The notes beneath the pieces were generated by a model. That model did not search any database. It was given only the letters and a program-made list of their open reading frames with translations, and was not told where the DNA came from. The translations under genes and the position numbers were made by a program. 64,000 bases of DNA, taken from NCBI GenBank assembly GCA_964448725.1, contig CAYVAJ010000004.1, positions 17,535 to 81,534 of the forward strand, read 5' to 3'. Each line of letters begins with the position of its first letter. Within the stretch, counting starts at the first letter, position 1. Origin of the DNA: an uncultured Gammaproteobacteria bacterium. GTDB taxonomy: Bacteria > Patescibacteriota > Microgenomatia > Levybacterales > GWA1-39-11. Positions 1 to 64,000 of the stretch are shown in pieces.

Positions 1-654
1 ATCGTGTGCTTCTGCATCATCTTGATTAACATAGTGATTATCATTTGTTGCAACCATTGGTACACTGTATTTGCGGGATAGCTCAATAAGTTTTTCATTG
101 AGTGTATCTTGTTTTTCTAGATTTTGATGGCGCTGTAATTCGAGATATAAATTACCTTCTCCATATATCTTTTGAAGTTTTTGTAATCGTTTTTCTGCTT
201 CTTCTTGTTCATCATGCATGAGAGGGTCTGAGATATATCCATTGAGACATGCAGTCAGACAGATGAGTCCATCTGAGTACTGTTCAAGAAGTTCTATATC
301 TGTTCGTGGCTTGTAATAAAATCCTTCCAGATAGGAAGCAGTAATAATTTTTATCAGATTTTTATATCCTGTCTCATTTTTTGCAAGTAGAATAAGGTGA
401 TTATAGTCATTACTTCCTTGACCTTTTTCTAATCTATTTTTTGTAACATAAATTTCACAGCCTATGATTGGTTTTATATCTGCTGCTACACAGAGCTTAT
501 AAAAATGGATCGTGCCATACATATTGCCATGATCCGTAATCGCCAAAGATTTAAATCCTAATTCCTTTGCACGATCAACCATGTCCTCAACACGGGACAA
601 TCCATCAAGTAGTGAGTATTCGGAATGGTTGTGAAGGTGGACGAAATCAGTCAT
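1..654 (-). CDS. dnaE: DNA polymerase III alpha subunit, N-terminal PHP domain (partial; 3' end beyond window start)
   Basis: Reverse-strand translation from ATG at 652-654 reads MTDFVHLHNHSEYSLLDGL...AITDHGNMYG, the canonical DnaE PHP-domain start. Reading frame stays open to position 1. Not in the ORF track because it is truncated. Confidence 0.8.
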   Translation of the reverse strand, partial: MTDFVHLHNHSEYSLLDGLSRVEDMVDRAKELGFKSLAITDHGNMYGTIHFYKLCVAADIKPIIGCEIYVTKNRLEKGQGSNDYNHLILLAKNETGYKNLIKIITASYLEGFYYKPRTDIELLEQYSDGLICLTACLNGYISDPLMHDEQEEAEKRLQKLQKIYGEGNLYLELQRHQNLEKQDTLNEKLIELSRKYSVPMVATNDNHYVNQDDAEAHD

Positions 655-655
655 A

Positions 656-1531
656 TTATCTGTCTTCTATTTTACCACTTTCAGGCATTATCATGCCTTC
701 GGTAAAGACAGTATAGCGGTTTTTTAGGGAGTTCCCTTCGCTATCTCGTTTGCTGTGATACGCAGCTACATCTGCATCTTTGATGAGTTGTTCTGCGTCT
801 ACTTTTCTTCCTTGGTTTGTCGCAATACCAATGCTAAATTTAAAGGGCATATCCTGTGATTTGCTATGGATTCTTTCAGCAATTTTCATGACGGTATCCA
901 TATCAATTCCCGATAAGTAAATATCAAACTCGTCTCCACCGCTTCTCAAAACTTTATCATTAAGGCGAATATGTGCTTTGAGAAACTGCACCACTTGTTG
1001 GAGGTATACATCACCAGCTGAATGTCCAAGCTCGTCATTTACTTTTTTAAAATCATCTACGTCTATTTTGAGCATTGCTACAGAAAGACCTTTCTCAAGA
1101 TCTTCTGTTACTTGTTGAGGAAGCTCGTTTCTGTAATACGCCGGAGAGTATGCACCCGTCAGTGGGTCTAAGTGATAGCGCAATTCAGCGTCCCGCAATT
1201 CTTGCTGGTGTCTTATTTCTCTGTTCACATTTCGGAGTGCGGTCGGAAGGTGTTTGAAGTTTGAATCGTCCTCAAACGGAGTAGTATCGTTATATTCGTG
1301 TTTAAGGTTTGTAACTTCCACAGAAAGCAGCGGCCAGAATTCATTTCTTTCATAGGGAATTTCGATCTCTGGAAGATTTTCTGTTGTAGACACGTATCTT
1401 TCTAAGAGTTTTTGAACCAGTGGAACTTGAGGGTCGACAAGCGTATCTGTTTGTCTTCGTCGCTCAATAGAAATATCTTGTAACCTCTCTTGGTTTTCTG
1501 GTTGTGGAGTACCTTGGTCGAATTCGCTCAT
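656..1531 (-). CDS. GGDEF-domain diguanylate cyclase
   Basis: 291-aa ORF with RSGGDEFDIY active-site motif and a surrounding GGDEF-like fold pattern (KVNDELGHSAGD). Confidence 0.6.
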   Translation of the reverse strand: MSEFDQGTPQPENQERLQDISIERRRQTDTLVDPQVPLVQKLLERYVSTTENLPEIEIPYERNEFWPLLSVEVTNLKHEYNDTTPFEDDSNFKHLPTALRNVNREIRHQQELRDAELRYHLDPLTGAYSPAYYRNELPQQVTEDLEKGLSVAMLKIDVDDFKKVNDELGHSAGDVYLQQVVQFLKAHIRLNDKVLRSGGDEFDIYLSGIDMDTVMKIAERIHSKSQDMPFKFSIGIATNQGRKVDAEQLIKDADVAAYHSKRDSEGNSLKNRYTVFTEGMIMPESGKIEDR

Positions 1532-1533
1532 AG

Positions 1534-2910
1534 TTATAGCAATTGGGATTTAATTTTTGCTAAGACCATTTGTGTGTCAACTTTTTTGCCAATTTTACGC
1601 ATGGTCTGTCCCAATAAGAACATTATGACAGATTCTTTGCCGCTTTTGAAGTCTTGCACTGCCTTTTCATTTTCTGTTAATACCTCAGAAATTATCAGTT
1701 CTAATTCTGACTCATCTACAGATTCTACTTTGTTTTCTTCTACAATTTGTTTTATCAATGATGCAGGAAGAACTTTCTCTATATCTGTTTTTTTATTAAT
1801 AATTGCATTGGCGATTTGTTTTGCATTAACAGAATGTTTTTTGCCAACTGTTATTGCTTCTTCATAATAGTCAGCCATTGCTCTCTCGCGGGTTAATATC
1901 TCTGCATCATATTCAGGAATTTTGTAGTCAGATATAAATCGTTTCATCTTCAAATCAGGTAATTCAGGTAGCTGTTTCTTTAATTCTGTAATATATGGTT
2001 CTTCAAATCGAAACGGTGGAATATCTGGCTCTGGGAAGTAGCGGTAATCATTTGCTTCTTCTTTGATTCGTTGAGAAAATGTCTCTCCTTTAGGATCATA
2101 CCATCCTCGTGTTTCTTGTACTGGAATTTCCCCTTTCTCAAGTATTTCAATGTGTCTTTTGACCTCATAATTTATTGCTTTCTCAACAAATCGAAAAGAA
2201 TTAATATTTTTCACCTCAACTTTATAAGGTGGCAATTCAATTTCTTTGGAATTTGGAATTTGTTCATTTGAAATTTTTAGAACCGAAATATTCGGTTCTA
2301 ACCGCATATCTCCTTTTTCCATATCAGCATTTGATACACCGAGATATCGGACAATTTGTTGGAGTCTTCTTAAATATTCACTGACTTCTTTGGCATCATG
2401 AAAATCAGGTTCAGTAACAATTTCTACGAGTGGTACACTTGATCTATTGAAATCGATTAATGAAACTTTTGTATTGGAATCAGCGAGTGTTTCGTGCATA
2501 AGTTTACCTGTGTCTTCTTCCATGTGAACCCGGGTAATCCCGATTTTTCGTCCGTTTGATAGCTCCATAAAGCCGTGTTCTCCAAAAGGTAAATCATATT
2601 GGCTGATTTGATAGCCTTTTGGTAAGTCGGGATAAAAATAATTTTTCCGATCAAATTTTGAGAATTCTGCTATTGTACAGTTGAGTGCAAGTGCAATTTT
2701 AATACACCATTCAATTGCTGTTTTGTTCGGTACTGGTAATGCTCCTGGCAGTCCGAGACATACAGGACAGGTATGAGTATTTGGTTTTTGTCCAAAATAG
2801 TTTGCATCACATCCACAGAACATCTTACTTTTTGTAGATAGCTCAATATGCGTCTCAAGACCTATGATAGGCGTATAGTTTATGTTTTTTGGATTATTGT
2901 TATTAGTCAT
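1534..2910 (-). CDS. gatB: Asp-tRNA(Asn)/Glu-tRNA(Gln) amidotransferase subunit B
   Basis: 458 aa. N-terminus PIIGLETHIELSTKSKMFCGC and overall GatB/YqeY architecture. Confidence 0.9.
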   Translation of the reverse strand: MTNNNNPKNINYTPIIGLETHIELSTKSKMFCGCDANYFGQKPNTHTCPVCLGLPGALPVPNKTAIEWCIKIALALNCTIAEFSKFDRKNYFYPDLPKGYQISQYDLPFGEHGFMELSNGRKIGITRVHMEEDTGKLMHETLADSNTKVSLIDFNRSSVPLVEIVTEPDFHDAKEVSEYLRRLQQIVRYLGVSNADMEKGDMRLEPNISVLKISNEQIPNSKEIELPPYKVEVKNINSFRFVEKAINYEVKRHIEILEKGEIPVQETRGWYDPKGETFSQRIKEEANDYRYFPEPDIPPFRFEEPYITELKKQLPELPDLKMKRFISDYKIPEYDAEILTRERAMADYYEEAITVGKKHSVNAKQIANAIINKKTDIEKVLPASLIKQIVEENKVESVDESELELIISEVLTENEKAVQDFKSGKESVIMFLLGQTMRKIGKKVDTQMVLAKIKSQLL

Positions 2911-2921
2911 ATTTTCTCTTA

Positions 2922-4361
2922 TTAACTACGACCATTAGTTAATTTCGGTTCCTCCTTCCAGTAAGGGTTTGCTTGTTCAAAGGTATGTGTTGTTCTATAG
3001 AGTGTTGCTTCATCAAAATGTTTACCGAGTATTTGCATACCGACCGGAAGTCCGTCTACAAATCCAGCAGGTACTGATATTCCTGGAACACCAACAAGAT
3101 TTGCATGTACAGTAAAAATGTCTGACAGATACATTTGTAATGGATCGCTTGTTTTCTCTCCTAATTTCCAAGGGAGAGAAGGAGATGATGGAGTAATCAA
3201 GACATCAACTTTTTCAAACGCTTCATCAAAATCATTTTTCAGAAGCGTTCGGACCTGCATTGCCTTTTTATAATACGCGTCATAGTATCCAGCAGAAAGG
3301 ACATATGTTCCAAGCATAATTCTTCGTTTGGCTTCTTCGCCAAAATCATTGCGTTCATTGCCATAGCGAATACCAGTATATCGTGCAAGATTTGATGATA
3401 CTTCTGCAGTTTGGATTACATAATACACTTCGATTGCATACTGGGTATGCGGAAGGGAAATATCAATTATCTCAGCTCCTTGAGATTCGTAAAATTTGAG
3501 CGCATCATGAATATGATCTTTAATACGAGAATCTAGTCCTTCAATAAAATATTCTTTCGGAACGCCGATTTTTAGTCCTTTTACTCCATTTCCAATATTT
3601 GCAGTATAATCTGGTACATCTTTTGATGGAGTTGTTGCATCCATTGTGTCTCTTCCTGCAGTAACGTTCAATACGAGCGCATTATCTTCAACTGTTTTTG
3701 TAAAGTGTCCAATAGAGTCAAGAGAGGATGCCATTGCAATCACTCCATAGCGACTGACACGTCCGTATGTTGGTTTCAGTCCGACAGTATTGGTAAAGCT
3801 TGCTGGGAGCCGAATAGATCCACCTGTATCAGTACCTGTTGCCATGAGACTCATACCGGCTGCAACAGATGCAGGAGATCCGCTTGATGATCCTCCAGGA
3901 ACGTACTCAGTATTATATGGATTTGCGGTTGCTCCAAAATCTGAGTTCTCTCCACTTGACCCATGTGCCCATGCATCAAGATTTGTTTTGCCTAAAATTA
4001 CTGCCCCTGCATCTTTTAATTTCTTGACAACTGTTCCATCGTATTGCGGGATATAGTGTTCAAGCACTTTTGATGCCGCAGTTGTCCGAATGTCTTTAGT
4101 AACAAACAAATCTTTTAATGCGACTGGAATCCCAAGCAGCGGCTTATCCTTGTCCAAGGTCCGACCTTGGTCAGCACGCAGCTTGTCTGCGGTCTCTGCT
4201 TGTTGTAGCGCTTCTTCTTCAGTTACGGTTAAAAATGCATTAATCTCGGTGTCATATTTTTCAATTTGACCAAGATATGCTTTTGTTAGCTCAACTGCAC
4301 TTATTTCTTTTGCCAGCAATTTCTTTTTTGCGCTAGCTATTGTTAAGTTTTTAGTGTCCAT
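2922..4361 (-). CDS. gatA: Glu-tRNA(Gln) amidotransferase subunit A (amidase signature family); carries an in-frame REP-like palindrome insertion
   Basis: 479 aa. Amidase signature GGSSSGS plus LLGIPVALKD motifs. The palindrome CCAAGGTCCGACCTTGG at 4154-4170 is translated in frame as QGRTLD. Confidence 0.9.
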   Translation of the reverse strand: MDTKNLTIASAKKKLLAKEISAVELTKAYLGQIEKYDTEINAFLTVTEEEALQQAETADKLRADQGRTLDKDKPLLGIPVALKDLFVTKDIRTTAASKVLEHYIPQYDGTVVKKLKDAGAVILGKTNLDAWAHGSSGENSDFGATANPYNTEYVPGGSSSGSPASVAAGMSLMATGTDTGGSIRLPASFTNTVGLKPTYGRVSRYGVIAMASSLDSIGHFTKTVEDNALVLNVTAGRDTMDATTPSKDVPDYTANIGNGVKGLKIGVPKEYFIEGLDSRIKDHIHDALKFYESQGAEIIDISLPHTQYAIEVYYVIQTAEVSSNLARYTGIRYGNERNDFGEEAKRRIMLGTYVLSAGYYDAYYKKAMQVRTLLKNDFDEAFEKVDVLITPSSPSLPWKLGEKTSDPLQMYLSDIFTVHANLVGVPGISVPAGFVDGLPVGMQILGKHFDEATLYRTTHTFEQANPYWKEEPKLTNGRS

Positions 4362-4367
4362 AGTTGT

Positions 4368-4832
4368 TTATGCGATCTTTTCTATAAAATTTACTGATTC
4401 AAAACCTTCTTCTGAGAACATGATTCCATTCTTGTAATTGTTCAGTGCTTTTTTAATATAGGAAAGAGTATTCTCAGGTAGATTATTAATATCAAACCAC
4501 TTGAGATCATCTGCTTTGTTAGGCTCTTTTATTTCAGGGTTACCTTGCCAGCTGTGTGCTTGTGCAAAGTAATCAACATATTCAAAGTTTGATTTCCTAT
4601 GCATAGCATGTACAATTTCTATATCTTTATTGTTCAAAATTATTCCTATTTCCTCTTTTGCTTCACGAATAGCGGTATCACTCACTGTTTCTCCTCCATC
4701 AAGATGACCAGCAGGAAGAGTATATTGTCCATCTTCCCATCCTGTGTTATAACGTCTTAACAATAATATTTTATGTTCTTTTTCAAGAATTATATATACT
4801 GCTGCATGAAGTGAGAACTTTTTATCTCCCAT
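4368..4832 (-). CDS. NUDIX hydrolase
   Basis: 154 aa. Nudix box GHLDGGETVSDTAIREAKEEIGI. Confidence 0.65.
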   Translation of the reverse strand: MGDKKFSLHAAVYIILEKEHKILLLRRYNTGWEDGQYTLPAGHLDGGETVSDTAIREAKEEIGIILNNKDIEIVHAMHRKSNFEYVDYFAQAHSWQGNPEIKEPNKADDLKWFDINNLPENTLSYIKKALNNYKNGIMFSEEGFESVNFIEKIA

Positions 4833-5116
4833 TATTCCTCCTCAAAAATTCCTTTCACTTGGAAGAGTCCGTTATGTGATTTCTTTGCATTGGAGAGTGC
4901 TTCTTCTTGGCTGAGTGATGGATGTGCTTTGTCTTCGCGTGTCACATTTTCAAGTCCGGTGACTTGGCTGGTTGGTTCAATGTCTGTGGTATCAAGCTCG
5001 TTAAGTCGTGAAATATATTCCAGTACTTCTGAGAGCTGTTTTTCAAATTTTTCCTCTTCTCCTTTTTCAAGGGTTAGATTTGCAAGTTTTGCAACATGAT
5101 TAACATCAATTTTCAT
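4832..5116 (-). CDS. gatC: Glu-tRNA(Gln) amidotransferase subunit C
   Basis: 94 aa. MKIDVNHVAKLANLTLEKGEEEKFEKQLSEVLEYISRLNELDT is a typical GatC. It lies in the gatC-(nudix)-gatA-gatB array. Confidence 0.8.
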   Translation of the reverse strand: MKIDVNHVAKLANLTLEKGEEEKFEKQLSEVLEYISRLNELDTTDIEPTSQVTGLENVTREDKAHPSLSQEEALSNAKKSHNGLFQVKGIFEEE

Positions 5117-5145
5117 AGTTATTTTAGGCAGGGGATATACATCTA

Positions 5146-5955
5146 TTATATCTCAATACCAAGCTTTTTTACAATCGAATTGTGTGCTTTTTTCTCAATT
5201 GTGTCATCAAGTGGTGTCAGTTCGATAGGTTTTGAATATTTTACTTCGAGTGCTTTCTGAATGAGAAAATCTGCAATATGAGGATTCTTTGGAAGTAGTG
5301 GGCCATGAAAGTAACATCCAATTGCGTTTTTATAGACTACACCCTCAGTTCTGTCGATTCCGTTATTGCCATTGCCTTTTATAACCGTTGCAAAAGGCTT
5401 TGCTGTTTTTCCCAAAGTAGTACGTCCACCATGATTTTCAAATCCCACAATATAGGAAAATGGAGAATTGAAAGTTGAAAGTTGAGAGTTTAAATTCTCC
5501 CAATTCACTTTTGCAACAACATTTCCAATGAGCCGGCTCTCTTGTGGTCCTGGATGTGTTGTTTCAATATCAAATATGCCGACTCCTTCAATTCGTTTTC
5601 CTTCCGATGGTTCATAATATTTACCCATTAATTGAGGTGAGCCACAAACAAATAATGAGGGAGCATTTTGTTCGATCAAATTAATTATGCTGTTGGCCTT
5701 CTTCCCTTTTAAATCACGCATAACTATTTCTTGTTCACGATCTTGTGCACCGCCGCCAAATAAGAGGTTAATGGTTGATAGTTCTTGGTCTGTAGTATCT
5801 GGAGTAATGGGGAGAATTTTTACATCAATTCCTCTCCACTCACTTCTTTTCTGTAATACGAGTATATTCCCTCGGTCTCCGTATGTACTCATTAAATCTG
5901 GATAAAGCCAACCGATGATTAGAGAAAAGTTACTAATTTTTGGTTTATTGTTCAT
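5146..5955 (-). CDS. gatD: CobB/CobQ-type glutamine amidotransferase, probable lipid II isoglutaminyl synthase glutaminase subunit GatD
   Basis: 269 aa GATase-like protein immediately downstream of a MurT-like Mur-ligase gene. The pairing is characteristic of the MurT/GatD complex. Confidence 0.55.
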   Translation of the reverse strand: MNNKPKISNFSLIIGWLYPDLMSTYGDRGNILVLQKRSEWRGIDVKILPITPDTTDQELSTINLLFGGGAQDREQEIVMRDLKGKKANSIINLIEQNAPSLFVCGSPQLMGKYYEPSEGKRIEGVGIFDIETTHPGPQESRLIGNVVAKVNWENLNSQLSTFNSPFSYIVGFENHGGRTTLGKTAKPFATVIKGNGNNGIDRTEGVVYKNAIGCYFHGPLLPKNPHIADFLIQKALEVKYSKPIELTPLDDTIEKKAHNSIVKKLGIEI

Positions 5956-5957
5956 GG

Positions 5958-7340
5958 TTAAAGAATTTCCTTTCCGGTTAATATCTTTCGTAACTCAAGC
6001 ATGGCTGAGTATGTAGGGAGTATGAATGCAGTGTCTCCTTCAGGTGTCGCTTGTACTAACTCGTTAATTGCTTTTTTAGGATTCTCAAAAATTGTAACTG
6101 TAGAATTGTAATAATCCTTTTCTAGAGAATATTTCATTCGAACCGCCATGTCATATGCTCTGTCACCGGTAACAATGATTTTACCAGCGACATTTACTAA
6201 TTCTTCAAAGTCCACATCCCATATCCAAGATACATCTCGTCCATCAGGAATTCTATCATTCAAGGCAAGTAAAACAGTACAAGGTCGGACCTTGGTATTG
6301 TTTTGTGGTTGTACGGAATTTTTCAGGCTCGTACCAAGGTCCGACCTTGGTATAGTAGTCTCTGTAATAACACTGATTGATTGATTGAATCCAGCGGGGT
6401 TTTTTGAGAGGATCATAAAGAAATCACGATTTTTATAGGTGATTTTTTCTTGTCTTCCAAATGCCGAGGTAAATGACGCAAGTGATTTGCCAATCTCTTT
6501 ATATGAAATGTCAAATGCTTCTCGAGCTGTTTTTAATGCCGCTTGTAAATTGTACATATTATAAGTACCAGCAAGAACGACAGGGATAGATTCATCAATT
6601 TTATCTTTAATGTTTTCATTTGTAAATTTACAATTAGGGCAGGTATATTTTCCTAAATGGGAATATGCAATTTTTGAAAAAAGTAACTTGGTTCCGCATT
6701 GAGGACAATGAGTAGAGTCAGTATCATGGGTAGTTTCTTTTTTTGAAAAGTACTTGTTAGGAATAGAAAAATAAAATGTTTTACTCGTTGTGCTTTTTCT
6801 TAAATATCGTATCTCAGGATCATCTGCATTGAGTATAAGTTGTGTATCAGTTGTTAGCTTTTTCAGTGCTTTTTGCCAATTTCTAGCTATGGTATGTACT
6901 TCTCCATATCGGTCAAGCTGATCACGGAAAAGATTTAACAATACGATTGCGCGAGGAGTCATCTGAGATAATATGCGGGGAAGATTATTTTCGTCAACTT
7001 CAAAAATAGCCACATCATAGCGTAGTTTTCCTGTAACTGAAGCGTAGCGGATTAAGCTTGTTGCAAGTCCATTCACGAGATTTGCTCCTTCTTCGTTTTG
7101 AAAAACACGTAATCCATTTTTCTCTAAAATATGTCGTAAAATTTTAGCTGTTGTTGTTTTACCATTTGTTCCAGCAACAAGAATTATTGATAGATTTTTA
7201 CTGGATAAAAAATCCTGTATAAAGGTGGGATTTACTTGTAATGCAATATGTCCAGGCCAGGTAGAACCGGATCCAAGACCGAATTCTTTTATTACAGCAC
7301 TGGTGAATTTTCCGGCGAAAAATGAAAGTAATGTTTTCAT
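5958..7340 (-). CDS. murT: Mur ligase family protein MurT (lipid II isoglutaminyl synthase); contains two in-frame inverted REP-like palindromes
   Basis: 460 aa. P-loop VAGTNGKTTTAKIL, Cys4 ribbon CPQCGTKL...CPNC typical of MurT, and a C-terminal DUF1727-like region. Palindromes at 6279-6297 and 6332-6352 are translated as NTKVRPCT and IPRSDLGTS. Confidence 0.65.
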   Translation of the reverse strand: MKTLLSFFAGKFTSAVIKEFGLGSGSTWPGHIALQVNPTFIQDFLSSKNLSIILVAGTNGKTTTAKILRHILEKNGLRVFQNEEGANLVNGLATSLIRYASVTGKLRYDVAIFEVDENNLPRILSQMTPRAIVLLNLFRDQLDRYGEVHTIARNWQKALKKLTTDTQLILNADDPEIRYLRKSTTSKTFYFSIPNKYFSKKETTHDTDSTHCPQCGTKLLFSKIAYSHLGKYTCPNCKFTNENIKDKIDESIPVVLAGTYNMYNLQAALKTAREAFDISYKEIGKSLASFTSAFGRQEKITYKNRDFFMILSKNPAGFNQSISVITETTIPRSDLGTSLKNSVQPQNNTKVRPCTVLLALNDRIPDGRDVSWIWDVDFEELVNVAGKIIVTGDRAYDMAVRMKYSLEKDYYNSTVTIFENPKKAINELVQATPEGDTAFILPTYSAMLELRKILTGKEIL

Positions 7341-7455
7341 ATATAAAAAATTGTTATATTGTTAGACTGTTACATTGTTGGAGCGATAAAACAATGAAGC
7401 AATTCAGTATATTTTTCATTATACCAAGTGAATAGATGATTATACACTCAACGTA

Positions 7456-8349
7456 TTACATTGATCTGAGGATTTTTATTCGTTCTTCAATTGGAGGGTG
7501 AGTTGAGAACAGATTTACATACCATGATTTTTTTCTCTTACCTGATTTAAAAGGATTTTCAATATACAAGTGTGCTGTTGCAACGCTTGCTGCCTGTAAT
7601 TTGTCATCGTCAGCCGAAATTTTTTCCAGTGCTGCTGCTAGACCTTCTGGATATCGAGTGAGTAGTGCACCATCAGCATCAGCAAGAAACTCTCTTTTTC
7701 TTGAAAGCATGAATTGTAGTAAGGTAGCAGCAATTGGAGCAAGAACTGCTGCTGCGATCGCAATTATAAGAAAAAAACCATTTTGATTTCTATTTTTGTC
7801 TCCGCGTAACCAGAGTGAACGCAGGAAGAAATCAGATAGTAATGCGATTGATCCTGCTAAGATAGTAACAATTCCAATCATACGAGTATCATAATTTTTA
7901 ATATGAGAAATTTCATGTGCGATAACTCCTTCTATTTCCACTTCGCGTAATTTTTGTAAGAGCCCTGTTGTTGCGACTACTACTGCATGTTTCGGATCAC
8001 GTCCAGTTGCGAATGCGTTTGGCGAGCTGTCTTGGATAACATACAGTTTTGGCAGAGGAATACCTGCTGCAATACTCATATTCTCTGCTGCAGTATAAAA
8101 TGAAAAATTATGTTCTCGTGTTGCAGGCTTGGCATGACTCATTGTCAGAATTAATGAGTCTGAGAAATAGTACGAAATTAGGGACCAAATACCTGAAATA
8201 ATAAGGAAAATTCCTGCAACGGTAAGTCCATTATATCCTTGAGCACGGCCAATTACATAAGATACTGTTACTGAAAGAATTATAAAGAAGATAATAATAA
8301 ATATGCTTTTTCGTTTATTAGAACCAACTATATCGTAAGGAGTTTTCAT
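7456..8349 (-). CDS. htpX: M48 family zinc metalloprotease HtpX-like
   Basis: 297 aa with N-terminal TM helices and HEISHIKNYD (HExxH) motif. Confidence 0.7.
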   Translation of the reverse strand: MKTPYDIVGSNKRKSIFIIIFFIILSVTVSYVIGRAQGYNGLTVAGIFLIISGIWSLISYYFSDSLILTMSHAKPATREHNFSFYTAAENMSIAAGIPLPKLYVIQDSSPNAFATGRDPKHAVVVATTGLLQKLREVEIEGVIAHEISHIKNYDTRMIGIVTILAGSIALLSDFFLRSLWLRGDKNRNQNGFFLIIAIAAAVLAPIAATLLQFMLSRKREFLADADGALLTRYPEGLAAALEKISADDDKLQAASVATAHLYIENPFKSGKRKKSWYVNLFSTHPPIEERIKILRSM

Positions 8350-8394
8350 TATTGTACCTCTTTTCAGAATAGAGATATTGTATTATGAGTATGT

Positions 8395-8961
8395 CTAGGA
8401 AGTGAAGTCAACTTTTACGGGTTCACGTTCGCCTGGTTCTGCTTCAAAAAATTCTTCTTCTTTAAAGCCAAAAATATTAGCGATAAATACGGTTGGAATT
8501 GTTTTCAATTTAGTATTATAGGAGAGTACATTTGAATTATAGAATTGACGAGAATATGAAATCTTATTTTCTGTATCTGTCAGTTCTTCTTGTAATTGCT
8601 TGAAGTTATCACTCGCCTTAAGATCGGGATATGCTTCTGCAACTGCAAAAAGAGATTTTAATGCATCTGTCATCATATTATTCGCTTGAGCTTTTTGATG
8701 AGGGGTATTTGCTTTCATGAGGTCGGTGCGAGCTTTGGTAACTTCTTCAAATACTCCTTTTTCATGTTTTGCGTATCCTTTGACAGTCTCTACTAAATTT
8801 GGAATCAGATCAGTACGGCGTTTTAATTGTATGTCAATGCTAGAAAGTGCTTCGCGAATTCGTTCACGCAGAGTAACCAATGAGTTATAGGTGAGCCATA
8901 AAAACACTAATATTGCTACACCAATTCCAATGAGTATGAATGGGAGGCTTAAAAATTCCAT
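8395..8961 (-). CDS. lemA: LemA family protein
   Basis: 188 aa. N-terminal TM helix then the LemA-like pattern [43 protein letters not shown]. Classic LemA-HtpX gene pair. Confidence 0.6.
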
Positions 8962-9103
8962 ATATAGTTACATTTTCTACTTCTTTATTTCATTTGTCAA
9001 CAGACATTAATTTCTTATTTTACTCTATCAGCTAAACGAGCAGTATTAAAATAATCTTTAAATTTTAAGTTGTGATTTTGAATTTTTACATGTAAGTTTT
9101 TAG

Positions 9104-10903
9104 TTATGAGAGTAGCCACTTTTCAAATTCTTTTACCGAATAGGTATTAAGTATGTCTTTATTTTCGCACCATCCACGGCGTGCAACTGATACGCCGTAG
9201 AACATATTATCCATATGTTCTATTGCATGGCTGTCTGTATTAATAACGAACTTAATACCATTATCTCGTGCTTGTTTGACTAACATATCAGGGAGATCGA
9301 GTCGGGTAGGCCATGAATTAATTTCCAATGCTTTATCATGTGTCTTAATAAAATCAAAGAGTGTATCCCAATCCACTTCATATCCTGCACGTTGATTGAT
9401 TAATCTGCCTGTTGGGTGGGCAAAAATTTTGGCTTTTGGATGTGAAAGGCCTTGGATGATTCTTTCTGTCATTTTTTTTCGGTCCATAGAAAATGAACTG
9501 TGTATTGATACAATTACCGCATCTACATATTCAAGGGCAGAATCATGGAGTGCAAGATTACCATCGGCAAGAATGTCTAATTCAAGCATATTAAATACTC
9601 GAACACTATATTTACTCTTAATATATTGTTCAATATGATTATTACGTCTTGACATAATAGTCTTTATTTCATCTTTAGTGTGATTTGAAATGCTAGGATT
9701 ATGTTCAGAAAATCCTATATATTCATAACCAAGCGACTCTGCTTTTTTGACATGATCTTCCATACTGTCTTTGCCCAGATCATGGCTCGGCTCTATTGGG
9801 TAATTGCTATGAATATGAAGATCACCGTTAATATTGTTTAGATCTACAAGTTTTGGTAACGTATGAGTACGTGCGCGCTCAATTTCTCCTTGATTTTCAC
9901 GAAGTTCTGGCGGTATCCAGTCAAGCCCTAAAAATTTATAAAAACTTTCTTCTGTTTTAAATTTCTTCATTTCGCCATCTTTTTTTATTAATTTTATGCC
10001 GCGTTCAGAGAGTGAATAGCCTTTTTTAAGCGCATATTCTCGAAGTGCTACATTATGAAATTTGCTTCCGGTAAAATGTTGCAGCATCGATCCAAAGCTT
10101 TCAGGAGGAAGAACAAGTAGATCGATGTGTTTACCCCCTGCTACCAAAATTGCAGCAGTTGTTGGGCCGCGTTCGATGATACGCTCAGTACCTGGATATT
10201 TCGTGAAGTACTCAAGAACAGCCTCTGAGTTATGTGATGTTACAGCAATATCAACATCTCCAATGGTTGATACCATGCGTCTGAGGCTTCCGAGTGGTTG
10301 AATCTCTATGACTTCTTTACATTTTTTCATATAGGTAAGTATTGTTTGGGAAAGAGCATATGCATAAGGGAGTACCATTCTACTTGATTTACTGACTCCT
10401 TCTTTGTATTCACTGAGTGCTCTAAGAATGTCTTTCTCACTTTTTTCACCAAAACCTGGTAGCTCTGCTATTCTTCCATCCTTTGCAAGCTTCTCTACAT
10501 CATTAAGTACGGTTTTAGGGTCTGTAAGATTGAAATTCATGACAATTTTTGCTGCTTTTTTGGGACCGAACGATGGTACATCTAGTAGAGGATATATTGA
10601 TTGCGGGATACGTGAAAGTAAGGATTCAAAATGCTCAGATTTGCCGTTTTTAAATAATTCTTCTAGATATTTTTTAATTGTTGCGCCGATCCCTTGGAAA
10701 TTATTTAACGTACCTTCACGATAGAGGTCTTGGAGTTCAATGGTTGAGTGTTCTACTGCTTCACTTGCATTTTGATAAGCAATTGCTTGAAAGCGATATT
10801 TCTTATCATTAGTGAGTGTATAGGCAACAGAAACATTTCTTAATAACTTTGCAATATCAGAGTTTGTAAATCGTTGTGCCATATCTCGATTATACAATAA
10901 CAT
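9104..10903 (-). CDS. polX: DNA polymerase X family protein with C-terminal PHP (histidinol-phosphatase-like) domain. The true start may be the second ATG at 10882.
   Basis: 599 aa. N-terminal PolX HhH region (MAQRFTNSDIAKLLRNVSVAYTL...), a nucleotidyltransferase core, and a C-terminal PHP domain (HIHSNY...). The first ATG lies within a TATAAT-like stretch, so the start may be at 10882. Confidence 0.75.
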   Translation of the reverse strand: MLLYNRDMAQRFTNSDIAKLLRNVSVAYTLTNDKKYRFQAIAYQNASEAVEHSTIELQDLYREGTLNNFQGIGATIKKYLEELFKNGKSEHFESLLSRIPQSIYPLLDVPSFGPKKAAKIVMNFNLTDPKTVLNDVEKLAKDGRIAELPGFGEKSEKDILRALSEYKEGVSKSSRMVLPYAYALSQTILTYMKKCKEVIEIQPLGSLRRMVSTIGDVDIAVTSHNSEAVLEYFTKYPGTERIIERGPTTAAILVAGGKHIDLLVLPPESFGSMLQHFTGSKFHNVALREYALKKGYSLSERGIKLIKKDGEMKKFKTEESFYKFLGLDWIPPELRENQGEIERARTHTLPKLVDLNNINGDLHIHSNYPIEPSHDLGKDSMEDHVKKAESLGYEYIGFSEHNPSISNHTKDEIKTIMSRRNNHIEQYIKSKYSVRVFNMLELDILADGNLALHDSALEYVDAVIVSIHSSFSMDRKKMTERIIQGLSHPKAKIFAHPTGRLINQRAGYEVDWDTLFDFIKTHDKALEINSWPTRLDLPDMLVKQARDNGIKFVINTDSHAIEHMDNMFYGVSVARRGWCENKDILNTYSVKEFEKWLLS

Positions 10904-11104
10904 AGAGGTTCTACGTTGGTGTTATATTCTCATTGACTGGTACTCAAATATTTGATACTATTCCGTATAGCCTCCTAGCTTCAGTTTTACTGGAGAGGTA
11001 TGGATCTATTTACTACACCAATATAATAAATTGGTTGGTTGTAATAGGACATTTCGACCAAGTAAATGGGGTCCCCAGATTAAATAAATTTGGGGAGGTG
11101 CAGA

Positions 11105-11181
11105 GGGGGTGTAGCTCAGTTGGTTAGAGCGCTTCCCTGTCACGGAAGAGGCCGCGGGTTCGAGTCCCGTCACTCCCGCCA
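11105..11181 (+). tRNA. tRNA-Asp (anticodon GTC), CCA encoded
   Basis: Manual cloverleaf: acceptor GGGGGTG/CACTCCC, D-arm GCTC-AGTTGGTTA-GAGC, anticodon arm CTTCC-CTGTCAC-GGAAG (GTC), T-arm GCGGG-TTCGAGT-CCCGT, discriminator G, CCA. Confidence 0.85.
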
Positions 11182-11400
11182 CGTCAAACGTGGCTTGCAA
11201 TAGAGCGAGTCGCGTATGACGCGAACGCACTTCGGCGCGTTACACTTGCTCAGTGCAAGTAACAAACCGAACAGGGAGAAAGTTAAGACGAGAAGTTTAT
11301 CCCGATAAACATCGGGAAGTCCCGTCACTCCCGCCACGTCAAATGTGGCTTGCAAATAAAGCGAGTTATGTCTGACGCGAATGTGTTTCGATGTGTTATT
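11163..11400 (+). repeat. Degenerate tandem duplication (about 155-bp period) beginning with the last 19 nt of tRNA-Asp
   Basis: AGTCCCGTCACTCCCGCCACGTCAAA(C/T)GTGGCTTGCAA... occurs at 11163 and again at 11318. Similarity continues for about 70-100 nt at roughly 75% identity. Confidence 0.6.
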
Positions 11401-11492
11401 TGCTTAATGCACATTATACATCGAATAATAGACTTAATTTATTCTGCCTCAAAACTGCCTATAACTTCTTGCCCAGAAGGGAGGTGTATACA

Positions 11493-12182
11493 ATGCCACG
11501 AACAAAAAAGAAATCTGAAACAAAGAAAAAAATTGATACAAAACAAAGAGCTGAGATGCTTACAGATAATCTTCGTGCTCGGATAGCTAATTTTTCCCTT
11601 TCACGTTCATATACGTCTCTTGTATATGGAATTATTACACTTATTGTGTTATTTGCATTAGGCTTTGCAGCAGTTCGACTTTTTACTCAAGAACAAACTC
11701 CTGAAATTTCACAACAGGGTGTTGATTCTACAATAGAGGAGAATAACAACGAATATGTAGTAAAAGAAGGAGAAACATTATGGTCAATCGCTGAGCAAGA
11801 GTATAATGATGGATTTGCATGGGGAGAAATTGCGCAAGCAAATGAACTTCCAGATCCAAACAATCTTGAAGCAGGAACACGATTAATCATTCCTGAAAGA
11901 ACTACTCCGGAACAAGCACAAGACAGTGAAGAGCAAGGAGAAGAAGTAAATGTAACTCCAACTGAAGATGTACCGACACCAACAGCTGTATCTGAACAAA
12001 TGCAAACAGCTGGTGAGCAAATTACTGGATCAGAATATACTGTTGTTGCAGGAGATACCCTGTGGGATATTTCTATTCGCGCATATGGTGACGGATACCG
12101 TTGGCCAGAGATTGCAGCATCAAATAATATTGTGAATCCTGATTTAATTTATGTTGGAACAACCTTAAACTTGCAGAGATAA
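11493..12182 (+). CDS. LysM domain protein (N-terminal TM anchor, two LysM repeats)
   Basis: The ORF track's longest frame starts at 11391. The ATG at 11493 is preceded by GGGAGGTG. Two LysM motifs (GETLWSIAEQEY... and GDTLWDISIRAY...) follow a TM helix. Confidence 0.7.
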   Translation: MPRTKKKSETKKKIDTKQRAEMLTDNLRARIANFSLSRSYTSLVYGIITLIVLFALGFAAVRLFTQEQTPEISQQGVDSTIEENNNEYVVKEGETLWSIAEQEYNDGFAWGEIAQANELPDPNNLEAGTRLIIPERTTPEQAQDSEEQGEEVNVTPTEDVPTPTAVSEQMQTAGEQITGSEYTVVAGDTLWDISIRAYGDGYRWPEIAASNNIVNPDLIYVGTTLNLQR

Positions 12183-12372
12183 CTTTGATGAAATAACTCA
12201 TTATCTCTGCAGTTTATGCTTGGTATTCTCTCAGTGAAGAGGGCTGTGGAGTTGAGAACTCATGTCTCAATACGGATATGTATCTGTATGTCTCACATTG
12301 GTTTATGCTACTATAATTAATACGTAGTGTAGGCGGTTCAGTGAACCTCAGAATTCATCTGCTGTGATATAT

Positions 12373-12553
12373 GCGGGTGTAGTTGAGTGGTACAATGCTT
12401 CCTTCCCCGCCTGAAATCGCTTTTGCGATGGTAGTTCAAAGGTAGAATGTCTCCTTCCCAAGGAGAAGGTTGAGGGTTCGATTCCCTTCCATCGCTCATG
12501 CATTAGCGGGCAGGCCAAGGAAGAGTTCGTGGATTCAATTCCCATCACCCGCT
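12373..12553 (+). pseudogene. Split tRNA-Gly-like gene with a 109-nt insert at the anticodon loop. Intron-containing or disrupted tRNA.
   Basis: The 5' half GCGGGTGTAGTTGAGTGGTACAATGCTTCCTTCCC (12373-12407) and 3' half AAGGAAGAGTTCGTGGATTCAATTCCCATCACCCGCT (12517-12553) together form a tRNA-Gly-like cloverleaf. The acceptor pairs GCGGGTG/CACCCGC and the anticodon stem pairs CTTCC/GGAAG. The insert ends pair GCCTG/CAGGC. The T-stem has one mismatch. Confidence 0.4.
12425..12496 (+). tRNA. tRNA-Gly (anticodon CCC), no encoded CCA; nested inside the split tRNA-Gly-like gene
   Basis: Manual cloverleaf: acceptor GCGATGG/CCATCGC, D-arm GTTC-AAAGGTA-GAAT, anticodon arm TCTCC-TTCCCAA-GGAGA (CCC), T-arm GAGGG-TTCGATT-CCCTT, discriminator T. 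Confidence 0.75.
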
Positions 12554-12893
12554 CATAGTCTCGACCTTTTTGTGAAACAAAAAGAGACAGACTTATTAAA
12601 TCATAATATACTGTTGGAGAAGTAAAACCAGCTAAAAGGCAGAATTCCATTTGTCCTCGGGTATAAAGAAGACTCTCTAGATACATATCAGGCATTCAAA
12701 CGTGAGAAGCATTGTAAAACTTCCTGGGGTCGTAGGCTATTAAAAAAGTTACTTAACAATCAATAAAATGAAGGTCCACTTCTAGTGGAAAGAATAGAAT
12801 AATTTTGCTACTTGATTTTTTTACAAAATGCTTACTATTATGATGTAGGAGGTGCTTTTAAAGCAAAAAAAACAGCTTTACACCTAATAAATA

Positions 12894-15800
12894 ATGCACT
12901 CCCGCAAAAAAAAGTTTAAAGACTATTGGGAATTCGCTGAACTACAAGACAAAAAAGTCCGCATTGCTATTGCCATCTCTGCTTTAGGACTTTTGCTCTT
13001 TATCGCCTTCGCACTTACTTTTCCTTTTTATGATAATCTCTTTACTCGATTATTTCCGAAATCTCCTTCTCTTGCGGACGTAACAGCTCCAACAGTTGTA
13101 CAGTCAAATACTGCTACCGTTTCTTCTGGGAGTGATGTGTCTATTTCATGGGGGAGTCCAACATCAAATGGAAATTTCCTCATTGCAGTATTAGCAGCGC
13201 AGAGCGGAGATGAAGCATTATCGATATCTCAAGCGCCACAAGGATGGACATTAGTATCGGATACTATTAATGAGGAAGTAAGACAGTGGGTATATGCCTA
13301 TGCGAATGCTCCAGAACAGAGTGGAGAAGTAAAATTCACCCTCTCTTCAGGAGTAAAATCATCACTCGTGGTTGCAGAATATAAAGATGTTGCAAAAGAA
13401 AATGCTATAGAAACTCAGAATTCTTTAGTAGGAAATAATGATTCTCCCACTGGATCTGTTGATCCAAATACTGATTATAATTTAGTAATTGCAGCAGTAA
13501 GTTCGGTTGTAACAAGCAGTGAAAGCGCCAGTTTTAATAATGCTACTAATGACTTTTCTCTTGTAGGTCAAACATCAACAACAGGAGATGCTGTTAATAT
13601 CGCAACTGCATTGTTTAGTTCGTTTGTTGCCAATCAAGAACCTGTTAATAATTCCGTAACTATTGGATCAGGTACTCAATGGATACATACAATGGTAGCT
13701 ATAAAGCCTGTTGTACCTATCCCGACCTATACTCCTATTCCCAGTAAAGAACCAGAACCAACACCAGAGACAGAACCTGAGTTTTTACTTCAAGGATTAG
13801 ATCCTGAAAACACACAACAGAGTGGTCTGAGAAGTCTTGCGCTTGAGAGTACACAAATTTCGGGTACAACCTATTATGTAGATTGTCAAAACGGAAATGA
13901 TAGTAATAATGGAAGATCAGAGGGTGCTGCATGGAAATCATTAAATAAAATTAATAATGCCACATTAAATCCAGGAGATGGAATTCTATTAAAACGAGAT
14001 TGTTCATGGACTGGAACCTTGGATGCTGCGTGGAATGGTACTGCTCAAGAACCTATTACAATCGGTGCATATGGAGAAGGTGTGCTCCCTACGATTAAAT
14101 ATGACGGATCAAAAGGCGGTGGACCAGCTGTTAAAGTATCAGGATCATATGTCGTAATTGATAGTCTGAAAGCTACACTGACCAATCCCAATAGAAGTTC
14201 TGATTGTACATTAGCAGATGGGCAAAAACAGCATTTTGGTTATTATCAAGGCTTTAATTTATCTGGTCATCATCTTACCCTGCAAAACTCAGAGGCTACA
14301 GGCAATTCGTTGGGAGTTTTCACTACAGATTCCAGTCACCATAATAAAATACTGAACAACCATATCCATCATAACGATGGTTTATGGAGAATTGGCCCAA
14401 TTCCTCCAGGATCAATGGGTGGTATGGGTATGAATTTGCATGGCGATGATCATGAAGTTGCACATAATTTCTTTGAAAAAAATGATGCAAATTGTGATCC
14501 CCCAGACCATACGCATAGAGGGTATAGTGCAGCAATTGAGCTATATAATGCTAGTCGTGCGCACGTACATCATAATAAAATGGTAGGACATCGAAAGCAC
14601 TTTGAAATGGGTAAGAATAGCGATGAAATATCTGACGATAATATCTTTGCCTATAATTTAATTGTCAGTAATTTGGCAAATGCAAAAGGTCCTAATATTC
14701 ATGGCGCAGGAAATAAATTCGGTCCTGTTAAAAGGACAACAGTAGTCAATAATACTATATATCTTGTGGGTTCAGGGAATACTCAAGCACTCAATTGTGG
14801 GTGTACAGATGGCGCAACAATACGAAATAATATATTTTGGGCAGAAGAAAAAGTCGCATTTTTTAACGGTACATACACAGAATCTAATAATATTTACTGG
14901 GATAGTGATGGAAATCCAAATGCTCAAAATTTGAGTTTGCACGCTACTTCAAAAAAGACTAATCCGCAGTTTGTGAAGGCTGCTGTCAATGATGGTGACT
15001 TTCGTTTGAAAGCAGGGAGTCCTGCAATTGATGCCGGTATTTCAGTGGGATATGATTTAGACGTTGAAGGAGTATCTGTTCCACAAGGCTCAAAAGTTGA
15101 TATCGGTGCAATTGAATATACTGGTCAGGTTGTAACAACTCCAACCCCAACTGCAAGTACTGTTACCCCTACTCCAGGCGTTCAAGAACCATTCAGTGGT
15201 TCACGGATTTCGCTTCCAGGTACCATCCAAGCAGAAGATTTTGATAATGGCGGTGCTACTGTTGCATATGTTGATAATGATACAGGCAACAATGGGAATA
15301 TATATAGACAAACAGATGTTGATATTGAGGCTACGACTGACACTGGGGGAGGGTATAATCTTGGCTGGACTCGGCCAGGTGAGTGGGTAGAATATAGCGT
15401 TAATGTCTCATACTCAGGTTCTTACACGATAGGAACACGAGTAGCATCAAATGGAGGCGGCGGAGTATTTCATATAGAAGTTGATGGTACAGATGTAACT
15501 GGTCCAATGACCGTGCCAAATACAGGAGGTAATCAAATTTGGCAGACAGTTGAAAAAACAGGTGTACAGCTTACTGCAGGACAACATATTGTTCGTCTCT
15601 CATTTGATAATAATGGCGCAACTCAAGGTGTAGGCAATTTTAATTATATGACCTTTACTTTTGATCCTGGTCCTCAAACGCCGTACACAGGTACTCCTAT
15701 TTCTCTTCCAGGCATAATACAAGCTGAAGACTTTGATAATGGGGGTGTTATGGCTGCTTATTTTGATCAAGATGCAGGCAACAAGGGTAATGTGTATAGG

Positions 15801-18800
15801 GAAACAGATGTTGATATAGAAGCAACGACTGACACTGGTGGAGGGTATAACCTTGCTTGGATGTGGCCTAATGAATGGGTAGAGTATACAGTAAATGTAA
15901 CAGAAACAAGTACATATACCGTTGGAGCACGAGTCGCCTCCAATGGAGGTGGGGGAGTGTTTCATATAGAAGTTGATGGGCAAGATGTAACCGGTTCAAT
16001 GACTGTCCCGAGCACAGGAGGAAATCAGGTTTGGCAAACAGTTGAAAAAACCGGAATTCAATTAAGTGCTGGACAGCATATTATCCGATTGTCAATGGAT
16101 AGCAGTGGAGCACAGCAAGGAATTGCCAATTTTAATTATCTAGAATTTACTCAAGACACATCTACTAGTCCAGTACCATCCACCTCACAGGAATATACAT
16201 TATCCGGATCAGTATATGTCGATGTAAATAGAAATGGGGTAAAAGATACTGATGAATTAGGCCATAACGGAGCTGAGGTTACGGTATCAGGCGGATTATC
16301 AGCTAGTACCAATGCATCCGGGCTTTATACATTAACAGTTCCTGCTGCAGTATATACTGTTACTATTACCATACCTGATGGATATGAGGGAACAACTACA
16401 AATCCATTGTCTATTTCAGTCTCTGCAAATACTTCGGCGAACTTTGGTATTGCCCCAACAGCTACTGGAGGTAGAACAAATTCTGTCTTCACAGTGAATG
16501 CAGCTAAGACAGGTACTGAATTGAATGGACAACCTTTTCAAGTTGTTGGTATTCGTGTATCAAATGCACTTATTAATGACGCTAAAACACAACAACTCAT
16601 AGATAACCTTGATGTATTCAGAACTTATGGTATTAATACCGTTAGCGTTTTCTTCCAAGGTTCACGATTTGGTGACATCAAAGGCTATAGAGAAGATACA
16701 ACACTAAATCCTACCTACGCTGCTCGGATGGCACGAATTATTGAAGAAGCTGATAAACGTAAGATGGTCGTTCTAGTGGGAGTTTTGTATTATGGCGATG
16801 CAACCTTTGCAAAATGGGATAGTTGGGGACAAACTGAGGCAAACAGTGCAGTTGCTAATACTGTTCAGTGGCTCAAAGATAATAATTATCGCAATGTATT
16901 TATCGATGTTGATAACGAACAAATGTCACCGTTTGATAGTCAAAAACTCATTGCAGCTGGAAAAGCAGTTGATGCATCCTATGTAATTGGTTCTGGTGGC
17001 AAAATAACGCCATCAAATGCTGACCTATCTTTGCACCAAGGAGGCAAAAATATAACCGGTAAACCATATATTGAATCTGAAGGAACACCGCAAGGATATT
17101 GGGGTGCATATAGCAGACAGTCAGGAGACACACAATATCGAAATATTGGCATTTATACGAGTGATTTAAAATCTGCATGGTTGTCTGAAACTTCTAGTTT
17201 ATTGAATCAAGGAAAAGGATATATGGGTGCATCAACCTGGTTACAGGCCGACCTTCCAGAGGGACCAAATCACATACCTGGTGGAAATGGGACATCAGCA
17301 GATCCTGGGATTAAATTCTGGTTAGAGCATGTAAAGAGTTTGGTTGGGCCGTATGAGCCATCAGGTATTGGAGAGGAGACTACTCCAACCCCAACTCCAA
17401 GTGCTATTACCCCTACTCCTACTCAACCACCAACTGGGGGAACAGGGGCATTTTTGGAAAACAACGGTCAGCTAGTTATTGAGGTAGAGGATTATAATGA
17501 TATTTTTCCATCTACATTTAATAACTATACACAAACACACAATTGGGAAAAGAAAACAAATATTCCAGACTATAGTGGAAGCGGATTTATGCATAATATA
17601 CCAGATGAGCGAGGAGAGGATGGAGTAGGTCCTAATTCACCTCGAGGAAAAGGTGGACCTGAAATGCGGTATCCAATCAAGATATCAACTCCTGGAACAT
17701 ACAATGTCTGGGTAAGAGGGTATACTACGGGAGGAGAGTCAAACGGAGTACATATCGGGGTTGATGGGGTAATGACAGGTACAGAAGCTGGAGCTTCAAA
17801 TATGTCAGGGTTTAGACCTAAAGAATCGTGGATTTGGGAAAGTGCAAGAAAAGAAGGATATACGCTCCCTGCAACTCTCAATCTTACTGCTGGTTATCAT
17901 ACACTTAATGTCTGGGGAAGAGATGATGGATTTAGAATGGATAAAATAGTATTACGAATAGGAAGTGGTGTCCCATCAGGGACAGGACCTGCCCAGAGTG
18001 CGCGAGAAGCCATACCAACTCCAATAATTACACCAACTCCCACACCTGTGGTTACCACAACTCCCACACCTACTCCAAGTGTTCAAGCACCATTTACGGG
18101 AACTCCTATTTCGTTACCTGGAACAATCCAGGTAGAAGACTTTGATAATGGTGGTGCAAATGTTGCGTACTTTGATACGTCAGCAGGTAATAACGGTGGA
18201 GTATATCGAGATACAGATGTTGATCTTCAAGCTACTACTGATACTGGAGGAGGATATGGTCTTGAGTTTACAAGATCTGGAGAATGGTTAGAGTACACTG
18301 TAGATGTTGCTGAGGGCGGTACTTATGATATTGGTGTACGTGTTGCCTCTAAAGTAGTTGGTGGTGCATTCCATATAGAGATTGATGGGCAAGATGTAAC
18401 TGGGCCGATGTATGTACCAAATACTGGTGATTGGCAAACATGGACAACAATCGAGAAAACAGGTATACAGCTTACTGCAGGAGAACATGTAGTCAGATTA
18501 TCATTAGATAGCAGTGGTGAGCAGGCAGCTATTGGAAATATCAACTATATTACATTCACGAAAGTTGTCACAATTCCTACCTATACACTCTCAGGTACTG
18601 TATATGTAGATGCAAATAATAATGGTATACAAGATACAGATGAGGCTGATTATGCAAATGCAATTATTGAACTTTATGAAGGACCTGAAGCGACAGATAT
18701 TCCTTACCACACAGCAGAAACCAATACAGCCGGAGCGTATACTTTCAACACATTAAATCAAGGAGTATACACAGTATCACTTCTAATTCCTGATGGATAC

Positions 18801-21800
18801 AGTGTTACTACAGCTATCCGTCAAGTAGTCTCGCTTACAGCAGATACTATAGTGAATTTTGGTATCGCATCCACACAAACACCTACTATTACTCCTACTC
18901 CTGTAAGTCCTTCAAATCTTCTAAAGAATGGAGGTCTTGAGAGTAGCACTACTGTTTGGGGGTTATATGGGGGTGCAAGTATAATGCAAGGTACTTCACA
19001 TGGTGGTAGTAAAGCTATTCGTGTAGGTAATGCAAGTGGTGGGGGTGAATCAGGTGCCGAGCAAGCTGTTGCTGCACAGCCAGGAAAGACATACTCACTT
19101 ACTGCCTGGGGTATGATGAGTAATTCAGCTCAGAGTGATAAAGGCGCTGTGGGTATTAAATTTAAGAACAGTGCAGGAGATGTTCTTGGTAATGAAACAT
19201 CCATCTTTATTCCTGAGACTGATTGGACTCAGAAACAAGTGTCTGCAATTGCACCTGCTAACACGGCAAGCGTTGTAACTTATGTATATAAAGAAGTGGG
19301 AGATAATACTTTCTTATACATTGATGACTTTACGCTTACAGAAAGCGGAGAAGTTACTACTCCAACCCCAACATTGACAAATACTCCGACACCTACTGTT
19401 GCACAAAATACACCGACTCCAACGCCAGTACAACTATCTGATTTAGTAGTTAGTGATATAACATGGAGTCCATCTAATGCTACTGTAGGACAAAATGTTA
19501 CTTTTGGTGCTACCTTAAGAAATATTGGATCAGCTGCAACTCCTGATGCAACTGCCCATGGAGTAGCGTTTTATGTGAATGGAGTAAAAGTATCTTGGTC
19601 GATAAATCATAATGCGTCTATTGCACCAGGTGACTCAGTAACAGTCACTGCTAATGGTGGTCCTGAAGGTTCACGATTCTGGACAGCGACAGCAGGTACA
19701 CATGAAATTGAGGCAGTAGTTGATGAGCCTGGCAGGATTACGGAAAGTAATGAGGAAAATAATACTGCAAGCAACCAATTTACCATTGTTGCTGCTCCTA
19801 CGGTTACTCCGACTCCGACATCTGTTCCTACTTACACAGTAGATGGAACTGTATATGTAGATACAAATAAAAATGGTGTGCAAGATACAGATGAGGCAGG
19901 GTATGCAGATGCAGTTGTTATGATATCAACTAACCCTGAAACAGCAGGTATAAGCGATGAAAATGGGCGTTTTATTCTTACTGGAATAAATCAAGGAGTA
20001 TACACAGTTACTCTTTCCGCACCTAATGGGTATACTATCACGACTTCCAATCCAATTGAAGCAGTTGTAACTGCAAATACTACAATCAATTTTGGAATCG
20101 GTCTTATTCCAACTCCAACCCCTACAGCTCCTGTTATAACGCCTACATTAACAACAACTCCTACCCCTACTGCAACAGCTACTCCGATTCCAACTGTTAC
20201 TCCTCTTCCTACGGGTACTCAGTCAGTAACATACTCGGTCCCATGGACAAGTGAAGATGTACAAGAAACAAATACATCATTTACGGTAAATGACACCACT
20301 CTTCGAATTGGTGGATGCGGACAGACAGCTTGTTATACTGGTCTTCGGTTTACGAATATTAACCTGCCTAAAGGTTCTATAATTAATTCTGCATATGTAG
20401 AGTACAATGCAGCCCAAAGTAACTCACTTGCAAATGTAGCGGTAGAGATTGCAGGACATGATTCGGATAATAGTTCGCTTTTCTCTTCATCCAATAAACC
20501 TTCACAAAGAACACTTACAGCTGCTAAAGTGACTCCTCAAACTGATACAGTAGTTGCTGCTAATCAGTGGTATCGTTTAGGTAATATCTCATCAATAGTG
20601 CAAGAAGTCATAGATAGAGACAATTGGCAAACTGGAAATAGTATTTCACTTATTATTCGTGCTACATCTCCAACAGAGCAAGATACAGGAATTCTTGCAC
20701 ATAGTTACGATGGAAATTCTGAGAGAGCACCACGCTTAGTAATTATATATAGTAGTCCGATAGGCGGAGAAGAACCAACAAATACTCCTGTCCCTATTAC
20801 AGAGCCTACTGAAGCACCTATTCCAACGTATATTCTTTCAGGTACTGTCTATGTAGATACCAATAAAAACGGCGTAAAAGATATAGAAGAATCAGGTCAA
20901 AGTAATATAACAGTATCTCTGTCAAATGGAGCATCGGTTTCAACTGATGCACAAGGTAGATATCAATTTACTGATTTAATCCAAGAACTCTATACTGTAA
21001 CTGCAACAGTACCAAATGGATATACATTGACTACTCAGTCATCAATCCCTGTATCACTTATAGCTGATACAAGTGTACACTTTGGAATGGTACAAGTACC
21101 AATAGCCACGGTAACTGCAACATCTGCACCAACCCCTACCCCTATTCCATGTTCACTTGTATCAGCCAAATGGCAAACAACCAATAATCAAATAGATGAA
21201 GGTGAGATTGTAGGACTTGAAGTTATAACCTCAGGAAACTGTGTTGGAGAAGAGCTGGAGTTTGAGGTACGAGAGGACGATGGAATTATGGGGTCTGATG
21301 CAACAAATATTATTCCAGCAACAGTACCAATAATCGGAAATAACGCACAGACTTCATGGATAGTTGAATGGCAGCAGGATTGTATGGGATTTGCACTTTG
21401 CCAAACTCCGGAATATTACTATATTGTTAGAATTGTGGGAACCACAACTGAGATACGCTCAACAAATCCAACACTTAAAGTGCAGCGTACCAACAAAGCA
21501 CGGTTTGTGACTATTCCTCATGTGGATGTGACTCAAGATACTGTGAAAATTACATGGAAGACAAGCCATGATATGTCATCACAGATTAGCTATGGATTAT
21601 CTGCAGAATCCCTTGTAAGTACAGATGAGATAAATACCAATATACGAGCAGCTGATCATGCTATTACAATTGACAACTTACTTCCTTGTACTGCGTATCG
21701 GTATCAGGTACGTTCACGGGAAATAACTGGTGATATGGTAGAGAGCCCTTTTGCTCAATTTATAACAAAAGGTTGTGAAGGAAACTCGTCAGTACTTGCA

Positions 21801-22514
21801 TTATCTACCACTGATGTTGATCCTGCTAGTGGAGGAGTTGTAGAGTTAATAGATGAGGAAACAGATAAGGGTATATTGCTCCAGGTGCCTGCTGGGTTTA
21901 GCAGTCGGCCAGCACAATTCCAAATGAAAAAATTAGAACAATCTCCTGTATTATCAGAATTATCTGTACCATCAGGAAGGTCACTCGTTGGATCACACAT
22001 TTATAACTTAGCTGCACTAACAAATATTTCATCAAAATCAGCAACTTTTGAAGAACCGATCTTAGTTACGATAAATTATTTGCCATCTGAAGTATCTAAT
22101 CTTGCAACATTGGCTATGTATCGTAATAATGGACAGCAATGGACACAGTTAGAAAACTGTACACATAACCAAACAGAAGCTTCAATTTCCTGTAATACTA
22201 CTGCATTCTCGGTATTTGCTCTATTCTCTGAAACACCTGCTAGTGAGACAAATCAACCGCCTAAAAACCAAAACTCAAATTCATCTGGAGGAAATTCTTC
22301 AACTGGGGGATCAGGAGGTTCTTCAGGAGACTCTTCAGGTGGTTCATCAAGTACTGCAAACGGACCAGATTTGAATAAAGATGGAAAAATAAATATTTTC
22401 GACCTTAGTATATTGTTAAGCCAATGGAATAGATCAGGGAGCGGTGACTTGAATAATGATGGAAAAGTGAACATCTTTGATCTCTCACAGCTTCTTGTAA
22501 AATGGACTCGGTAG
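12894..22514 (+). CDS. Giant (3206 aa) secreted or surface multidomain carbohydrate-binding/active protein with a C-terminal dockerin
   Basis: Single uninterrupted frame. Features read from the translation: N-terminal TM helix; parallel beta-helix-like region (NNHIHHNDG...); three CBM6/CBM35-like repeats; four Cna-B/SdrD-like modules (Y.LSG.VYVD.N.NG..DTDE); a GH-A (TIM-barrel glycosidase)-like segment; a CARDB-like module; an FN3-like module; Pro/Thr linkers; a C-terminal double dockerin repeat. Confidence 0.8.
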   Translation: MHSRKKKFKDYWEFAELQDKKVRIAIAISALGLLLFIAFALTFPFYDNLFTRLFPKSPSLADVTAPTVVQSNTATVSSGSDVSISWGSPTSNGNFLIAVLAAQSGDEALSISQAPQGWTLVSDTINEEVRQWVYAYANAPEQSGEVKFTLSSGVKSSLVVAEYKDVAKENAIETQNSLVGNNDSPTGSVDPNTDYNLVIAAVSSVVTSSESASFNNATNDFSLVGQTSTTGDAVNIATALFSSFVANQEPVNNSVTIGSGTQWIHTMVAIKPVVPIPTYTPIPSKEPEPTPETEPEFLLQGLDPENTQQSGLRSLALESTQISGTTYYVDCQNGNDSNNGRSEGAAWKSLNKINNATLNPGDGILLKRDCSWTGTLDAAWNGTAQEPITIGAYGEGVLPTIKYDGSKGGGPAVKVSGSYVVIDSLKATLTNPNRSSDCTLADGQKQHFGYYQGFNLSGHHLTLQNSEATGNSLGVFTTDSSHHNKILNNHIHHNDGLWRIGPIPPGSMGGMGMNLHGDDHEVAHNFFEKNDANCDPPDHTHRGYSAAIELYNASRAHVHHNKMVGHRKHFEMGKNSDEISDDNIFAYNLIVSNLANAKGPNIHGAGNKFGPVKRTTVVNNTIYLVGSGNTQALNCGCTDGATIRNNIFWAEEKVAFFNGTYTESNNIYWDSDGNPNAQNLSLHATSKKTNPQFVKAAVNDGDFRLKAGSPAIDAGISVGYDLDVEGVSVPQGSKVDIGAIEYTGQVVTTPTPTASTVTPTPGVQEPFSGSRISLPGTIQAEDFDNGGATVAYVDNDTGNNGNIYRQTDVDIEATTDTGGGYNLGWTRPGEWVEYSVNVSYSGSYTIGTRVASNGGGGVFHIEVDGTDVTGPMTVPNTGGNQIWQTVEKTGVQLTAGQHIVRLSFDNNGATQGVGNFNYMTFTFDPGPQTPYTGTPISLPGIIQAEDFDNGGVMAAYFDQDAGNKGNVYRETDVDIEATTDTGGGYNLAWMWPNEWVEYTVNVTETSTYTVGARVASNGGGGVFHIEVDGQDVTGSMTVPSTGGNQVWQTVEKTGIQLSAGQHIIRLSMDSSGAQQGIANFNYLEFTQDTSTSPVPSTSQEYTLSGSVYVDVNRNGVKDTDELGHNGAEVTVSGGLSASTNASGLYTLTVPAAVYTVTITIPDGYEGTTTNPLSISVSANTSANFGIAPTATGGRTNSVFTVNAAKTGTELNGQPFQVVGIRVSNALINDAKTQQLIDNLDVFRTYGINTVSVFFQGSRFGDIKGYREDTTLNPTYAARMARIIEEADKRKMVVLVGVLYYGDATFAKWDSWGQTEANSAVANTVQWLKDNNYRNVFIDVDNEQMSPFDSQKLIAAGKAVDASYVIGSGGKITPSNADLSLHQGGKNITGKPYIESEGTPQGYWGAYSRQSGDTQYRNIGIYTSDLKSAWLSETSSLLNQGKGYMGASTWLQADLPEGPNHIPGGNGTSADPGIKFWLEHVKSLVGPYEPSGIGEETTPTPTPSAITPTPTQPPTGGTGAFLENNGQLVIEVEDYNDIFPSTFNNYTQTHNWEKKTNIPDYSGSGFMHNIPDERGEDGVGPNSPRGKGGPEMRYPIKISTPGTYNVWVRGYTTGGESNGVHIGVDGVMTGTEAGASNMSGFRPKESWIWESARKEGYTLPATLNLTAGYHTLNVWGRDDGFRMDKIVLRIGSGVPSGTGPAQSAREAIPTPIITPTPTPVVTTTPTPTPSVQAPFTGTPISLPGTIQVEDFDNGGANVAYFDTSAGNNGGVYRDTDVDLQATTDTGGGYGLEFTRSGEWLEYTVDVAEGGTYDIGVRVASKVVGGAFHIEIDGQDVTGPMYVPNTGDWQTWTTIEKTGIQLTAGEHVVRLSLDSSGEQAAIGNINYITFTKVVTIPTYTLSGTVYVDANNNGIQDTDEADYANAIIELYEGPEATDIPYHTAETNTAGAYTFNTLNQGVYTVSLLIPDGYSVTTAIRQVVSLTADTIVNFGIASTQTPTITPTPVSPSNLLKNGGLESSTTVWGLYGGASIMQGTSHGGSKAIRVGNASGGGESGAEQAVAAQPGKTYSLTAWGMMSNSAQSDKGAVGIKFKNSAGDVLGNETSIFIPETDWTQKQVSAIAPANTASVVTYVYKEVGDNTFLYIDDFTLTESGEVTTPTPTLTNTPTPTVAQNTPTPTPVQLSDLVVSDITWSPSNATVGQNVTFGATLRNIGSAATPDATAHGVAFYVNGVKVSWSINHNASIAPGDSVTVTANGGPEGSRFWTATAGTHEIEAVVDEPGRITESNEENNTASNQFTIVAAPTVTPTPTSVPTYTVDGTVYVDTNKNGVQDTDEAGYADAVVMISTNPETAGISDENGRFILTGINQGVYTVTLSAPNGYTITTSNPIEAVVTANTTINFGIGLIPTPTPTAPVITPTLTTTPTPTATATPIPTVTPLPTGTQSVTYSVPWTSEDVQETNTSFTVNDTTLRIGGCGQTACYTGLRFTNINLPKGSIINSAYVEYNAAQSNSLANVAVEIAGHDSDNSSLFSSSNKPSQRTLTAAKVTPQTDTVVAANQWYRLGNISSIVQEVIDRDNWQTGNSISLIIRATSPTEQDTGILAHSYDGNSERAPRLVIIYSSPIGGEEPTNTPVPITEPTEAPIPTYILSGTVYVDTNKNGVKDIEESGQSNITVSLSNGASVSTDAQGRYQFTDLIQELYTVTATVPNGYTLTTQSSIPVSLIADTSVHFGMVQVPIATVTATSAPTPTPIPCSLVSAKWQTTNNQIDEGEIVGLEVITSGNCVGEELEFEVREDDGIMGSDATNIIPATVPIIGNNAQTSWIVEWQQDCMGFALCQTPEYYYIVRIVGTTTEIRSTNPTLKVQRTNKARFVTIPHVDVTQDTVKITWKTSHDMSSQISYGLSAESLVSTDEINTNIRAADHAITIDNLLPCTAYRYQVRSREITGDMVESPFAQFITKGCEGNSSVLALSTTDVDPASGGVVELIDEETDKGILLQVPAGFSSRPAQFQMKKLEQSPVLSELSVPSGRSLVGSHIYNLAALTNISSKSATFEEPILVTINYLPSEVSNLATLAMYRNNGQQWTQLENCTHNQTEASISCNTTAFSVFALFSETPASETNQPPKNQNSNSSGGNSSTGGSGGSSGDSSGGSSSTANGPDLNKDGKINIFDLSILLSQWNRSGSGDLNNDGKVNIFDLSQLLVKWTR
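15207..15662 (+). repeat. CBM6/CBM35-like module, copy 1 (within the giant ORF)
   Basis: ISLPGTIQAEDFDNGG...GGGYNLGWTRPGEWVEYSVNV...GGGGVFHIEVDG...NFNYMTFTF. The copies are about 60-70% identical. Confidence 0.5.
15699..16152 (+). repeat. CBM6/CBM35-like module, copy 2
   Basis: ISLPGIIQAEDFDNGG...GGGYNLAWMWPNEWVEYTVNV...GGGGVFHIEVDG...NFNYLEFT. Confidence 0.5.
18108..18563 (+). repeat. CBM6/CBM35-like module, copy 3
   Basis: ISLPGTIQVEDFDNGG...GGGYGLEFTRSGEWLEYTVDV...GGAFHIEIDG...NINYITFTK. Confidence 0.5.
22368..22511 (+). other. Dockerin-like module (two Ca-binding repeats) at the C-terminus of the giant protein
   Basis: DLNKDGKINIFDLSILLSQW...DLNNDGKVNIFDLSQLLVKW matches the dockerin type-I duplicated D.N.DG.VN..D pattern. 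Confidence 0.6.
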
Positions 22515-22673
22515 ATACGATACTCCGCCAGTATTACTAAGTTTATTCTTAATTTAAGACCCAATTTTATTTATCTTGATGTGATTATATATATGAGGTA
22601 TTGGTAAGTACAGCCTAAAGATGTCAGAGTAACGAATAGTGTATGGTATTCAATAATGAGGGGTAAAACAAAA

Positions 22674-22698
22674 ATATACCCTCTTTAAGAGGGTATAT
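22674..22698. terminator. Bidirectional hairpin terminator between convergent genes
   Basis: Perfect palindrome ATATACCCTCTT-TA-AGAGGGTATAT flanked by A/T runs. It lies between the giant ORF's stop (22514) and the minus-strand ORF's stop (22720). Confidence 0.5.
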
Positions 22699-22719
22699 TT
22701 ACTATGTTGAAGTTAAATA

Positions 22720-23169
22720 TTATTCTACAATTACTGTTCCTTTTCTCTCCGGGTGGAAATAATCATGGTATGTATATTCTCCTGGTTGTGAAAAAATGTG
22801 CATTACCGTAGATCCTTTAGGAATTTCTCCTAAATTTAACTCAGGATATTTTTGGTTAGTAGGATGATCATCTGAATTTACGGAAACTTTTTCATCAGTT
22901 GAATTATTTGCCCACCGAACTGCCCCACCTCGTTTAATAGTGACTGTTTCAGGGATAAAACCATCGTTTGTAAGTTCAACTGATACTTCTTGAGGAAGAT
23001 TAGCAGTTGGTTGTGTATCTATTTGATTCCTAATAAAGGCAAAAATACCTACTGCAAGCAAAATAATAACTACTACAATAACAACAATAAATCGCTTGCT
23101 CTTATTTGATGTTGGTTGATTTAGTGTTTGTGAAACCTCTTGTTCTGGCATAAAATCACCCCCTCTCAA
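22720..23169 (-). CDS. Membrane-anchored small protein with a cupredoxin-like C-terminal domain (tentative)
   Basis: 149 aa. N-terminal TM helix (FIVVIVVVIILLAVGIFAFI). The C-terminal region GGAVRW...STVMHIFSQPGEYTYHDYFHP resembles plastocyanin/cupredoxin-fold proteins, but no Cys ligand is present. Confidence 0.3.
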   Translation of the reverse strand: MRGGDFMPEQEVSQTLNQPTSNKSKRFIVVIVVVIILLAVGIFAFIRNQIDTQPTANLPQEVSVELTNDGFIPETVTIKRGGAVRWANNSTDEKVSVNSDDHPTNQKYPELNLGEIPKGSTVMHIFSQPGEYTYHDYFHPERKGTVIVE

Positions 23170-24363
23170 CTAGTATTGTGGAAAGTTGTTTCGATATTTA
23201 CGGATAATTATAATGAGAGCTATCAGAGCTAATACTGTTGGAATTGCAATAAGTGCTGCTGTAAGAAGAGTAGAATTTTTGTCTGGATCTATTGCGGCAC
23301 CTGCGACTTTAATCTCAAACTCCTGTGGTTGAGCAGGAGAATTTCCATCTTCTGGGATATTTTCGAGTACATCAATAGATGAAGAATATGTAGCATCTCC
23401 ATCTTTCACTACTACTACATGCTCTCCAGGAGGAAGATTTCCAACTGTTGCAATACCATTGGCATCTGTCTGTACTGTTACCGGACCATTAGGGCTTGAG
23501 ACTGTTACCTGCGCTGAGGCAAGTGGTGCATTATGTTCATTACGAACATTGATGATTGCCGAGAATCCTAATGTACTAAATGTAAAATCAGAACTTGTTG
23601 ATTCCTGGCCTGTCTCCGATCCTTTCCCTATTACTCGCAGATGATAGGTGGTTCCTGGTATTAAAAGCGCAGAGGAGAGTGTTGCAGTGTGGGTCTGTGT
23701 AAGCGTTTCAGTACTCTCAGTTACTCCATATTTATTCGTAAGCCCGTACTCAATAATGGAATAAGAAGGACGGTCTGTAGTCCATGATACAAGTGCTGAA
23801 GAATATCCGATATCACTTATTTCTACACCATTAATAGTAGGTGGCATTTCAGATGCTTTGGGAGTAGGTGTTGAGGCTGGTTTATTAGAAAAAGTAATTG
23901 TACTTGCCGATCCTCCACCATATATATTTGCCTGATCACTTGCCCGTACTAATGCAGTACCTCCGCTTACAGACACTGTTCCGCTTCCAGAATTAGCTTT
24001 ACTTCTAAAGGTGACCGTTGCGATAAGCCGATCACCTGACACTGGATTGATGTTTCCACGACTGATTGAGATAGAGCCTCCTCCGCCACTAGAAGGGGCT
24101 TCAATGGCAAAAGCACTGCCTCCTCCGCTAATACCTATAAAATCAAGCTTATCTGCTGGATAGGTAAGATTTACAGTAACTCCATTTACCGCATCTCCTC
24201 CAGTGTTTGTTCTCACTGAAAGAGAAAAACGCTCTCCAACACCAACTGTTCTACTCGCAGGAGAGACATATACAGAACCGGCAGCTTGCACAGGAGTAGT
24301 AAAAGGGGCTATTAATAGAAAGTATACAGAAAATAGAAGAAAAAAACGAATAAGTTTTTTCAT
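23170..24363 (-). CDS. Signal-peptide surface protein with a cohesin-like domain, an FN3-like domain, a Cna-B-like domain and a C-terminal TM anchor
   Basis: 397 aa. Signal peptide MKKLIRFFLLFSVYFLLIAPFTTPVQA. Cohesin-like beta-sandwich pattern VYVSPASRTVGVGERFSLSVRTNTGGDAVNGVTVNLTYPADKLDFIGI...LIATVTFRSK. FN3-like region (VEISDIGYSSALVSWTT...YHLRV). C-terminal hydrophobic anchor followed by RKYRNN. Confidence 0.5.
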   Translation of the reverse strand: MKKLIRFFLLFSVYFLLIAPFTTPVQAAGSVYVSPASRTVGVGERFSLSVRTNTGGDAVNGVTVNLTYPADKLDFIGISGGGSAFAIEAPSSGGGGSISISRGNINPVSGDRLIATVTFRSKANSGSGTVSVSGGTALVRASDQANIYGGGSASTITFSNKPASTPTPKASEMPPTINGVEISDIGYSSALVSWTTDRPSYSIIEYGLTNKYGVTESTETLTQTHTATLSSALLIPGTTYHLRVIGKGSETGQESTSSDFTFSTLGFSAIINVRNEHNAPLASAQVTVSSPNGPVTVQTDANGIATVGNLPPGEHVVVVKDGDATYSSSIDVLENIPEDGNSPAQPQEFEIKVAGAAIDPDKNSTLLTAALIAIPTVLALIALIIIIRKYRNNFPQY

Positions 24364-24387
24364 TTAATTTTAAGTTAGTAATTACAT

Positions 24388-26046
24388 TTAAGATAGTTTT
24401 TTTTCATTTGTCAATAAGCGATATGTGGGTGTGTTCTTGTGGACTAGTAATTCAAGCGTAATGTATTTGCTGCTGTCGTCATAATTCACCTGAACAGGTA
24501 TCTGGAGATAGTGTGAAATCATTTTTGCAATATGACCTTCAAGTCCTGATCCTAATTGCATTGTCTGCACGGAGATATTTTCGTAATTTTTGGAAAAAAG
24601 AGCATCTTTGTCTTGTTCAGAAAATGAAGATGCACGTGCAGATATTTTAATGCTTACTGTCTCTTCAAAATCCTGTTCAACTGCTACTATAACGTTTTTT
24701 TGGCTATCAGATGCGGAGAGAAGGACGGCCATCTCAACTAATTTTTGAACGAGTAGACCAGTATGAGTGACATCACAGTTAGCAGAAAAGAATGGTCCAG
24801 TTGCCATATCAGGTGAAAATTTAAATATTTTTGTCATAAAAGGTGGTAAATTTTGATCTGAGAAATTGGTAAGAGTAAATGTGAGCGTGACATGAAAAAG
24901 TGCCGCAAATTCCTGCTCAGCATTGACTGTGTCACGGCAAAGCTGTGCGATATCAACAACTGATTTTTTTTCTACCAATCCATGTGCGGTAAGAGATTTT
25001 AATTTTTCAATATCACGTTGATGTTTGTTTATGAGAAGGAATTGACCTGCAAGCTCAGTCAGTCCTTTGTTATATAACTGAGTTTTTAGATTTTCACTTA
25101 ATGCCTCAAGCTTGAGTGAAGATTCATCGTATTCAGGAATAGTATTATTCTGTGTCTGGTGTACTGTCTGATCTCGTATGATAAATGTAATGCTTTGCTC
25201 AAATTCTTCAATTATGCTAATTGGTTTTATTGTCATACAGACCTTTTTACGGGGGGCAGAAGTTGATATAAGAAGTAGATCACAGATATCAGTTGGCTTG
25301 TGATTTTTAACAAGAGTAGTGAGCTCAAGGTGACTTGAATCAATAAGCTTTCCATTTTCATCTTTTAAAAATAGTACATCAAAAAGTTTTTTACGTTGCA
25401 TTTCAGAGAAGCTCTTATTCAGGACACGCTGAGCTGTTTCATTCGCTGAAAGAATATGTGTCTCTATATCAGTAACAAATACGAGTTCATTTACATCTTT
25501 TAAAATTGATTCCTCTACTTTTACCTGATATTTCAGAAGATCAAACACGCGATCTTTAATGTGATATTGATGGGCAAGAATCTGCGCAATCGGCAGAAAT
25601 GCAACAAATGAAATTCCATACACAATAAGCGTTGTTGGCTGTTCCAATACTAACTGTAGACTCTCAGGGTTAAGAAGTGTGTAAGTAGTGAGATTTATGA
25701 GTGAAAATATCAAAAAAAGAATAGAATTAGAAATACTGAAAATAAAGCTAATCCCCAAAAATGCTAAATGAAAAAATATAAAGAAAGGACTTTCTAATGC
25801 TCCGGTATACAATATCAGAAGCTGAATAAGTAAATTAATAATAAAAAGAAACGTCCATCTTCCCCAATTACCAATTCTTTTTTTAATGGATGAAATCCAA
25901 AACCCGTTAATGGAGAGTACAATGAGGAAACCTAAAAGTATAATTATCCGGAAAACAATTTCAGGCGATATATGCAGAAAGTTATAAACAAAAAGAATAA
26001 AAGAGGTAGAAGAGTAGATACATGATGCAATCGCAAAGTTGCGCAT
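24388..26046 (-). CDS. Membrane sensor histidine kinase-like protein (6 TM + PAS-like + degenerate HisKA/HATPase)
   Basis: 552 aa. About 180 aa of TM helices. PAS-like segment VFVTDIETHILSANETAQRVL. C-terminal GSGLEGHIAKMI (G2-box-like) and F..F D-box-like motifs. The motifs are degenerate. Confidence 0.4.
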   Translation of the reverse strand: MRNFAIASCIYSSTSFILFVYNFLHISPEIVFRIIILLGFLIVLSINGFWISSIKKRIGNWGRWTFLFIINLLIQLLILYTGALESPFFIFFHLAFLGISFIFSISNSILFLIFSLINLTTYTLLNPESLQLVLEQPTTLIVYGISFVAFLPIAQILAHQYHIKDRVFDLLKYQVKVEESILKDVNELVFVTDIETHILSANETAQRVLNKSFSEMQRKKLFDVLFLKDENGKLIDSSHLELTTLVKNHKPTDICDLLLISTSAPRKKVCMTIKPISIIEEFEQSITFIIRDQTVHQTQNNTIPEYDESSLKLEALSENLKTQLYNKGLTELAGQFLLINKHQRDIEKLKSLTAHGLVEKKSVVDIAQLCRDTVNAEQEFAALFHVTLTFTLTNFSDQNLPPFMTKIFKFSPDMATGPFFSANCDVTHTGLLVQKLVEMAVLLSASDSQKNVIVAVEQDFEETVSIKISARASSFSEQDKDALFSKNYENISVQTMQLGSGLEGHIAKMISHYLQIPVQVNYDDSSKYITLELLVHKNTPTYRLLTNEKKLS

Positions 26047-26124
26047 ATATACCCATTATAGGGAGCAATTGTGTAAAAAGTCTATATCGACAATTTATAG
26101 TAGGTTCCTATTTGTGAGAGTTAT

Positions 26125-27909
26125 TTATGCTGCTCTTGGAGAAAGGAGATCTTGAAATTTGACGATTCCGTCTTCAGGCGATCGCTTCAAATACATATTC
26201 CATGGACTTTCTGGATCTAGCGCTGACTCAAATGTCATTTTTCCTCCATCAATAAAGTACTGCAGCATATTTATTAATGCATCCTGGCCAGTTTCGACAT
26301 ATTTCTTGTGTAGATCTTTAGCTTCAGAAAATGAAAGCTTCTTACCTGAATAGTCGTGTAAGTTTGATGAAGCAAGTGCTCGTCCAACTCGTGCTTTGAA
26401 CTTTAATGAAAAATCTTTTACATGCCGGCCTCCAATAACTGCTTCTCCATCTTTAAGATCACGATCAAGAAGAGGTGCAGCATGATTAAAAAATTCAAGC
26501 ATCTTCATATACCCTTCGAAATATACAGCATCTTTTACAAAAGTTTCTGCAACAGGAATTTGGATTACATGGTTTTTTGTTGCAACTTCAATGGGGGTTA
26601 CTTGATGTTGCATTGAAGTGCCCCGAGTTATTCTCCACACCGTTTGTGCCGCATCGCTGTGTGAAATGTTATAGTCACGCAAGGTTGTATAAATATCCTG
26701 TAAGGAATACTTTGGTACTATCTGGTTATTCTCTTGCTTTGTTTTCAAGCTCATTGCAACTGAAAGGTATCTTGCAGCAAAAAGTGCCTGACGTCTATGC
26801 CCATATGGTTGTCCAAGTATCATCTCTGCCATAGATGCAAGACCTTCTTCTGTAGGTAAATATCCTTCCATACCTGTTCCAAGTAACGGACAATCCTGTT
26901 TAAATCCATTAGCTCCTCGGGTTACATGCACAAATTCATGCCCAGGTATATATATCATTTCTCTCCCGACAAGTTCACGATCTTCAGGAAACTTTATTTT
27001 TTTGCCATTAGCGTTGACACTGACCGCTTTTGTCCCTTTTTCAATTTCTACATTCCAATCATCAAGCTCAAGTCTTTTGAGCAGTACTTCAAATTTGCGT
27101 TTTCCTTGATGTGGCGTTAATTTATTCTCTTGAGGTGGTTCATCTCCTTGAATATATGAGCGTTCTTCAACAGTATAATTCCAAAAATCAAAAGCTTGAT
27201 CCGTAGTCATTTTTTCATCATCTGATTGTGCTTCCCGATTTCGTTCAAGTGTTTCACGAGCATGGTCTTCAAATCGTAATGTAAGCTCATTACGCGTGCC
27301 TGATTCTTCTATATCAATGAGCGTAGCCCATTCTTCAGGTGTCCTTTGATATTGAGTAAACTCAGAGTTGCCAATAAATTGTGCATATTCAGAAAAGTTG
27401 ATCTGGTTTTCTATTGCAGAAAGGTATGCATTTTGAAATGGAGTAGGAACGTTGATAAATTTATGTGGAAGTTGTGCTTTTAACAACGAAAGGTTTCTTC
27501 TATACGATTCTAATTGCTGTGGTTGATGGTTTTCCCAAGTTTTGAGTGTGCTGTCCTGGGGTTTTACAGGAGAGGTGGTTATATAGATGTCGTCTACGCC
27601 TGATGCGCTAATGGTCTTTAAAAAGTCATCACCTGATGGTTCAGTTGCGTTATCATAATGCGTTTGGAGAGCTTGCTCAAAACCATTGATAACGGGACTG
27701 TGGGCTTTGGTTACTGATACTTCTCCGTAGTTATTCCGTGGATAACAGGCTCTGTACTCGTCTTCAAGAGCACGTGTCATTTCTTTTTCTTTAGGAGCAA
27801 GGTCTTGAGTATCTTGTGGTGATACTAACTCTGTGTATTGCTCAAATCTTTGTGCTTCAGTAGCCATTGGTAATAAAATTATCATAATCAATACCATAAA
27901 TAGTGTCAA
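26125..27909 (-). CDS. DUF1704/MATCAP-like putative zinc metallopeptidase (HExxH plus QEGLA-like motif)
   Basis: 594 aa with an N-terminal hydrophobic segment. HEFVHVTRG followed by LPTEEGLASMAE resembles the HExxH...QEGLA signature of the DUF1704 / tyrosine carboxypeptidase family. Confidence 0.35.
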   Translation of the reverse strand: MTLFMVLIMIILLPMATEAQRFEQYTELVSPQDTQDLAPKEKEMTRALEDEYRACYPRNNYGEVSVTKAHSPVINGFEQALQTHYDNATEPSGDDFLKTISASGVDDIYITTSPVKPQDSTLKTWENHQPQQLESYRRNLSLLKAQLPHKFINVPTPFQNAYLSAIENQINFSEYAQFIGNSEFTQYQRTPEEWATLIDIEESGTRNELTLRFEDHARETLERNREAQSDDEKMTTDQAFDFWNYTVEERSYIQGDEPPQENKLTPHQGKRKFEVLLKRLELDDWNVEIEKGTKAVSVNANGKKIKFPEDRELVGREMIYIPGHEFVHVTRGANGFKQDCPLLGTGMEGYLPTEEGLASMAEMILGQPYGHRRQALFAARYLSVAMSLKTKQENNQIVPKYSLQDIYTTLRDYNISHSDAAQTVWRITRGTSMQHQVTPIEVATKNHVIQIPVAETFVKDAVYFEGYMKMLEFFNHAAPLLDRDLKDGEAVIGGRHVKDFSLKFKARVGRALASSNLHDYSGKKLSFSEAKDLHKKYVETGQDALINMLQYFIDGGKMTFESALDPESPWNMYLKRSPEDGIVKFQDLLSPRAA

Positions 27910-27967
27910 TAAATTGGGAAAATAAATTTCTTATTGACTGAGCAATTTTGATTTGCTATAGTGAATC

Positions 27968-29650
27968 GTGCCCACACAACAGTCTAAATTGAAACGTACA
28001 AAATATATATTTGTTTCAGGTGGTGTTATCTCAGGAATAGGGAAAGGAATCACCGCCGCATCCATCGCCCTTCTTCTTAAGCAAGCAGGTTATCATATAG
28101 CCCCCATAAAATTTGAAAATTATCTCAATCTTGACGCTGGTACTATTAATCCTATAGAACATGGTGATCCATTTTTGTGCGAAGACGGCACAGAGACAGA
28201 TATGGATATTGGAACGTATGAAAAATTCCTTGATGAGAACATGGGGAAAAATAATTTCGTGACCATGGGCAAGATTTATCACACTGTAATTGAGCGGGAA
28301 AGACGGTTTGAATACAACGGTGAAGACGTAGAAGCAATTCCTCATATTACTGATGAGATTATCAACAGAATAAAAACAGTAGGCAATAAAAAAAATGTTG
28401 ATATTGTTATCGTAGAACTTGGCGGAACAGCTGGAGAATATCAAAATGTGTTCTATTATGAAGCATCTCGAATACTGGCATTAAAATATCCCGGTGATGT
28501 AGTCCATATTCATGTGAGTTATGTGCCAACTCCTGGTCATCTTGGGGAACCAAAAACAAAACCAACACAACTGTCTGTGAGAACGCTCAATTCTATGGGA
28601 ATACAGCCAGATTTAATTGTCGCGCGTTCTGACCGTATGCTCGATAAACGCCGCCGTGACCGTTTTGCATTATTTTGCAATATGCATTCCGAAGACATAA
28701 TTTCAGCTCCCGATGTTGATTCTGTATACCGAGTACCATTTGTATTACATGAACAAGGGGTAGAAAAAAGAGTATTGGAAAAGCTGGGACTACCGATTAA
28801 AAAACCAGATCTTAGAAAATTTGAGAAATTACTTGCAAAAATTGAAAAATCAAAAGATAAGACGATTGAAGTAGCAATTGTTGGCAAATATTTCGGAACT
28901 GGAGAATACCAACTGAAAGATTCCTATGCTGCATTATTTGACGCAATTGATCATGCAGGATGGGAAATAGGGGTAACTGTCAAGACACGGTGGGTAAATG
29001 CAGAAAAAGTAGAGGCTAATGGTCCTGAAAAAGAAATTGGTACACCTGATGGGATCATAGTACCAATTGGATGGGGAGAACGAGGGTCTGAGGGAATGAT
29101 TGCTGCAGCTAGTTATGCACGAACTGCAAAAATTCCATACCTTGGTCTGTGTTTTGGTATGCAGTTAGCAGTAGTTGCGTTCGCACGCGATTTAATGAAA
29201 TTTAGGAAAGCTAACAGCGAAGAAATTGATCCAAAAACAAAGTATCCAGTAATTCATTTTATCTCAAATCAGAAAGAATTAATTGCGCAGCGGGCATATG
29301 GCGGGACAATGCGGCTTGGAGGCTGGGATGCAAAAGTGAAGCCAGGAACCCGCGCTCATGAGATATATACTAAATATAATGCTATGGATAACAAAGCAAA
29401 AAGCATTGCAAGCGAACGGCATAGGCATCGGTATGAATTTAATAATATTTATTCAGATGATTTTGAAAAAGCAGGTCTTGTGATTAGCGGACGATCAGTA
29501 AAAGAGAATTTAGTCGAGATTATAGAACTTCCTGAATCAGAACACCCTTTTTATATGGGAACCCAAGGTCACCCTGAGTATAAGAGTAGACCAGGTAAAC
29601 CACACCCTTTCTTTATCGAATTCCTCAAAGCAGCAGAAAAACAAAGATAG
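27968..29650 (+). CDS. pyrG: CTP synthase
   Basis: 560 aa. YIFVSGGVISGIGKGITAASIA at the N-terminus and a C-terminal glutamine amidotransferase with GLCFGMQ. Confidence 0.9.
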   Translation: MPTQQSKLKRTKYIFVSGGVISGIGKGITAASIALLLKQAGYHIAPIKFENYLNLDAGTINPIEHGDPFLCEDGTETDMDIGTYEKFLDENMGKNNFVTMGKIYHTVIERERRFEYNGEDVEAIPHITDEIINRIKTVGNKKNVDIVIVELGGTAGEYQNVFYYEASRILALKYPGDVVHIHVSYVPTPGHLGEPKTKPTQLSVRTLNSMGIQPDLIVARSDRMLDKRRRDRFALFCNMHSEDIISAPDVDSVYRVPFVLHEQGVEKRVLEKLGLPIKKPDLRKFEKLLAKIEKSKDKTIEVAIVGKYFGTGEYQLKDSYAALFDAIDHAGWEIGVTVKTRWVNAEKVEANGPEKEIGTPDGIIVPIGWGERGSEGMIAAASYARTAKIPYLGLCFGMQLAVVAFARDLMKFRKANSEEIDPKTKYPVIHFISNQKELIAQRAYGGTMRLGGWDAKVKPGTRAHEIYTKYNAMDNKAKSIASERHRHRYEFNNIYSDDFEKAGLVISGRSVKENLVEIIELPESEHPFYMGTQGHPEYKSRPGKPHPFFIEFLKAAEKQR

Positions 29651-30059
29651 AAGATATTTATTACTTATTATTTATTATTTAAACCTAAAAAGATTTTTTA
29701 TTATACGTAATACTTAGTTATTTATTATTTATTACTTATTATTGATTATTTATTATTGATGTTTAGTTTTTAAGCCTATTCGATATATGTTATTTAATAT
29801 TTTACCGTGAACTACGAACAGTGAACCGTGAACGCTATTTATTACTTATTATTGATAATCAATACTAACTCCCTAACTCCATATACTTTATAACTTTATG
29901 AACTTTACAAACTTTATAACTAAAACGACTTTATGAACTTTACAAACCTTAAGAACTTTACAAACCCTAATCCCTAGACTCTAACCCTATACCTTACGTC
30001 TTATACCCATCTCATCTCATTCTTGCAAACTACGCATGTTTCACGTATAATTACCTCTT
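29651..30059. repeat. AT-rich intergenic region with short tandem/dispersed motifs (ATTACTTATTATTGAT x2, GTGAAC x4, GAACTTTACAAAC x3)
   Basis: Direct reading. Exact 16-mers at 29731 and 29841. GTGAACTACGAACAGTGAACCGTGAAC at 29806-29834. AACTTTATGAACTTTACAAAC repeats at 29905-29975. Confidence 0.6.
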
Positions 30060-30332
30060 ATGGATACACAATATAGAGTTGGAGACATTATTCAGGTTAG
30101 CCAAAAAATTGAAGAGGCAAAACGAAGCCGTGTTGTCACGTTTAAGGGCAAACTGATTAAGTCTCGTGGAAAAGACGAAAATCGTATGATTACGGTCCGT
30201 CAGCTCATTGATGGTGTATATGTTGACCGTATTTTTCCTGTAAACCTTCCAACAATTACTGATATTACTCTGGTTGAAAAGCCAAAGAAAGTTACCCGAA
30301 AGGCAAAACTTCTAAAACTACCTACAAAATAA
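30060..30332 (+). CDS. rplS: 50S ribosomal protein L19
   Basis: 90 aa. YRVGDIIQV...RVVTFKGKLIKSRG...TVRQLIDGVYVDRIFPVNLP is a typical bL19. Confidence 0.85.
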   Translation: MDTQYRVGDIIQVSQKIEEAKRSRVVTFKGKLIKSRGKDENRMITVRQLIDGVYVDRIFPVNLPTITDITLVEKPKKVTRKAKLLKLPTK

Positions 30333-30334
30333 TT

Positions 30335-30610
30335 ATGGAGCGACTAAAACCAAATGGAGTTTTATCTATTCAAGAAATAGATATCCCGCAAACTCAAGAT
30401 AATTTGATACTGGATACGCCTGAGAGTCTGAATTTAGACAATTTAGATTTATGGTGGGATATGTCAGTTGGACATTTAGATGATCCTGTACTACCTCTTG
30501 AGAACAGTAAGACACAAACTTCAGAGGTTGTCCTTATTGATACGACTTCAGAAGATACAAACTCATTTGATTATACTGTAGGACACCTGGACTTTCCTCC
30601 TCATAAATAA
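30335..30610 (+). CDS. Acidic hypothetical protein
   Basis: 91-aa ORF tightly spaced after rplS with an internal VGHLD..P repeat. No recognisable family. Confidence 0.35.
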   Translation: MERLKPNGVLSIQEIDIPQTQDNLILDTPESLNLDNLDLWWDMSVGHLDDPVLPLENSKTQTSEVVLIDTTSEDTNSFDYTVGHLDFPPHK

Positions 30611-30656
30611 TAATTTTCCTGTTTTACATTTATAAAATTTCAACTACACTAATACT

Positions 30657-31013
30657 GTGGCAAAGCATACTATTACCGGTAGAGTAGGCGAAACATATGC
30701 AGTCTCTTTTCTCATGCAACATAAATACAAAATAATATCTACTAATTTTCGCTCGAAATTTGGTGAAATTGATATTATTGCCAAAGATGGTAATCAGTTT
30801 GTGTTTGTTGAAGTAAAAACGCGTTCAAGTACAGTGTTTGGTACGCCTGCTGATGCAATAACTCCTAAAAAGCTTCAATTAGTAATAAAAGCAGCTGAAT
30901 ATTTTATCTTAGTGAATAATCACGTACAAAATTATCGGGTAGATGCAATTGAGGTATTTATGACCAGAAATACTGTCACCAGTATTAATCATATTAAAAA
31001 TATTACGTTCTAG
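30657..31013 (+). CDS. yraN: YraN family (UPF0102) endonuclease; GTG start
   Basis: 118 aa. GRVGETYAVSFLMQHKYKIISTNFRSKFGEIDIIAKDGNQFVFVEVKTR matches the YraN/UPF0102 pattern. Confidence 0.6.
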   Translation: MAKHTITGRVGETYAVSFLMQHKYKIISTNFRSKFGEIDIIAKDGNQFVFVEVKTRSSTVFGTPADAITPKKLQLVIKAAEYFILVNNHVQNYRVDAIEVFMTRNTVTSINHIKNITF

Positions 31014-31021
31014 TACCTTTC

Positions 31022-32530
31022 TTATAAATCATATAATGCAGTGTACTTTTCCGTGATATAAGTAAGGAAGTGAGAAGACGATAATTTTTCCCCTGTGGCT
31101 TTTTTTATCAAATCACTTGGTATATAGAGTGATCCGTACTGGTGAATTGTATTGCGCAACCATGCAAGTGGTTTTCCAAACTCTCCTTGTGAGAGCTGAG
31201 CTTCATAGTCAAATTCTTTTTTCATTGCTGTCCGAAGTTGTGCTGCATATAAATTCCCTAAGGTATAGGTAGGAAAGTAGCCGAATGAACCATACGACCA
31301 GTGTACATCTTGTAGTACTCCTTGGGTATCAGTTGGTGGCGTAATACCAAGATATTGTTTCATCTTTGTATTCCATGCTTCTGGCAACTGTTCTGGATCA
31401 AGTTTTCCTGAAATAAGTTCCTGTTCCAGTTCAAATCTGATGACAATATGCAGATTGTAAGTTACCTCATCAGCTTCAATACGAATAAAACCAGGTTTTA
31501 CATGATTAAAAAGCATAGTAATGGTATCTGCATCTGCTTTTTCTAATGAGGGGAAGAACGCATGGAGTAAAGGTGTGAGAAATCGAAGGAACTCAGGGTG
31601 TCGTCCTATTTGGTTTTCCCAAAATCGGGATTGTGACTCATGAATACCTAAAGAGACTCCGCCATCAAGCGGTGTATTTGCATACTCAGGATTTATTCCT
31701 TGCTCATAGAGCGCATGTCCCCCTTCATGAATAGATGCTGATAGCGCGTCGCGAAAATCATATGATTTATAGGCTGTAGTTATTCTAATATCATGATTAC
31801 CGAGCCCAGTGGTAAAAGGATGTGGTGATACATCTAATCTTCCAGAGGCAAAATTATATCCCATTTTTTTTAGAATGTAATGAGAAAGTTGCTCTTGCCG
31901 ATCTTGAGGGAAATTTGTCTTTTCCCCTACAAATCCAAGATTAGAGACATAATCTTTTTTATGAGTAATTGTTTTTATTAAGTGTGTGAGCGGTTTTTTA
32001 ATCTCAGTGAATAATGTATTGCACTCTTTTGTTGTTAATCCAGGTTCATAAAGATCAAGTAATGCATCATATGGGTTATCTTTATAGCCTAAGTGTTGCG
32101 CAAACATCTGATTAAGCCGAATTATTTTCTTGAGATGTGGCAAAAACTCTGAAAAATTATTATTTTGTTTTGCAGAGTTCCATGCCATAAATGCAACAGA
32201 AGTCTCTTTTGAAAATTCAATAATAAGCTCTTTGGGTATTCGTGAATAATACTTTAATGACTGTTCTAGATTACGAATAACAGCATGTTCTTCTACGCTT
32301 AAGCTTTTTTCTTTTTTTACTAAATCAATGAGTTCTTGCAACTGAGGATTTTGCCACTTCTCAGTGGTAAGTTGAGTCATATATGCTGATTGGTCAGCAC
32401 GGGTTTGTGCTGCATTTGCTGGAAGATTCACATTTAAATCCCAGTTGAGTGCAGAATTGATTGAGGAAATAAGAGCAATTTCATTGTAGTACTCAAGAAG
32501 TTGTTTTACCGATTTCTTTGATGAATGCAT
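31022..32530 (-). CDS. M32 family carboxypeptidase (Taq-type)
   Basis: 502 aa. HEGGHALYEQG (HExxH), HESQSRFWEN and DVSPHPFTTGLG motifs are characteristic of M32. Confidence 0.75.
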   Translation of the reverse strand: MHSSKKSVKQLLEYYNEIALISSINSALNWDLNVNLPANAAQTRADQSAYMTQLTTEKWQNPQLQELIDLVKKEKSLSVEEHAVIRNLEQSLKYYSRIPKELIIEFSKETSVAFMAWNSAKQNNNFSEFLPHLKKIIRLNQMFAQHLGYKDNPYDALLDLYEPGLTTKECNTLFTEIKKPLTHLIKTITHKKDYVSNLGFVGEKTNFPQDRQEQLSHYILKKMGYNFASGRLDVSPHPFTTGLGNHDIRITTAYKSYDFRDALSASIHEGGHALYEQGINPEYANTPLDGGVSLGIHESQSRFWENQIGRHPEFLRFLTPLLHAFFPSLEKADADTITMLFNHVKPGFIRIEADEVTYNLHIVIRFELEQELISGKLDPEQLPEAWNTKMKQYLGITPPTDTQGVLQDVHWSYGSFGYFPTYTLGNLYAAQLRTAMKKEFDYEAQLSQGEFGKPLAWLRNTIHQYGSLYIPSDLIKKATGEKLSSSHFLTYITEKYTALYDL

Positions 32531-32678
32531 GAGATTTAGTATATCAAATCTTTCCTGTTTTATCAGAGAAGATTAAATAACCAATAACAACTGTCAAATA
32601 ATAATAAATTTTATTGAAATTTGATTTATGGATATTATTTGTAATTTGTTTTTGTAATTTGAATTTTTATACCAGTAT

Positions 32679-33860
32679 TTATGCCGATAAACTAGGTGGG
32701 CTTTTGTGATATGTTCTCTTTGTATACTTTATAAATTGTTTTTCAGCCAGCGCTATTGCATCATTGATACTGTCTATATAATCCCTGCCTTCTGCAGTGA
32801 CTATGACATTGTTACCGGGTATATCAAGCTGCATGCTCGTTTTAAAGACTGCAACTTTTTGATTTGCGTATTTTTGCTCATCTATAGCTATTTCTACTTT
32901 CATAATATCGCGAATTTTTGATAATTTTTTAACCATAATCTCAATCTTTTCCTGTGCTTTTTCGATTTGTCGATCAGTAACAGTACCATTTGGTTTTTCA
33001 AATACAATCGGTATATCAACGTCTGGTTCAAATGTGGCAAGACAATGTAAGATATTCTTCAGTGAAACTATACTTGTTGGATGATTCAGTGCATCTACAA
33101 TTACCAGACTTCTTTGATCAGACTGTATTAATGTATTGAGGATTTCTCTCGTGCTTTTATCATCTGATATGGTAAATACATTTGTCTGAGCGTATCGGGA
33201 TATTGGGTCATCTATTCGGTATATTTCCTCATCATCAAAAATATGATTCTTCTCGGTCTCTGTAATACCTCTATACCGTGGGCGATGAATTGGTCTAAGA
33301 AATGCTGTCTTTATGTCAGATCTCGTAACTATACCCCTTACTTTATCATGTGAGTCTGTTAGGACTATACGAGAAATTCCTTTTGTCCGTAAGAGTTTGA
33401 AAATATCTTTCACTGTTCCTTCAGAAGGGTGAGTAGTTACAGGTGGAATTTCAATACACTCTACTAGATAGGTAGATATCATTGGATCATGAATCAATTG
33501 GCGCATAATATCTACTACATGGACAATTCCTGCAATATCTCCTTTATCATCAAGAATCGGAAGTTCATAGAGTCGAGTATCTAACATTGCACGCAGTACA
33601 TCGAATAATGAAGATTCTTTTGTGAGATTTGGGGTCTGAAGTAGCTCTGAAATTACTTTCTTAGTATATGGTGCATGGTAATTATGATAAATCGCATGAT
33701 AGGCAGATATCACCCCTTTGTAGTGTTTATTATCAAATACGTAAATTGGTTTATGAGAGCTTTTGGTATATTCCAGGACTTGTCCAAGTGTTTTGTCAGG
33801 AGAGGCAATTGGTTTATCTTCAAAAGGTTTTATAAATTGTTCTATTGAATACCTTGCCAT
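32679..33860 (-). CDS. CBS-domain protein (four CBS motifs) with a C-terminal ribosome hibernation factor (HPF/RaiA)-like domain
   Basis: 393 aa. Four CBS-like segments. The C-terminal ~100 aa (KIEIMVKKLSK...VEIAIDEQK...TAEGRDYIDSINDAIALAEKQFIKYTKR) follows the HPF/YfiA pattern. Confidence 0.45.
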   Translation of the reverse strand: MARYSIEQFIKPFEDKPIASPDKTLGQVLEYTKSSHKPIYVFDNKHYKGVISAYHAIYHNYHAPYTKKVISELLQTPNLTKESSLFDVLRAMLDTRLYELPILDDKGDIAGIVHVVDIMRQLIHDPMISTYLVECIEIPPVTTHPSEGTVKDIFKLLRTKGISRIVLTDSHDKVRGIVTRSDIKTAFLRPIHRPRYRGITETEKNHIFDDEEIYRIDDPISRYAQTNVFTISDDKSTREILNTLIQSDQRSLVIVDALNHPTSIVSLKNILHCLATFEPDVDIPIVFEKPNGTVTDRQIEKAQEKIEIMVKKLSKIRDIMKVEIAIDEQKYANQKVAVFKTSMQLDIPGNNVIVTAEGRDYIDSINDAIALAEKQFIKYTKRTYHKSPPSLSA

Positions 33861-33980
33861 GTGATTATATTCTAATTGTTATTTGCAATAGAACATTACA
33901 GATATCGTAAGATTATTGTAAGTATCAACATATAATTACATATCGCTATTTCTTTACTCAATACATTAAATGGTATAATA

Positions 33981-34463
33981 ATGGCTATGAAATCAAGACG
34001 GCCAGTCCAACAGCCTGAGCAAATATCATTTACAAAAGAAGGATATAAAAAAATCCAACAAGAGCTTGCAGAATTACAATCATCACGCAAAGGTGCAGTA
34101 GAGACTTTATCAGCTGCACGTGCATTAGGTGATCTATCAGAGAATGGGTTATATACTGCTGCAAAATCAAGGCTTCGTTCAATCGATTCTGAAATTAATC
34201 GACGTAAGTACTATCTAAAAGTAGGAGTTGTTGAAGAAGGGAGTGCTTCTAGAGTAAGTATTGGCACAACAGTAGTGGTTGATGATGGTAAAAAAGAGCG
34301 TACATTTCAAATTGTTGGTGATACAGAATCAGATCCATTGAATGGTAAAATAACCAAGAAGTCACCTATCGGGAGTGCATTGTTGGGAAAAAAAGTAGGA
34401 GAATCAGCATCTGTTTCCACACCTTCAGGCAGTATTGATTTTACAATTCGTACAATTTCGTAA
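33981..34463 (+). CDS. greA: Transcription elongation factor GreA
   Basis: 160 aa. ISFTKEGYKKIQQELAELQS...ALGDLSENGLYTAAKSRLRSIDSEI is a canonical GreA N-terminal coiled coil plus C-terminal FKBP-like domain. Confidence 0.8.
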   Translation: MAMKSRRPVQQPEQISFTKEGYKKIQQELAELQSSRKGAVETLSAARALGDLSENGLYTAAKSRLRSIDSEINRRKYYLKVGVVEEGSASRVSIGTTVVVDDGKKERTFQIVGDTESDPLNGKITKKSPIGSALLGKKVGESASVSTPSGSIDFTIRTIS

Positions 34464-34820
34464 ATGGAACAAGAAGCATCAAAACAACAGAAAAAAGACG
34501 ATACACTAATTGGATTATTGGTTGTCGGGGCAATACTACTTGGAGTAATTGGATTTGTGTATCTGCTTTCAGTACAACAAAAAAGCGGGGAGTGTGAGAC
34601 ACAATACAATCCTGATGGTACTGTCCGTGTAGGATGCTCACCCATAGACTCACTTGTTTCCCCTTCACCTGCAGGATCAGTCGAGTTACTCGATCAGCTC
34701 AATAAAAACTCAGTCTCTGAAGTAGATAAAAAATTACAAGAAGCAGCGCAAGATCTCCAGCGAAGACAAAATCAACGTACACAACAGCAGCAACCACAGG
34801 TTCCTCAGATTCCTCGCTAA
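34464..34820 (+). CDS. Hypothetical membrane protein (single TM helix, Gln-rich C-terminus)
   Basis: 118-aa ORF starting at the greA stop. TM helix LIGLLVVGAILLGVIGFVYLL. Confidence 0.35.
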   Translation: MEQEASKQQKKDDTLIGLLVVGAILLGVIGFVYLLSVQQKSGECETQYNPDGTVRVGCSPIDSLVSPSPAGSVELLDQLNKNSVSEVDKKLQEAAQDLQRRQNQRTQQQQPQVPQIPR

Positions 34821-35140
34821 TCATAATCTTTTTTAAAAGTAGTGAGAATTGCAAGAATTTTTTCTTCAGATGCCCCACGTCTAAAGTAATCAGATGCGAT
34901 CACCATAAGTTGATAATGGGTCTCAGATAATTGTTCGCGCTCGCTCATATATTCACCACTTACAGTTGTTTTTTGATCATAGCCAGTAATTGGGTAATGG
35001 ATATGGTTTAAAATCCAGGTTATGACCGACTTTGGCACAAAAATTTCGTGTATAATATTTCGTTTATGATACATTGCTATATTTCTCATGATACATTTAT
35101 ACAATGTCTTCGTAAAATGAATAGTAAGAAACGGTAACAA
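34817..35140 (-). CDS. Hypothetical protein
   Basis: 107-aa ORF. No recognisable motifs. Confidence 0.3.
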   Translation of the reverse strand: MLPFLTIHFTKTLYKCIMRNIAMYHKRNIIHEIFVPKSVITWILNHIHYPITGYDQKTTVSGEYMSEREQLSETHYQLMVIASDYFRRGASEEKILAILTTFKKDYD

Positions 35141-35190
35141 TTTTGCGTGAAAGAAGGCAATAATTCCAGATATAAAGTTCGTTATGATAT

Positions 35191-36342
35191 TTATACGTGT
35201 GGTAACAATATTTCTTTTGAGGGGGGAATAGTAATGGTAGTGTCTTTGGTAAGGGTACCTGATGTATTGTGTGAGTTATGAACTCTTTTAGATAACTCAC
35301 GAATTATTATACGAATGAGTTGTTTTTTTAATTTAATATTTTCAGGTAACTCAGGATGCCAATCAATTCCAGGATTAATATTTCCTTCAAGAATATATAC
35401 ATTCTTTGAGTTACTCACAATAAAATCGAGTGTATAAAGAGCATTTTTTCTATTTAATTTTTTAACAATTGATTGAGAAACTTTGAGTACATTTGAAGGA
35501 ATATCTTTATTTGTAATAAGTATTTCTCCATTGCCATCATTACAAAGGAAACTATCGTTTTGTGCTACACGGATATATGTCTGTACAATTCTGTTTCCTA
35601 AATAAATGATTCTAATTTCAGTGAAATTTCGATAGTTTTTATAATTATATCCCGAATTAAAATATACAAATGGTTGAATTACAAATGACTTGTCTTTGTT
35701 TGCTGCAAGTATTTTATAAATTTTAGAACTATAGTCTTGATCAATTTTGAAAACAGACATTCCTCCGGATCCATATTTATCTTTTAAGATAATAGATTTA
35801 GAAAAATCTTGTTTATGAGGATGGGTACTGATAAGTTCGTGAAGTTGATCAATAGCTGCACATACATCTTCCAATGTATTATTTTGGATGCTTACTGTCG
35901 GAATTGAGTATTCAGAAAGAAAATCATATGTTTTTTGTTTATCTGAAAAAAGTTCATAAAGGAAAGAATTAGAAAAGGGTACAATGTTTGAAGATGAAAA
36001 AAGTTTTTCTCTATTAAATTTTTGGACTGTATTTATAGGAGCAAATTTGTCAAATATGTGCTGAGAAAAACATTTACGTTGGACTGGAATCCACGTATTG
36101 TTCTCAAATAACCAATAACTTCTGCATTTGCCAGCACCTGTAATGTCTGCTGAGGTTGTTAGTGCAGCAGTTATATTATTTTTTTTACATTCTTCGATAA
36201 AAAATCCGTATACAGTGTTATATATTGATTGGTCAGAAACAGGTGAGAAAGGGAGTAGAGGTTCATTAATTATGGTAGATGCACTTCTTGCGATTTTGTG
36301 GGAATACACAACCAGTACATCAAAGATGTCTGTGTTTTTCAT
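35191..36342 (-). CDS. ATP-grasp fold protein (RimK/TTL-like ligase) in a very AT-rich segment
   Basis: 383 aa. ILKDKYGSGGMSVFKI (ATP-grasp Gly-rich loop) and YTLDFIVSNSKNVYILEGNINPG (catalytic E/N loop). Confidence 0.45.
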   Translation of the reverse strand: MKNTDIFDVLVVYSHKIARSASTIINEPLLPFSPVSDQSIYNTVYGFFIEECKKNNITAALTTSADITGAGKCRSYWLFENNTWIPVQRKCFSQHIFDKFAPINTVQKFNREKLFSSSNIVPFSNSFLYELFSDKQKTYDFLSEYSIPTVSIQNNTLEDVCAAIDQLHELISTHPHKQDFSKSIILKDKYGSGGMSVFKIDQDYSSKIYKILAANKDKSFVIQPFVYFNSGYNYKNYRNFTEIRIIYLGNRIVQTYIRVAQNDSFLCNDGNGEILITNKDIPSNVLKVSQSIVKKLNRKNALYTLDFIVSNSKNVYILEGNINPGIDWHPELPENIKLKKQLIRIIIRELSKRVHNSHNTSGTLTKDTTITIPPSKEILLPHV

Positions 36343-36576
36343 AAATACGTAAATTACAGTTGTAAAGTACTCTTACATTATACCTTGTTACGTTTAAAAT
36401 TGCCAATTTAGCCATATCTAGGATCAATTTTACAGGAGAAAATTCTTAGATTGACGTTATAGAGTTTGAAAAACTGAATGTTTATTCTATAAAAATTCAA
36501 GTATCAATTAGTACAAAATTTATTGTACAATTGTTGCAATTAGAGGAATAGTATTGTTTGCATTTTTCAGTACATT

Positions 36577-36903
36577 TTAATTTAATAGGTTCTCATCTTC
36601 ATTAGTATCATCAAGAATTGAAGTCGGTGATACTTCTGGGCTGATAGTACTCTCTCTTTCAGATTCTGTTGGTGAAAGAGTTGGTGTTATTGTTGGAGTA
36701 GGCGTTGCTCTTTCCTCTGCATCAAATGGACCACTTCCCACACCTGGTTCTGCTTGATAATTTATATTTTGTGTAAGGGCATCATTCGCAAACCAGCCCA
36801 TTATAAAGAACAGTGGTAGTAATAAAACCCATATCCATCCAGTGTTTCTTCTCGTAGATCTTGTAGTTGTATGTCGTTCATTATCCATATACTTCACCTC
36901 CAA
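36577..36903 (-). CDS. Hypothetical small membrane protein with a Pro/Thr-rich tail
   Basis: 108 aa. TM helix WIWVLLLPLFFIMGWFA, then PTPTITPTLSPT. Confidence 0.35.
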   Translation of the reverse strand: MEVKYMDNERHTTTRSTRRNTGWIWVLLLPLFFIMGWFANDALTQNINYQAEPGVGSGPFDAEERATPTPTITPTLSPTESERESTISPEVSPTSILDDTNEDENLLN

Positions 36904-37000
36904 TTCTCATTGATGCACAGGTTAAAGCATACAAATTAGGGAGAGGAAAAAATAGAGTAATAAAAGAGTGAGAATAAATAATTATAAGAAAAAATTCCAA

Positions 37001-37127
37001 GAAAAAAGCACCTTGGGGTAATAGAGAATAGATAACCCAAGTGACTTTTTTCTGCTGCTTATGCAGCGAAGCTCCATAGGCGTATCTTCCTCTTCACATC
37101 AAACGTGTTTGACCTTACGGTGCTTTA
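37001..37127. repeat. Copy 1 of a two-copy ~120-nt structured element (candidate small ncRNA / MITE-like repeat)
   Basis: Shares with 41185-41301 the outer helix AAGCACC...GGTGCTT, the internal hairpin GCTGC-TTAT-GCAGC (CCTGC-TCAT-GCAGG in copy 2, compensatory), the first hairpin CTTGGG.../...CCCAAG, and the conserved CCATAGGC and CCTTACGGTGCTT boxes. A U-run follows the hairpin on both strands. Confidence 0.5.
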
Positions 37128-37140
37128 TAGTATTGAGCGG

Positions 37141-37332
37141 TTAGTTATCTGAGTCATGTGTGTTTCCATGCACGGTATTCGCGACTAGCAGCCACGTTGC
37201 AACGATGAAAAACACAATGACAAGGACAAACGCCCACTGACCAATACTTGCAAACCATCCCATTAACCCTATCCAAAACAGGGTAAGGAGGATTCCGCGT
37301 CTCAGATCACGCCGTTCCGGAATGTATCGCAT
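37141..37332 (-). CDS. Hypothetical small membrane protein (GC-richer than surroundings)
   Basis: 63 aa with two TM helices. Confidence 0.35.
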   Translation of the reverse strand: MRYIPERRDLRRGILLTLFWIGLMGWFASIGQWAFVLVIVFFIVATWLLVANTVHGNTHDSDN

Positions 37333-37524
37333 GGTGTCCCTCCTTGTTCTTTTGCGAGATATCTACCTGCTTAATAAAGATAATGAGTTGATACGTACGA
37401 AGACTGATTTCGCACGCATCTTTCTCATAACCTTTTAAGTGATACTATTTAAAGTGCGAAATTCAGTATTTATATATGCAGAAAATAGTGTATCTATATA
37501 CAGTATAGCATAGTGAATAGAATA

Positions 37525-37549
37525 GGCGCCGTGTACTGCACGGCGCCTG
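37525..37549 (-). terminator. GC-rich hairpin terminator downstream of the 37567..38154 gene
   Basis: GGCGCCGTG-TACT-GCACGGCGCC is a perfect 9-bp stem, 18 nt beyond the minus-strand stop. A T-rich tract follows on the minus strand. Confidence 0.5.
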
Positions 37550-37566
37550 AAAATTTTGCTCAGTAG

Positions 37567-38154
37567 TTAGCTAATACGTGCTCTGTGAATCATTGTTACT
37601 GTGATGACACCACGTTCACTCGTTAGCTCATCGAGCAACTCAAGATTTAGTCGATGTTGTTTGCACACACCGACTTTAACTTGACCATTGTCGGGTTCTA
37701 ACATGGGATAGGTATAGGCTGCACCGTATCCGAACATTTCTACAATCCGCTCACCGGCTTCTTTGCACTGAACATGTGCTGAGAGATTGATGCGAAGTTC
37801 AGTTGAACCTCCGCAGACAAAACACCCGGGTGTTGTATCGATACCAATGCCTCGTGAATGGAAATATTCTCCTCCTTGTTCAGGACGTATGTCAGGACGT
37901 CCATGACACGGTATGCCTCTCCGAGGATGGATTGATAACTTAGGATAGTATCCTCCCCGAAATCCAATAGCAGACTGCGTTGTCCCATCTGTGAGTATTG
38001 CGTAGTCACCGTCACATTCACCGCAAATTCGCAGTTCTGTTCCCAGACTTGCAACTGGAGAGAATGAAGACCTAAAACCGCAATAAGGACAACCGAATTG
38101 TTCAGCCTCCTTAATGCTGATAGCAACAGGGATATAGCGTACCGTATTATTCAC
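37567..38154 (-). CDS. Cys-rich hypothetical protein (zinc-ribbon-like CPYCG...CGEC, PGCFVCGG)
   Basis: 195-aa ORF in a visibly more G+C-rich segment. Multiple CxxC pairs. Confidence 0.4.
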   Translation of the reverse strand: MNNTVRYIPVAISIKEAEQFGCPYCGFRSSFSPVASLGTELRICGECDGDYAILTDGTTQSAIGFRGGYYPKLSIHPRRGIPCHGRPDIRPEQGGEYFHSRGIGIDTTPGCFVCGGSTELRINLSAHVQCKEAGERIVEMFGYGAAYTYPMLEPDNGQVKVGVCKQHRLNLELLDELTSERGVITVTMIHRARIS

Positions 38155-38337
38155 GGGATTCTCCTCATGGTTAGGAACCTATGCCACCAGTTGATGGCGC
38201 ATTATGTACCATAACAATACACAAAGCGCCATCAACTAAATGATTAAATTTCATGATCTGTAAATGTACAATAACAATCGAGTATGAGTGTACTAAGTAG
38301 AATTTGAGTGAATTATACCAAAACGGGTGCCAAGGCA

Positions 38338-38973
38338 TTATCGCATATTTTCTACTGTCCGAAGAAGTATAACTGCAGCTTTTCTTACAACCCCTCGCGG
38401 GCTCTTTTCATACATACGTGCTAGTATATATATCTCATCAGCTAAATTGGAATCAATTTCAACAATATTTTGTAAACCTTTTAAAATACGTGCTGCTTGC
38501 TTTTCTCCCCATACCTCTAGAATTCGTTTGAGTAATGGTAATGTTTCGTGCGCTGCGTTGATGCTAGATTTTGCATAGTTGCATATCACAACTACTGAAT
38601 TATCACGGACAATTGTACTGGTATCAGATAATGCCATGCGCTGAAATTGAGAGAGAAGGGGTTTTACTTGATCAGGAATCATATGCGCGATAAGTCCAAT
38701 CGCATGTGTTACTTCCCAACGTACACGAGTATTTTTGTGCATAAGTAATGATAATAATTGGTTGGTGTAAGGAACAATTAATGCAGGATTTGATTCTGCA
38801 ACTTTTGTAAATATTTCAGCACAATCACCTATAATGGCAACATCAGAGGAGGAGAGGTGTTTTGCGATATCTTGAAGGGATGCAGGGTGGGCAAGACAAT
38901 ATTCGGCAACTTTTCTATTAGATTCTTCTGTCTTATCACCTATTTCGGATGATAATTGACTAATAATATCCAT
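38338..38973 (-). CDS. HEAT/ARM-like repeat protein (possibly DNA alkylation repair enzyme-like)
   Basis: 211-aa all-helical pattern with repeating ~35-aa hydrophobic periodicity. Weak resemblance to AlkD-like HEAT proteins. Confidence 0.3.
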   Translation of the reverse strand: MDIISQLSSEIGDKTEESNRKVAEYCLAHPASLQDIAKHLSSSDVAIIGDCAEIFTKVAESNPALIVPYTNQLLSLLMHKNTRVRWEVTHAIGLIAHMIPDQVKPLLSQFQRMALSDTSTIVRDNSVVVICNYAKSSINAAHETLPLLKRILEVWGEKQAARILKGLQNIVEIDSNLADEIYILARMYEKSPRGVVRKAAVILLRTVENMR

Positions 38974-38974
38974 G

Positions 38975-39394
38975 TTACTTTTCTCTTTGTTTCATATATT
39001 GAAATGAAGACTTGATTAATTTCTTGAGGACAGCAGGATCGACATCAGAAAGACGTTTTATATAAACACAGCCTACGCTTGTTTTATGTTTGCCAAGATT
39101 TTTAAATAAATCATGGTTGTTTTCATTTCCTGCCATGATATATAGTGTTAAATTCTGCTTTCGTGGAGAAAATCCAATAAGCGGCCAGTCACCTTCCTGA
39201 GCGCTTCGTTCTGATTTATAATGATATTTTCCAAATCCAACAATACTTGTTCCCCACATTACTGCCTTTTCTCCTGTAATTTCTTGAAACATTTCCAGAA
39301 GCGTGAAGCTATCGCGTTGTTTTTCTTCTGGTTCTACTTTTTCTAGAAACTCAGTAACACTTTCAGTTGTCGCCTTTGTCTTTAACTCTGCCAT
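38975..39394 (-). CDS. DUF1801 (YdhG-like) domain protein
   Basis: 139 aa. VTEFLEKVEPEEKQRDSFTLLEMFQEITGEKAVMWGTSIVGFGKYHYK follows the DUF1801 pattern. Confidence 0.45.
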   Translation of the reverse strand: MAELKTKATTESVTEFLEKVEPEEKQRDSFTLLEMFQEITGEKAVMWGTSIVGFGKYHYKSERSAQEGDWPLIGFSPRKQNLTLYIMAGNENNHDLFKNLGKHKTSVGCVYIKRLSDVDPAVLKKLIKSSFQYMKQREK

Positions 39395-39462
39395 ATCGTA
39401 ATGTTAATTATATAAAAAAAGAGAACAGAAAATATAAGATGTTTCTATGATTTGTATATATA

Positions 39463-40158
39463 TTATTTTCTTGCAATTACAAAACCAGAGACAGCTCTAA
39501 GCGGAAGATCTCGCTTTATTATTGTACCAATATAATCAGGTGGAATAGTAAAAGACTCACTGAAGCCAACATGAGTAGCATCAGTTGCTAATGCTTTTGT
39601 GGTCGTATGTTGTTTCATGCCATTATTAATTTTCCAAGGTATACGTTCAGGCGGAAAAATAGGCCATAATAAAATTCCGTTAGGACGTAGTACTCTAAGT
39701 GATTCAGATAGAAAATGATCAGAGTCAGTAATAAATCTATTTGCCCATACACTTGTAATCCCATCAAAACTATTATCATGAAATGGAAAGTCTTCATTCA
39801 TATCAGATAGCACAATATCTATCTCTTTTCCTTTTTCAGGAATAAGATTGAGTGATGGAAGACTTAAATCAGTGGATGTTACAGAATATCCAGAATCTAA
39901 AAGAGCTTTAGAAATAAGTCCAGTTCCAGCACCTATATCTAGAATGTTGGGTTTATTCCCATTTTCATCTACACTTGGACCATATTTTTTCATAAGATCA
40001 GCTACTTTTTGACCAAGTTTCTCTCTTCCATACTTTAAAACGTATGATTCGTACTCATGTGGATCAACATCATGCGCATAATTTCGGCTTAATGCCACAT
40101 TCTTTGCAACACGATATGTATCTCGTATAGCAGTAAATGATTTGATTCTTTCAGACAT
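39463..40158 (-). CDS. Class I SAM-dependent methyltransferase
   Basis: 231 aa. Motif I ILDIGAGTGLISKALL. Motif post-I ...VTSTDLS. Confidence 0.65.
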   Translation of the reverse strand: MSERIKSFTAIRDTYRVAKNVALSRNYAHDVDPHEYESYVLKYGREKLGQKVADLMKKYGPSVDENGNKPNILDIGAGTGLISKALLDSGYSVTSTDLSLPSLNLIPEKGKEIDIVLSDMNEDFPFHDNSFDGITSVWANRFITDSDHFLSESLRVLRPNGILLWPIFPPERIPWKINNGMKQHTTTKALATDATHVGFSESFTIPPDYIGTIIKRDLPLRAVSGFVIARK

Positions 40159-40265
40159 GGCTGGAATTATACCATTTTAAGTGAAATGTGGTTATACTGG
40201 GAAAAGTAAAAAGAGTGCGCTTTCGATCAATCAGGCAGTTTTCCAACTGGCGCACCCAACCTTAA

Positions 40266-40595
40266 TTATCGGAGATACAAGTTAACCTTCTGGAGTACCT
40301 TCATCCCAAGTTCTCTTTTCTCCTCAGGTAGAACTGAGAATAGTCCTGCTGCCATTCTCAGGAATGACTGAGGATCCTCGAGTCCTTTGTGATGTTGATC
40401 ACTGAGGATTGCAACCGATACTAGACAAAGAAGAATTTCCTCAAGTTCCTCTCTATCTTCATTCCTCAAATCAAAAGAAGAATGATGTGCTGCATTCGTG
40501 ACGAATTCTACAGGATTTATCTCGTCCACGTTTATCCTCCTAACAGTACTATCCAATAGTTTTGAGAGTATATTGAAAGAGAGTGAAAGTGTCAA
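40266..40595 (-). CDS. Hypothetical protein (GC-richer segment)
   Basis: 109-aa ORF. No recognisable motifs. Confidence 0.3.
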   Translation of the reverse strand: MTLSLSFNILSKLLDSTVRRINVDEINPVEFVTNAAHHSSFDLRNEDREELEEILLCLVSVAILSDQHHKGLEDPQSFLRMAAGLFSVLPEEKRELGMKVLQKVNLYLR

Positions 40596-40657
40596 GCTAT
40601 AAATCTATTTTTTAATTCACAATCTTTCTATCAGAGAACAGAGTAGTCTAAATAAAA

Positions 40658-40681
40658 TGGCGCTGAGGGATTCCCCAGCGC
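40658..40681 (-). terminator. Hairpin terminator downstream of 40693..41079
   Basis: GGCGCTG-AGGGATTCCC-CAGCGCC stem-loop immediately after the stop. ATTTTATTT follows on the minus strand. Confidence 0.45.
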
Positions 40682-40692
40682 CCTGACGTTCT

Positions 40693-41079
40693 CTACTGCG
40701 AGCTACGAATATATCCGTACAAACGGTACGGATATCCGTTGCCGACATTAAGGCCTGACTGAATGTGGACTAAATTTAGTCCACTATCTTCGTAATACAC
40801 CTGCAGATATGCTTCCAATTCAGCAGCACTGTTAGGGGCGAATCCCTTTGTTTTAGCAGCTGACATTGAGCGTTTATTCTTATCATAGTCCCATTGAGCG
40901 AGACGGTCGGAGTAGTCATATTTTGCTTCTACGACCGTTTCCATAAAGTTTTCCCGCTTGAGACTATAACCTGGTGCTATGAAAATTGTCTGTGGCCTAT
41001 TAAAGACAGTCCGCGAGAAGTGTGGGTTAAGCAAGTTAGTATCCAGTGACTTTAACTTGTCAGTTTCCACGTGGATCAC
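40693..41079 (-). CDS. Hypothetical protein
   Basis: 128-aa ORF with a coding-like composition. A terminator hairpin lies downstream. Copy 2 of the structured element lies upstream. Confidence 0.35.
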   Translation of the reverse strand: MIHVETDKLKSLDTNLLNPHFSRTVFNRPQTIFIAPGYSLKRENFMETVVEAKYDYSDRLAQWDYDKNKRSMSAAKTKGFAPNSAAELEAYLQVYYEDSGLNLVHIQSGLNVGNGYPYRLYGYIRSSQ

Positions 41080-41184
41080 ACAATCCTCCTTTTAGCGTAC
41101 GAACGACAATAGAAAGAATTATACTATGATAAAAAAAGAAAGTCCATACTATAAGTTTATTATTTAACAATTAAATTAACTCAC

Positions 41185-41301
41185 GAAAAAAGCACCTTGG
41201 GGTATATGAGAGGATATATCCTAAGTCACTTTTTTCGTCCTGCTCATGCAGGAGTAGTGCCATAGGCAAATTTTTCTCTATTGTTACCTTACGGTGCTTA
41301 T
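41185..41301. repeat. Copy 2 of the two-copy ~120-nt structured element (candidate ncRNA / MITE-like repeat)
   Basis: See copy 1. The same box order is present with compensatory changes in two helices. Confidence 0.5.
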
Positions 41302-41311
41302 GTATTGCAGC

Positions 41312-41863
41312 TTATGTACCTTGGTACCAGTCGATCTCTGAGCCGTTCCAGTGTCCTACAAAGAATAGACCACTAGGAGCGCAATCCCAAAGCATACAGC
41401 CTACCGCGAGATGGTCATCAACCACTGTGAACTTATAGTCCTTAGCCACAACGCTTTGAGCGTCATATAGAGCTACAGGCTCACCAGGGATAATACCACT
41501 TCCGCAGAGACAACAACGGATACTCTCACGTTTCAGCTCTTCCAGGCTGCAATCTGGGCAGAGACGATCAGCTTTTTTCGGATTTGGCAGTAGTGTCCTT
41601 CCGTATATCCGAATTTTGAATGCTCCTGGTCCTCGGTGTCCGCATTTGTATCTTCGCGTCTTTCTTAGACCCAAGAAACCAATCTTGGATGGAATTTCCA
41701 TCCAATCCACAATACTCGGATCCTGATCCATCACGATTGGTTCTCTTTCAGAACCGCCCTTCGCAAAGACAGTCAAGCCATCAAGCGTTGGGTCTTCAGT
41801 GACAAGTACTTGCTCATCACGCCTATTCGCCATGTCACACTCCTTAATATGTATGGAAAACAA
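41312..41863 (-). CDS. Cys-rich hypothetical protein
   Basis: 183-aa ORF with a good RBS (TTAAGGAGTGTGACATG). CxxC pairs: CPDC, CCLCG. Preceded by a TATAAT-like box and the shared 37-nt upstream motif. Confidence 0.4.
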   Translation of the reverse strand: MFSIHIKECDMANRRDEQVLVTEDPTLDGLTVFAKGGSEREPIVMDQDPSIVDWMEIPSKIGFLGLRKTRRYKCGHRGPGAFKIRIYGRTLLPNPKKADRLCPDCSLEELKRESIRCCLCGSGIIPGEPVALYDAQSVVAKDYKFTVVDDHLAVGCMLWDCAPSGLFFVGHWNGSEIDWYQGT

Positions 41864-41921
41864 ACAAACGCTACTAATGGAGGATTATATCAGATTGTAT
41901 TCTATATGAAACAATAAATTA

Positions 41922-41958
41922 CACCTTCCAGGTGGTTTAGGTTCACACCTCTTCTTTA
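41922..41958 (-). promoter_or_regulatory. Shared 37-nt upstream motif containing the palindrome CACCTGGAAGGTG (copy 1, upstream of 41312..41863)
   Basis: CACCTTCCAGGTGGTTTAGGTTCACACCTCTTCTTTA is identical to 45646-45682. It lies just upstream of a -35/-10-like region of the downstream minus-strand gene. Confidence 0.45.
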
Positions 41959-42046
41959 ATGATATTAGTAACTATTGATAAATATATTTTAATCTGTAAG
42001 TTTCCTGAGAATTAAAATCAGTAGTGGTTAATCAATTACACACACA

Positions 42047-42628
42047 TTATTGTATTCTCATTTCACTATCATATGGTTTAAAAAAACTGCTTATTTCTGA
42101 ATACTCGGTCATATCTGAATTTAAATATTCTTTTTCTTCATCTCTATCTAGTATTGCTATGCCTCTATTATGAATAGCTTTCATGTAATTACCTGCAGGA
42201 GTGGTAATCATGGTATAGGTAGGAATTTCATCACCATTTTCACCTTTAAAGTATTTATATAAACCTGCAACACTGAAAATTTTACGGTCAGGGAGGGTTA
42301 TTTCAACTCGCTTTTTCTTCCCATCATCCTCTGTTTTATATTCAAAAAATGAGGTAAGCGGGATCAAACATCTTTGTGCAAGTACTTCTCTGAATGATGC
42401 TTTTTCATCGAGGGTTTCTGATTTGGCATTAAATAATTTATGTTTGTTTTTGCCTTGAACCCAAGGTGCAATAAATCCCCATTTCATCAGTTCAATCCCA
42501 TTTTCAGTGACTACCGGTGCTTCATATCCTGGATATACATCATACGATTCTTTTAGGTCGAAATTAGCCCTCATATCATAGTATTGTTCAATGTCTTTTC
42601 CTTTAGAGAAGTTATAGTGTGCACACAT
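42047..42628 (-). CDS. SOS response-associated peptidase (SRAP/YedK/HMCES family, abasic-site processing protein)
   Basis: 193 aa starting MC (catalytic Cys2). The conserved hydrophobic-aromatic core (LIPLTSFFEYK) is present. It lies divergent to a Y-family polymerase gene. Confidence 0.6.
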   Translation of the reverse strand: MCAHYNFSKGKDIEQYYDMRANFDLKESYDVYPGYEAPVVTENGIELMKWGFIAPWVQGKNKHKLFNAKSETLDEKASFREVLAQRCLIPLTSFFEYKTEDDGKKKRVEITLPDRKIFSVAGLYKYFKGENGDEIPTYTMITTPAGNYMKAIHNRGIAILDRDEEKEYLNSDMTEYSEISSFFKPYDSEMRIQ

Positions 42629-42752
42629 ATATAAATTATATCATCAATCTGATAGTAATTTTGATCTAGTATGTTCGACTAATGTTCTATTTACTTTCGT
42701 ATATATTTCATATAGTCTTATTACACTGTCCTGAGATATTTATCGTAGAAGT

Positions 42753-43007
42753 ATGACTATACAGTTAAATGAGAAAGTAAAAGTAATTACTTTGTATGAT
42801 CCGATTAATAATCAGAATAGACCGATATATGTACACTGGCGATACAAGCGTCATACTATCTCTCAAGTAGGATACCACCATAAAGTACGGTATGGTCGAA
42901 CCATGATGCACATATATCATGTGAACACAGAATCAGTTTCATTTCGACTACGATTCGATACAGAAACACTGGATTGGATTTTAGAATCAGTATATGTATC
43001 AGATTGA
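42753..43007 (+). CDS. Hypothetical small protein overlapping the start of the Y-family polymerase gene (possible accessory factor)
   Basis: 84-aa ORF whose 3' end overlaps the polymerase start by 14 nt. No recognisable motif. Confidence 0.3.
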   Translation: MTIQLNEKVKVITLYDPINNQNRPIYVHWRYKRHTISQVGYHHKVRYGRTMMHIYHVNTESVSFRLRFDTETLDWILESVYVSD

Positions 43008-44379
43008 ATATAATAAAGATCTTCCCACGATCATGCATATTGACATGAATAGTTGTTTTGCGACTGCAGAACAGCAAGCAAATCCTTTTCTTCGTGGGAG
43101 ACCAGTCGGTGTTGCAGCATATACAGGTGAGAATGGATGCGTTATATCTCCTTCATATGAGGCAAAGAAATTTGGCGTAAAAGTAGGATTTCGTGTAAAG
43201 GATGCCAAAATGTTATGCCCTGAAATTGAAATAATTCCTCCTGATCCACCGAAGTATCGTGATGTACATCAACGATTCTCCCGTATATTTAAGCAATATG
43301 CTCCAATTGTCATTCCAAAGAGTATAGATGAAGCTGTATTGGATTTTAAAGGTACTGAGGTATTAATTAAAGAAATTCCAGGATTGATTGAAGTTGGCAA
43401 AGAGATTAAATATCGAATCAGAAAAGAGATTGGAGAGTGGGTAACGTGCAATATTGGTATTTCCACAAACATGTTTCTTGCTAAAACAGCTGCATCTCTA
43501 CATAAGCCAGATGGACTTGATGTAATTACACATGAGAACTTACGTGAGGTATTTTCAACATTAAAATTAACAGATTTATGTGGTATAGCTGATCGTAATG
43601 CAATCAGGTTAAAACTCGCAGGAATTAAAACCCCGCTTGAGTTTCTTGATGCAGATTATTGGAAGTTACGAAATGAAGTATTTCAGAGCATAGTGGGTCA
43701 TTATTGGTTTGCAAAATTAAGAGGATGGGAGGCTGATAAGTATGAACATAGGAGGAAAACATTTGGACAGTCATTTGCACTTCATGAGTGGACAGGTGAT
43801 ATAGAAGTACTGAAACCATTAATGATGAAGTTATGCGAGAAAATGGGTAGACGAGTTAGAAAAAACAAATACTACGCACAAGGAATTCATGTGGGCTGTC
43901 TGTACTCCAATGGAAAATATTGGCATATTGGTAGAAAATCATCAATGAAGCTTTATACCACACAAGAATTTTATGAACGAGCTGTCTGGCATCTCTCATC
44001 TGTAAAACACCAGCCAGTTACGCATCTTATGGTTAACTGTTATAACCTTATGGAGTTAGATAACAACTTTCAAGAAGAGTTATATGATAAGAACAGATTA
44101 AAGTGCTGGGAACTAAGTCGTGCACTTGATTTGATAAATGATAGGTATGGTGAATATGTTGCGTACCCAGCACGAATGATGGGATTAGCTGATTCCATCA
44201 TTGATAGAATCCCATTTGGGGGACTAGGAGTTGCAGAACTAGAAGAAATGTACGAAATCGAATCTGGTTATTCCTTGGAGTCAGAAGAACTACCTAGAGA
44301 CTTACATGAAATATATGTCCGAGATGCAATGAATGGAGTACTAGGAAGTATGTATAACAATAATCATTCAAGACTATGA
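42994..44379 (+). CDS. Y-family (translesion) DNA polymerase, DinB/ImpB-like
   Basis: 461 aa. IMHIDMNSCFATAEQQANPFLRGRPVGV (catalytic DxD block), followed by the SIDEA motif. Confidence 0.8.
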   Translation: MYQIEYNKDLPTIMHIDMNSCFATAEQQANPFLRGRPVGVAAYTGENGCVISPSYEAKKFGVKVGFRVKDAKMLCPEIEIIPPDPPKYRDVHQRFSRIFKQYAPIVIPKSIDEAVLDFKGTEVLIKEIPGLIEVGKEIKYRIRKEIGEWVTCNIGISTNMFLAKTAASLHKPDGLDVITHENLREVFSTLKLTDLCGIADRNAIRLKLAGIKTPLEFLDADYWKLRNEVFQSIVGHYWFAKLRGWEADKYEHRRKTFGQSFALHEWTGDIEVLKPLMMKLCEKMGRRVRKNKYYAQGIHVGCLYSNGKYWHIGRKSSMKLYTTQEFYERAVWHLSSVKHQPVTHLMVNCYNLMELDNNFQEELYDKNRLKCWELSRALDLINDRYGEYVAYPARMMGLADSIIDRIPFGGLGVAELEEMYEIESGYSLESEELPRDLHEIYVRDAMNGVLGSMYNNNHSRL

Positions 44380-44460
44380 TCCGTATTGGAACACCTATTC
44401 AAATTTATCTATGAAATTATACCGAGCTCTCAACCGATATAATGTTCAGGTTTCTGCATA

Positions 44461-45609
44461 TTACTGAGAATTAAGTACTTGGACAGGATAATCTGAAGAA
44501 TTACATCCAGCAGCGATTAATCCAGCACCTTCTTGAATAGCGTGACTATTACCAAATCCAATAAATAAGTCATATCCCTCATTAACTCTTGTGACAATTT
44601 GATCAAGTATGTATCTATCTCTATTGTCACTTAACTTTGCAGAAAGATAATTCAACATCCCCTTAGGATTATCAGGATTATTAACAAATGGATTGACTAA
44701 AGGTTGATAATGCTTCTCTAAATCATATTCAGAGACATATAGAGGATTACCTTGTTCATCAACTCCATTTTGAACTAATAGTTGAATTCCTTCTTCACCT
44801 GTAACTTCATTTTTTATGAACTTTGAATTGTCTTTCAAATGAGTATTTAATTGAGGGAGCATTTTATCAATATACTGCTGAATTCTTGATCTACCTTCTG
44901 ATGTGTTGAATGATCCTAGTTTCTTTATTTCTTCAAGTTCACTCTGAGCAAAATCTTTTTCCCAATCTGTATAGACTAGGGATAAATTTAATAATAAATC
45001 AGCAACTTCTTGTTGAGTAAAGTGTTGCTCATGACGTAATTCTTTGTCACGTAAGGCAGAGTGCAAATTTCTGAAGGCAAAGTTTAATGCAATCGTAAGG
45101 TTGGGGATGCCTTGCTCCTTCATAAACGTAACTGTTTCTTCGTAGGGAATATCAGGAGACATTACATCTATTCCAGCTTCTTTTGCATACCAAGTAATTG
45201 CACCCATTTCACCACCTCGTTGAACTGCTTCCTCAAAAGTAGCATATTCGTTAGTAATGATACCTGGTTTGCTACCTTCAATTAAAACTAATCTTTTTTG
45301 AGAATCAGTGGTTGCACCATTAAACTCATCAAAAGCAGTTTTTAACCCAGTAGTTTGAGTATGATTTTGTTCCGAAGTAAGGTTATGGGGATGAATTGTA
45401 CCTGAATAGTGAATTATCCGCTCATTGGGAGATTTATATCTAAAAACCATCGGCAAATCTTTACCCTCCATTGCTTTATAAACTCTATCTATTGCAAGAT
45501 CGCCCATTTTAAGCATACCTTCTTGAGCTTTTTCTGGGGAAAGTTGTTTAGTATCCATTTCTTTGGATAAGTCAATTCCTAATTCTGCTGCAGAAGGATT
45601 ATTATCCAT
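44461..45609 (-). CDS. Hypothetical protein (382 aa)
   Basis: Long ORF with no recognisable motif. Preceded by the shared 37-nt motif at 45646-45682. Confidence 0.4.
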   Translation of the reverse strand: MDNNPSAAELGIDLSKEMDTKQLSPEKAQEGMLKMGDLAIDRVYKAMEGKDLPMVFRYKSPNERIIHYSGTIHPHNLTSEQNHTQTTGLKTAFDEFNGATTDSQKRLVLIEGSKPGIITNEYATFEEAVQRGGEMGAITWYAKEAGIDVMSPDIPYEETVTFMKEQGIPNLTIALNFAFRNLHSALRDKELRHEQHFTQQEVADLLLNLSLVYTDWEKDFAQSELEEIKKLGSFNTSEGRSRIQQYIDKMLPQLNTHLKDNSKFIKNEVTGEEGIQLLVQNGVDEQGNPLYVSEYDLEKHYQPLVNPFVNNPDNPKGMLNYLSAKLSDNRDRYILDQIVTRVNEGYDLFIGFGNSHAIQEGAGLIAAGCNSSDYPVQVLNSQ

Positions 45610-45645
45610 AGTTCTAGTATATCAGAACAAAAGGGTTAATTATTC

Positions 45646-45682
45646 CACCTTCCAGGTGGTTTAGGTTCACACCTCTTCTTTA
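45646..45682 (-). promoter_or_regulatory. Shared 37-nt upstream motif (copy 2, upstream of 44461..45609)
   Basis: Identical 37-mer to 41922-41958. Confidence 0.45.
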
Positions 45683-45722
45683 GATGGTTTTTAGTAACAT
45701 TTGAATGGAGTATGTAGAAGTG

Positions 45723-45795
45723 TGAGCCGACTGGGACTCGAACCCAGAACCAAAAGCTTAAAAGGCTTTTGCTCTACCGATTGAGCTATCGGCCC
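45723..45795 (-). tRNA. tRNA-Lys (anticodon TTT), no encoded CCA
   Basis: Manual cloverleaf on the reverse strand: acceptor GGGCCGA/TCGGCTC, D-arm GCTC-AATCGGTA-GAGC, anticodon arm AAAGC-CTTTTAA-GCTTT (TTT), T-arm CTGGG-TTCGAGT-CCCAG, discriminator A. Confidence 0.8.
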
Positions 45796-45841
45796 GCCCG
45801 CCATGCAAGACGAGCTTGCGAGGCGTTGCGGGCAGGCCCGG

Positions 45842-46105
45842 TTACCTCTTTACAAGTACGTCTACATTTCCGATGCGAGATTTTAAGTATCGACGTCCAA
45901 ATCCTGTTTTGAAATAGTGTTCACGCTGTATAGCGCTTTCAAGGCTTAAACAAGCTTCATAGTACACCAGTTTCAATGGACGTCTATGTTTAGTTGATTC
46001 AACTAAACCATCGGTATGTTTCTTGAATCTTTTCCTTAAGTTATCGGAATGTCCTATGTAAAATCTTGTGTCTTTAAGACTGAACAATACATATGTATAG
46101 AACAT
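45842..46105 (-). CDS. GIY-YIG nuclease family protein (small YhbQ/UPF0213-like)
   Basis: MFYTYVLFSLKDTRFYIGHSDNLRKRFKKH carries the GIY...YIG motifs. The ORF track frame extends 13 codons further upstream, to 46144. Confidence 0.6.
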   Translation of the reverse strand: MFYTYVLFSLKDTRFYIGHSDNLRKRFKKHTDGLVESTKHRRPLKLVYYEACLSLESAIQREHYFKTGFGRRYLKSRIGNVDVLVKR

Positions 46106-46245
46106 ATAAGATTCAATAATCCATATTTTACCAGACTTACGCACAGTAAATCAATTCAAATGTATGAAACAGGTAAAATATCTTGACTTGCTATATATTC
46201 TTGCGTAATCTTAAATTAACAATTGATGAAAGGAGGTGAAAAATT

Positions 46246-46902
46246 ATGGATAATGTAAATACTTTGTTGACGAGTACTGCCAATAGTGTACTTTTTTCCA
46301 TTGCTAATTTTATTCCTCGTTTTGTATCCGGATTAATTGTACTTCTTATTGGTATTATTCTTGCAACATTTTTAAAGCAAGTATTGCTTGAGCTTTTTAA
46401 ATTTATAAAGCTTGATCAAATGCTAAAGCGGTATGGAATTCCTGAGACAAAAGAAGGAATTGACTGGCCAAATATTCTCTCTGAGCTTGTACGATGGTTT
46501 GTAATCGTATTATTCTTAGTACCGGCAGCAGATGTATGGGGATTAGGACGTTTTACCGAGATATTAAATAATCTCTTGTTATATCTCCCTAATGTCTTTA
46601 TTGCGGTATTGTTACTGCTTGTTGGCTTTGCAATATCGAAATTAGTATATGATTTGCTTCGAGCATCAATTCATGGTCTGTCACCTGAAGCATCAAAATC
46701 AGTAGCAATAGTTGGTCGATGGTCAGTGCTTGTTTTTGTATTCCTAATTGCACTTAACCAACTCGGAATTGCAAGCGATTTGATCAGAATTCTCTTTACA
46801 GGAATAGTTGCAATGCTGGCAATTGCTGGTGGGCTTGCTTTTGGACTGGGTGGACAAGAAACTGCTCGTGAAATTTTAAATAAAATTAGAAAGAAGTTGT
46901 AA
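46246..46902 (+). CDS. Membrane protein with duplicated conserved TM-helix repeats (MscS N-terminal-like)
   Basis: 218 aa, preceded by GGAGGTG. Repeating FIPRFVSGLIVLLIGIILA / LPNVFIAVLLLLVGFAIS / ILFTGIVAMLAIAGG units. Confidence 0.4.
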   Translation: MDNVNTLLTSTANSVLFSIANFIPRFVSGLIVLLIGIILATFLKQVLLELFKFIKLDQMLKRYGIPETKEGIDWPNILSELVRWFVIVLFLVPAADVWGLGRFTEILNNLLLYLPNVFIAVLLLLVGFAISKLVYDLLRASIHGLSPEASKSVAIVGRWSVLVFVFLIALNQLGIASDLIRILFTGIVAMLAIAGGLAFGLGGQETAREILNKIRKKL

Positions 46903-46994
46903 GGAGAGAAGAAGCGTAATTAGATTGCAGTCTGGGGTAAAATCCAGTATAATTATTGTGTGCGAAATGGCCAGTAGTGCCACCTTACATAAGT

Positions 46995-47068
46995 GGCCCC
47001 ATCGTCTAGTGGCCTAGGACGTCGGGCTTTCATCCCGAAAATCGCGGGTTCGACTCCCGCTGGGGTCA
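46995..47068 (+). tRNA. tRNA-Glu (anticodon TTC), no encoded CCA
   Basis: Manual cloverleaf: acceptor GGCCCCA/TGGGGTC, D-arm GTCT-AGTGGCCTA-GGAC, anticodon arm TCGGG-CTTTCAT-CCCGA (TTC), T-arm GCGGG-TTCGACT-CCCGC, discriminator A. Confidence 0.8.
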
Positions 47069-47272
47069 CACTTCAGCAAGATAGTATATTGAATTTGGAC
47101 CCTATAGTAATTTGACAAACGTTTAATATTCCTGTATACTGAGTTTCGATTTAGATTAGAGCTTCAGTTATTCTTCCTTTTCAGGCAATAAATATTCTTG
47201 ATAGCTCGCTGATTGCGGTATCAGGCAATATGTATCTGCCATACATTTTTCAGTTTTTCTATTTCACACATT

Positions 47273-48496
47273 ATGTACAACAATAGATTTCGTAAATCGT
47301 CACGTGGTCGTGGGAGAAAAGCATTGAACAGACCAGATAATACCTATGGAAATAGGTTCTCTCAACCTGTCAGAAAAGCTCGAAAAATAACCAAGCTCGA
47401 TCATAATTTATTCATTAATCAGGCTGTAACAAACAACACTCCACTGCAAGTACAGGAAATAAAACATGTCTTTAATGATTTTGCAGTATGCGCTGAATTG
47501 AAAGGTAATATTGCTGCTAAAGGCTTTACTACGCCAACTCCTATACAAGATCAGGCAATTCCTGAAATATTAAAAGGTAGAGATGTAATCGGTATTGCAA
47601 ATACTGGAACTGGAAAAACTGCTGCATTTTTAATTCCTATCATTGACAAGATTTATAAAAACAAACAGGAGAAAGTGCTAATCGTAGCTCCGACACGTGA
47701 ACTTGCAATGCAAATTAACGAAGAATTCCGAGCATTTTCAAAAGGAATGCATATTTACTCAGCCCTAACTATTGGGGGAGCAAGTTTGAATCGACAGGTA
47801 CAAGAGCTGCGTCGTGGAGTACATGTGGTAATCGGCACTCCTGGACGACTCAAAGACTTGATTGGTAACCGTGCACTTGATCTTTCCCGATACCGTACTG
47901 TAATACTCGATGAAGTAGACCGGATGGTAGATATTGGGTTTATTAAAGATATTCAGTACTTAATTTCACTGATGCCAAAAGCACGTCATTCACTCTTTTT
48001 CTCAGCAACAATAACCGATAAAGTTGATGAAATATTACAGCAATTTGTCACAAATGCAGTGACAGTCTCAGTCAAGACAACCAGTACTGCTGAAACAGTT
48101 GAGCAGGATATTGTAAGAATCACCGATGGAAAATCAAAAGTAGATATATTACATGATCTGCTAATTACTGAAGGATTTGATAAAGTGATGGTATTCGGAC
48201 GAACAAAGTGGGGAATTGAAAAATTGACAAGACAGTTAATTGAAAGAGGATTCAAAGCAGCGTCTATTCATGGGAATAAAACCCAAGGGCAACGTCAACG
48301 TGCACTTAACTCATTTAAGAAAAATGAAATCTCTATTTTACTTGCAACTGATGTGGCCTCACGCGGTATTGATGTTGATGATGTATCACACGTTATTAAC
48401 TATGACGCACCAGAGTCCTATGATGACTACGTACACCGTATTGGCCGCACAGGACGTGCGAACAAAAGAGGTAAAGCGTTAACGTTTGTAGACTAG
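47273..48496 (+). CDS. DEAD-box ATP-dependent RNA helicase with an Arg-rich N-terminal extension
   Basis: Q-motif GFTTPTPIQ, motif I ANTGTGKT, DEVD (motif II), SAT, and HRIGRTGRA (motif VI). The ORF track's longest frame begins at 47213; the ATG at 47273 (MYNNRFRK) is preferred. Confidence 0.8.
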   Translation: MYNNRFRKSSRGRGRKALNRPDNTYGNRFSQPVRKARKITKLDHNLFINQAVTNNTPLQVQEIKHVFNDFAVCAELKGNIAAKGFTTPTPIQDQAIPEILKGRDVIGIANTGTGKTAAFLIPIIDKIYKNKQEKVLIVAPTRELAMQINEEFRAFSKGMHIYSALTIGGASLNRQVQELRRGVHVVIGTPGRLKDLIGNRALDLSRYRTVILDEVDRMVDIGFIKDIQYLISLMPKARHSLFFSATITDKVDEILQQFVTNAVTVSVKTTSTAETVEQDIVRITDGKSKVDILHDLLITEGFDKVMVFGRTKWGIEKLTRQLIERGFKAASIHGNKTQGQRQRALNSFKKNEISILLATDVASRGIDVDDVSHVINYDAPESYDDYVHRIGRTGRANKRGKALTFVD

Positions 48497-48502
48497 CTTT
48501 TT

Positions 48503-48545
48503 CAAAAAAAAGCGTCTATTTAACGACAAATAGACGCTCTTTTCT
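48503..48545 (+). terminator. Rho-independent terminator after the helicase gene
   Basis: AAAAAAAGCGTCTATTT-AACGAC-AAATAGACGCT followed by CTTTTCT. Confidence 0.65.
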
Positions 48546-48733
48546 AAAGGGCATAAAAGAGAAATTAGGCAAAGCCTAGAGCTCCTTTACGCCCTACAGA
48601 CACTGTAACACACAAATATTTCCCAGACAATATATCAAAATGTAAGAATTTGCATGCAGTGTTACTCTTGCCTTTTTTATGCGTAAAAAAAATGAAAATT
48701 TACCATATATAGTGTACAATTGGAGTTATTCTT

Positions 48734-49897
48734 ATGCGATTTTTCCTAAATAAGTATTCCGCTATTATCTTTTCTTTTTTACTCATGTTTCATATTGGAA
48801 GCAGCAGTGCTCATGCGCTGTTCGATCCGCTCTCAAGACCAAATAACATGTATGGAATGCATATTTTGTTCGATCATGAGTTATCTGATGCTGCATCACT
48901 TATTAATTCAAACGGTGGTGAGTGGGGATATGTCACGATTCCGATCCAGATGGGAGATTATGATCTGCAAAAATGGCAGCATTTCATGGATGACGCGCGT
49001 TCAAAAAAACTTATTCCTCTCGTACGCCTCATGACTGACCCTTATTGGGCAAATACCCATGTATGGCGCAAGCCAAAAACAATGGATATTATAGATATGG
49101 CAAATTTTCTTAACTCTCTCAATTGGCCGATAGAAAATAGATATATCATCGTTTTTAACGAAATGAACCGTTATGACGAGTGGGGCGGTGAATATCCAAA
49201 TCCAGAGGAATACGCAGATATTCTAGATACAACAATCTCAGTTTTTAAAGAACGTAATCAGGACTTTTACATGATTATGGGAGGGCTGGATAACGCAGCA
49301 CCAAATGACAGTCAACATATGTCCTCATTTACATACCTAGAACGTATGGCAAGATATAAGCCTGAAGTTTTTAAGAGAATAGATGGGTTTTCAAGTCACT
49401 CGTATCCTAATCCAGGTTTTTCACAACCGCCATCTAGTACAGATAGAATGGGAACTGCGACATATAAATTCGAGTATGAATTTATTTCACAGGTAGCAGG
49501 AAGTAAAAAACCAGTATTTATTACTGAAACAGGATGGGATGCACAAAAAGTATCTGAAGAAACCATTGCGCAGTATTATCAACAAACATTCACAGAAATA
49601 TGGGGGCAAGACGCAGATAAAATCGTTGCTGTTACACCATTTTTATTAAAGTCACATGGAGGATTTAACCAGTTTGCCTTTTACAAAAATGGAGAAAGAA
49701 CAAAATATTACGATGTCTTTTTTAATCAAAAAAAAATTGCAGGTACTCCGATCATTCAACATAGTCAGCTTACAGCACAGCTGCCAATATTACCTGAAAT
49801 AAAAGGAATAGATTCACATATTGCACAAGAAGTATCATCTCCATTGGAGATGTCAACGCCGTTAAAAGAGTATTTTAAGACAATACTTGGCATATAA
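48734..49897 (+). CDS. Secreted GH-A clan (GH5-like) glycoside hydrolase
   Basis: 387 aa. Signal peptide MRFFLNKYSAIIFSFLLMFHIGSSSAHA. VFNEMNR (NE acid/base) and ITETGW (TE nucleophile) spaced as in GH5 TIM barrels. Confidence 0.5.
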   Translation: MRFFLNKYSAIIFSFLLMFHIGSSSAHALFDPLSRPNNMYGMHILFDHELSDAASLINSNGGEWGYVTIPIQMGDYDLQKWQHFMDDARSKKLIPLVRLMTDPYWANTHVWRKPKTMDIIDMANFLNSLNWPIENRYIIVFNEMNRYDEWGGEYPNPEEYADILDTTISVFKERNQDFYMIMGGLDNAAPNDSQHMSSFTYLERMARYKPEVFKRIDGFSSHSYPNPGFSQPPSSTDRMGTATYKFEYEFISQVAGSKKPVFITETGWDAQKVSEETIAQYYQQTFTEIWGQDADKIVAVTPFLLKSHGGFNQFAFYKNGERTKYYDVFFNQKKIAGTPIIQHSQLTAQLPILPEIKGIDSHIAQEVSSPLEMSTPLKEYFKTILGI

Positions 49898-49929
49898 CCA
49901 AATTATTCATATTACTGTATAACTAATCA

Positions 49930-50340
49930 ATGGCTCGAAGAAAAACTACCACAGTACGTTTAGAATGGATGGAAGATCCGGACATTCAAATACAGATAAA
50001 TCATCTGATTCATACACTTGAGTTAACACACCTGCGTGCTGATAGAATTTTGTGTTACAGAACTACTGGATCATCTGCCCGTGCGTATGCCCGTATATGG
50101 TCCTTTCCAAAAATTTTCCAGCATGCACTGCACTTAGAACCTGCATATGTGATTGAGGTGATATCAGAAAAATATGATCGTCTACCCGACGATAAAAAAT
50201 TGCAAGTATTAATTCATGAGCTGCTTCACATTCCTAAAAATTTTTCAGGAAGTCTTCTCCCACATAAATTTGGTAAAACTACGATTGACAGAGAAGTCGC
50301 ACGGTTATACAAAGAGTTTAGGGAAAGGAGTAAAAAATAG
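49930..50340 (+). CDS. Putative small zinc metallopeptidase (HExxH; SprT/DUF45-like)
   Basis: 136 aa with IHELLHIPKN. Confidence 0.3.
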   Translation: MARRKTTTVRLEWMEDPDIQIQINHLIHTLELTHLRADRILCYRTTGSSARAYARIWSFPKIFQHALHLEPAYVIEVISEKYDRLPDDKKLQVLIHELLHIPKNFSGSLLPHKFGKTTIDREVARLYKEFRERSKK

Positions 50341-50398
50341 TTCACTGTTCACAGTTCACGGTATAATGGTTAATAAGCTATTGCTGTGAACTTGCATT

Positions 50399-51082
50399 AT
50401 GTACATCATTCACGGAGAAAATACAGGAGAGTCACGAAAAAAGCTTGATGAGATCCTCGCAGGCAAAACAAATATAAAGAGAGTCGATGGAAAAAAACTG
50501 CGTGAGGATGAGATCCAGATGCTCTTTGCAGCAACAGAGTTATTTGCACAAGAAAAAGTAATAGTAATAGAAAATTGCAAAGGACTTACAAAACCAATTT
50601 TGACATCACTTCTTTCTGCGTATCCCACTTCAGAAGCAGAACTTATTCTCTGGCAAGACGGAAATTATGATGCACGACTTATTAAAAAGTTTAACGATGC
50701 CAAAGTATTTGCATTTCCGTTGCCAAAATATTACTTTGTCTTTTTAGACAATCTTATGCCCAAAAAAGGAAATCAACTCCACGAAACATATCAAAAATTA
50801 CTTGAATCATTTGTACCTGAACAAATATTTTTTTCTTTGATAAAACGAGTGAGACAGTTATTAATTATCAAAACTGCTAATATGAACGAATTTGAAGAGT
50901 TTGCCAAAATGAATTCATGGCAGCGAAATAAGCTAGAGGCACAGGCACGAGCGTGGAGTGAACAATCACTCAAATCATTTTATGCCTCGCTATATAGAAC
51001 AGAAACAGCACTTAAGACAAGCAACATCCCTACAAATCTTGGAAAGCATATTGACATTCTATTGCTCACTGAGTTACATTAG
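50399..51082 (+). CDS. holA: DNA polymerase III delta subunit-like (short HolA)
   Basis: 227 aa. MYIIHGENTGESRKKLDEI...LFA..ELFAQEKVIVIEN resembles the HolA N-terminal pattern. Confidence 0.45.
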   Translation: MYIIHGENTGESRKKLDEILAGKTNIKRVDGKKLREDEIQMLFAATELFAQEKVIVIENCKGLTKPILTSLLSAYPTSEAELILWQDGNYDARLIKKFNDAKVFAFPLPKYYFVFLDNLMPKKGNQLHETYQKLLESFVPEQIFFSLIKRVRQLLIIKTANMNEFEEFAKMNSWQRNKLEAQARAWSEQSLKSFYASLYRTETALKTSNIPTNLGKHIDILLLTELH

Positions 51083-51092
51083 ATGGAGTTTC

Positions 51093-52490
51093 ATGAACAT
51101 CCCATCACATATCTTCAAAAGTTACGATATTCGCGGAATATATCCTGATGAAATCAGCGAAGAAAACTTTGCAGGAATAATAACGGCAATCTATATCTTT
51201 TTTACAAAAAAACTTGGTAAAGACCGTGTTCAAGTTGCTCTTGGTCATGACATGCGGCTTTCATCTCCTGCGTTACATAAGATTGCACGAGACACACTCG
51301 TGAATTGTGGAGCAGATGTCGTTGATCTTGGACTCGTTTCTACACCCACATTTTACTACGCAGTCTCAAATTACAATTATGAAACAGGTATAGAGATTAC
51401 TGCTTCTCATAATCCAAAAAATTATAATGGAATTAAATATGTGATTAGAGGAGAGAATGGATTAATTAAAATTGGTAAACCAACTGGTATGGAGGAAGTA
51501 AAGAATCTTGCACTTGAAGGTGTATCACACGAAGCAAATGAAAAAGGTTCTGTCACTGAAAAGCAGTCAATTATTGCTGATGAAGTAAAGAGCGCAATTG
51601 AAGCATTTGGCAATCCTCAGCTTAAAAGTTTCAAGATAATTGCAGATCCAGCTAACGCAATGGGTATTACCTATCTTGAGGAATTAGAAAAAGCTATTCC
51701 TATGGATTTAGAAAAAATGAATTTTACGCTTGATGGAAGTTTTCCAGTACACCAACCAGACCCTATGCAGCCAGAGAACTTAGCTGACATTCAAAATAAA
51801 ATGCGAGAAGGACAGTTTGATATAGGATTAGCACCAGATGGTGATGGTGACAGGCTATATATCTTGGATGAAAAAGGAGAAGTTGTTCGGCCGTCTGTCA
51901 TTACCAGTATGCTGGCAAAAGAGTTATTTAAACAATACCCTGATAGAAAAGTTGTAGTAGATCAAAAATATATTCTCACTGCACAAAAAAATATTGAATC
52001 AATGGGCGGGGAAGTTATTCCGACTAAGACTGGTCATGCATTTATAACCGAAGAGTTAAATAATTCAGGGGCACTTTTTGCAGGAGAAGCATCAGCACAT
52101 TATTACTATAAATTTACTGGAAATGCTGAATCACAAGTAATGACTATTATTGGCGTACTCAAAATAATGTCAGAGGAAAACAAGCCATTATCTGAAATAG
52201 CAGCTGAATTTATTCACAGTGTTGAAACCGGAGAAATTAACTTTGAAGTCGAAAATGCACAAGAAATTCTTGATACGGTAAAAAATCAATATCAAGATGC
52301 AGAACTCTCAACTATGGATGGTATTACCTTAAGTTATCCAGATATGCGCATTTCTCTTCGCAGTTCAAATACAGAACCCTTACTTCGACTGAATATTGAA
52401 GGACTGGACAATGAAAAAGTAGAAGAAGTAAAAAATAATGTTATTTCTATCATTACGAATGCAGGAGGTCGTACTCCAAGCGGGCACTAA
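51093..52490 (+). CDS. Phosphomannomutase/phosphoglucomutase
   Basis: KSYDIRGIYPDEI at the N-terminus. TASHNPKNYNGIKY active-site serine loop. GDGDRLYILDE metal-binding loop. The ORF track frame (50958) extends upstream; the ATG at 51093 (MNIPSHIF) is preferred. Confidence 0.75.
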   Translation: MNIPSHIFKSYDIRGIYPDEISEENFAGIITAIYIFFTKKLGKDRVQVALGHDMRLSSPALHKIARDTLVNCGADVVDLGLVSTPTFYYAVSNYNYETGIEITASHNPKNYNGIKYVIRGENGLIKIGKPTGMEEVKNLALEGVSHEANEKGSVTEKQSIIADEVKSAIEAFGNPQLKSFKIIADPANAMGITYLEELEKAIPMDLEKMNFTLDGSFPVHQPDPMQPENLADIQNKMREGQFDIGLAPDGDGDRLYILDEKGEVVRPSVITSMLAKELFKQYPDRKVVVDQKYILTAQKNIESMGGEVIPTKTGHAFITEELNNSGALFAGEASAHYYYKFTGNAESQVMTIIGVLKIMSEENKPLSEIAAEFIHSVETGEINFEVENAQEILDTVKNQYQDAELSTMDGITLSYPDMRISLRSSNTEPLLRLNIEGLDNEKVEEVKNNVISIITNAGGRTPSGH

Positions 52491-52492
52491 TT

Positions 52493-52936
52493 ATGGCAGA
52501 TCAAGATTATTCTTCGTTTAAAAAAGCACCATTTTCAAATGACTCATATGTGCGAAAAATCGATAAACCATGGGGATGGGAAATTCATTGGACTCCTGAT
52601 AATCTGCCGTATATGGGAAAAGTGCTACATGTAAATGCAGGAAAAAAACTATCATTGCAAGTACATGATCAAAAGCAGGAGTCATGGTTCTTAATCAATG
52701 GGCGTGCAAAAGCGCTGTGGGACAATGATGCAGGAGAGTTAATAGAGACAGAACTTGAACCAGGCAAAGGATATACACTGCAGGTAGGACAACGCCATCG
52801 GCTGATCGGTATTACTGATTGTGATGTGGTTGAAGTTTCAACTCCTGAAATTGGTACGACATTTAGACTTGAAGATGACTACAAACGACCTGATGAAACA
52901 GAAGAAGTAAGAGCAAAAGATAGAGGATTGGTGTAA
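52493..52936 (+). CDS. Cupin-domain mannose-6-phosphate isomerase (type II C-terminal-domain-like)
   Basis: 147 aa. KPWGWEIHW...LQVHDQKQESWFLINGRAKA is a cupin_2 / MPI pattern. Confidence 0.55.
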   Translation: MADQDYSSFKKAPFSNDSYVRKIDKPWGWEIHWTPDNLPYMGKVLHVNAGKKLSLQVHDQKQESWFLINGRAKALWDNDAGELIETELEPGKGYTLQVGQRHRLIGITDCDVVEVSTPEIGTTFRLEDDYKRPDETEEVRAKDRGLV

Positions 52937-53033
52937 GTAATTGTTAGATTGTTCTCTTGTTCAATTGCTGGGTAAAATACAATTTTAGATTATTAACAAT
53001 ATAACAATTTAACAATACAGCAATAAATTTTCC

Positions 53034-54077
53034 ATGAAAAACTTCAATGATTTAGAGGCAATACAAAAAATAGATCCACAAGATACGCTTGGTTCAACAG
53101 AGCTTGCAGTAAAACAATTTGAGACAGCGTGGCAAGAAATCCAGTCAATTCAGATTACTGAGGATTACAGCGGCGTTAAAGCAGTAGTATTTTGTGGAAT
53201 GGGTGCTTCAATCTATGGTGCGTTAGTAGTAAAAGCACTTGAAGGCGCAAATTTTGCATATCCTACAGAAATTGTTACTGATTACCATCTTCCTTCATAT
53301 GTTGACGCAAATACACTCATAGTACTTACCAGTTACTCAGGCAGTACTGAAGAAGTCCTATCTTGTGCTAAAGAAGCACAGGAAATGGGTGCAAAAATGG
53401 TAGTGTTGACCAAAGGAGGAAAACTAGCACAGTTTGCACAGGAGAATAATGTTCCATCATATATATTTGATGGAAAAATGAATCCTGCAGGGGTTCCAAG
53501 ACTTGGCAATGGATATTCAATTTTTGGTTTGCTTGGACTATTGCACAAAATTGGCATTATAACGCTTGACTTATCGGTAATAGAAAAGGCTATTTCCTAT
53601 GGACAGGAAAATCAATCAAGGATAAAAGAACAGGCACAAGCAGATGTACAAAAATTTGCTGATACAATTCCGGTTATATTTGCCGCAGAGCATTTATCAG
53701 GAAATGCACAAATTTTACGAAATCAGTTCAATGAGACAAGTAAGACATTTTCAGCATACTACTTAGTTCCAGATCTCAATCATCATTTGATGGAAGGTCT
53801 CGCATTTCCAAAAGACATGCCTGTCACATTTTTTATACTGAATAGTAACAATTACTCAGACAAAATTAAAAAGCGTATGGAGTTAACTGTTGATGTAGTA
53901 CGACAAAATAATGGAACAGTTGTTGAATATACGGCAAACGGTTCAAATGTATTTCAGGATTTTGTAGAAGTACTCCTGTACGGAAGTTATCTTACGCTGT
54001 ATCTAGGACTTTATTACGATCAAAACCCTGCAATTAACCCTTGGGTAGACTACTTCAAAGATAAACTATCACAATAG
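53034..54077 (+). CDS. Bifunctional phosphoglucose/phosphomannose isomerase (SIS domain)
   Basis: 347 aa. SIS motif VVFCGMGASIYGALVVKAL. The C-terminal region is typical of archaeal-type PGI/PMI. Confidence 0.55.
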   Translation: MKNFNDLEAIQKIDPQDTLGSTELAVKQFETAWQEIQSIQITEDYSGVKAVVFCGMGASIYGALVVKALEGANFAYPTEIVTDYHLPSYVDANTLIVLTSYSGSTEEVLSCAKEAQEMGAKMVVLTKGGKLAQFAQENNVPSYIFDGKMNPAGVPRLGNGYSIFGLLGLLHKIGIITLDLSVIEKAISYGQENQSRIKEQAQADVQKFADTIPVIFAAEHLSGNAQILRNQFNETSKTFSAYYLVPDLNHHLMEGLAFPKDMPVTFFILNSNNYSDKIKKRMELTVDVVRQNNGTVVEYTANGSNVFQDFVEVLLYGSYLTLYLGLYYDQNPAINPWVDYFKDKLSQ

Positions 54078-54258
54078 ATCGCACCTATAGTAGGATATTG
54101 ATTACTTATTATTGATTATTGGATATTTTAAATTACTCTTACACCTTATGCCCTAAACCTAAAAACCTAATCTATAGTCCCCAATCAATAATCTACAATC
54201 AATAGAATATAATCTCCAGGGCTTGATTTTTTGTTATCAATTTGACCATACTAACAGT

Positions 54259-56523
54259 ATGGTACGACCTTCAGATTTTGTAGTGTGGTTAGAAGATGTC
54301 GATAGAGAAGATACTCCACTTATCGGTGAGAAAGCAGCAAATCTTGGCGAGATGATACAGGCGGGTTTTCCAGTTCCTGCTGGTTTTGCCATTACAACCA
54401 CTGCCTACACTCAGTTTTTACGCACTAACAAGCTTGAGAAACCAATCCTGCATCTCTTAAACACAATAAATTATAATGACCCTAACTCTATCAGACAGGT
54501 ATCTGCCCATATTAAAAAGTTAATTACGCATGCATCGCTCCCAGATGAGTTAAATAAACGTATTTTTGATTACTATGAAAGAATAGACAGAAGAAATACT
54601 GCTCCTCCAGTTGCGATTCGTTCATCAGTAATCTTTGGAAGCACCAATGTCGTACCAGTTGACCAACAAACATTCTTGAATGTGCATGGAGAAGCATCAG
54701 TGCTACACATGATCCGAGAAGCGTGGGCAGGACTTTTTGATACACAAGCAATTTCCTATTATCATCACAATCGAGTCGATCACCTGAAGACAAAAATATC
54801 ACTTGTTGTACAGAAGATGGTTGAATCAGAAACAAGTGGTGTTATCTTTACAAGAGATCCAGTAACAAACAACAAAAATACGATTGTAATCGAAGCAATA
54901 TATGGACTAGGAGAGCTTGCTGTACAAGGAAAAGTAACTCCTGATCAGTATAAGGTTGATAAAAAAGATCTCACAATTTATGAGAAAAATATTGCTGACC
55001 AAAAAGAGATGCTTGTGAAAGCGAGAACACAAAACAAGCAAATATCAGTACCCCGCAAGCTTATCAACAAGCAGAAGATAACAGATGATGATATTCTAAC
55101 GCTTGCAAACTATGCAAAAAAACTGGAAAAACAGTATTACTTTCCGCAAGACAGTGAATGGGCAAAGGAGAGTGGAAAAATTTTTATTGTACAGACCCGT
55201 CCTCTTACAACATCCCCAGTATCTCAAACTGCCAAGTCTGGTTCATCAAAATTATCAGTAACACAAGCGCGAGTAAAACCCTTGCTTGTTGGGGATGGAG
55301 TAAGTCCGGGGATTGCAATTGGTTCGGTTCGAATTGTGAAGTCTTCCAAAGATCTTGGAAAAGTAAAAAGAGGTGATATTCTTGTGACTGATTTTACTAC
55401 TGCAGAATTTTTACCTGCAATGCGTAGGGCCGCAGGTATTGTATCCCAAAAGGGTGGACGAACATCCCATACTGCAATGACTTCACGGCAGCTAGGTATT
55501 CCTGCAATAGTCGGTGCCTCTCATGCGCTGAGAATATTGAAAGATGGGATGATAGTAACTATCCAAGGAAAAACAGGCGAAATAATGCAAGGAAGTTTAA
55601 AAAATGAGAAAACATTTTCTCGTACTGTTCATCATGAACTTCCTACCAATACATCTGTCTTAGCATCTTTGGTTGATTCTCAGAATGTTGAAAAAACTGC
55701 ATTATTACCGTTTGACGGAGTTGGTCTCTTACACGCTGAGGAAATTATTTCAGATCTCGGTATACATCCGAAAAAATTACTCCATGAAAGAAAAGGTAAT
55801 GAATATGTCATGAATCTTGCTGAAGGAATTGGCAGAGTATGTAAAGCATTTTATCCTCGTCCAGTTATATTTCGCACAACAGATTTTACGACTGATGAAT
55901 ACCGAAGTCTGATCGGCGGAAAAGAATTTGAACCGCAAGAACCAAATCCTTCATTAGGGTATCGTGGTGCGTATCGTTACATAAGTGATCCTCGAGTGTT
56001 TGAGTTAGAACTCCGTGCTATCCAGAGGGTACGGGAAAAAATGGGCTTCAATAACCTCCAATTGATGGTACCATTTGTTCGTACTGTCCGTGAGCTTGAA
56101 CATGTTAAAAAAGCGATAAATGCAACAGGCATGAGGCGTAGCAGCACTTTTAAATTGTTTATGATGTGTGAAATTCCTTCTAATGTTATATTGATGGAGG
56201 ACTATTTACGTGTTGGGATTGATGGAGTATCAATTGGTTTAGATGATTTAACAACCTTATTACTTGGAACTGATAAAAATAATGATGAGATTTCACAAGA
56301 GTTTGATGAACGTAATCCTGCAGTGTTATGGGCACTTGAACAAGTAATACGTACGTGCGTTAGGCGCGAAGTTCCAGTCTCTATCTGCGGTACAGCACCA
56401 TCACGCTATCCCGATTTTGTTGAAAAACTGATAGAATGGGGAATAAATAGTATTACGGTATCACCTGACGCAGTTGATATAACTCGTGAGTATATATATA
56501 AAGCTGAAAAGAAAAATATATGA
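54259..56523 (+). CDS. ppsA: Phosphoenolpyruvate synthase / PEP-utilizing dikinase
   Basis: LIGEKAANLGEMIQAGFPVPAGFAITTTAY (ATP-grasp N-domain). GGRTSHTAMTSRQLGIPAIVG (phospho-His domain). C-terminal PEP-binding TIM barrel. The ORF track frame begins at TTG 54223; the ATG at 54259 is preferred. Confidence 0.8.
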   Translation: MVRPSDFVVWLEDVDREDTPLIGEKAANLGEMIQAGFPVPAGFAITTTAYTQFLRTNKLEKPILHLLNTINYNDPNSIRQVSAHIKKLITHASLPDELNKRIFDYYERIDRRNTAPPVAIRSSVIFGSTNVVPVDQQTFLNVHGEASVLHMIREAWAGLFDTQAISYYHHNRVDHLKTKISLVVQKMVESETSGVIFTRDPVTNNKNTIVIEAIYGLGELAVQGKVTPDQYKVDKKDLTIYEKNIADQKEMLVKARTQNKQISVPRKLINKQKITDDDILTLANYAKKLEKQYYFPQDSEWAKESGKIFIVQTRPLTTSPVSQTAKSGSSKLSVTQARVKPLLVGDGVSPGIAIGSVRIVKSSKDLGKVKRGDILVTDFTTAEFLPAMRRAAGIVSQKGGRTSHTAMTSRQLGIPAIVGASHALRILKDGMIVTIQGKTGEIMQGSLKNEKTFSRTVHHELPTNTSVLASLVDSQNVEKTALLPFDGVGLLHAEEIISDLGIHPKKLLHERKGNEYVMNLAEGIGRVCKAFYPRPVIFRTTDFTTDEYRSLIGGKEFEPQEPNPSLGYRGAYRYISDPRVFELELRAIQRVREKMGFNNLQLMVPFVRTVRELEHVKKAINATGMRRSSTFKLFMMCEIPSNVILMEDYLRVGIDGVSIGLDDLTTLLLGTDKNNDEISQEFDERNPAVLWALEQVIRTCVRREVPVSICGTAPSRYPDFVEKLIEWGINSITVSPDAVDITREYIYKAEKKNI

Positions 56524-57779
56524 AAAAAATCAAAGATATTGACGCAATGATGATATTTGATTCCCGAGGGAACCCAACAGTGAAAGCTGGAATACTTCTT
56601 GATGATGGAACAAGTACCACCGCAAGTGTTCCGAGCGGTGCATCAAAAGGGACTTATGAAGCAGTTGAGTTACGGGATGGAGAAGATGCATATGGAGGAT
56701 TAGGGGTAAATAAAGCGGTTGAGAATATTAAAAAAATTATTGCTCCTCAAATTATCGGAATGGATGTTCAACAAGTAACTGAGATTGATAGAAAGATGAT
56801 TGAGATTGACGGTACTGATAATAAAGCACAGCTGGGAGCAAATGCAATGCTTGCAGTGTCATATGCAGTGGTTCGTGCAGCTGCCGCAAGTCAAAATATG
56901 CCAGTGTATGCATTCATACGAAGCCTATTGTCAGATCCTCAGTCAGAGTACACATTACCTACACCGCTATTCAATATGATTGAAGGAGGGCAACATGCAG
57001 ATAATGGTCTGGATTTCCAAGAATATTTGATTGTACCTGCGACTAAAAAATCTTTCACTAAGAAAATGGAGCTAGGAGTATCTGTATACCATGCATTAAA
57101 AAAAATTCTTCAGGAAAAAAATATGTCAACATCCAGTGCTGATGAAGGAGGATTTGCACCTGAACTTGCCAGTAATGTAGATGCCTTGCTGTTGCTTAAA
57201 AATGCAATAGAACACGCACATTACAAATTTGCGCTTGATGCATTTTTAGGTATGGATATTGCGGCAAATCACTTTAAAGATACATCAAATTACAAACTTA
57301 TTGATCGTAATACTGCATACAAACCGGATGAACTTGTAGAGTACTATACGAGCATTGTCACTGATTACTCACTCTTATATATGGAAGATCCATTTGCAGA
57401 AGATGATATTGCGTCCTGGAAAACGCTTCATGAAAAAATAGCAAAAAATATAATGATCGTGGGTGATGATCTAACAGTCACAAATCCATATCGATTACAA
57501 CTTGCACTTGATAATAATACGATCAGCGGAATCATTATTAAGCCAAACCAGATAGGGACAGTAACAGAAGCAATCGCTGTGTCTGAAATGGCTCGTTTTA
57601 AAGATATGGAAATAGTTGTTTCACATAGAAGCGGTGAAACTACAGACAAATTTATTGCTGACTTTGCGGTGGGAGTTGGTGCTGATTATGTAAAGTTCGG
57701 TGCACCTGCTCACGAACGTGTAGCGAAATATAATCGGTTACTTGAAATTAATCACGAAATTAATCCTTCAGAGAAATAA
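56520..57779 (+). CDS. eno: Enolase
   Basis: 419 aa. SRGNPTVKAGILLDDGTSTTASVPSGASKGTYEAVELRDG and IKPNQIGTVTEA motifs. Confidence 0.9.
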   Translation: MKKIKDIDAMMIFDSRGNPTVKAGILLDDGTSTTASVPSGASKGTYEAVELRDGEDAYGGLGVNKAVENIKKIIAPQIIGMDVQQVTEIDRKMIEIDGTDNKAQLGANAMLAVSYAVVRAAAASQNMPVYAFIRSLLSDPQSEYTLPTPLFNMIEGGQHADNGLDFQEYLIVPATKKSFTKKMELGVSVYHALKKILQEKNMSTSSADEGGFAPELASNVDALLLLKNAIEHAHYKFALDAFLGMDIAANHFKDTSNYKLIDRNTAYKPDELVEYYTSIVTDYSLLYMEDPFAEDDIASWKTLHEKIAKNIMIVGDDLTVTNPYRLQLALDNNTISGIIIKPNQIGTVTEAIAVSEMARFKDMEIVVSHRSGETTDKFIADFAVGVGADYVKFGAPAHERVAKYNRLLEINHEINPSEK

Positions 57780-58455
57780 GTATGGTAAGCTCCCCCTTTG
57801 GAGGTTTTTGTGAATATTCTGAAATTATTTCTGATAGCAACCCTGTTTTGAACTCTTCGTGTATTTTTGTAAGCTCTCGTGCGATAGTAATTTTCCGATC
57901 TCCAAACACGTCTTGCAGTATTTCCAATGTATCAATAATGCGATGAGGAGATTCATAGAGAATGATTGTCGGTGAGAAATTTTTTGTAAATGATGTTTTG
58001 AGATGATCTAAATATTTTCGTTTTTTTGTGCGCTGTTTTGAGAGAAATCCTAGAAATAAAAAGGAATCACTGGGTAGACCACTTGCCGATAGTGCAGCAA
58101 TGCCAGCAGATGCTCCAGGTATTGGAGTGACAGGAATATGTTTTTTCCGTGCCTGTCGTACTAAAAGAAAGCCTGGATCTGAGACGAGTGGTGTACCGCT
58201 ATCAGAGACAAGACTTACAGTCGCACCGTTCTCAAGCTCATTGATGATTTCATAGAGAACTGTCTGTTCGTTGAATTCATTTAACGCACGCATTGGTTTT
58301 TTAATCTCATATTTATGAAGTAAATTTCCGGTAACTCGGGTATCCTCACAGACAATCAAGTCAGATTTACGTAATGTATCAAGCGCACGGAGAGTAATAT
58401 CCTGCATATTTCCAATAGGAGTTGCGACCACATACAAATGTCCTGATATATCCAT
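57760..58455 (-). CDS. rsmI: 16S rRNA (cytidine1402-2'-O)-methyltransferase
   Basis: 231 aa. LYVVATPIGNMQDITLRALDTLRKSDLIVCEDTR is a canonical RsmI N-terminus. Confidence 0.8.
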   Translation of the reverse strand: MDISGHLYVVATPIGNMQDITLRALDTLRKSDLIVCEDTRVTGNLLHKYEIKKPMRALNEFNEQTVLYEIINELENGATVSLVSDSGTPLVSDPGFLLVRQARKKHIPVTPIPGASAGIAALSASGLPSDSFLFLGFLSKQRTKKRKYLDHLKTSFTKNFSPTIILYESPHRIIDTLEILQDVFGDRKITIARELTKIHEEFKTGLLSEIISEYSQKPPKGELTILISLKD

Positions 58456-58480
58456 ACTGATGATTATACAATAGAGAGGA

Positions 58481-59134
58481 TTACTGAGCAGTGCGGAAGC
58501 GTCGAACTAACCCGACGCATATTCCTTGTATCCGCAGGGACTTAGGGTAAATAGGTTCCATAGCAGCGTTTGCGGGTTTTAAGACTACTTGTTCTCCTTC
58601 TTTATAAAACCGCTTTAATGTCGCAAGTCCTTCATCAACAAGTGCTACCACAATATCACCATTTTTTGCAACTTCTGTTTTCTCTATTACGACATAATCT
58701 CCGTCTAAAATCCCATCTTCGATCATAGAGCTTCCTTTCACTTCAAGCACATAGGATGGCTTGCGGCCACTGATCATACTTGATGCTACATCAAATGTTG
58801 CTTCAGGGTCTGTGTGAGGCTCTAGAGGTCTTCCAGCTGCAATAAAACCCAGTAAAGGAAGTGACATTGTTGGACCGTTTGCTTTAGACATTGGCCCTAC
58901 AAGATTACCCAAAGATTCTTTCTGCAGGATTTTAAGCGTACGATTATTTCCTTCAACTTTTTGAATATACCCTTTATCAACCATAGATCGAATGAGAGCA
59001 TGGATAGTTGAGACACTGCGGCGATTGAGTGCATCTGCCATTTCCCGAAGTGTTGGAGAATAACCATGTTGTTCCTGGTATTGGATGAGGTAATTTAATA
59101 GTTCGCGTTCTTTTTTGTAGAGTACTGCTGGCAT
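58481..59134 (-). CDS. lexA: LexA repressor (S24 peptidase)
   Basis: 217 aa. N-terminal winged-helix region (LTxRExEVL-like PTLREMADALNRRSVSTIHALIRSM). C-terminal AAG cleavage site and VKGSSMIEDGILDGDYVVI...ATLKRF S24 motifs. Confidence 0.8.
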   Translation of the reverse strand: MPAVLYKKERELLNYLIQYQEQHGYSPTLREMADALNRRSVSTIHALIRSMVDKGYIQKVEGNNRTLKILQKESLGNLVGPMSKANGPTMSLPLLGFIAAGRPLEPHTDPEATFDVASSMISGRKPSYVLEVKGSSMIEDGILDGDYVVIEKTEVAKNGDIVVALVDEGLATLKRFYKEGEQVVLKPANAAMEPIYPKSLRIQGICVGLVRRFRTAQ

Positions 59135-59329
59135 AGGTATGAATAGTTGCTACTTATAATTTATTACGTATTATTTATTATTGATGATCTATAATTAAAT
59201 TATTAAAATCATCTATGTAAAAAATATACGAAATATCCTCGAATTATTCAATATGACATACTATAACAAAGTATAGAAGAATCCCAAAATATGCAAAAAT
59301 TATCACTCTGTATGGTAGAATGATAGACG

Positions 59330-61309
59330 ATGAAATTTAAAGTAGCTTCAAAATTTCAACCAACAGGAGATCAGCCAAAAGCAATCGAACAGCTGACAAA
59401 GGGTATTCTGAAAGGCGAAAAAGAACAAGTTTTACTGGGCGTAACTGGAAGCGGCAAGACATTTAGCATTGCCAATGTAGTCGAGCGTACCCAACGTCCA
59501 ATGCTGGTTATCTCTCATAATAAAACACTTGCGGCTCAACTGTACCAGGAACTTCGAGATTTCTTTCCAGATAATGCAGTATCCTACTTTGTGTCATATT
59601 ATGATTACTATCAGCCAGAAGCATATATTCCAACAACTGATACGTATATTGCAAAAGAGACTCAAATAAACGAGGAAATTGATAAATTACGTCTTGCTTC
59701 AACCACAAATATATTAACCCGTACTGATACCATAGTTGTTGCCTCAGTGTCGAGTATCTACAATCTCGGTTCTCCAACTGAGTATGGAAAGAGAATCCTT
59801 CCTTTGGCAGTTGGCGATGCAGCAGATCGCCGAAATGTGATGGACAGACTCATTGACTTAATGTATGACCGTAATGATTATAATTTTGCCCGAGGAAGCT
59901 TTCGAGTGAGAGGTGAAGTAATAGAAATATTTCCAGCATATGAAGACATTATTAAACGTGTTGTCATTGAAGAGGGAGTAGTACAGAAAATTGAGCACCT
60001 TGATCCAACAACTGGTGAATTTCTCAAATCAGCAGACAGGATGGTATTATACCCGGCAAAACACTATGTAACTGAAAAGAGTACATACGATGAAATATTT
60101 AAACGAATTCGTCATGAGCTTGCACAAAGAATTAAAGAATTAGAGTCACAAGGAAAAATGCTTGAGGCTCATCGTATTCGTCAACGCACCGAGTATGATA
60201 TTAAGATGCTTAAAGAGCTGGGGTATGTGAACGGGATTGAGAATTATTCTCGCTATTTTGACGGACGAAAACCAGGTGAAGCACCGTTCTCTTTACTTGA
60301 GTTCTTTAATAAAGCATATGGAGACGAGTGGATGCTAATGGTTGATGAATCACATATTACATTGCCACAGATTCGTGGTATGTACAATGGTGATAGGTCT
60401 CGCAAAGAAGTACTTATTGACTACGGATTTAGACTGCCATCTGCATTTGATAACCGCCCGTTAACATTTGATGAGTTTAAAGAGCGGGTTCATCAAACAA
60501 TTTATGTATCCGCGACTCCAAACGATTGGGAATTAGAACGTGCCGGAAAAAATAATATTGCAGAACAGCTGATCAGACCAACAGGAATTGTTGATCCTAA
60601 AGTAATCGTAAGACCATCAGAGGGGCAGATTCCTGATTTACTCAATGAAATCACTGAGGCAGTAGCGCGAAAAGAACGTGTACTCGTTACCACACTAACC
60701 AAACGTATGTCAGAGGATTTAACTACCTATTTGGAAGAACAGGGAGTACGAGTTCAGTATCTGCATTCAGAGGTAGACACTTTGCAACGGCAAGATATTC
60801 TTGATGATTTACGATTAGGAACCTATGATGTTGTTGTGGGAATTAACCTGCTTCGTGAAGGACTTGATCTGCCTGAAGTATCTCTTGTTGCGATCTTGGA
60901 TGCTGACAAAGAGGGATTCTTACGCTCACGCTCATCACTGATACAGATTATGGGTAGAGCAGCTCGCCGTGTTGATTCACGAGTAATTTTGTATGCTGAT
61001 AACCACACTGATTCTATGAAAGCTGCAATAGCAGAAGTCGAACGCCGCCGTGAGTATCAACTTGCATACAATAAAGAGCATGGTATTACTCCAAAAACAG
61101 TTGAGAAAGAAGTACGCAAAAAATTAATTGAAAAAGAAGATGTGATCGATGAACTTGCGCCAATGATGGATAAAGAGGTCTTACTTCCAGATCAACGGGA
61201 AAAACTCATTAAACGTCTCCGCACTGAAATGAAAGAAGCTGCCAAGTCCCTAGACTTCGAAACAGCAGCCCTCCTCCGCGACAAAATCCGCTACCTCCAA
61301 CAATCTTAA
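59330..61309 (+). CDS. uvrB: Excinuclease ABC subunit B
   Basis: 659 aa. FKVASKFQPTGDQPKAIEQL...GVTGSGKTF. Helicase motifs. C-terminal UVR domain LLRDKIRYLQQ. Confidence 0.9.
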   Translation: MKFKVASKFQPTGDQPKAIEQLTKGILKGEKEQVLLGVTGSGKTFSIANVVERTQRPMLVISHNKTLAAQLYQELRDFFPDNAVSYFVSYYDYYQPEAYIPTTDTYIAKETQINEEIDKLRLASTTNILTRTDTIVVASVSSIYNLGSPTEYGKRILPLAVGDAADRRNVMDRLIDLMYDRNDYNFARGSFRVRGEVIEIFPAYEDIIKRVVIEEGVVQKIEHLDPTTGEFLKSADRMVLYPAKHYVTEKSTYDEIFKRIRHELAQRIKELESQGKMLEAHRIRQRTEYDIKMLKELGYVNGIENYSRYFDGRKPGEAPFSLLEFFNKAYGDEWMLMVDESHITLPQIRGMYNGDRSRKEVLIDYGFRLPSAFDNRPLTFDEFKERVHQTIYVSATPNDWELERAGKNNIAEQLIRPTGIVDPKVIVRPSEGQIPDLLNEITEAVARKERVLVTTLTKRMSEDLTTYLEEQGVRVQYLHSEVDTLQRQDILDDLRLGTYDVVVGINLLREGLDLPEVSLVAILDADKEGFLRSRSSLIQIMGRAARRVDSRVILYADNHTDSMKAAIAEVERRREYQLAYNKEHGITPKTVEKEVRKKLIEKEDVIDELAPMMDKEVLLPDQREKLIKRLRTEMKEAAKSLDFETAALLRDKIRYLQQS

Positions 61310-61323
61310 CCTTCATCCTCCAG

Positions 61324-61344
61324 ACCAAGGTCCGACCTTGGTCA
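61324..61344. repeat. REP-like perfect palindrome GACCAAGGTC-C-GACCTTGGTC (3' flank of the RAYT gene)
   Basis: Direct reading. The same palindrome family occurs at 62058-62077, 4154-4170, 6279-6297 and 6332-6352, with a degenerate copy at 61641-61655. Confidence 0.7.
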
Positions 61345-62010
61345 AGAATCTTCAAGTAGTAGTGGTCCGAGTATTTCTTCAGAGTTTTGATTAAAATCAT
61401 CTACAAATTTTTTATACTCATTCTGTGGAACAGCTTCAGAGTTTCCAGCAAAGTACTGGAGAATATCATCAGGATTTAGCCATGATGCACGCTTTAGTCC
61501 TAAAAAATTTGCATAGCTTGTGTATTTTGTGAAATCGATTTCAGAGTGTATATATGTTGGATTTAAATGAATATACCGAGTTAAATGAAGAAGATATTGA
61601 TCTGAGTCTATAATGCATGCTTTATATTTATTCTGAAACAAAGGTCCGACCCTGTCATATTTTTTATTAAAATACATTACGTATGCGGTCATCAATCGTC
61701 GCATAAGTTTTGTGATTCCGTTTGCTGTGATTTGTTTTACCAATAGGTGTATATGATTTGGCATTAAACAAAATGAAACAAGTACAACTTCTTCAGAAAG
61801 ATTAGATAAAAGAAATCTTAATTTGCGTTTAGGATTAACATTTATGTCTTGAATGAGGTCAAGTTTTGGTTGTAAATAAAGTTTTAAGTAAAAAAGAAAG
61901 ACAGCACAATCAGATTCATCAAGAAAAATAGTTCGCTTTTCAATCCCACGGTTATAAATATGGTAATAAGAATTCTCAAGATATGTTTTTACTACATTCC
62001 GAGCAGGCAT
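61342..62010 (-). mobile_element. HUH Y1 transposase, IS200/IS605 TnpA-like / REP-associated tyrosine transposase (RAYT)
   Basis: 222 aa. YHIYNRG... and HuH motif PNHIHLLV with a downstream catalytic Tyr region (QNKY). REP-like palindromes lie immediately at both ends of the gene. Confidence 0.7.
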
Positions 62011-62057
62011 ATTCTTGTTTCATTATGCTCCTTTTTACCATATAAATGTCAATATTG

Positions 62058-62077
62058 GACAAGGTCCGACCTTGGTC
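62058..62077. repeat. REP-like palindrome GACAAGGTCCGACCTTGGTC (5' flank of the RAYT gene)
   Basis: Direct reading. Followed by GGTCAAG as at the 61324 copy. Confidence 0.7.
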
Positions 62078-62157
62078 AAGTTGGAGTGAGGCGGTGGGTA
62101 GGGAGGTGATGTGCCGGGAAGGGGTTGCCTTCCCGGATTGGTGCTGTTTAATCGTTC

Positions 62158-62652
62158 CTAATTTCCTGAAATTAGGTCTTCAAGCAGTACACTTGACTGT
62201 AGGAGAGATTGTGCAATCTCTCCGTCAAGTTCTTTGTTCAGATCACTCAGGAGAGTGATAAACATTCGGTGTTCTTGATCCGGTATTGTCAATGTCCATT
62301 TATGATCATCTCCTCTTCTATGTGAGTAACACAACTCATACTCACCCACTTTTTGAGTGGTATAGTGCCAATAAGCACTGATTGTGATCTCTGGATAACG
62401 AATAGTTGATCCAAGAATACGAAGCTGTTCTTCAGCTCCAGCAAATGGGAAGACCCAGGTGTAATCGTGCATATGCTCTTGCCAATGATTTCCGGGAAAT
62501 CGTACGATATCCTCGTTGATCATCCGGAACTTTCTATATGCATCCCAAGCCCTCAGTGATGTGAGCATAGCTATTTCTTCTGGTGTCAAGACAATAGGCA
62601 GCTTTAGACACGCAGAGATCGCTTCCATGCGCACAATGATGGGATTTGGCAT
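62158..62652 (-). CDS. Hypothetical protein (GC-richer segment adjacent to RAYT)
   Basis: 164-aa ORF. A perfect hairpin CCGGGAAGG-GGTTG-CCTTCCCGG sits at 62120-62142 just downstream. Confidence 0.35.
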   Translation of the reverse strand: MPNPIIVRMEAISACLKLPIVLTPEEIAMLTSLRAWDAYRKFRMINEDIVRFPGNHWQEHMHDYTWVFPFAGAEEQLRILGSTIRYPEITISAYWHYTTQKVGEYELCYSHRRGDDHKWTLTIPDQEHRMFITLLSDLNKELDGEIAQSLLQSSVLLEDLISGN

Positions 62653-62891
62653 AATCCACCTCCTGAAATATTAACGAACAAGATGGAGTGAATATATCAA
62701 ATACCATAGTATTATGCAATTATTATCAGTCACTATATATCACTGCTTGTTTTTCGCTTGTGAATTGGTCTATAATGGACTGTTTAACTTTTCTCATGCT
62801 GATAAATTGCTAGACGGTTGAATTGTTTTATTGATGGAGAGTAAATGAAAAACAATATAACCATAAAACAATTGAGCAATGGGCCTAAAAC

Positions 62892-64000
62892 ATGATAGAT
62901 ACTATTGTAATCAAGGGTGCACGTGAGCATAACCTCAAAGATATTGACTTGGAAATTCCTAAGTATAAGCTGGTAGTTTTTACCGGATTGTCTGGGAGTG
63001 GCAAGAGCTCGCTTGCTTTTGACACGATTTATGCTGAGGGACAACGCAGGTATGTAGAATCACTATCATCATATGCCCGTCAATTTTTAGGAGTTATGAA
63101 AAAGCCTGATGTCGACTTGATCGAAGGATTATCTCCAGCTATATCCATAGATCAGAAAAGCACATCACATAATCCTCGCTCAACAGTTGGTACTGTAACT
63201 GAAATTTATGATTATCTACGGCTCTTATACGCACGTGTCGGACATCCACACTGTCCTAACTGCGGACGAGAAATTTCACGAATTACCAAAGAACAAGTCG
63301 TAGAAGAAATTGTCACAAAATTCATTGGAATCACACCCACTCGCATTATGATTTTAGCGCCAATTGTCAAAGGACGGCGTGGAGAGTACACAGATCTTTT
63401 CCGTGATCTCAAAAAAAGAGGATACCAACGTGTCAGAATCGATGGACGTGTTTATTCACTTGATGAGGACTTAGTACTCATTAAGACCAATAAACATACA
63501 ATCGATGCTATTGTTGATCGAGTTACTCTCTCAAAAGATTATGATCGACAGCGGTTAGTTGAATCAGTCGAACAAGGACTCGCACTGGGAAATGGCGAGG
63601 TCATTATCACGAAGGTGACTGATGAGTCATTTAGTTTTCCGGAAAAACCGACTGAGATGGAAGACACATTGTATTCACAAAAATTTGCGTGTCCTGCGTG
63701 TGGCATCGCATTTGAAGAAATAGAACCCCGTTTGTTTTCATTTAATTCACCGTATGGTGCTTGTCCCCGCTGTAACGGGCTTGGTACTCGCCATGATGTT
63801 GATGAAACTCTCATCCTCAATCCTGAGCTAACTATCGCTGAAGGAGGAATTTTGGCTCTTGCGAATATTTATGACAAAGAGACCTGGTTTGGTCGTACTG
63901 TCCGTACCGCATTGGAAGAGAATAATGTACCGATGGATTTACTTATCAAGCATTTAACTGACGAACAGCGAAATATTTTGTTATATGGAACAGGAGACAG
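62892..64000 (+). CDS. uvrA: Excinuclease ABC subunit A (partial; continues beyond window end)
   Basis: ATG at 62892. [66 protein letters not shown] is a canonical UvrA N-terminus. The frame is open to the window end. Not in the ORF track because it is truncated. Confidence 0.85.

What the first reader, a model, noticed from the sequence alone, without database searches (positions are those of the whole stretch)
12894..24363. Convergent dockerin-bearing giant protein and cohesin-like anchored protein: candidate cohesin-dockerin surface display pair
The 3206-aa ORF ends in two tandem dockerin-like Ca-binding repeats, DLNKDGKINIFDLSILL and DLNNDGKVNIFDLSQLL. A convergent gene 650 bp downstream encodes a signal-peptide protein, and its first domain follows the cohesin beta-sandwich pattern. 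That protein continues with an FN3-like module and a C-terminal TM anchor. This is the cellulosome-style logic of an enzyme carrying a dockerin and a membrane-anchored scaffoldin carrying a cohesin, here in a small low-GC genome. It could tether a 350-kDa carbohydrate-binding protein to the cell surface.
Basis: partly seen in the sequence, partly recalled or inferred. Interest (0 to 1): 0.8.

Follow-up and report, generated by a model that had tools for sequence, protein, structure and literature searches.

The report
Cohesin anchor with dockerin-tagged giant protein
In this ultra-small (candidate phyla radiation) bacterium, a 340-kDa sugar-binding surface protein ends in a dockerin plug and the neighbouring gene encodes a membrane-anchored cohesin socket. 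This is a minimal, non-cellulosomal form of the cohesin-dockerin system, and the same two-gene cassette recurs across related genomes.

Summary
The 3206-aa ORF (12894-22514, +) ends in two Ca-loop/helix repeats that match dockerins. They model with pLDDT 88-97 as a paired EF-hand-like module. The convergent 397-aa protein (23170-24363, -) is signal peptide, cohesin, FN3, prealbumin-like domain and C-terminal TM helix. Its N-domain models at pLDDT 95, and the 29 best PDB fold matches are all cohesins.

Pairing is supported indirectly but strongly. In 14 of 15 informative related loci (Levybacteria-like, Saccharimonadia, Woykebacteria), a dockerin-bearing gene lies directly beside the cohesin-anchor gene, although the cargo varies (beta-helix glycanases, S8 and reprolysin-like proteases, lyases, discoidin). 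Dockerin position 11, a known specificity determinant, covaries with the cohesin: F goes with A/S/T at cohesin residue 111, and R goes with E111 plus D34. One contig carries both types, each next to its match.

A linker-fused AlphaFold model did not dock confidently, so binding remains inferred.

Cohesin/dockerin genes, and a "two-subunit cellulosome", have already been reported in CPR genomes. This is a new member of a known kind: moderately interesting, not a cellulosome in the strict sense.

The parts
12894..22514 (+). Gene for the 3206-aa (340 kDa, pI 4.6) multimodular surface protein, the dockerin-tagged cargo
   Evidence: ORF and translation. Pfam domains along its whole length. The exact protein is on record in NCBI. 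Mass.
12960..13028 (+). N-terminal hydrophobic segment (res 23-45) after a basic 22-residue stretch: a signal anchor or a long signal peptide
   Evidence: Best 19-mer hydropathy 2.62, with no other TM-like segment in the protein. The cargo proteins of related loci have the same layout.
13791..15134 (+). Right-handed beta-helix region (res 300-747), a putative glycanase/lyase module ending in a choice-of-anchor Q domain
   Evidence: Pfam Beta_helix 23.5 bits, sub-threshold. PDB sequence hits to the N-terminal part of GH136 lacto-N-biosidases (E 7e-15) and to an alginate lyase. NCBIfam choice_anch_Q 40.4 bits at res 691-742.
15180..16043 (+). Two tandem CBM6/CBM35 carbohydrate-binding modules
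   Evidence: Pfam CBM_6 at 1e-35 and CBM_35_2 at 1.4e-23, two stretches each.
16371..17375 (+). Weakly GH5-like (TIM-barrel?) region, activity not established
   Evidence: Pfam Cellulase 18.9 bits, below the 23.5 cut-off. No PDB sequence hit.
17448..18008 (+). GH115_C-like beta-sandwich module
   Evidence: Pfam GH115_C 48.2 bits.
18210..18563 (+). Third CBM6 module (res 1773-1890)
   Evidence: Best CBM_6 stretch.
18915..19352 (+). CBM4_9 carbohydrate-binding module
   Evidence: Pfam CBM_4_9 42.4 bits.
19437..19772 (+). CARDB domain (res 2182-2293)
   Evidence: Pfam CARDB 61.8 bits.
20844..21041 (+). One of four SdrD_B-type Ca-binding spacer domains. The others lie around res 1110, 1906 and 2323.
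   Evidence: Pfam SdrD_B at 1e-39, four stretches. D-x-N-x-N-G motifs at 16221, 18609, 19860 and 20856.
21519..21746 (+). FN3-like domain (res 2876-2951)
   Evidence: Pfam fn3 25.3 bits and Pur_ac_phosph_N 30.6 bits.
22245..22367 (+). Gly/Ser/Asn-rich flexible linker before the dockerin
   Evidence: Sequence. pLDDT falls to 52-65 in the part included in the fused model.
22368..22511 (+). Compact type-I-like dockerin: two 12-residue Ca loops, each followed by a 9-residue helix, with a repeat period of 26 aa, ending at the C-terminus
   Evidence: AF2 gives pLDDT 88-97, helices at model residues 169-177 and 195-203, and a beta-bridge between the loops. A family profile hits only this ORF in the window.
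22672..22700 (.). Perfect 13-bp-stem palindrome between the convergent genes, a likely (bidirectional) intrinsic terminator
   Evidence: Terminator scan. Sequence.
22720..23169 (-). Cupredoxin-like single-TM protein (probable ATG start at 23151) with no cysteine.
   Evidence: Pfam Cupredoxin_1 38.9 bits. Translation. The same neighbour occurs in L001, L002 and L003.
23170..24363 (-). Gene for the 397-aa (41 kDa) membrane-anchored cohesin protein, the anchor
   Evidence: Family alignment A1.
24283..24363 (-). Sec-type signal peptide (res 1-27, VQA|A)
   Evidence: Sequence. The position is conserved in 21 homologues.
23878..24282 (-). Cohesin domain (res 28-162)
   Evidence: AF2 pLDDT 95.2, pTM 0.89, all-beta. 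Foldseek PDB ranks 1-29 are all cohesins. Profile versus PDB. Pfam Cohesin hit in 19 of 21 family members.
23572..23841 (-). FN3 domain (res 175-264)
   Evidence: Pfam fn3 25.7 bits and Pur_ac_phosph_N 24.7 bits.
23368..23568 (-). CarboxypepD_reg / prealbumin-like beta-sandwich (res 266-332)
   Evidence: Pfam CarboxypepD_reg 31.8 bits and SpaA 23.4 bits.
23203..23274 (-). C-terminal transmembrane helix (res ~364-387), followed by the basic tail RKYRNNFPQY. No LPXTG motif.
   Evidence: Hydropathy up to 3.03. Sequence. Conserved in the family.

Best explanation
The two convergent genes encode a cognate, non-cellulosomal cohesin-dockerin pair of a Levybacteria-like CPR bacterium.

The anchor. The 397-aa protein is exported by Sec and stays in the membrane through its C-terminal helix. 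It holds a single cohesin at the tip of a two-domain (FN3 plus prealbumin-like) stalk.

The cargo. The 340-kDa protein is a chain of a beta-helix glycanase/lyase-like module, four CBMs (three CBM6/35 and one CBM4_9), Ca-binding SdrD_B spacers and other beta-sandwich modules. It is exported through its N-terminal hydrophobic segment. After a ~40-residue Gly/Ser/Asn-rich linker, it ends in a compact Ca-dependent dockerin.

The interaction. The dockerin plugs non-covalently into the cohesin. This fixes the C-terminal end of the giant protein to the cell surface: its only tether if the N-terminal segment is cleaved, a second tether if it is not. A polysaccharide-binding and -degrading array is thereby kept on the cell. 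Both dockerin repeats carry the same recognition residues (Ile-Phe at positions 10-11), so either repeat could bind (dual binding mode).

Shown computationally: the domain identities, the topology signals, the conserved adjacency and the covariation.

Inferred: physical binding, Ca dependence, the fate of the N-terminal segment, and the substrate.
For: 1. Cohesin. AF2 pLDDT 95.2. Foldseek PDB ranks 1-29 are all cohesins, best E 2.6e-10, TM 0.82 to 1g1k/2vn5. Profile versus PDB. Pfam Cohesin in 19 of 21 homologues.

2. Dockerin. Canonical D/N pattern. Pfam 22.4 bits. The top PDB hits are dockerins. Modelled at pLDDT 88-97 as loop-helix x2 with an inter-loop beta-bridge. It is 60-74% identical to dockerins that Pfam/NCBI annotate as Dockerin_1.

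3. Uniqueness. There is only one cohesin and one dockerin in 64 kb, 1.4 kb apart.

4. Adjacency. A dockerin-ending gene lies next to the orthologous cohesin-anchor gene in L003/L004, L007, L008, L010, L011, L012, L016, L017, L018, L019 (twice), L020 and the P0016 locus. With the window, that is 14 of 15 informative cases, with intergenic gaps of about 2-90 bp in the co-oriented cases, and the cargo domains differ.

5. Covariation.
- Dockerin position 11 is R in 4 pairs and F in 8.
- Cohesin residue 111 is E in all 4 R pairs and A/S/T in all 8 F pairs.
- Only 8 of 135 cohesin columns separate the two classes. These are residue 34 (N to D) and a cluster at 111-124.
- L019 carries both classes in tandem, each dockerin beside the matching cohesin.
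- Positions 10/11 are established specificity determinants (PMC8063739).

6. Topology. The anchor has a signal peptide and a C-terminal TM helix. The cargo has a single N-terminal hydrophobic segment.
Against: - No direct evidence of binding. The single-chain fused AF2 model gave pTM 0.65, close to what the cohesin alone would contribute (~0.60), so the relative placement was not confident. Paired rows could not be used in that alignment.
- Both window domains fall just below the Pfam gathering scores.
- The dockerin is atypically compact: 26-27-aa period, with about 8 profile positions missing between the repeats.
- The giant protein has its own N-terminal TM-like segment, so a dockerin is not obviously needed for surface retention.
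- The covariation involves R-type cohesins that may be a single clade, so it may reflect one evolutionary event. Fisher p ~0.002 is not corrected for phylogeny.
- L002 has no strong dockerin next to its cohesin gene.
- The rest of the genome was not seen, and other dockerins or cohesins may exist there.
Confidence: 0.72

Rival explanations
1. Both domains are real, but the two proteins are not each other's main partners. The anchor's cohesin would display other dockerin-tagged enzymes encoded elsewhere in the genome, or the giant's dockerin would bind a different cohesin, and the adjacency would be incidental.
For: The compact dockerin occurs on many unrelated secreted enzymes in CPR metagenomes: GH5, GDSL lipase, subtilase, metallophosphatase, CAP. 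The cohesin subfamily is large (359 representatives at E <= 1e-30) and includes multi-cohesin proteins. F-type dockerins are nearly identical across loci, so one F-type cohesin could accept many cargos. Only 64 kb of the genome was seen.
Against: Adjacency holds in 14 of 15 informative loci despite changing cargo. Dockerin and cohesin types are matched in the tandem cassettes of L019. Only one dockerin and one cohesin occur in this 64-kb window. Promiscuity towards further cargos would add to the neighbour pairing rather than replace it.
Confidence: 0.12
2. The interaction is real but acts in trans, or structurally rather than for display. Because the giant protein is already held by an uncleaved N-terminal anchor, the dockerin would bind cohesins on a neighbouring cell (cell-cell or symbiont-host adhesion). 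Alternatively, it would pin the far end down so that the protein lies as an arch or coat over the surface.
For: An N-terminal hydrophobic segment after a long basic stretch, with no nearby AxA site, is present in the window cargo and in all 7 other cargos examined. Proteins that carry both a cohesin and a dockerin exist (P0034, P0050), which suggests chain or lattice formation. CPR bacteria are commonly episymbionts, and a dockerin-domain protein is essential in Southlakia (PMC10633639).
Against: Nothing distinguishes cis from trans binding in sequence. The cohesin anchor has no feature pointing to another cell. The cargo domains are hydrolase/CBM-like rather than adhesin-only.
Confidence: 0.1
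3. The C-terminal repeats are generic EF-hand-type Ca-binding motifs that stabilise the protein or bind something other than a cohesin. On this reading, the 397-aa protein's N-domain is merely a cohesin-fold adhesin or Ig-like module.
For: Both Pfam scores are sub-threshold in the window sequences. The giant protein contains four other Ca-binding D-x-N-x-N-G motifs in its SdrD_B domains. Dockerin-like modules without known cohesin partners are widespread (own knowledge: Peer et al. 2009). A CLIPPER adhesin domain and integrin domains appear lower in the fold list (ranks 30 and 34).
Against: The repeats hit dockerins, not generic EF-hands, as top PDB matches. Orthologous modules exceed the Pfam Dockerin_1 threshold at 31.8-39 bits. 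The conserved adjacency and the position-11/E111 covariation are hard to explain without contact.
Confidence: 0.05

Closest known systems
Type I cohesin-dockerin pairs of mesophilic clostridia (C. cellulolyticum CipC/Cel5A, PDB 2VN5/2VN6, 1G1K; C. acetobutylicum CaCohA2-Doc0917, 6KGC-6KGF)
   Same: These are the best structural and profile matches for the cohesin (TM 0.76-0.82). The dockerin has two near-identical repeats with hydrophobic residues at positions 10/11, which implies a possible dual binding mode. Own knowledge: C. cellulolyticum dockerins also carry hydrophobic residues there.
   Different: Sequence identity to these cohesins is only 16-18%. The dockerin is ~8 residues shorter between repeats (26-27-aa period). 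There is one cohesin instead of a multi-cohesin scaffoldin, no CBM3, and no clear cellulases.
Single-cohesin cell-surface anchoring proteins of cellulosomes (R. flavefaciens ScaE, PDB 2ZF9/4IU3; C. thermocellum SdbA; own knowledge for their anchoring modes)
   Same: One cohesin on a cell-bound protein receives the C-terminal dockerin of a very large modular protein. ScaE cohesins are among the fold hits (ranks 27-29 and 43).
   Different: ScaE is attached to the wall by sortase, and SdbA by SLH repeats. Here the anchor is a C-terminal TM helix below an FN3 plus prealbumin-like stalk. The partner is an enzyme/CBM chain, not a scaffoldin with further cohesins.
Non-cellulosomal cohesin-dockerin systems: C. 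perfringens glycoside-hydrolase complexes (PDB 2VO8, 2JH2, 2W1N cohesin-FN3) and the Archaeoglobus fulgidus cohesin (2XDH)
   Same: Cohesin-dockerin modules join large multimodular carbohydrate-active proteins outside any cellulose context. The cohesin is followed by FN3, as in 2W1N. All four structures are significant fold hits (ranks 11, 14, 15 and 18).
   Different: Those cohesins sit within secreted enzymes or in an archaeal protein and are not on a dedicated membrane anchor. No conserved cargo-anchor gene cassette has been described for them, to my knowledge.
'Simple two-subunit cellulosome' annotated in the Saccharibacteria genome T. rhizospherense (Starr et al. 2018, PMC6031116); cohesin/dockerin genes expressed in Ca. 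Shapirobacterales (PMC9123182)
   Same: The same radiation (CPR) and the same idea of a minimal cohesin-plus-dockerin pair. Relatives of the window's anchor occur in Saccharimonadales/Saccharibacteria and Woykebacteria.
   Different: Those reports are genome-annotation remarks that assume cellulose degradation. In the texts I read, they give no domain architecture, adjacency statistics or specificity analysis. Here the cargos include proteases and non-cellulase glycanases.

Membership tests
Dockerin (type I, Pfam PF00404) | Two tandem segments, each a 12-residue EF-hand-like Ca loop (D/N at positions 1, 3, 5, 9, 12) followed by a helix | tested here: met
   DLNKDGKINIFD and DLNNDGKVNIFD, each followed by LS(I/Q)LL..W. 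AF2 gives helices 169-177 and 195-203 after each loop, pLDDT 88-97.
Dockerin (type I, Pfam PF00404) | Score at or above the Pfam gathering threshold (22.9 bits) | tested here: inconclusive
   The window sequence scores 22.4 bits, E 1.4e-4, which is 0.5 bit short. The adjacent-cargo dockerins of L003, L007, L008 and L012 score 31.8-39.0 bits. The relatives carry precomputed PF00404.
Dockerin (type I, Pfam PF00404) | Canonical length (~60-70 aa) with a linker/third helix between the repeats | tested here: not met
   The repeat period is 26 aa here and 27 aa in 7 relatives. 42 residues align to 50 profile positions. In 4FL4 the two matched stretches begin about 30 residues apart. This is a compact variant.
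Dockerin (type I, Pfam PF00404) | Ca2+-dependent folding and binding to a cohesin | not testable with these tools
   Only indirect support: adjacency and covariation. The fused AF2 model was inconclusive (pTM 0.65).
Cohesin (Pfam PF00963) | Nine-stranded flattened beta-sandwich (jelly-roll) of ~140 residues | tested here: met
   The AF2 model is all-beta, pLDDT 95.2, pTM 0.89. Foldseek PDB ranks 1-29 are all cohesins, TM up to 0.82, rmsd 2.4-2.5 A.
Cohesin (Pfam PF00963) | Score at or above the Pfam gathering threshold (24.1 bits) | tested here: inconclusive
   The window protein scores 17.5 bits, or 21.7 bits for the domain alone. 19 of 21 homologues hit Cohesin at E < 0.01, best 1.6e-9. The L007 orthologue scores 32.6 bits. 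The family profile hits PDB cohesins at E 1.5e-3 to 5e-3.
Cohesin (Pfam PF00963) | Binds a dockerin on its 8-3-6-5 face | not testable with these tools
   No coordinates or PAE are returned by the prediction tool. The class-specific cohesin residues (34 and 111-124) were found by covariation only.
Cellulosome (system) | Scaffoldin with several cohesins that integrates several enzymes | tested here: not met
   One cohesin in the 397-aa protein, and one cohesin plus one dockerin in 64 kb. Multi-cohesin relatives exist elsewhere.
Cellulosome (system) | Dockerin-borne cellulases (GH48/GH9/GH5) and a cellulose-binding CBM3 on the scaffoldin | tested here: not met
   Only a sub-threshold GH5-like stretch (18.9 against 23.5 bits). 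The CBMs are families 6/35 and 4_9 and sit on the cargo. The anchor has no CBM.
Cellulosome (system) | Cell-surface attachment through SLH repeats or a sortase signal | tested here: not met
   No SLH or LPXTG. Instead there is a C-terminal TM helix plus a basic tail.
CPR cargo-anchor cassette (family defined here) | SP-cohesin-FN3-prealbumin-like-TM protein encoded next to a gene ending in a compact dockerin | tested here: met
   The architecture is shared by 21 homologues. Adjacency holds in 14 of 15 informative loci. The window and L003 have the convergent variant, with a cupredoxin gene in between.

The most novel reading that the evidence does not exclude
CPR/Patescibacteria may use a general, modular 'cargo-anchor' cassette. 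In it, a membrane-anchored single cohesin is encoded beside the dockerin-tagged hydrolase it displays: glycanase, lyase, S8 or reprolysin-like protease, or a giant CBM array.

At least two orthogonal specificity classes would exist:
- dockerin F11 with cohesin A/S/T111 and N34;
- dockerin R11 with cohesin E111 and D34.

These classes would let several cassettes coexist in one cell without cross-talk. That would make cohesin-dockerin display a main way in which these ultra-small episymbionts arm their surface to bind and digest host or environmental polymers. It would not be a cellulose-degrading device.
Probability: 0.4. Interest if true: 0.65.

Novelty: new member of a known kind. Interest (0 to 1): 0.45.

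Why it matters
CPR bacteria have tiny genomes and depend on other cells, and how they attach to and feed on partners is largely unknown. A dockerin-domain protein is essential in the one genetically tractable Saccharibacterium (PMC10633639), but no partner was named in that paper.

This locus, with its conserved counterparts, gives a concrete and testable receptor-ligand pair: two small recombinant modules, with predicted specificity-switch residues. It also shows that the 'cellulosome' label used in CPR genome papers is probably a misnomer for a broader surface-display system whose cargos include proteases.

The compact 48-residue dockerin and the matched F/A and R/E classes could also serve as orthogonal parts for designer protein assemblies.

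It does not reveal a new principle. Cohesin-dockerin anchoring, including non-cellulosomal cases, is well established.

Tried and rejected
1. Paired cohesin+dockerin alignment for AF2 (A3).
2. First block alignment (A4). MAFFT spread the dockerin-only rows over the cohesin columns, so it was discarded. A5 still had one misaligned row. A6 was clean and was used.
3. Fused cohesin-linker-dockerin AF2 model. Both domains were confident, but pTM was 0.65 and no PAE or coordinates were available. It cannot count for or against the complex.
4. Catalytic assignment of the giant protein. The GH5-like stretch is sub-threshold with no PDB hit. The beta-helix matches only the N-terminal cap of GH136 enzymes and an alginate lyase. 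No specific activity was assigned.
5. NCBIfam gave no name for the anchor protein or for the 552-aa neighbour.
6. Southlakia's essential dockerin-domain protein SEML1_0315. Its listed neighbours are an alpha/beta hydrolase and a tRNA, and no cohesin is mentioned. I did not establish any link to this cassette.
7. The C-terminus of the 3577-aa giant protein in L002 lies outside the fetched locus, so whether it carries a dockerin is unknown.
8. A true cellulosome was rejected: single cohesin, no CBM3, no SLH or sortase signal, no clear cellulase.
9. A phage or mobile-element origin was considered. The context is chromosomal housekeeping genes (CTP synthase, MurT, Pol X, M32 peptidase, tRNAs) and is syntenic with a 452-kb contig.

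Full report
**Setting**

The window has 33-41% G+C and holds housekeeping genes: CTP synthase, a MurT-like ligase, Pol X, M32 and M48 peptidases, LemA and four tRNAs. Its CTP synthase is 86% identical to proteins named Candidatus Levybacteria, and 93% identical to one on a 452-kb contig of GCA_964537315.1 that shares gene order with the window. Relatives of the anchor protein come from Saccharimonadales/Saccharibacteria and Woykebacteria MAGs.

**The observation**

ORF 12894-22514 (+) encodes 3206 aa, 340 kDa. Its last 48 residues are two repeats, DLNKDGKINIFDLSILLSQW and DLNNDGKVNIFDLSQLLVKW. They are 15/20 identical and have Asp/Asn at loop positions 1, 3, 5, 9 and 12.

ORF 23170-24363 (-) is convergent. 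It encodes a 397-aa protein with these parts:
- a Sec signal peptide;
- a beta-rich N-domain;
- FN3;
- a CarboxypepD_reg/prealbumin-like domain;
- a C-terminal TM helix with a basic tail.

Two things were missed. The 655 bp between the genes contain a cupredoxin-like, single-TM, cysteine-free protein gene (22720-23169, -), which abuts the cohesin gene. A perfect 13-bp-stem terminator-like palindrome follows at 22672-22700. The giant protein also has an N-terminal hydrophobic segment (res 23-45) behind a basic stretch.

**Is the N-domain a cohesin?**

For the window protein alone, Pfam Cohesin is sub-threshold: 17.5 bits for the whole protein and 21.7 for the domain, against a cut-off of 24.1. 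The family settles the question.
- 21 homologues share the whole architecture.
- 19 of 21 N-domains hit Cohesin at E < 0.01, best 1.6e-9.
- The profile finds six PDB chains at E 1.5e-3 to 5e-3. Four are named scaffoldin cohesins (6kgc, 6kg8, 2vn5, 1g1k). Two are 141-143-residue chains deposited as "Endoglucanase".
- AlphaFold2 with the family alignment gives an all-beta model with pLDDT 95.2 and pTM 0.89.
- Foldseek against the PDB returns cohesins at ranks 1-29. The best hit is E 2.6e-10, with TM 0.82 and rmsd 2.5 A to the C. cellulolyticum cohesin. Non-cellulosomal cohesins from A. fulgidus and C. perfringens are also among the hits.

**Is the C-terminus a dockerin?**

- Pfam Dockerin_1 gives 22.4 bits, E 1.4e-4, against a cut-off of 22.9.
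- phmmer against PDB sequences ranks type I dockerins first: 4fl4, 2mte, 1daq, 2y3n.
- Proteins sharing this module at 60-74% identity almost all carry precomputed PF00404. Some are named "dockerin type I domain-containing protein" by NCBI.
- The equivalent modules in related loci score 31.8-39 bits.
- In a fused model (below), the module has pLDDT 88-97. It shows two nine-residue helices, each after a 12-residue loop, and a beta-bridge between the loops, which is the EF-hand-pair geometry.

It is a compact variant. The repeat period is 26 aa here and 27 aa in seven relatives, and about eight profile positions between the repeats are absent. The second refutation criterion is not met either.

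**Are the two partners?**

Direct modelling was limited. A single-chain fusion (cohesin, 23 native linker residues, dockerin) with a block alignment gave confident domains but pTM 0.65. The cohesin alone would contribute about 0.60, and a firmly docked pair would give about 0.75. No PAE or coordinates are returned. This result is inconclusive.

The genomic evidence is much stronger.

1. Family profiles find exactly one cohesin and one dockerin in the 64 kb.

2. Among related loci, a gene ending in the compact dockerin lies directly beside the cohesin-anchor gene in L003/L004, L007, L008, L010, L011, L012, L016, L017, L018, L019 (two cassettes), L020 and the P0016 locus.
   - L003/L004 has the convergent layout behind a cupredoxin gene, as in the window. 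The others are co-oriented and upstream, with gaps of about 2-90 bp.
   - With the window, that makes 14 of 15 informative cases. L001 and L009 are cut by contig ends, and L002 is the exception.
   - Outside these adjacent genes, the ~190 kb of non-duplicate sequence searched held only two or three further dockerin matches. Chance adjacency is therefore very unlikely.

3. The cargo changes while the pairing stays. Cargos include:
   - beta-helix plus Big_7;
   - CBM6 plus a lyase-like domain;
   - discoidin;
   - S8 proteases;
   - reprolysin-like metalloproteases;
   - Big_7 arrays.

4. Dockerin position 11 is Phe in eight pairs and Arg in four. Positions 10/11 are the accepted specificity determinants (PMC8063739). 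Every Arg-type dockerin sits beside a cohesin with Glu at residue 111 (domain numbering; A137 of the full window protein), Asp at residue 34, and a two-residue-shorter following loop. Every Phe-type dockerin sits beside a cohesin with Ala/Ser/Thr at 111 and Asn at 34. Only 8 of 135 cohesin columns separate the classes.

5. Contig L019 carries both classes in tandem, each dockerin next to its matching cohesin.

The gain of Arg on one side and of two acidic residues on the other is what a contact would predict. The Arg-type cohesins may be one clade, however, so the uncorrected Fisher p of ~0.002 overstates independence.

**What the cargo is**

The giant protein contains the following modules:
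- a right-handed beta-helix module, whose N-terminal cap resembles GH136 lacto-N-biosidases and an alginate lyase, and which ends in a choice-of-anchor Q domain;
- three CBM6/35 modules;
- one CBM4_9;
- a GH115_C-like sandwich;
- CARDB;
- four SdrD_B Ca-binding spacers;
- FN3;
- a weak GH5-like stretch;
- several unassigned modules, joined by Pro/Thr linkers.

It is a polysaccharide-binding and probably polysaccharide-cleaving array. No cellulase is evident.

**Mechanism proposed**

The anchor is a type I membrane protein that presents one cohesin on a two-domain stalk. The cargo is exported and, via a ~40-residue flexible linker, plugs its Ca-folded dockerin into the cohesin. Both repeats carry Ile-Phe at positions 10/11, so either could bind.

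Whether this is the only tether depends on whether the cargo's N-terminal segment is cleaved, and that is undetermined. All eight cargos examined share such a segment, and several have an NPPY motif before it. A both-ends-tethered or trans (cell-cell) arrangement is therefore a live alternative.

**Comparison with what is known**

It works like a type I cohesin-dockerin pair and like single-cohesin anchoring proteins (ScaE, SdbA). It is not a cellulosome: one cohesin, no CBM3, no SLH or sortase signal, and no clear cellulase. It is closest in spirit to non-cellulosomal pairs such as those of C. perfringens hydrolases.

Cohesin/dockerin genes have already been noted in CPR genomes:
- a "simple, two-subunit cellulosome" in a Saccharibacterium (PMC6031116);
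- expressed cohesin and dockerin genes in Shapirobacterales, and mention of Roizmanbacterium (PMC9123182);
- an essential dockerin-domain protein in Southlakia (PMC10633639).

The cohesin subfamily is large: 359 50%-identity representatives at E <= 1e-30, some with up to nine cohesins.

**Verdict**

It is a new member of a known kind with some variant traits: a compact dockerin, a TM anchor, and a conserved cargo-anchor cassette with matched specificity classes. I found no description of the cassette or the covariation in the papers searched. These give a modest amount of novelty and a very testable hypothesis. Interest is 0.45.

Noticed in passing
window 22720-23169 (-): Cupredoxin-like single-TM protein (Pfam Cupredoxin_1, 38.9 bits) with no cysteine, so it cannot form a classical type-1 copper site. 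It abuts the cohesin gene, and the same neighbour occurs in L001, L002 and L003. Its role, and any link to the cohesin anchor, are unknown.
   Followed up: partly
window 24388-26046 (-): 552-aa protein with about five N-terminal TM segments, a weak PAS hit and a histidine-kinase-like but unassigned C-terminus. It lies 24 nt upstream of the cohesin gene, and synteny is conserved in L001-L003. It may be part of the same operon.
   Followed up: partly
L019 1-5615: Two tandem cargo-anchor cassettes on one contig. An F-type dockerin precedes an A111/N34 cohesin, and an R-type dockerin (on a reprolysin-like protease) precedes an E111/D34 cohesin. This looks like two orthogonal specificities in one genome.
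   Followed up: yes
L003 11840-21217 (-): The counterpart of the giant dockerin gene in GCA_964537315.1 is split into three overlapping ORFs (11840-12745, 12298-18609, 18566-21217). These are frameshifts, assembly errors or a pseudogene. It also has an internal dockerin-like match at 20546-20692.
   Followed up: no
L003/L006 and L008 (record titles): Taxon labels look wrong. The 'Gammaproteobacteria' MAG has a CTP synthase 93% identical to the window's, which is Levybacteria-like. The 'Nanoarchaeia archaeon' contig carries bacterial nusG-rplA-rplJ-rplL and def-fmt genes.
   Followed up: yes
L013 5678-8599; proteins P0056, P0193: True multi-cohesin proteins of the same cohesin subfamily exist in CPR metagenomes: at least 4 tandem cohesins in a Saccharimonadales contig, and up to 9 in a 2276-aa protein. 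Some relatives may therefore build larger assemblies.
   Followed up: no
proteins P0034 (299 aa), P0050 (512 aa): These proteins carry both a cohesin of this subfamily and the compact dockerin in one polypeptide. They could act as adaptors or self-polymerise.
   Followed up: no
N-termini of cargo proteins (P0030, P0036; L017 6517-, L018 7316-, L019 1459-): A conserved basic stretch with an (I/L)NPPY motif lies just before the single N-terminal TM segment of many dockerin-tagged cargos. The window's giant protein lacks it. It may be a lineage-specific export or sorting signal.
   Followed up: no
window 22672-22700: Perfect palindrome AAATATACCCTCTTAAAGAGGGTATATTT (shown 5'->3' on the - strand; 13-bp stem, 3-nt loop) between the convergent genes. 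It is followed by a T-run on the - strand and is a likely bidirectional terminator.
   Followed up: partly
window 26125-27909 (-): 594-aa MATCAP/DUF1704-like putative carboxypeptidase (Pfam 64 bits). It sits between CTP synthase and the 552-aa gene and is absent at that position in the syntenic L003.
   Followed up: no
window 12348-12695 (-): This 115-aa ORF overlaps tRNA-Gly (12425-12497, +) and is almost certainly spurious.
   Followed up: no

Follow-up and report, generated by a model that had tools for sequence, protein, structure and literature searches.

An uninterrupted reading frame of 9.6 kb raises the question of whether it is one real gene and, if so, what its product does for the cell and how it is held at the surface. 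The window, i.e., the whole stretch of 64,000 nucleotides that was analysed, belongs, by best matches, to a Microgenomates-group member of the CPR/Patescibacteria. The genomes of these bacteria are tiny, and the cells are believed to live on the fermentation of sugars that their glycoside hydrolases release and on attachment to other cells (PMC11665869). A genome scan with UvrB returned a Microgenomates MAG as best match at 58%; as the matches do not exceed 58% and are spread over many phyla, the taxonomic resolution of this marker is weak. Neither the giant protein nor the CTP synthase had an identical sequence on record.

The frame encodes one genuine extracellular protein of this bacterium. 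The earlier sequence-only reading was right that it is uninterrupted: translation runs from one ATG without an internal stop, and an in-frame TAA 6 nt upstream of the ATG makes a 5' extension impossible. At the base composition of the window, 3206 stop-free codons have a chance probability of ~1e-98, and GC3 is uniform across the modules (0.15–0.31), with 0.26–0.31 for the housekeeping genes of the window. It is very improbable that the gene is an assembly artefact, in which separate genes were fused or repeats collapsed or expanded. Such an artefact would fit a metagenome-type source genome, the fact that short-read contigs assembled independently (Logan) from this population break off 75 nt beyond the 3' end of the gene, and the absence of an identical giant protein from other records. 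Against it stand a single frame that continues through every Pro/Thr linker, the uniform and native GC3, the comparable multi-kilobase mosaic architectures known in relatives, and the divergence of the repeats. The latter had been described as near-identical and as a likely assembly or recombination hotspot, neither of which held: the CBM6 copies share 64–74% identity in protein (68–76% in DNA) and the SdrD-B copies 44–48% in protein, and with a longest exact direct repeat of 22 nt within the frame the internal copies are too diverged for a hotspot. No diversity-generating retroelement or other long repeat tying the gene to the remaining window was found, nor were paralogues of its modules elsewhere in the window. 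Antisense reading frames within the gene (15600-15983, 17570-17881, and 22253-22564) were regarded as spurious. Contigs from SRR7082966 and SRR7082982 match window positions 22589-26514 at 100% identity.

The product is a surface protein with an N-terminal leader containing one TM helix and an ectodomain of ~3,150 residues, in which Pro/Thr linkers connect ~20 globular modules (Table 1). Modules were scanned separately against Pfam at the curated gathering cut-offs. The module list made from the letters was essentially right, though it missed the CBM4_9 and GH115_C-like modules, a weak DNRLRE-like module, an orphan N-terminal domain, the X1-FN3-X2 segment, and the dockerin; four of the missed segments had no family match.

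Table 1 Features of the giant gene and of the region downstream of it (window positions; bits are given with the model cut-off where the two are compared here).
Feature	Position	Strand	Remarks
Giant ORF, 3206 aa	12894..22514	+	Single ATG-initiated frame, 9.6 kb, without internal stop
N-terminal leader with one TM helix, aa 1-46 (hydrophobic core at aa 24-44)	12894..13031	+	Kyte-Doolittle mean reaching 2.6
Orphan N-terminal domain (aa ~47-270) and P/T/E-rich linker	13032..13793	+	
Right-handed parallel beta-helix (aa ~320-745) and choice-of-anchor-Q C-terminal cap, putative glycan-cleaving module	13851..15128	+	
CBM6 copy 1	15264..15668	+	Pfam CBM_6 81.3 bits
CBM6 copy 2	15756..16163	+	Pfam CBM_6 74.6 bits
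SdrD-B (Cna-B-type) stalk module 1	16185..16463	+	Pfam SdrD_B 35.9 bits
(beta/alpha)8 barrel of clan GH-A, family unclassified, putatively a retaining beta-glycosidase	16476..17363	+	
GH115_C-like beta-sandwich, distantly CBM6-like	17436..18008	+	Pfam GH115_C 47.4 bits > 24.1
CBM6 copy 3	18165..18572	+	Pfam CBM_6 91.0 bits
SdrD-B stalk module 2	18573..18863	+	Pfam 53.0 bits
CBM4_9 module	18891..19313	+	Pfam 42.3 bits > 25.9
CARDB module	19416..19793	+	Pfam 70.0 bits > 22.7
SdrD-B stalk module 3	19824..20108	+	Pfam 45.7 bits
DNRLRE-like module (weak)	20205..20798	+	NCBIfam DNRLRE_dom 24.6 bits < 34, covering positions 11-163 of the 164 in the model
SdrD-B stalk module 4	20820..21113	+	Pfam 57.6 bits
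X1, unannotated ~128-aa Cys-containing module	21126..21509	+	No Pfam match
FN3 (Pur_ac_phosph_N-type)	21510..21779	+	Pfam fn3 28.4 bits > 25; Pur_ac_phosph_N 35.6 > 30
X2, unannotated ~160-aa module	21780..22259	+	After cassette FN3 in 118/150 best homologues
G/S-rich linker and type-I dockerin	22260..22511	+	Pfam Dockerin_1 (PF00404) 34.2 bits > 22.9, scanned alone
Palindromic hairpin, 13-bp stem, terminator-like	22672..22700	.	Between convergent genes
Small TM + cupredoxin-like protein	22720..23169	-	Contiguous with cohesin-like gene; homologue in syntenic locus L088
Putative anchor, 397 aa	23170..24363	-	0.66 kb downstream of giant gene

The predicted TM start proved to be one hydrophobic segment, and the leader around it aligns with a leader common to dockerin-bearing proteins of related loci. 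The orphan domain that follows had no match in Pfam, NCBIfam, or PDB, and no homologue in a word-index search of 5.8 billion proteins or among JGI metagenome contigs. Five modules are carbohydrate-binding-type beta-sandwiches (three CBM6, CBM4_9, and the GH115_C-like module, which shows weak self-similarity to the CBM6 copies), and the DNRLRE-like module is a sixth, weak candidate, for which a PDB profile search gave neither a sequence relative nor a fold assignment. The three CBM6/35-like repeats noted from the letters, in which ISLPG.IQ(A/V)EDFDNGG occurs three times, all pass the PF03422 cut-off of 28.9 bits and extend from model position 7 or 8 to 124 or 125 of 125. For copy 3 the nearest solved CBM6s are AaBglC 8zvk (E 1.1e-32), CtXyl5A 2y8k, and C. 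mixtus 1uxz, in that order, and putative cleft A/B ligand binding is a resemblance at the level of motifs (YR..DVD, GEW.EY, and N.NY). The four expected Cna-B-type stalk modules were recovered as SdrD-B (PF17210, transthyretin-like clan; cut-off 29.7 bits), with Y.(L/V)(S/D)G.VYVD.N.NG..D(T/I)(D/E)E occurring four times and the Ca-binding loop D.N.NG..D..E present in each; the Cna_B model itself was not among their Pfam matches. CARDB and FN3, likewise foreseen, exceed their Pfam cut-offs, and together with the Ca-binding SdrD-B modules they serve as spacers.

The first of two putative catalytic modules is the beta-helix, which the sequence-only reading had recognised by its NNHIHHNDG signature (aa 488-496). 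An AlphaFold2 model (pLDDT 91, ~12 rungs) and Foldseek established the fold: GH136 LnbX was the best match (E 3e-14), followed by PL9, PL31, and PL6, with probability 1.0 to GH136, PL9, and PL6, and the profile search against PDB reached GH136 at 2e-32. NCBIfam choice_anch_Q was matched at 43 bits (cut-off 25) and Pfam Beta_helix at 23.8 bits, under its cut-off of 25.9. Both the N-terminal cap TYYV..G.D.N.GTS..P.K.L and the C-terminal cap DFRL..GSPAIDAG...DIGA.E are homologous to those of GH136 (LnbX and ErLnb136) and PL9/PL6, yet these best structural and profile matches share 16–20% identity at a TM-score of ~0.5. The catalytic residues also differ. In GH136 ErLnb136, the Asp acid/base and Asp nucleophile are D568 and D575, seven residues apart (PMC7335108). 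They align with the non-conserved Y544 and Y551 of the giant protein in a low-confidence profile alignment to 7v6m and 7v6i that is weak in that stretch (25.6 bits), so that membership in GH136 by its Asp dyad was rejected. The residues invariant in the beta-helix family are E549, E571, N561, N588, and N646; E549 is the only one within the dyad stretch, and E549 and E571 are the acidic residues among the five. The invariant Lys or Arg used by PL6 and PL9 is absent from the core. No LnbY-type helical partner, as domain or subunit, was matched in the giant ORF or its neighbours. From these comparisons, the beta-helix appears to be distantly related to GH136 and PL9, to lack the Asp dyad of the former, and to belong to a family unclassified by Pfam and NCBIfam.

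The second module, the GH-A-like TIM-barrel segment of the earlier reading, was confirmed by its AlphaFold2 fold (pLDDT 88), its Foldseek matches, and its set of catalytic residues. GH140, GH5, and GH35 matched at E ~1e-8, and every top match was a GH-A family. R1258, N1341-E1342, H1381, E1396, and W1449 are invariant across 60 homologues and sit at canonical strand ends; in the model, a strand at residues 155-160 is followed by N161-E162, and a strand at 212-217 contains E216. Clan GH-A members such as the GH140 apiosidase BT_1012 and GH5 mannanases and cellulases have the same (beta/alpha)8 barrel, in which strands 2, 4, 6, and 8 are followed by Arg, Asn-Glu, His, and Trp, respectively, and strand 7 carries a Glu. 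We propose E1342 of the N1341-E1342 motif as the acid/base and E1396 as the nucleophile. The barrel of the giant protein differs from GH140 and GH5 in being compact (~300 aa), at most 16% identical to them, and without a Pfam GH family above cut-off. Membership in GH5 (Pfam Cellulase 19.1 bits, below 23.5) and in GH140 was rejected; for the latter, the Apiosidase model (PF13204) went unmatched and hhalign against a PF13204-bearing protein gave a non-significant probability of 0.2. There was no NCBIfam match, and no PDB match even with a 60-sequence profile. The expectation of CAZy-module hits was thus borne out for the CBMs and not for the putative catalytic modules, neither of which could be assigned to a Pfam or NCBIfam family.

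Judging from the models, both the beta-helix and the TIM barrel are probably sugar-cutting, with intact candidate catalytic carboxylates. Alternatively, the protein could be mainly a non-enzymatic adhesin for episymbiont attachment, with the beta-helix and TIM barrel binding or locally remodelling the host envelope and the dockerin engaging a host or partner component. Patescibacteria have been described as epibionts with abundant surface proteins and adhesins (PMC11665869), the binding and spacer modules are numerous and the stalk is long, and an attachment role has been proposed for the "dockerin-type" giant proteins of Omnitrophota (bioRxiv 10.1101/2023.11.21.568195). The beta-helix is also similar to receptor-binding proteins of the phage tailspike type; a viral fold search with it returned generic tailspike-like beta-helices only. 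We nevertheless consider a mainly adhesive role unlikely. Every clan GH-A catalytic residue is invariant in the TIM-barrel family, and a plausible self-encoded partner for the dockerin adjoins the gene. Among the 701 homologues of the barrel, the stand-alone ones carry signal peptides, and the adjoining genes encode a sulfatase, GH43, GH28, GH123, and 3-keto-disaccharide hydrolase (two of the five genomic contexts were uninformative). The small size of these relatives, their secretion as stand-alone proteins, and the CAZyme and sulfatase genes next to them favour catalysis.

The C-terminal end of the protein bears on how it is held. X1-FN3-X2 is a lineage-wide C-terminal cassette, with Daviesbacteria and Levybacteria among its named homologues. 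Among the 150 best homologues of the cassette, 15 contain X1, at times in tandem; the profile of X2 matched PDB in its FN3 part only, giving no fold assignment. In the giant protein the cassette is followed by the dockerin (aa 3149-3206), with both Ca-binding loops of the D.N.DG..N..D type intact (DLNKDGKINIFD and DLNNDGKVNIFD), and in other cassette homologues this slot holds PG_binding_1, LysM, or a TM helix, i.e., envelope-anchoring modules. The combination of an N-terminal TM helix and a C-terminal dockerin is an unusual topology.

Judging from profile matches and gene neighbourhoods, the dockerin probably binds the product of a neighbouring gene, a cohesin-like protein anchored in the membrane. 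This 397-aa protein comprises a signal peptide, a cohesin-like domain (aa ~28-165), a P/T linker, FN3, a CarboxypepD_reg-like domain, and a C-terminal TM helix. It matched Pfam Cohesin (PF00963) at 21.4 bits, under the cut-off of 24.1 (E 3e-4; model positions 6-129 of 139). In the window, a dockerin and a cohesin-like domain are encoded exactly once each, by convergent genes at a distance of two genes, whereas in most related loci the anchor gene is co-oriented with its neighbour. Orthologues of the anchor, including one from Ca. Woykebacteria, have the same architecture, and those in six loci (L088, L091, L093, L094, L097, and L099) are directly flanked by dockerin-ending genes, for which all ten tested C-termini passed Pfam Dockerin_1 (24–39 bits). 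The syntenic beta-helix protein of L088 has the leader and lacks the dockerin.

The dockerin could instead be a generic, non-cellulosomal Ca-binding module and the neighbour an Ig-like surface protein, their adjacency being coincidental or reflecting co-regulation without binding. Consistent with that, the cohesin score is sub-threshold, the best PDB match of the anchor family profile (cohesin 2XDH) has an E of 7.7e-4, and a single-sequence phmmer search of the anchor against PDB gave no match. Peer and colleagues reportedly found, in 2009 (FEMS Microbiol Lett), numerous dockerin-like modules without known cohesins. However, Cohesin was the sole Pfam family matched by the N-terminal domain of the anchor when scanned alone, a cohesin is also the best PDB profile match, and orthologues of the anchor domain lie beside dockerin genes in the six independent loci, one of which includes a protein combining a cohesin-like domain with a dockerin. 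A generic dockerin next to an unrelated surface protein thus seems quite unlikely to us.

We consider it rather likely, from sequence and predicted structure, that the two genes belong to a cohesin-dockerin surface-display system of CPR bacteria, with the giant glycan-binding, glycan-degrading protein as cargo. The leader would insert or export the giant protein, and the CBMs would hold a polysaccharide surface, perhaps debris from plants, algae, or microbes, or else a glycan of a host envelope. The two putative catalytic modules would cleave the bound polysaccharide, and the freed sugars would enter the fermentative glycolysis of the cell; glycolytic genes are present in the window. The dockerin would bind the cohesin-like module of the C-terminally TM-anchored protein, so that the giant protein would be held at the surface through the dockerin alone should its leader be cleaved, and otherwise at both ends. 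The sequence-only reading had proposed an adhesin-like enzyme, of which the giant, membrane-tethered, carbohydrate-binding, and probably cleaving protein stands; it was incomplete in that the dockerin and the anchor gene had been missed, and with them the picture shifts from a free-standing adhesin to the probable cargo of a display system.

Similar mosaics are known from Omnitrophota, another small-genome lineage, in which giant proteins are likewise membrane-anchored, extracellular, and composed of CBM-like, dockerin/EF-hand, and glycan-processing modules. The protein described here is ~10 times smaller, has one terminal dockerin rather than many, is anchored at the N-terminus rather than the C-terminus, comes from a different phylum, and has a candidate cohesin partner. 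With cellulosomal and non-cellulosomal cohesin-dockerin systems (type-I dockerin enzymes of Clostridia; the Archaeoglobus fulgidus cohesin 2XDH), it shares a duplicated, Ca-binding dockerin at the C-terminus of a putative enzyme with many modules, CBMs among them, and a gene close by whose cell-anchored product contains a cohesin-like module. The related loci add the clustering of dockerin-bearing hydrolase genes at the anchor gene and the adaptor-like protein with both domains. In contrast to those systems, the anchor has one cohesin-like module whose match lies under the Pfam cut-off and is fixed by a C-terminal TM helix rather than by SLH or sortase, the cargo brings an N-terminal TM leader of its own, the cargo of related loci includes protease-like heads (by motif inspection), and the host is an ultrasmall CPR bacterium.

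As this family of anchors would also serve further hydrolases with dockerins in related genomes, we propose a small cellulosome-like display system. In its fullest form, which we put forward tentatively and at somewhat less than an even chance, the Microgenomates group would possess a previously undescribed, minimal version of such display, built from a TM-anchored single-cohesin protein, leader-and-dockerin hydrolases, and occasional adaptors. The hydrolases would be a cohort of secreted glycan-active or protease-like proteins with a common leader, in which K.YR..INPPY..KD is combined with a TM helix, and a type-I dockerin at the C-terminus. The giant protein would be the largest cargo and would found two unclassified carbohydrate-active families, namely the GH-A barrel (>700 members) and a GH136-related beta-helix in which Glu replaces the Asp dyad. 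The barrel family, whose members are found across Planctomycetota, Armatimonadota, and CPR at 50–65% identity, is large, well conserved, and secreted, has a textbook GH-A active site, and is unannotated by Pfam and NCBIfam, which makes it a candidate for enzyme discovery. A self-encoded cohesin-dockerin pair, if true, would provide a testable mechanism of surface display in uncultivated CPR bacteria and would carry the logic of cellulosomes into a part of the bacterial tree where it is new.

The open reading frame at 12894-22514 (+), encoding the 3206-aa giant protein, runs from an ATG through 3206 codons with zero internal stops; at the base composition of the window, a stop-free run of this length has a probability of ~1e-98. 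The start cannot lie further 5', because an in-frame TAA stands two codons upstream of the ATG. The rest of the 64 kb is ordinary bacterial chromosome, with genes for GatA/GatB, MurT/GatD, PolX, CTP synthase, UvrB, enolase, a PEP-utilising enzyme, PGI and PGM, and four tRNAs. GC3 is uniform across all modules of the giant protein (0.15-0.31) and close to that of the housekeeping genes in the window (0.26-0.31), which argues against a chimeric join. An assembly artefact is very improbable. A sequence-only reading had described near-identical internal repeats and a likely assembly or recombination hotspot. The copies are too diverged for either description: the CBM6 copies share 64-74% identity in protein and 68-76% in DNA, the SdrD-B copies 44-48% in protein, and the longest exact direct repeat within the frame is 22 nt. 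Judged by these identities, the repeats are old, diverged duplications and present no obvious risk of misassembly or recombination. In independent Logan assemblies, contigs of SRR7082966 and SRR7082982 match the window stretch 22589-26514 at 100% identity, so the same population is present in public read sets; they end at 22589, 75 nt beyond the stop of the giant gene, and at 22748, within the neighboring cupredoxin-like gene, respectively, and the giant gene itself is not assembled in them. We conclude that the giant modular frame is genuine.

Only an AT-rich region precedes the ATG. A perfect AGGAGG at 12847-12852, after which no ORF begins, lies 42 nt 5' of it, too distant to be the Shine-Dalgarno sequence of the giant gene. 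Four mechanical ORFs on the reverse strand (12348-12695, 15600-15983, 17570-17881 and 22253-22564) are antisense to the giant gene or overlap tRNA-Gly, and are very likely not genes.

The giant protein was scanned whole and as 18 pieces against Pfam and NCBIfam, with local self-searches added. Every signature quoted in the sequence-only reading was found in the translation, and the modules it listed (beta-helix, three CBM6/35-like, GH-A, CARDB, FN3 and four Cna-B) agreed with the Pfam/NCBIfam scans, AlphaFold2 (AF2) and Foldseek, though it had overlooked the CBM4_9 and GH115_C-like modules, the dockerin and the unannotated segments. The protein therefore carries multiple CBMs and a valid dockerin.

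Table. Modules of the giant protein in order (aa), and proteins with the same leader at other loci (nt)
Feature	Position	Basis
Leader with one TM helix (core aa 24-44)	aa 1-46	
Orphan domain	aa ~47-270	no family match
P/T/E linker	to aa ~300	sequence
Right-handed beta-helix	aa ~320-745	choice-of-anchor-Q cap above NCBIfam cut-off
CBM6-1	aa 791-925	Pfam 81 bits
CBM6-2	aa 955-1090	Pfam 75 bits
SdrD_B-1	aa 1098-1190	Pfam 36 bits
TIM barrel	aa ~1195-1490	AF2 model, Foldseek
GH115_C-like beta-sandwich	aa 1515-1705	47 bits; weak similarity to CBM6 copies
CBM6-3	aa 1758-1893	Pfam 91 bits
SdrD_B-2	aa 1894-1990	Pfam 53 bits
CBM4_9	aa 2000-2140	Pfam 42 bits
CARDB	aa 2175-2300	Pfam 70 bits
SdrD_B-3	aa 2311-2405	Pfam 46 bits
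DNRLRE-like module	aa 2438-2635	24.6 bits, under cut-off
SdrD_B-4	aa 2643-2740	Pfam 58 bits
X1	aa 2745-2872	no family match
FN3	aa 2873-2962	Pfam 28 and 36 bits
X2	aa 2963-3122	no family match
G/S-rich linker	aa 3123-3148	sequence
Type-I dockerin	aa 3149-3206	34 bits; both D.N.DG..N..D loops intact
Leader carriers, L088	3076-5949, 7262-11506	
Leader carriers, L093	606-3311, 8925-10760	
Leader carrier, L094	3529-5958	
Leader carrier, L097	3428-5866	
Leader carrier, L099	1469-4516	

Two modules are confidently folded in the predicted models and catalytically plausible. At ≤47% identity, the beta-helix has relatives among stand-alone and small multi-domain proteins. The best matches come from Patescibacteria and, like the giant protein, carry a terminal dockerin; 'choice-of-anchor Q' proteins from Chloroflexota and Actinomycetota are among the others. 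The AlphaFold2 model, built on 65 sequences, has a pLDDT of 91. Foldseek ranked GH136 lacto-N-biosidases at the top (E 3e-14, TM ~0.5), then PL9, PL31 and PL6 lyases, and the family profile matched GH136 chains at E 2e-32, with most of the score supplied by the N-terminal cap and a weaker match through the C-terminal half. The acid/base and nucleophile of GH136 are two Asp seven positions apart (D568/D575 in ErLnb136; PMC7335108), which align to Y544 and Y551 of the giant protein, and the beta-helix family alignment has no invariant core Lys or Arg; the module was thus not filed under GH136 or a PL family. The invariant acids of the family, E549 and E571, are separated by one helical turn, and an HGDD motif is largely conserved. 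We infer that the module cleaves glycans, more probably as a hydrolase than as a lyase, and that its family is uncharacterised.

The TIM barrel has 701 relatives at E ≤ 1e-3, most of them ~330-aa proteins from Planctomycetota, Armatimonadota and others, with 50-65% identity, N-termini resembling signal peptides and no Pfam domain. A 60-sequence profile found no sequence match in the PDB, nor did the module match NCBIfam. The model is a (beta/alpha)8 barrel (pLDDT 88) whose nearest structures are GH140 apiosidases, GH5 mannanases and cellulases, and GH35 (Foldseek; all ≤16% identity). Invariant residues occupy the positions expected in clan GH-A, i.e., R1258 after strand 2, N1341-E1342 after strand 4, H1381 after strand 6, E1396 on strand 7 and W1449 after strand 8. 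Some homologues have a GH43 gene and an overlapping gene for a sulfatase as neighbors; others have genes for GH28, GH123 and 3-keto-disaccharide hydrolase, or for an F5/F8-type-C protein. The barrel is credibly a putative retaining beta-glycosidase of a clan GH-A family unclassified in Pfam/NCBIfam, which may already hold a CAZy number.

The C-terminal cassette (X1-FN3-X2-dockerin; aa 2740-3206), run with HMMER against the full set of 1.84 billion representatives, gave 4438 matches. The cassette recurs at C-termini with 35-42% identity on very different heads, including a PQQ-type propeller, G8 plus a CEMIP beta-helix, and DUF5060 plus a GH140-type barrel; named carriers are Ca. Daviesbacteria and Ca. 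Levybacteria. FN3 was followed by X2 in 118 of the 150 best matches, and the tail after X2 was a dockerin in 10 of these 118. Because other tails are PG_binding_1, LysM, or FN3 with CarboxypepD_reg and a TM helix, the slot after X2 is used for envelope-anchoring modules, which suggests that the dockerin of the giant protein is likewise an anchoring device.

A candidate partner is encoded next door. The second gene downstream, convergent with the giant gene (23170-24363, -), encodes a putative 397-aa anchor with a signal peptide, a ~140-aa N-terminal domain, a P/T linker, FN3, a CarboxypepD_reg-like domain, a C-terminal TM helix and a basic tail. Searched alone, the N-terminal domain had Cohesin as its sole Pfam match (E 3e-4, 21.4 bits, cut-off 24.1; model positions 6-129 of 139). 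A metagenome scan recovered 14 relatives at 31-51% identity, and the architecture is common to the ten low-GC full-length ones examined. The YPADKLDF motif is invariant in their alignment, whose profile best matched the cohesin 2XDH in the PDB (E 7.7e-4). Gene neighborhood is the stronger evidence: the window contains a single dockerin gene and a single cohesin-like gene, and at six other loci (L088, L091, L093, L094, L097 and L099) the anchor orthologue is directly flanked by dockerin-ending genes, with all ten C-termini tested above the Pfam Dockerin_1 cut-off (24-39 bits). Given this conserved association, it is quite unlikely that the dockerin does not bind the neighboring anchor.

The L094 orthologue is OGY25817.1 from Ca. 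Woykebacteria, and L088 is syntenic with the window, having the cohesin-like gene, a 1415-aa beta-helix and GH115_C-like protein, and a cupredoxin-like gene. At L093, four dockerin-ending genes surround the anchor gene. One of the four (8925-10760) encodes a 612-aa protein that resembles an adaptor scaffoldin in combining a cohesin-like domain with a C-terminal dockerin; the following ORF (10729-12477) has further cohesin-like matches, and together they suggest a multi-tier network in that genome. Dockerin-bearing neighbors share a leader, K.YR..INPPY..KD followed by a TM helix (..LF.L.AIPLTV), to which the first 46 residues of the giant protein (window 12894-13031) align; this leader may serve as an export or anchoring signal particular to the lineage. 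By motif inspection, anchor-flanking dockerin proteins at L088 (3076-5949) and L094 (3529-5958) have protease-like heads (subtilase D/H/S motif set; HExxH zincin motif), so the display system would not be confined to carbohydrate-active enzymes.

Contiguous with the cohesin-like gene is a gene for a small TM and cupredoxin-like protein (22720-23169, -), with a homologue in L088 (11506-11934; phmmer 3.6e-17). Immediately upstream of the cohesin-like gene and co-oriented with it, 24388-26046 (-) encodes a multi-TM protein of 552 aa that matches PAS weakly and may be a sensor belonging to the same operon. Elsewhere, a MATCAP-family (tyrosine-carboxypeptidase-like) protein (26125-27909, -) and a RimK/TTL-like ATP-grasp ligase (35191-36342, -), <10 kb apart, may form a peptide-tail ligase/peptidase pair in a bacterium. 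Two intergenic stretches of 55 nt (36998-37052 and 41182-41236) form a direct repeat at 82% identity; given its T-run and internal dyad symmetry, it may represent a terminator or small regulatory element that occurs twice.

UvrB has its best match in a Microgenomates-group MAG, at only 58% identity, and three independent parts of the locus have their nearest relatives in Patescibacteria or Microgenomates lineages, pointing to a CPR bacterium of the Microgenomates group that lacks a close sequenced relative as the source. Patescibacteria are described as fermenters relying on glycoside hydrolases and abundant surface proteins (PMC11665869). Full-text searches, whose incomplete coverage gives no proof of novelty, found no description of a cohesin-dockerin pair in Microgenomates/Patescibacteria. 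A multi-modular dockerin-bearing CAZyme is an already known kind of protein; this one is set apart by its lineage, by a candidate single-cohesin partner anchored through a TM helix, by the leader it shares with other dockerin-bearing proteins and by two unclassified putative catalytic families. That the giant protein, with its many binding modules beside the two putative catalytic ones, is mainly adhesive appears unlikely. As a displayed enzyme, its CBMs would tether polysaccharide, the beta-helix and TIM barrel would cleave what is held, and the dockerin would dock on the membrane-anchored cohesin-like protein, keeping the enzyme array on a cell roughly as small as the giant protein is long.

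Follow-up and report, generated by a model that had tools for sequence, protein, structure and literature searches.

Two copies of a palindromic element and their neighbours

The window analysed here, a 64-kb stretch of DNA, contains two copies of an element on the minus strand: c1 at positions 36997-37127, delimited by its sequence, a covariance-model match and its folds, and c2 at 41181-41301. An earlier note on this DNA had placed two structured copies here, and their coordinates were confirmed by a covariance model (98-108 bits, E ~1e-20), which matched c1 at 36997-37125 (-) with 98 bits (E ~1e-19) and c2 at 41181-41299 (-) with 108 bits (E ~1e-21). Read on the minus strand, c1 has the layout (A)AAGCACC-GUAAGGU ... 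GCCUAUGG ... GCUGC-AUAA-GCAGC ... A-run ... CUUGGG...CCCCAAGGUGCUUUUUU-CUUGG. Its 5' terminal arm, AAGCACC (37119-37125, minus), pairs with GGUGCUU at 37006-37012, and the 3' terminal arm together with its U-run, GGUGCUUUUUU (37002-37012, minus), is the predicted point of intrinsic termination. The architecture of c2 is the same, with AAGCACC at 41293-41299 and GGUGCUUUUUU at 41186-41196 (both minus). The apical (spacer) hairpin is GCUGC-AUAA-GCAGC in c1 (37054-37067, minus) and CCUGC-AUGA-GCAGG in c2 (41239-41252, minus). On the plus strand, AAGCACC is found at 37006-37012 and 41190-41196, GGTGCTT at 37119-37125 and 41293-41299, and the box CCATAGGC at 37074-37081 and 41260-41267. The closing helix AAGCACC...GGTGCTT claimed for both copies, and the T-runs claimed to follow the hairpins on both strands, were thus borne out.

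The two copies are 77% identical, and their match is far above chance; each box of 13 to 17 nt occurs exactly twice in the window, compared with 0.2-0.7 expected occurrences. The element segments are also GC-richer, as had been reported (0.41-0.44 versus ~0.37 for the window), and fold z-scores of both copies ranged from -3.3 to -4.6 on either strand. Two internal hairpins had been said to differ between the copies by compensatory changes only. For the apical hairpin (GCTGC-TTAT-GCAGC versus CCTGC-TCAT-GCAGG), the change is truly a double one. For the CTTGGGG hairpin, pairing is kept, but the wording was slightly overstated, because it contains a one-sided change from CCCAAG to CCTAAG, converting G-C to G.T, and a different apical extension. 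When the covariance model was run with filters off, no further credible copy was found in the 64-kb window. No Rfam 15 family reached its gathering threshold for any copy, and none matched even at E up to 1-10. The two copies are homologous and non-coding, and the proposal of a conserved structured non-coding element new to Rfam stands.

Each copy also follows a minus-strand gene, in agreement with the earlier note. The gene upstream of c1 (37141-37332, minus) encodes a predicted membrane protein of 63 aa, and its stop codon lies 13 nt ahead of c1. The gene upstream of c2, gene X (41312-41833 or 41863, minus), encodes a Cys-rich protein of 173 or 183 aa that matched no Pfam family. A promoter-like site, TGGACT-17-TATAAT (41118-41146, minus; a consensus match only), is located between c2 and the next gene (40693-41079), which therefore apparently has its own promoter. 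Seven genes separate c1 from c2. Neighbouring genes encode DUF1801, VOC/PhnB-like, methyltransferase and small Cys-rich proteins, which are typical accessory genes.

A low-copy family that follows accessory genes

Beyond the window, other Patescibacteria contigs (loci are given L numbers) contain six full-length copies, another that is divergent and another with an internal deletion. Full-length copies were recovered by genome scan (L001 and L003), by metagenome scan (L006 and L007) and, independently, through protein synteny (L009). An exact-pattern search gave one match in each of two representative genomes, and ~290 kb of related loci yielded no copies besides those that had brought the loci in. 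The element, ~105-125 bp in length, is a small, low-copy, previously uncatalogued family in a Patescibacteria clade. Overall identity between copies is 77-90%, and the adjoining intergenic DNA has no similarity. The terminal arm AAGCACC is invariant, with 7 of 7 pairs kept, in all seven aligned copies. Given that four of these seven were found by a search pattern that fixed 21 of the invariant positions, part of the box conservation is ascertainment. The divergent copy, L003b, retains the termini and the fold alone; it keeps exactly AAGCACC-N4-(A/G)GU ... ACC-N4-GGUGCUU, and the remainder differs. Conservation runs beyond the U-run (TTTTTTCGTGG), where the conserved CGTGG is not explained by termination. 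Moreover, the boxes stay invariant across genomes in which Ddl is only ~62% identical; such old copies look more like the outcome of purifying selection on a host function (e.g. protein binding) than like a selfish repeat.

In all eight full-length copies, as well as in the divergent and the deleted copy, the element begins 4-22 nt past the stop codon of a gene that runs in the same direction, and its 3' end, GGUGCUUUUUU, includes the U-run. Every copy is thus oriented in the same way with respect to the gene before it, and the proteins encoded upstream are mutually unrelated. The downstream genes are also unrelated to each other; in L006 the next gene is convergent, and in L001 and L009 the downstream ddl has its own promoters. 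When the flanks of the copies were compared, no consistent promoter was found upstream of the element.

Anatomy and alternative folds

Two imperfect palindromes of ~35 nt, similar to each other and in inverted orientation, flank the spacer hairpin and make the element a doublet. The left palindrome is CCGUAAGG...CCUAUGG and the right one CUUAGGG...CCCCAAGG; the inverted repeat AAGCACC/GGUGCUU encloses both, and a U-run follows. In the spacer hairpin the sequence drifts and pairing is kept, so that four different perfect apical stems occur: GCUGC/GCAGC in c1; CCUGC/GCAGG in c2, L001, L003, L006 and L009; CCCGUC/GACGGG in L007; and AUUCG/CGAAU in L003b. Further homologues with pairing-preserving changes therefore exist, and the counts of such changes are modestly above those in shuffles.

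Two mutually exclusive folds are available, either three hairpins (H1, H2 and H3; in c1, H1 begins at the last CC of the AAGCACC arm) or one long rod. The rod was the minimum free energy fold in six of seven copies, with the three-hairpin fold 2-7 kcal/mol away, and was also obtained with alifold. Both folds set a hairpin directly before the U-run (P1 is followed by U5-6), and H3 with the A/U runs has an energy of -12 to -20 kcal/mol. H1 contains invariant G.U pairs and is stable in the sense direction (-5.5 to -11 kcal/mol, versus 0 to -3.8 antisense); together with the uniform orientation, this predicted asymmetry suggests that it is the sense strand that functions. The proportion of paired cells was 92.5% for the rod and 91.1% for the three hairpins, compared with 35-59% for slid-partner controls. 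The covariation had been put forward as an argument for a functional RNA, but a double palindrome with two incompatible, equally supported folds makes it non-specific for an RNA gene, and selection at the RNA level and at the DNA level cannot be separated with these data.

Travel with genes, empty sites and a central deletion

Gene X and the element form a collinear block both in the window and at the different locus L009, that is, in two unrelated contexts. One blastn HSP (70% identity over 662 nt) covers the block, beginning with the ORF and stopping where the element stops. In L001 and L009, which represent two lineages, fusA and ddl are separated by one or more genes plus the element (in L009, two genes ahead of a single element). 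Both insertions are at the same point, after the stop codon of fusA and before the -35 box of ddl. The fusA-ddl site is empty in seven relatives, with fusA followed directly by the ddl promoter in L011/L012, L013-L015, L018, L021, L022 and L023/L024, and by Ddl identity L001 and L009 are each nearer to empty-site genomes than to one another. No other position would leave both fusA and the ddl promoter intact, so selection can explain the shared point. The two insertions have at most 1 nt in common at their junctions, and the flanks of eight copies contain no target-site duplications, which the earlier note had named as a sign of a plain MITE. L010 carries a gene X homologue (50% identical) without the element.

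In the sister strain L025, with flanks ~92% identical, the central 73 nt are missing and the outer stem alone is kept. Compared with c2, the deletion begins in the loop of the left palindrome and ends in that of the right one, leaving AAGCACCGTAAGGTATCAAC joined to TATACCCCAAGGTGCTTTTTT; ordinary replication slippage across a palindrome could also have produced it. Of the earlier choice between a non-coding RNA and a MITE, the structured element holds; it moves with genes, leaves empty sites and has a centre-deleted derivative, yet it is not a plain MITE.

A REPIN-like terminator as the favoured reading

We give roughly even credence to the view that the element is a REPIN-like palindrome that works as an intrinsic terminator in both directions. 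It is closer to the known extragenic palindromic repeats (REP/REPIN) than to a novel regulatory RNA. On the predicted folds, the element is most likely the terminator of the accessory gene just upstream: it would be transcribed as the 3' end of that gene, and the transcript would fold as three hairpins or as the rod. The features of an intrinsic terminator (a stable hairpin, then a U-run, downstream of a stop codon) are present in all copies, and because a stable hairpin stands right before UUUUUU in both folds, we infer that the element acts as an intrinsic terminator for the upstream gene. It is probably a 3' stabiliser as well. The internal A-run suggests that antisense transcription would also be stopped, and such a two-way stop would shield genes gained by horizontal transfer from those around them. 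The element would have arisen and spread at the DNA level, accompanying accessory genes from locus to locus and from genome to genome, and excision of its centre could reduce it to a simple terminator hairpin.

REP doublets (REPINs or BIMEs) have been described by Bertels and Rainey (PMC3337134, PMC3116915). Like them, the element consists of two imperfect palindromes of the same type, inverted, and the whole can form a long hairpin. The REPIN spacer hairpin is kept as a structure only (Bertels and Rainey, PMC3337134), as is the spacer here, conserved solely in its ability to form a hairpin. When its centre is excised, a REPIN is reduced to a long palindromic singlet (Bertels and Rainey, PMC3337134), and L025 corresponds to such a product, with slippage as an alternative cause. 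The element is extragenic, just after genes, with A and T runs at its borders; A/T runs also flank REP doublets (PMC3337134). The proposed double role, terminating and stabilising the upstream mRNA, has a counterpart in E. coli REP325, a REP in a 3'-UTR (bioRxiv 10.64898/2026.03.23.713779). There are also differences. REPINs usually number tens to hundreds per genome, whereas the element occurs once or twice per genome sample, and its sequence is conserved across distant lineages. E. coli REPs carry a GTAG 5' motif, and no GTAG-type 5' motif was seen in the element. The element apparently moves between lineages with genes, whereas REPIN-RAYT systems are reported to be mostly inherited vertically (bioRxiv 10.1101/2022.05.22.493013). 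The window does contain a gene for a Y1_Tnp (IS200/RAYT-like) transposase at 61342-62010, but the palindrome flanking it, GACCAAGGT-CGG-ACCTTGGTC (CAAGGTCGGACCTTG), differs from the element. A single-copy RAYT flanked by the same REP was thus not found within the window, and the Y1 gene does not identify a cognate enzyme.

An ordinary bidirectional terminator likewise has an A-run, a G+C-containing stem and a U-run right after a stop codon, and the L025 derivative is simply such a hairpin. Ordinary terminators, however, show no sequence conservation between unrelated genes and genomes and lack the ~70 nt of extra conserved nested palindromes, both of which the element has. Correia elements of Neisseria are palindromic MITEs that are co-transcribed with genes. 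They are like the element in size (100-150 bp), in having terminal inverted repeats and a long RNA hairpin, in lying next to genes and, as predicted for the element, in affecting transcript ends; the element differs in being low-copy, in its biased orientation to the upstream gene and in its flanks, which carry no target-site duplications. A plain high-copy MITE is ruled against by two copies in 64 kb, one exact-pattern match per representative genome and, beside a 7-bp terminal inverted repeat, no target-site duplication at eight copies.

Alternative explanations

A possible but less probable explanation is a dedicated structured RNA, which would either act in cis within the 3'-UTR or be processed from it as a small RNA, with the terminator as only its 3' end. 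The invariant boxes AAGCACCGUAAGGU, GCCUAUGGCAC and ACCCCAAGGUGC would then be bound by a Patescibacteria-specific protein or pair with target RNAs. That these long boxes persist in old copies (77-90%) amid dissimilar intergenic DNA is consistent with this, although their conservation is partly an effect of the search pattern (21 fixed positions, four of seven copies), and the inner boxes are dispensable in L025 and replaced in L003b. The sense-strand specificity of H1 with its conserved G.U pairs, the uniform orientation and the pairing-preserving changes also fit an RNA. The low copy number is gene-like rather than repeat-like, but the copies have no consistent upstream promoter, and since most related genomes, and the gene X homologue of L010, are without the element, it has no conserved genomic address.

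An attC-like site for recombination, belonging to a gene-cassette system other than an integron, is an unlikely explanation; ORF and element would then form the mobile unit, and a folded single strand would be the substrate of a putative recombinase. In integrons, the attC site (59-base element) sits immediately 3' of an accessory ORF that lacks a promoter; it is an imperfectly palindromic sequence of 57-141 bp with conserved terminal inverted repeats, an unpaired spacer, a second short box and a variable centre. The element shares the imperfect palindrome within this size range, the position 3' of an accessory ORF, the conserved ends, the unpaired spacer and second short box, the variable centre and the unit of ORF plus site; its terminal 7-bp repeat, 4x4 internal loop and 3-bp box could play the role of the attC R and L boxes, and precisely these parts are retained in L003b. 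The limits of the window/L009 homology at the ORF start and element end, the insertion point common to L001 and L009, the typical accessory neighbours and the conservation past the U-run, which RNA termination leaves unexplained, would also suit a cassette. However, selection can account for the common insertion point, and no partial element was found at the left junctions. The termini AAGCACC ... GGTGCTT contain no RYYYAAC/GTTRRRY core on either strand, and the 29 window ORFs scanned against Pfam (part of the window) included no recombinase and specifically no tyrosine recombinase or integrase. Nor is there an array with one site per cassette, as seven genes lie between c1 and c2 and two precede the single L009 element. 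The inserted units also carry their own promoters. The element is not a canonical attC site.

A riboswitch or attenuator leader governing the downstream gene through terminator/antiterminator folds is very improbable. Two mutually exclusive folds do exist, and in the window a co-oriented gene lies downstream of each copy, but both folds end in a hairpin and U-run and so leave no 'on' state. Moreover, the element adjoins the upstream stop codon, promoters lie between it and the next gene, the downstream genes are unrelated (convergent in L006) and no Rfam family matched; a 5' leader is close to refuted by the upstream-gene position, the downstream promoters and the terminator in both folds.

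Finally, a small protein-coding gene can be dismissed almost entirely: a conserved AUG in GCCUAUGG does follow a purine-rich, Shine-Dalgarno-like tract by 5-8 nt, L001, L003 and L006 would give MAQxLxAQAKK-like peptides and a gene caller reported a 35-aa ORF here in L009, but the ORF varies from 6 to 35 aa with changes of frame and no conserved peptide (L007 gives MAHARL*, and c1 is in a different frame), no frame on either strand is free of stops in more than four of the six copies examined, and substitutions keep base pairing rather than codons.

Two copies of the element and their relatives

As the earlier note had claimed, two copies of the element, with all of the motifs quoted for them, were found in the window at 36997-37127 (copy 1) and 41181-41301 (copy 2). 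The element was read on the minus strand because the neighboring genes all lie on that strand; the consensus is 5′ (A)AAGCACC-GUAAGGU - variable - GCCUAUGG(CAC) - apical hairpin - GAAAAAAGUGA-CUUAGG - variable - ACCCCAAGGUGCUUUUUU-CNUGG 3′. Copy 1 starts 13 nt past the stop codon of a 63-aa gene (37141-37332, minus strand), and copy 2 starts 12 nt past that of gene X, which encodes a 173-aa Cys-rich protein (41312-41833, minus strand). Each element box occurred exactly twice in the window, compared with less than one occurrence expected. The internal hairpins had been said to differ only by compensatory substitutions. The apical hairpin indeed carries a true double change (GCUGC/GCAGC versus CCUGC/GCAGG), but the wording was slightly generous for the second hairpin, which has a one-sided change and a different apical extension. 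A covariance-model search and an Rfam scan, both suggested in the earlier note, were carried out. The model recovered copy 1 (98 bits) and copy 2 (108 bits), with no further credible match in the window even when filters were off; a candidate third copy at 63750 was rejected, this position being coding sequence. No Rfam family was matched by the window or the other loci at gathering or permissive thresholds (E up to 10).

Relatives were sought with an exact two-box pattern in 185,579 representative genomes and in metagenome contigs. True homologues were identified in two Patescibacteria MAGs (L001 and L003) and in two metagenome contigs (L006 and L007); two other genome-scan matches (L002 and L004) were chance hits inside genes. 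A fifth relative, L009, was reached without the pattern, starting from a homologue (68% identical) of the gene that precedes copy 2. Moreover, the covariance model found a divergent copy in L003 (L003b, 22 bits) that retains only AAGCACC-N4-(A/G)GU ... ACC-N4-GGUGCUUUUUUCGUGG and the overall fold. In viral contigs, the box pattern and a termini-only pattern gave nothing but chance matches inside coding sequence. A conserved small ORF was rejected, as no frame is open or conserved across the element. In a search for further copies under spurious ORFs, none of 151 protein-database candidates scored against its translated reverse-frame peptides. Because four of the seven aligned copies were picked with a pattern fixing 21 positions, those positions are conserved partly by construction; neither the 3′ box nor L009 owes its conservation to this ascertainment. 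Pairwise identity was 77% between copies 1 and 2, up to 84% between the window copies and those of other genomes, and 90% between L001 and L003, such that copies 1 and 2 are not nearer to each other than to copies elsewhere. The element family is real, conserved, and uncatalogued.

Genomic context

Each copy is preceded, at 4-22 nt, by the stop codon of a co-oriented gene, and has a U-run at its end. The proteins encoded upstream are unrelated, with no convincing homology among them, and several are small and Cys-rich. Genes downstream of the element are likewise unrelated to one another, and a convergent gene follows it in L006. The ddl promoter of L001 and L009 (TTGnnn-17-TACTAT) lies past the element, and an identical promoter is present in related genomes; a TGGACT-17-TATAAT site is also found downstream of copy 2. 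Given the stop-codon adjacency, the unrelated or convergent next genes, and the promoters past the element, the element belongs to the 3′ end of the upstream gene, and a riboswitch or leader of the downstream gene was rejected on context. The most likely reading, with roughly even chances of being right, is a REP/REPIN-like palindromic module that serves a Patescibacteria clade as a (bidirectional) intrinsic terminator for accessory genes gained by horizontal transfer.

Two perfect hairpins rich in G+C, with GGCGC...GCGCC stems and weak T-runs only (37524-37548 and 40659-40682, minus strand), share the segment with the element, straight after minus-strand genes. They could be ordinary terminators or form another small family of palindromes. 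In L009, alignment of the gene X homologue (9944-10489) to the window protein needs a frameshift at residue 145 (about 10380); either the gene is a pseudogene or the Logan contig is misassembled.

Folds and terminator features

The element is built as a palindrome of palindromes and admits two folds. In one, three hairpins stand in series: H1 (CCGUA-A-GG/CC-UAUGG), H2 (the apical hairpin), and H3, a long A-run...U-run terminator hairpin. The other is a single rod comprising the outer stem P1 (AAGCACC/GGUGCUU), a 4x4 internal loop, GGU/ACC, GAGA/UCUC, CCUA..CAC/GUG..UAGG, and then the apical hairpin. RNAalifold returned the rod from one alignment and three hairpins from another; the rod was the minimum free energy structure in six of the seven copies, with the three-hairpin fold 2-7 kcal/mol away. 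Across the seven sequences, 92.5% and 91.1% of cells were paired for the two folds, compared with 35-59% when partners were slid, and 6 and 4 pairs were changed on both sides, compared with 2.4 and 1.4 in shuffles. Because both folds score alike on seven sequences, covariation does not decide between them. Either fold sets a hairpin directly before the U-run, which leaves no antiterminated state, and the internal A-run yields an antisense hairpin plus U-run, making the element, by sequence, a predicted bidirectional terminator.

H2 takes four different perfect stems within the family. Invariant G.U pairs occur in H1, which is predicted to be stable on the sense strand only (-5.5 to -11 kcal/mol, versus 0 to -3.8 kcal/mol antisense). 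This strand-specific stability, together with the uniform orientation, indicates selection on the sense strand, whether as RNA or as top-strand DNA. Along with the long invariant boxes between old copies, strand-specific H1 favors a second reading, a dedicated protein-bound or small RNA, which we consider unlikely overall.

Directly past the U-run, C(G/A/U)UGG(A) is kept in most copies, including the divergent L003b (window 36997-37001 and 41181-41185; L001 6242-6246; L003 1920-1924 and 6534-6538; L009 10599-10603). An RNA terminator should put no constraint on sequence past the termination point. This conserved CGTGG is accounted for by none of the terminator, RNA, or gene-cassette readings.

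Apparent movement with accessory genes

In L001 and L009, the element sits with accessory genes between fusA (EF-G) and ddl. The accessory genes are a 90-aa CxxC protein gene in L001, and in L009 a 141-aa protein gene and a gene X homologue. The site is empty in seven related lineages (L011/L012, L013-L015, L018, L021, L022, L023/L024), where the ddl -35 box lies 1-2 nt past the fusA stop codon and the fusA-ddl gap is 39-52 nt. Ddl of L001 is 72% identical to that of empty-site L011, and Ddl of L009 is 69% identical to that of empty-site L013, versus 62% between L001 and L009. Since each is nearer to empty-site genomes than to the other, two gains are more parsimonious than many losses, on a phylogeny proxy that is a single protein and therefore rough. 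Moreover, gene X and the element align between the window and L009 as one block from ORF start to element end (70% over 662 nt), and the surrounding genes are wholly different. L010 has a 50%-identical gene X homologue with an ordinary terminator in place of the element. In the sister strain L025 (flanks about 92% identical), copy 2 lacks its central 73 nt; the breakpoints fall in the loops of the left and right palindromes, and the remainder, AAGCACCGTAAGGTATCAAC joined to TATACCCCAAGGTGCTTTTTT, is a plain terminator hairpin. Target-site duplications were absent from the flanks of the copies, and the left junctions of the inserted blocks carried no partial element.

In a third reading, the element is a recombination or mobility site of an undescribed Patescibacteria gene-cassette system, in which a recombinase or HUH enzyme captures the ORF and the folded palindrome and transfers them together. 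Such an enzyme would recognize AAGCACC-N4-GGU ... ACC-N4-GGUGCUU(U6)CGUGG on one strand. This reading would account for the block of homology from ORF to element, for insertion having recurred between fusA and ddl, and for the sequence kept past the U-run. The element shares with attC the ORF-plus-site unit and the terminal repeat/spacer/box layout; however, the canonical core and an array are absent, as is an integrase among the 29 window ORFs compared with Pfam, and this reading appears quite improbable. A MITE was rejected because target-site duplications are missing.

Comparison with known systems

Among known systems, REP doublets (REPINs) are the best fit for the preferred terminator module. 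In REPINs, the spacer is kept solely as a hairpin, bordering A and T runs suggest co-option for transcription attenuation, and central excision yields long palindromic singlets (Bertels and Rainey, PMC3337134). In E. coli REP325, REPs were reported to act as a terminator and as a stabilizer of the upstream mRNA (bioRxiv 10.64898/2026.03.23.713779). However, the element departs from REPINs in two defining features: its copy number is low in the sequences scanned, and the sole gene for a Y1 transposase in the window is bordered by a different palindrome. On present evidence, the family is new, but the kind of element is a familiar one.

The genomes of Patescibacteria (CPR) are tiny, and few non-coding elements or mobile-DNA mechanisms have been described in them. 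A palindromic module capping horizontally acquired genes would explain their insulation from essential neighbors, as at the fusA-ddl insertion, and would serve as a sequence tag for accessory genes in CPR metagenomes. If the element were a recombination site or a protein-bound RNA, it would suggest a new gene-mobility or regulatory system in a poorly understood group.

Other repeats and genes in the window

The Y1/HUH transposase gene (61342-62010, minus strand; 222 aa; Pfam Y1_Tnp, E = 5.6e-11) has "REP-associated tyrosine transposase" as its top NCBIfam match, at 36 bits, under the cut-off of 80. A perfect palindrome, GACCAAGGT-CGG-ACCTTGGTC, lies on both sides of it (61326-61340 and 62060-62074); this is the classic arrangement of a RAYT with its REPs, seen here in a Patescibacteria genome. 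This palindrome, CAAGGTCGGACCTTG, had 12 matches in the window, compared with 0.76 expected, and none in 25 loci from other genomes. It also occurs within coding sequence with the frame intact, as a single copy in a gatA-like amidase ORF (4155-4169, in 2922-4361) and as an inverted doublet of about 80 nt (about 27 aa; 6280-6294 and 6335-6349) in the MurT_C domain of murT (5958-7340), recalling the in-frame Rickettsia palindromic elements.

A 41-nt direct repeat, ATTACACCTTCCAGGTGGTTTAGGTTCACACCTCTTCTTTA (41918-41958 and 45642-45682, 98% identical), precedes two minus-strand genes, gene X and a 382-aa ORF (44461-45609); tRNA-Lys (45722-45795) lies 40 nt from the second copy. The intervening 3.7 kb contain genes for an SRAP peptidase and a DinB/IMS polymerase as well as the 382-aa ORF. 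The repeat could serve as a common operator or promoter (the window also encodes LexA, at 58481-59134) or mark island ends. The 3′ end of tRNA-Asp (11105-11181) with its following sequence (11163-11200) recurs 155 nt downstream (11318-11355, 97% identity), resembling an attL/attR scar left by an integrated element that was small or has been excised. Two GTTCAC/GTGAAC-rich 42-nt inverted repeats (29785-29826 and 50340-50381, 81% complementary), each in an intergenic region and separated by 20 kb, may represent a common operator. Finally, a 3206-aa ORF (12894-22514, plus strand) with internal repeats of 300 nt and about 95 nt and Thr/Pro-rich linkers probably encodes a giant surface protein.
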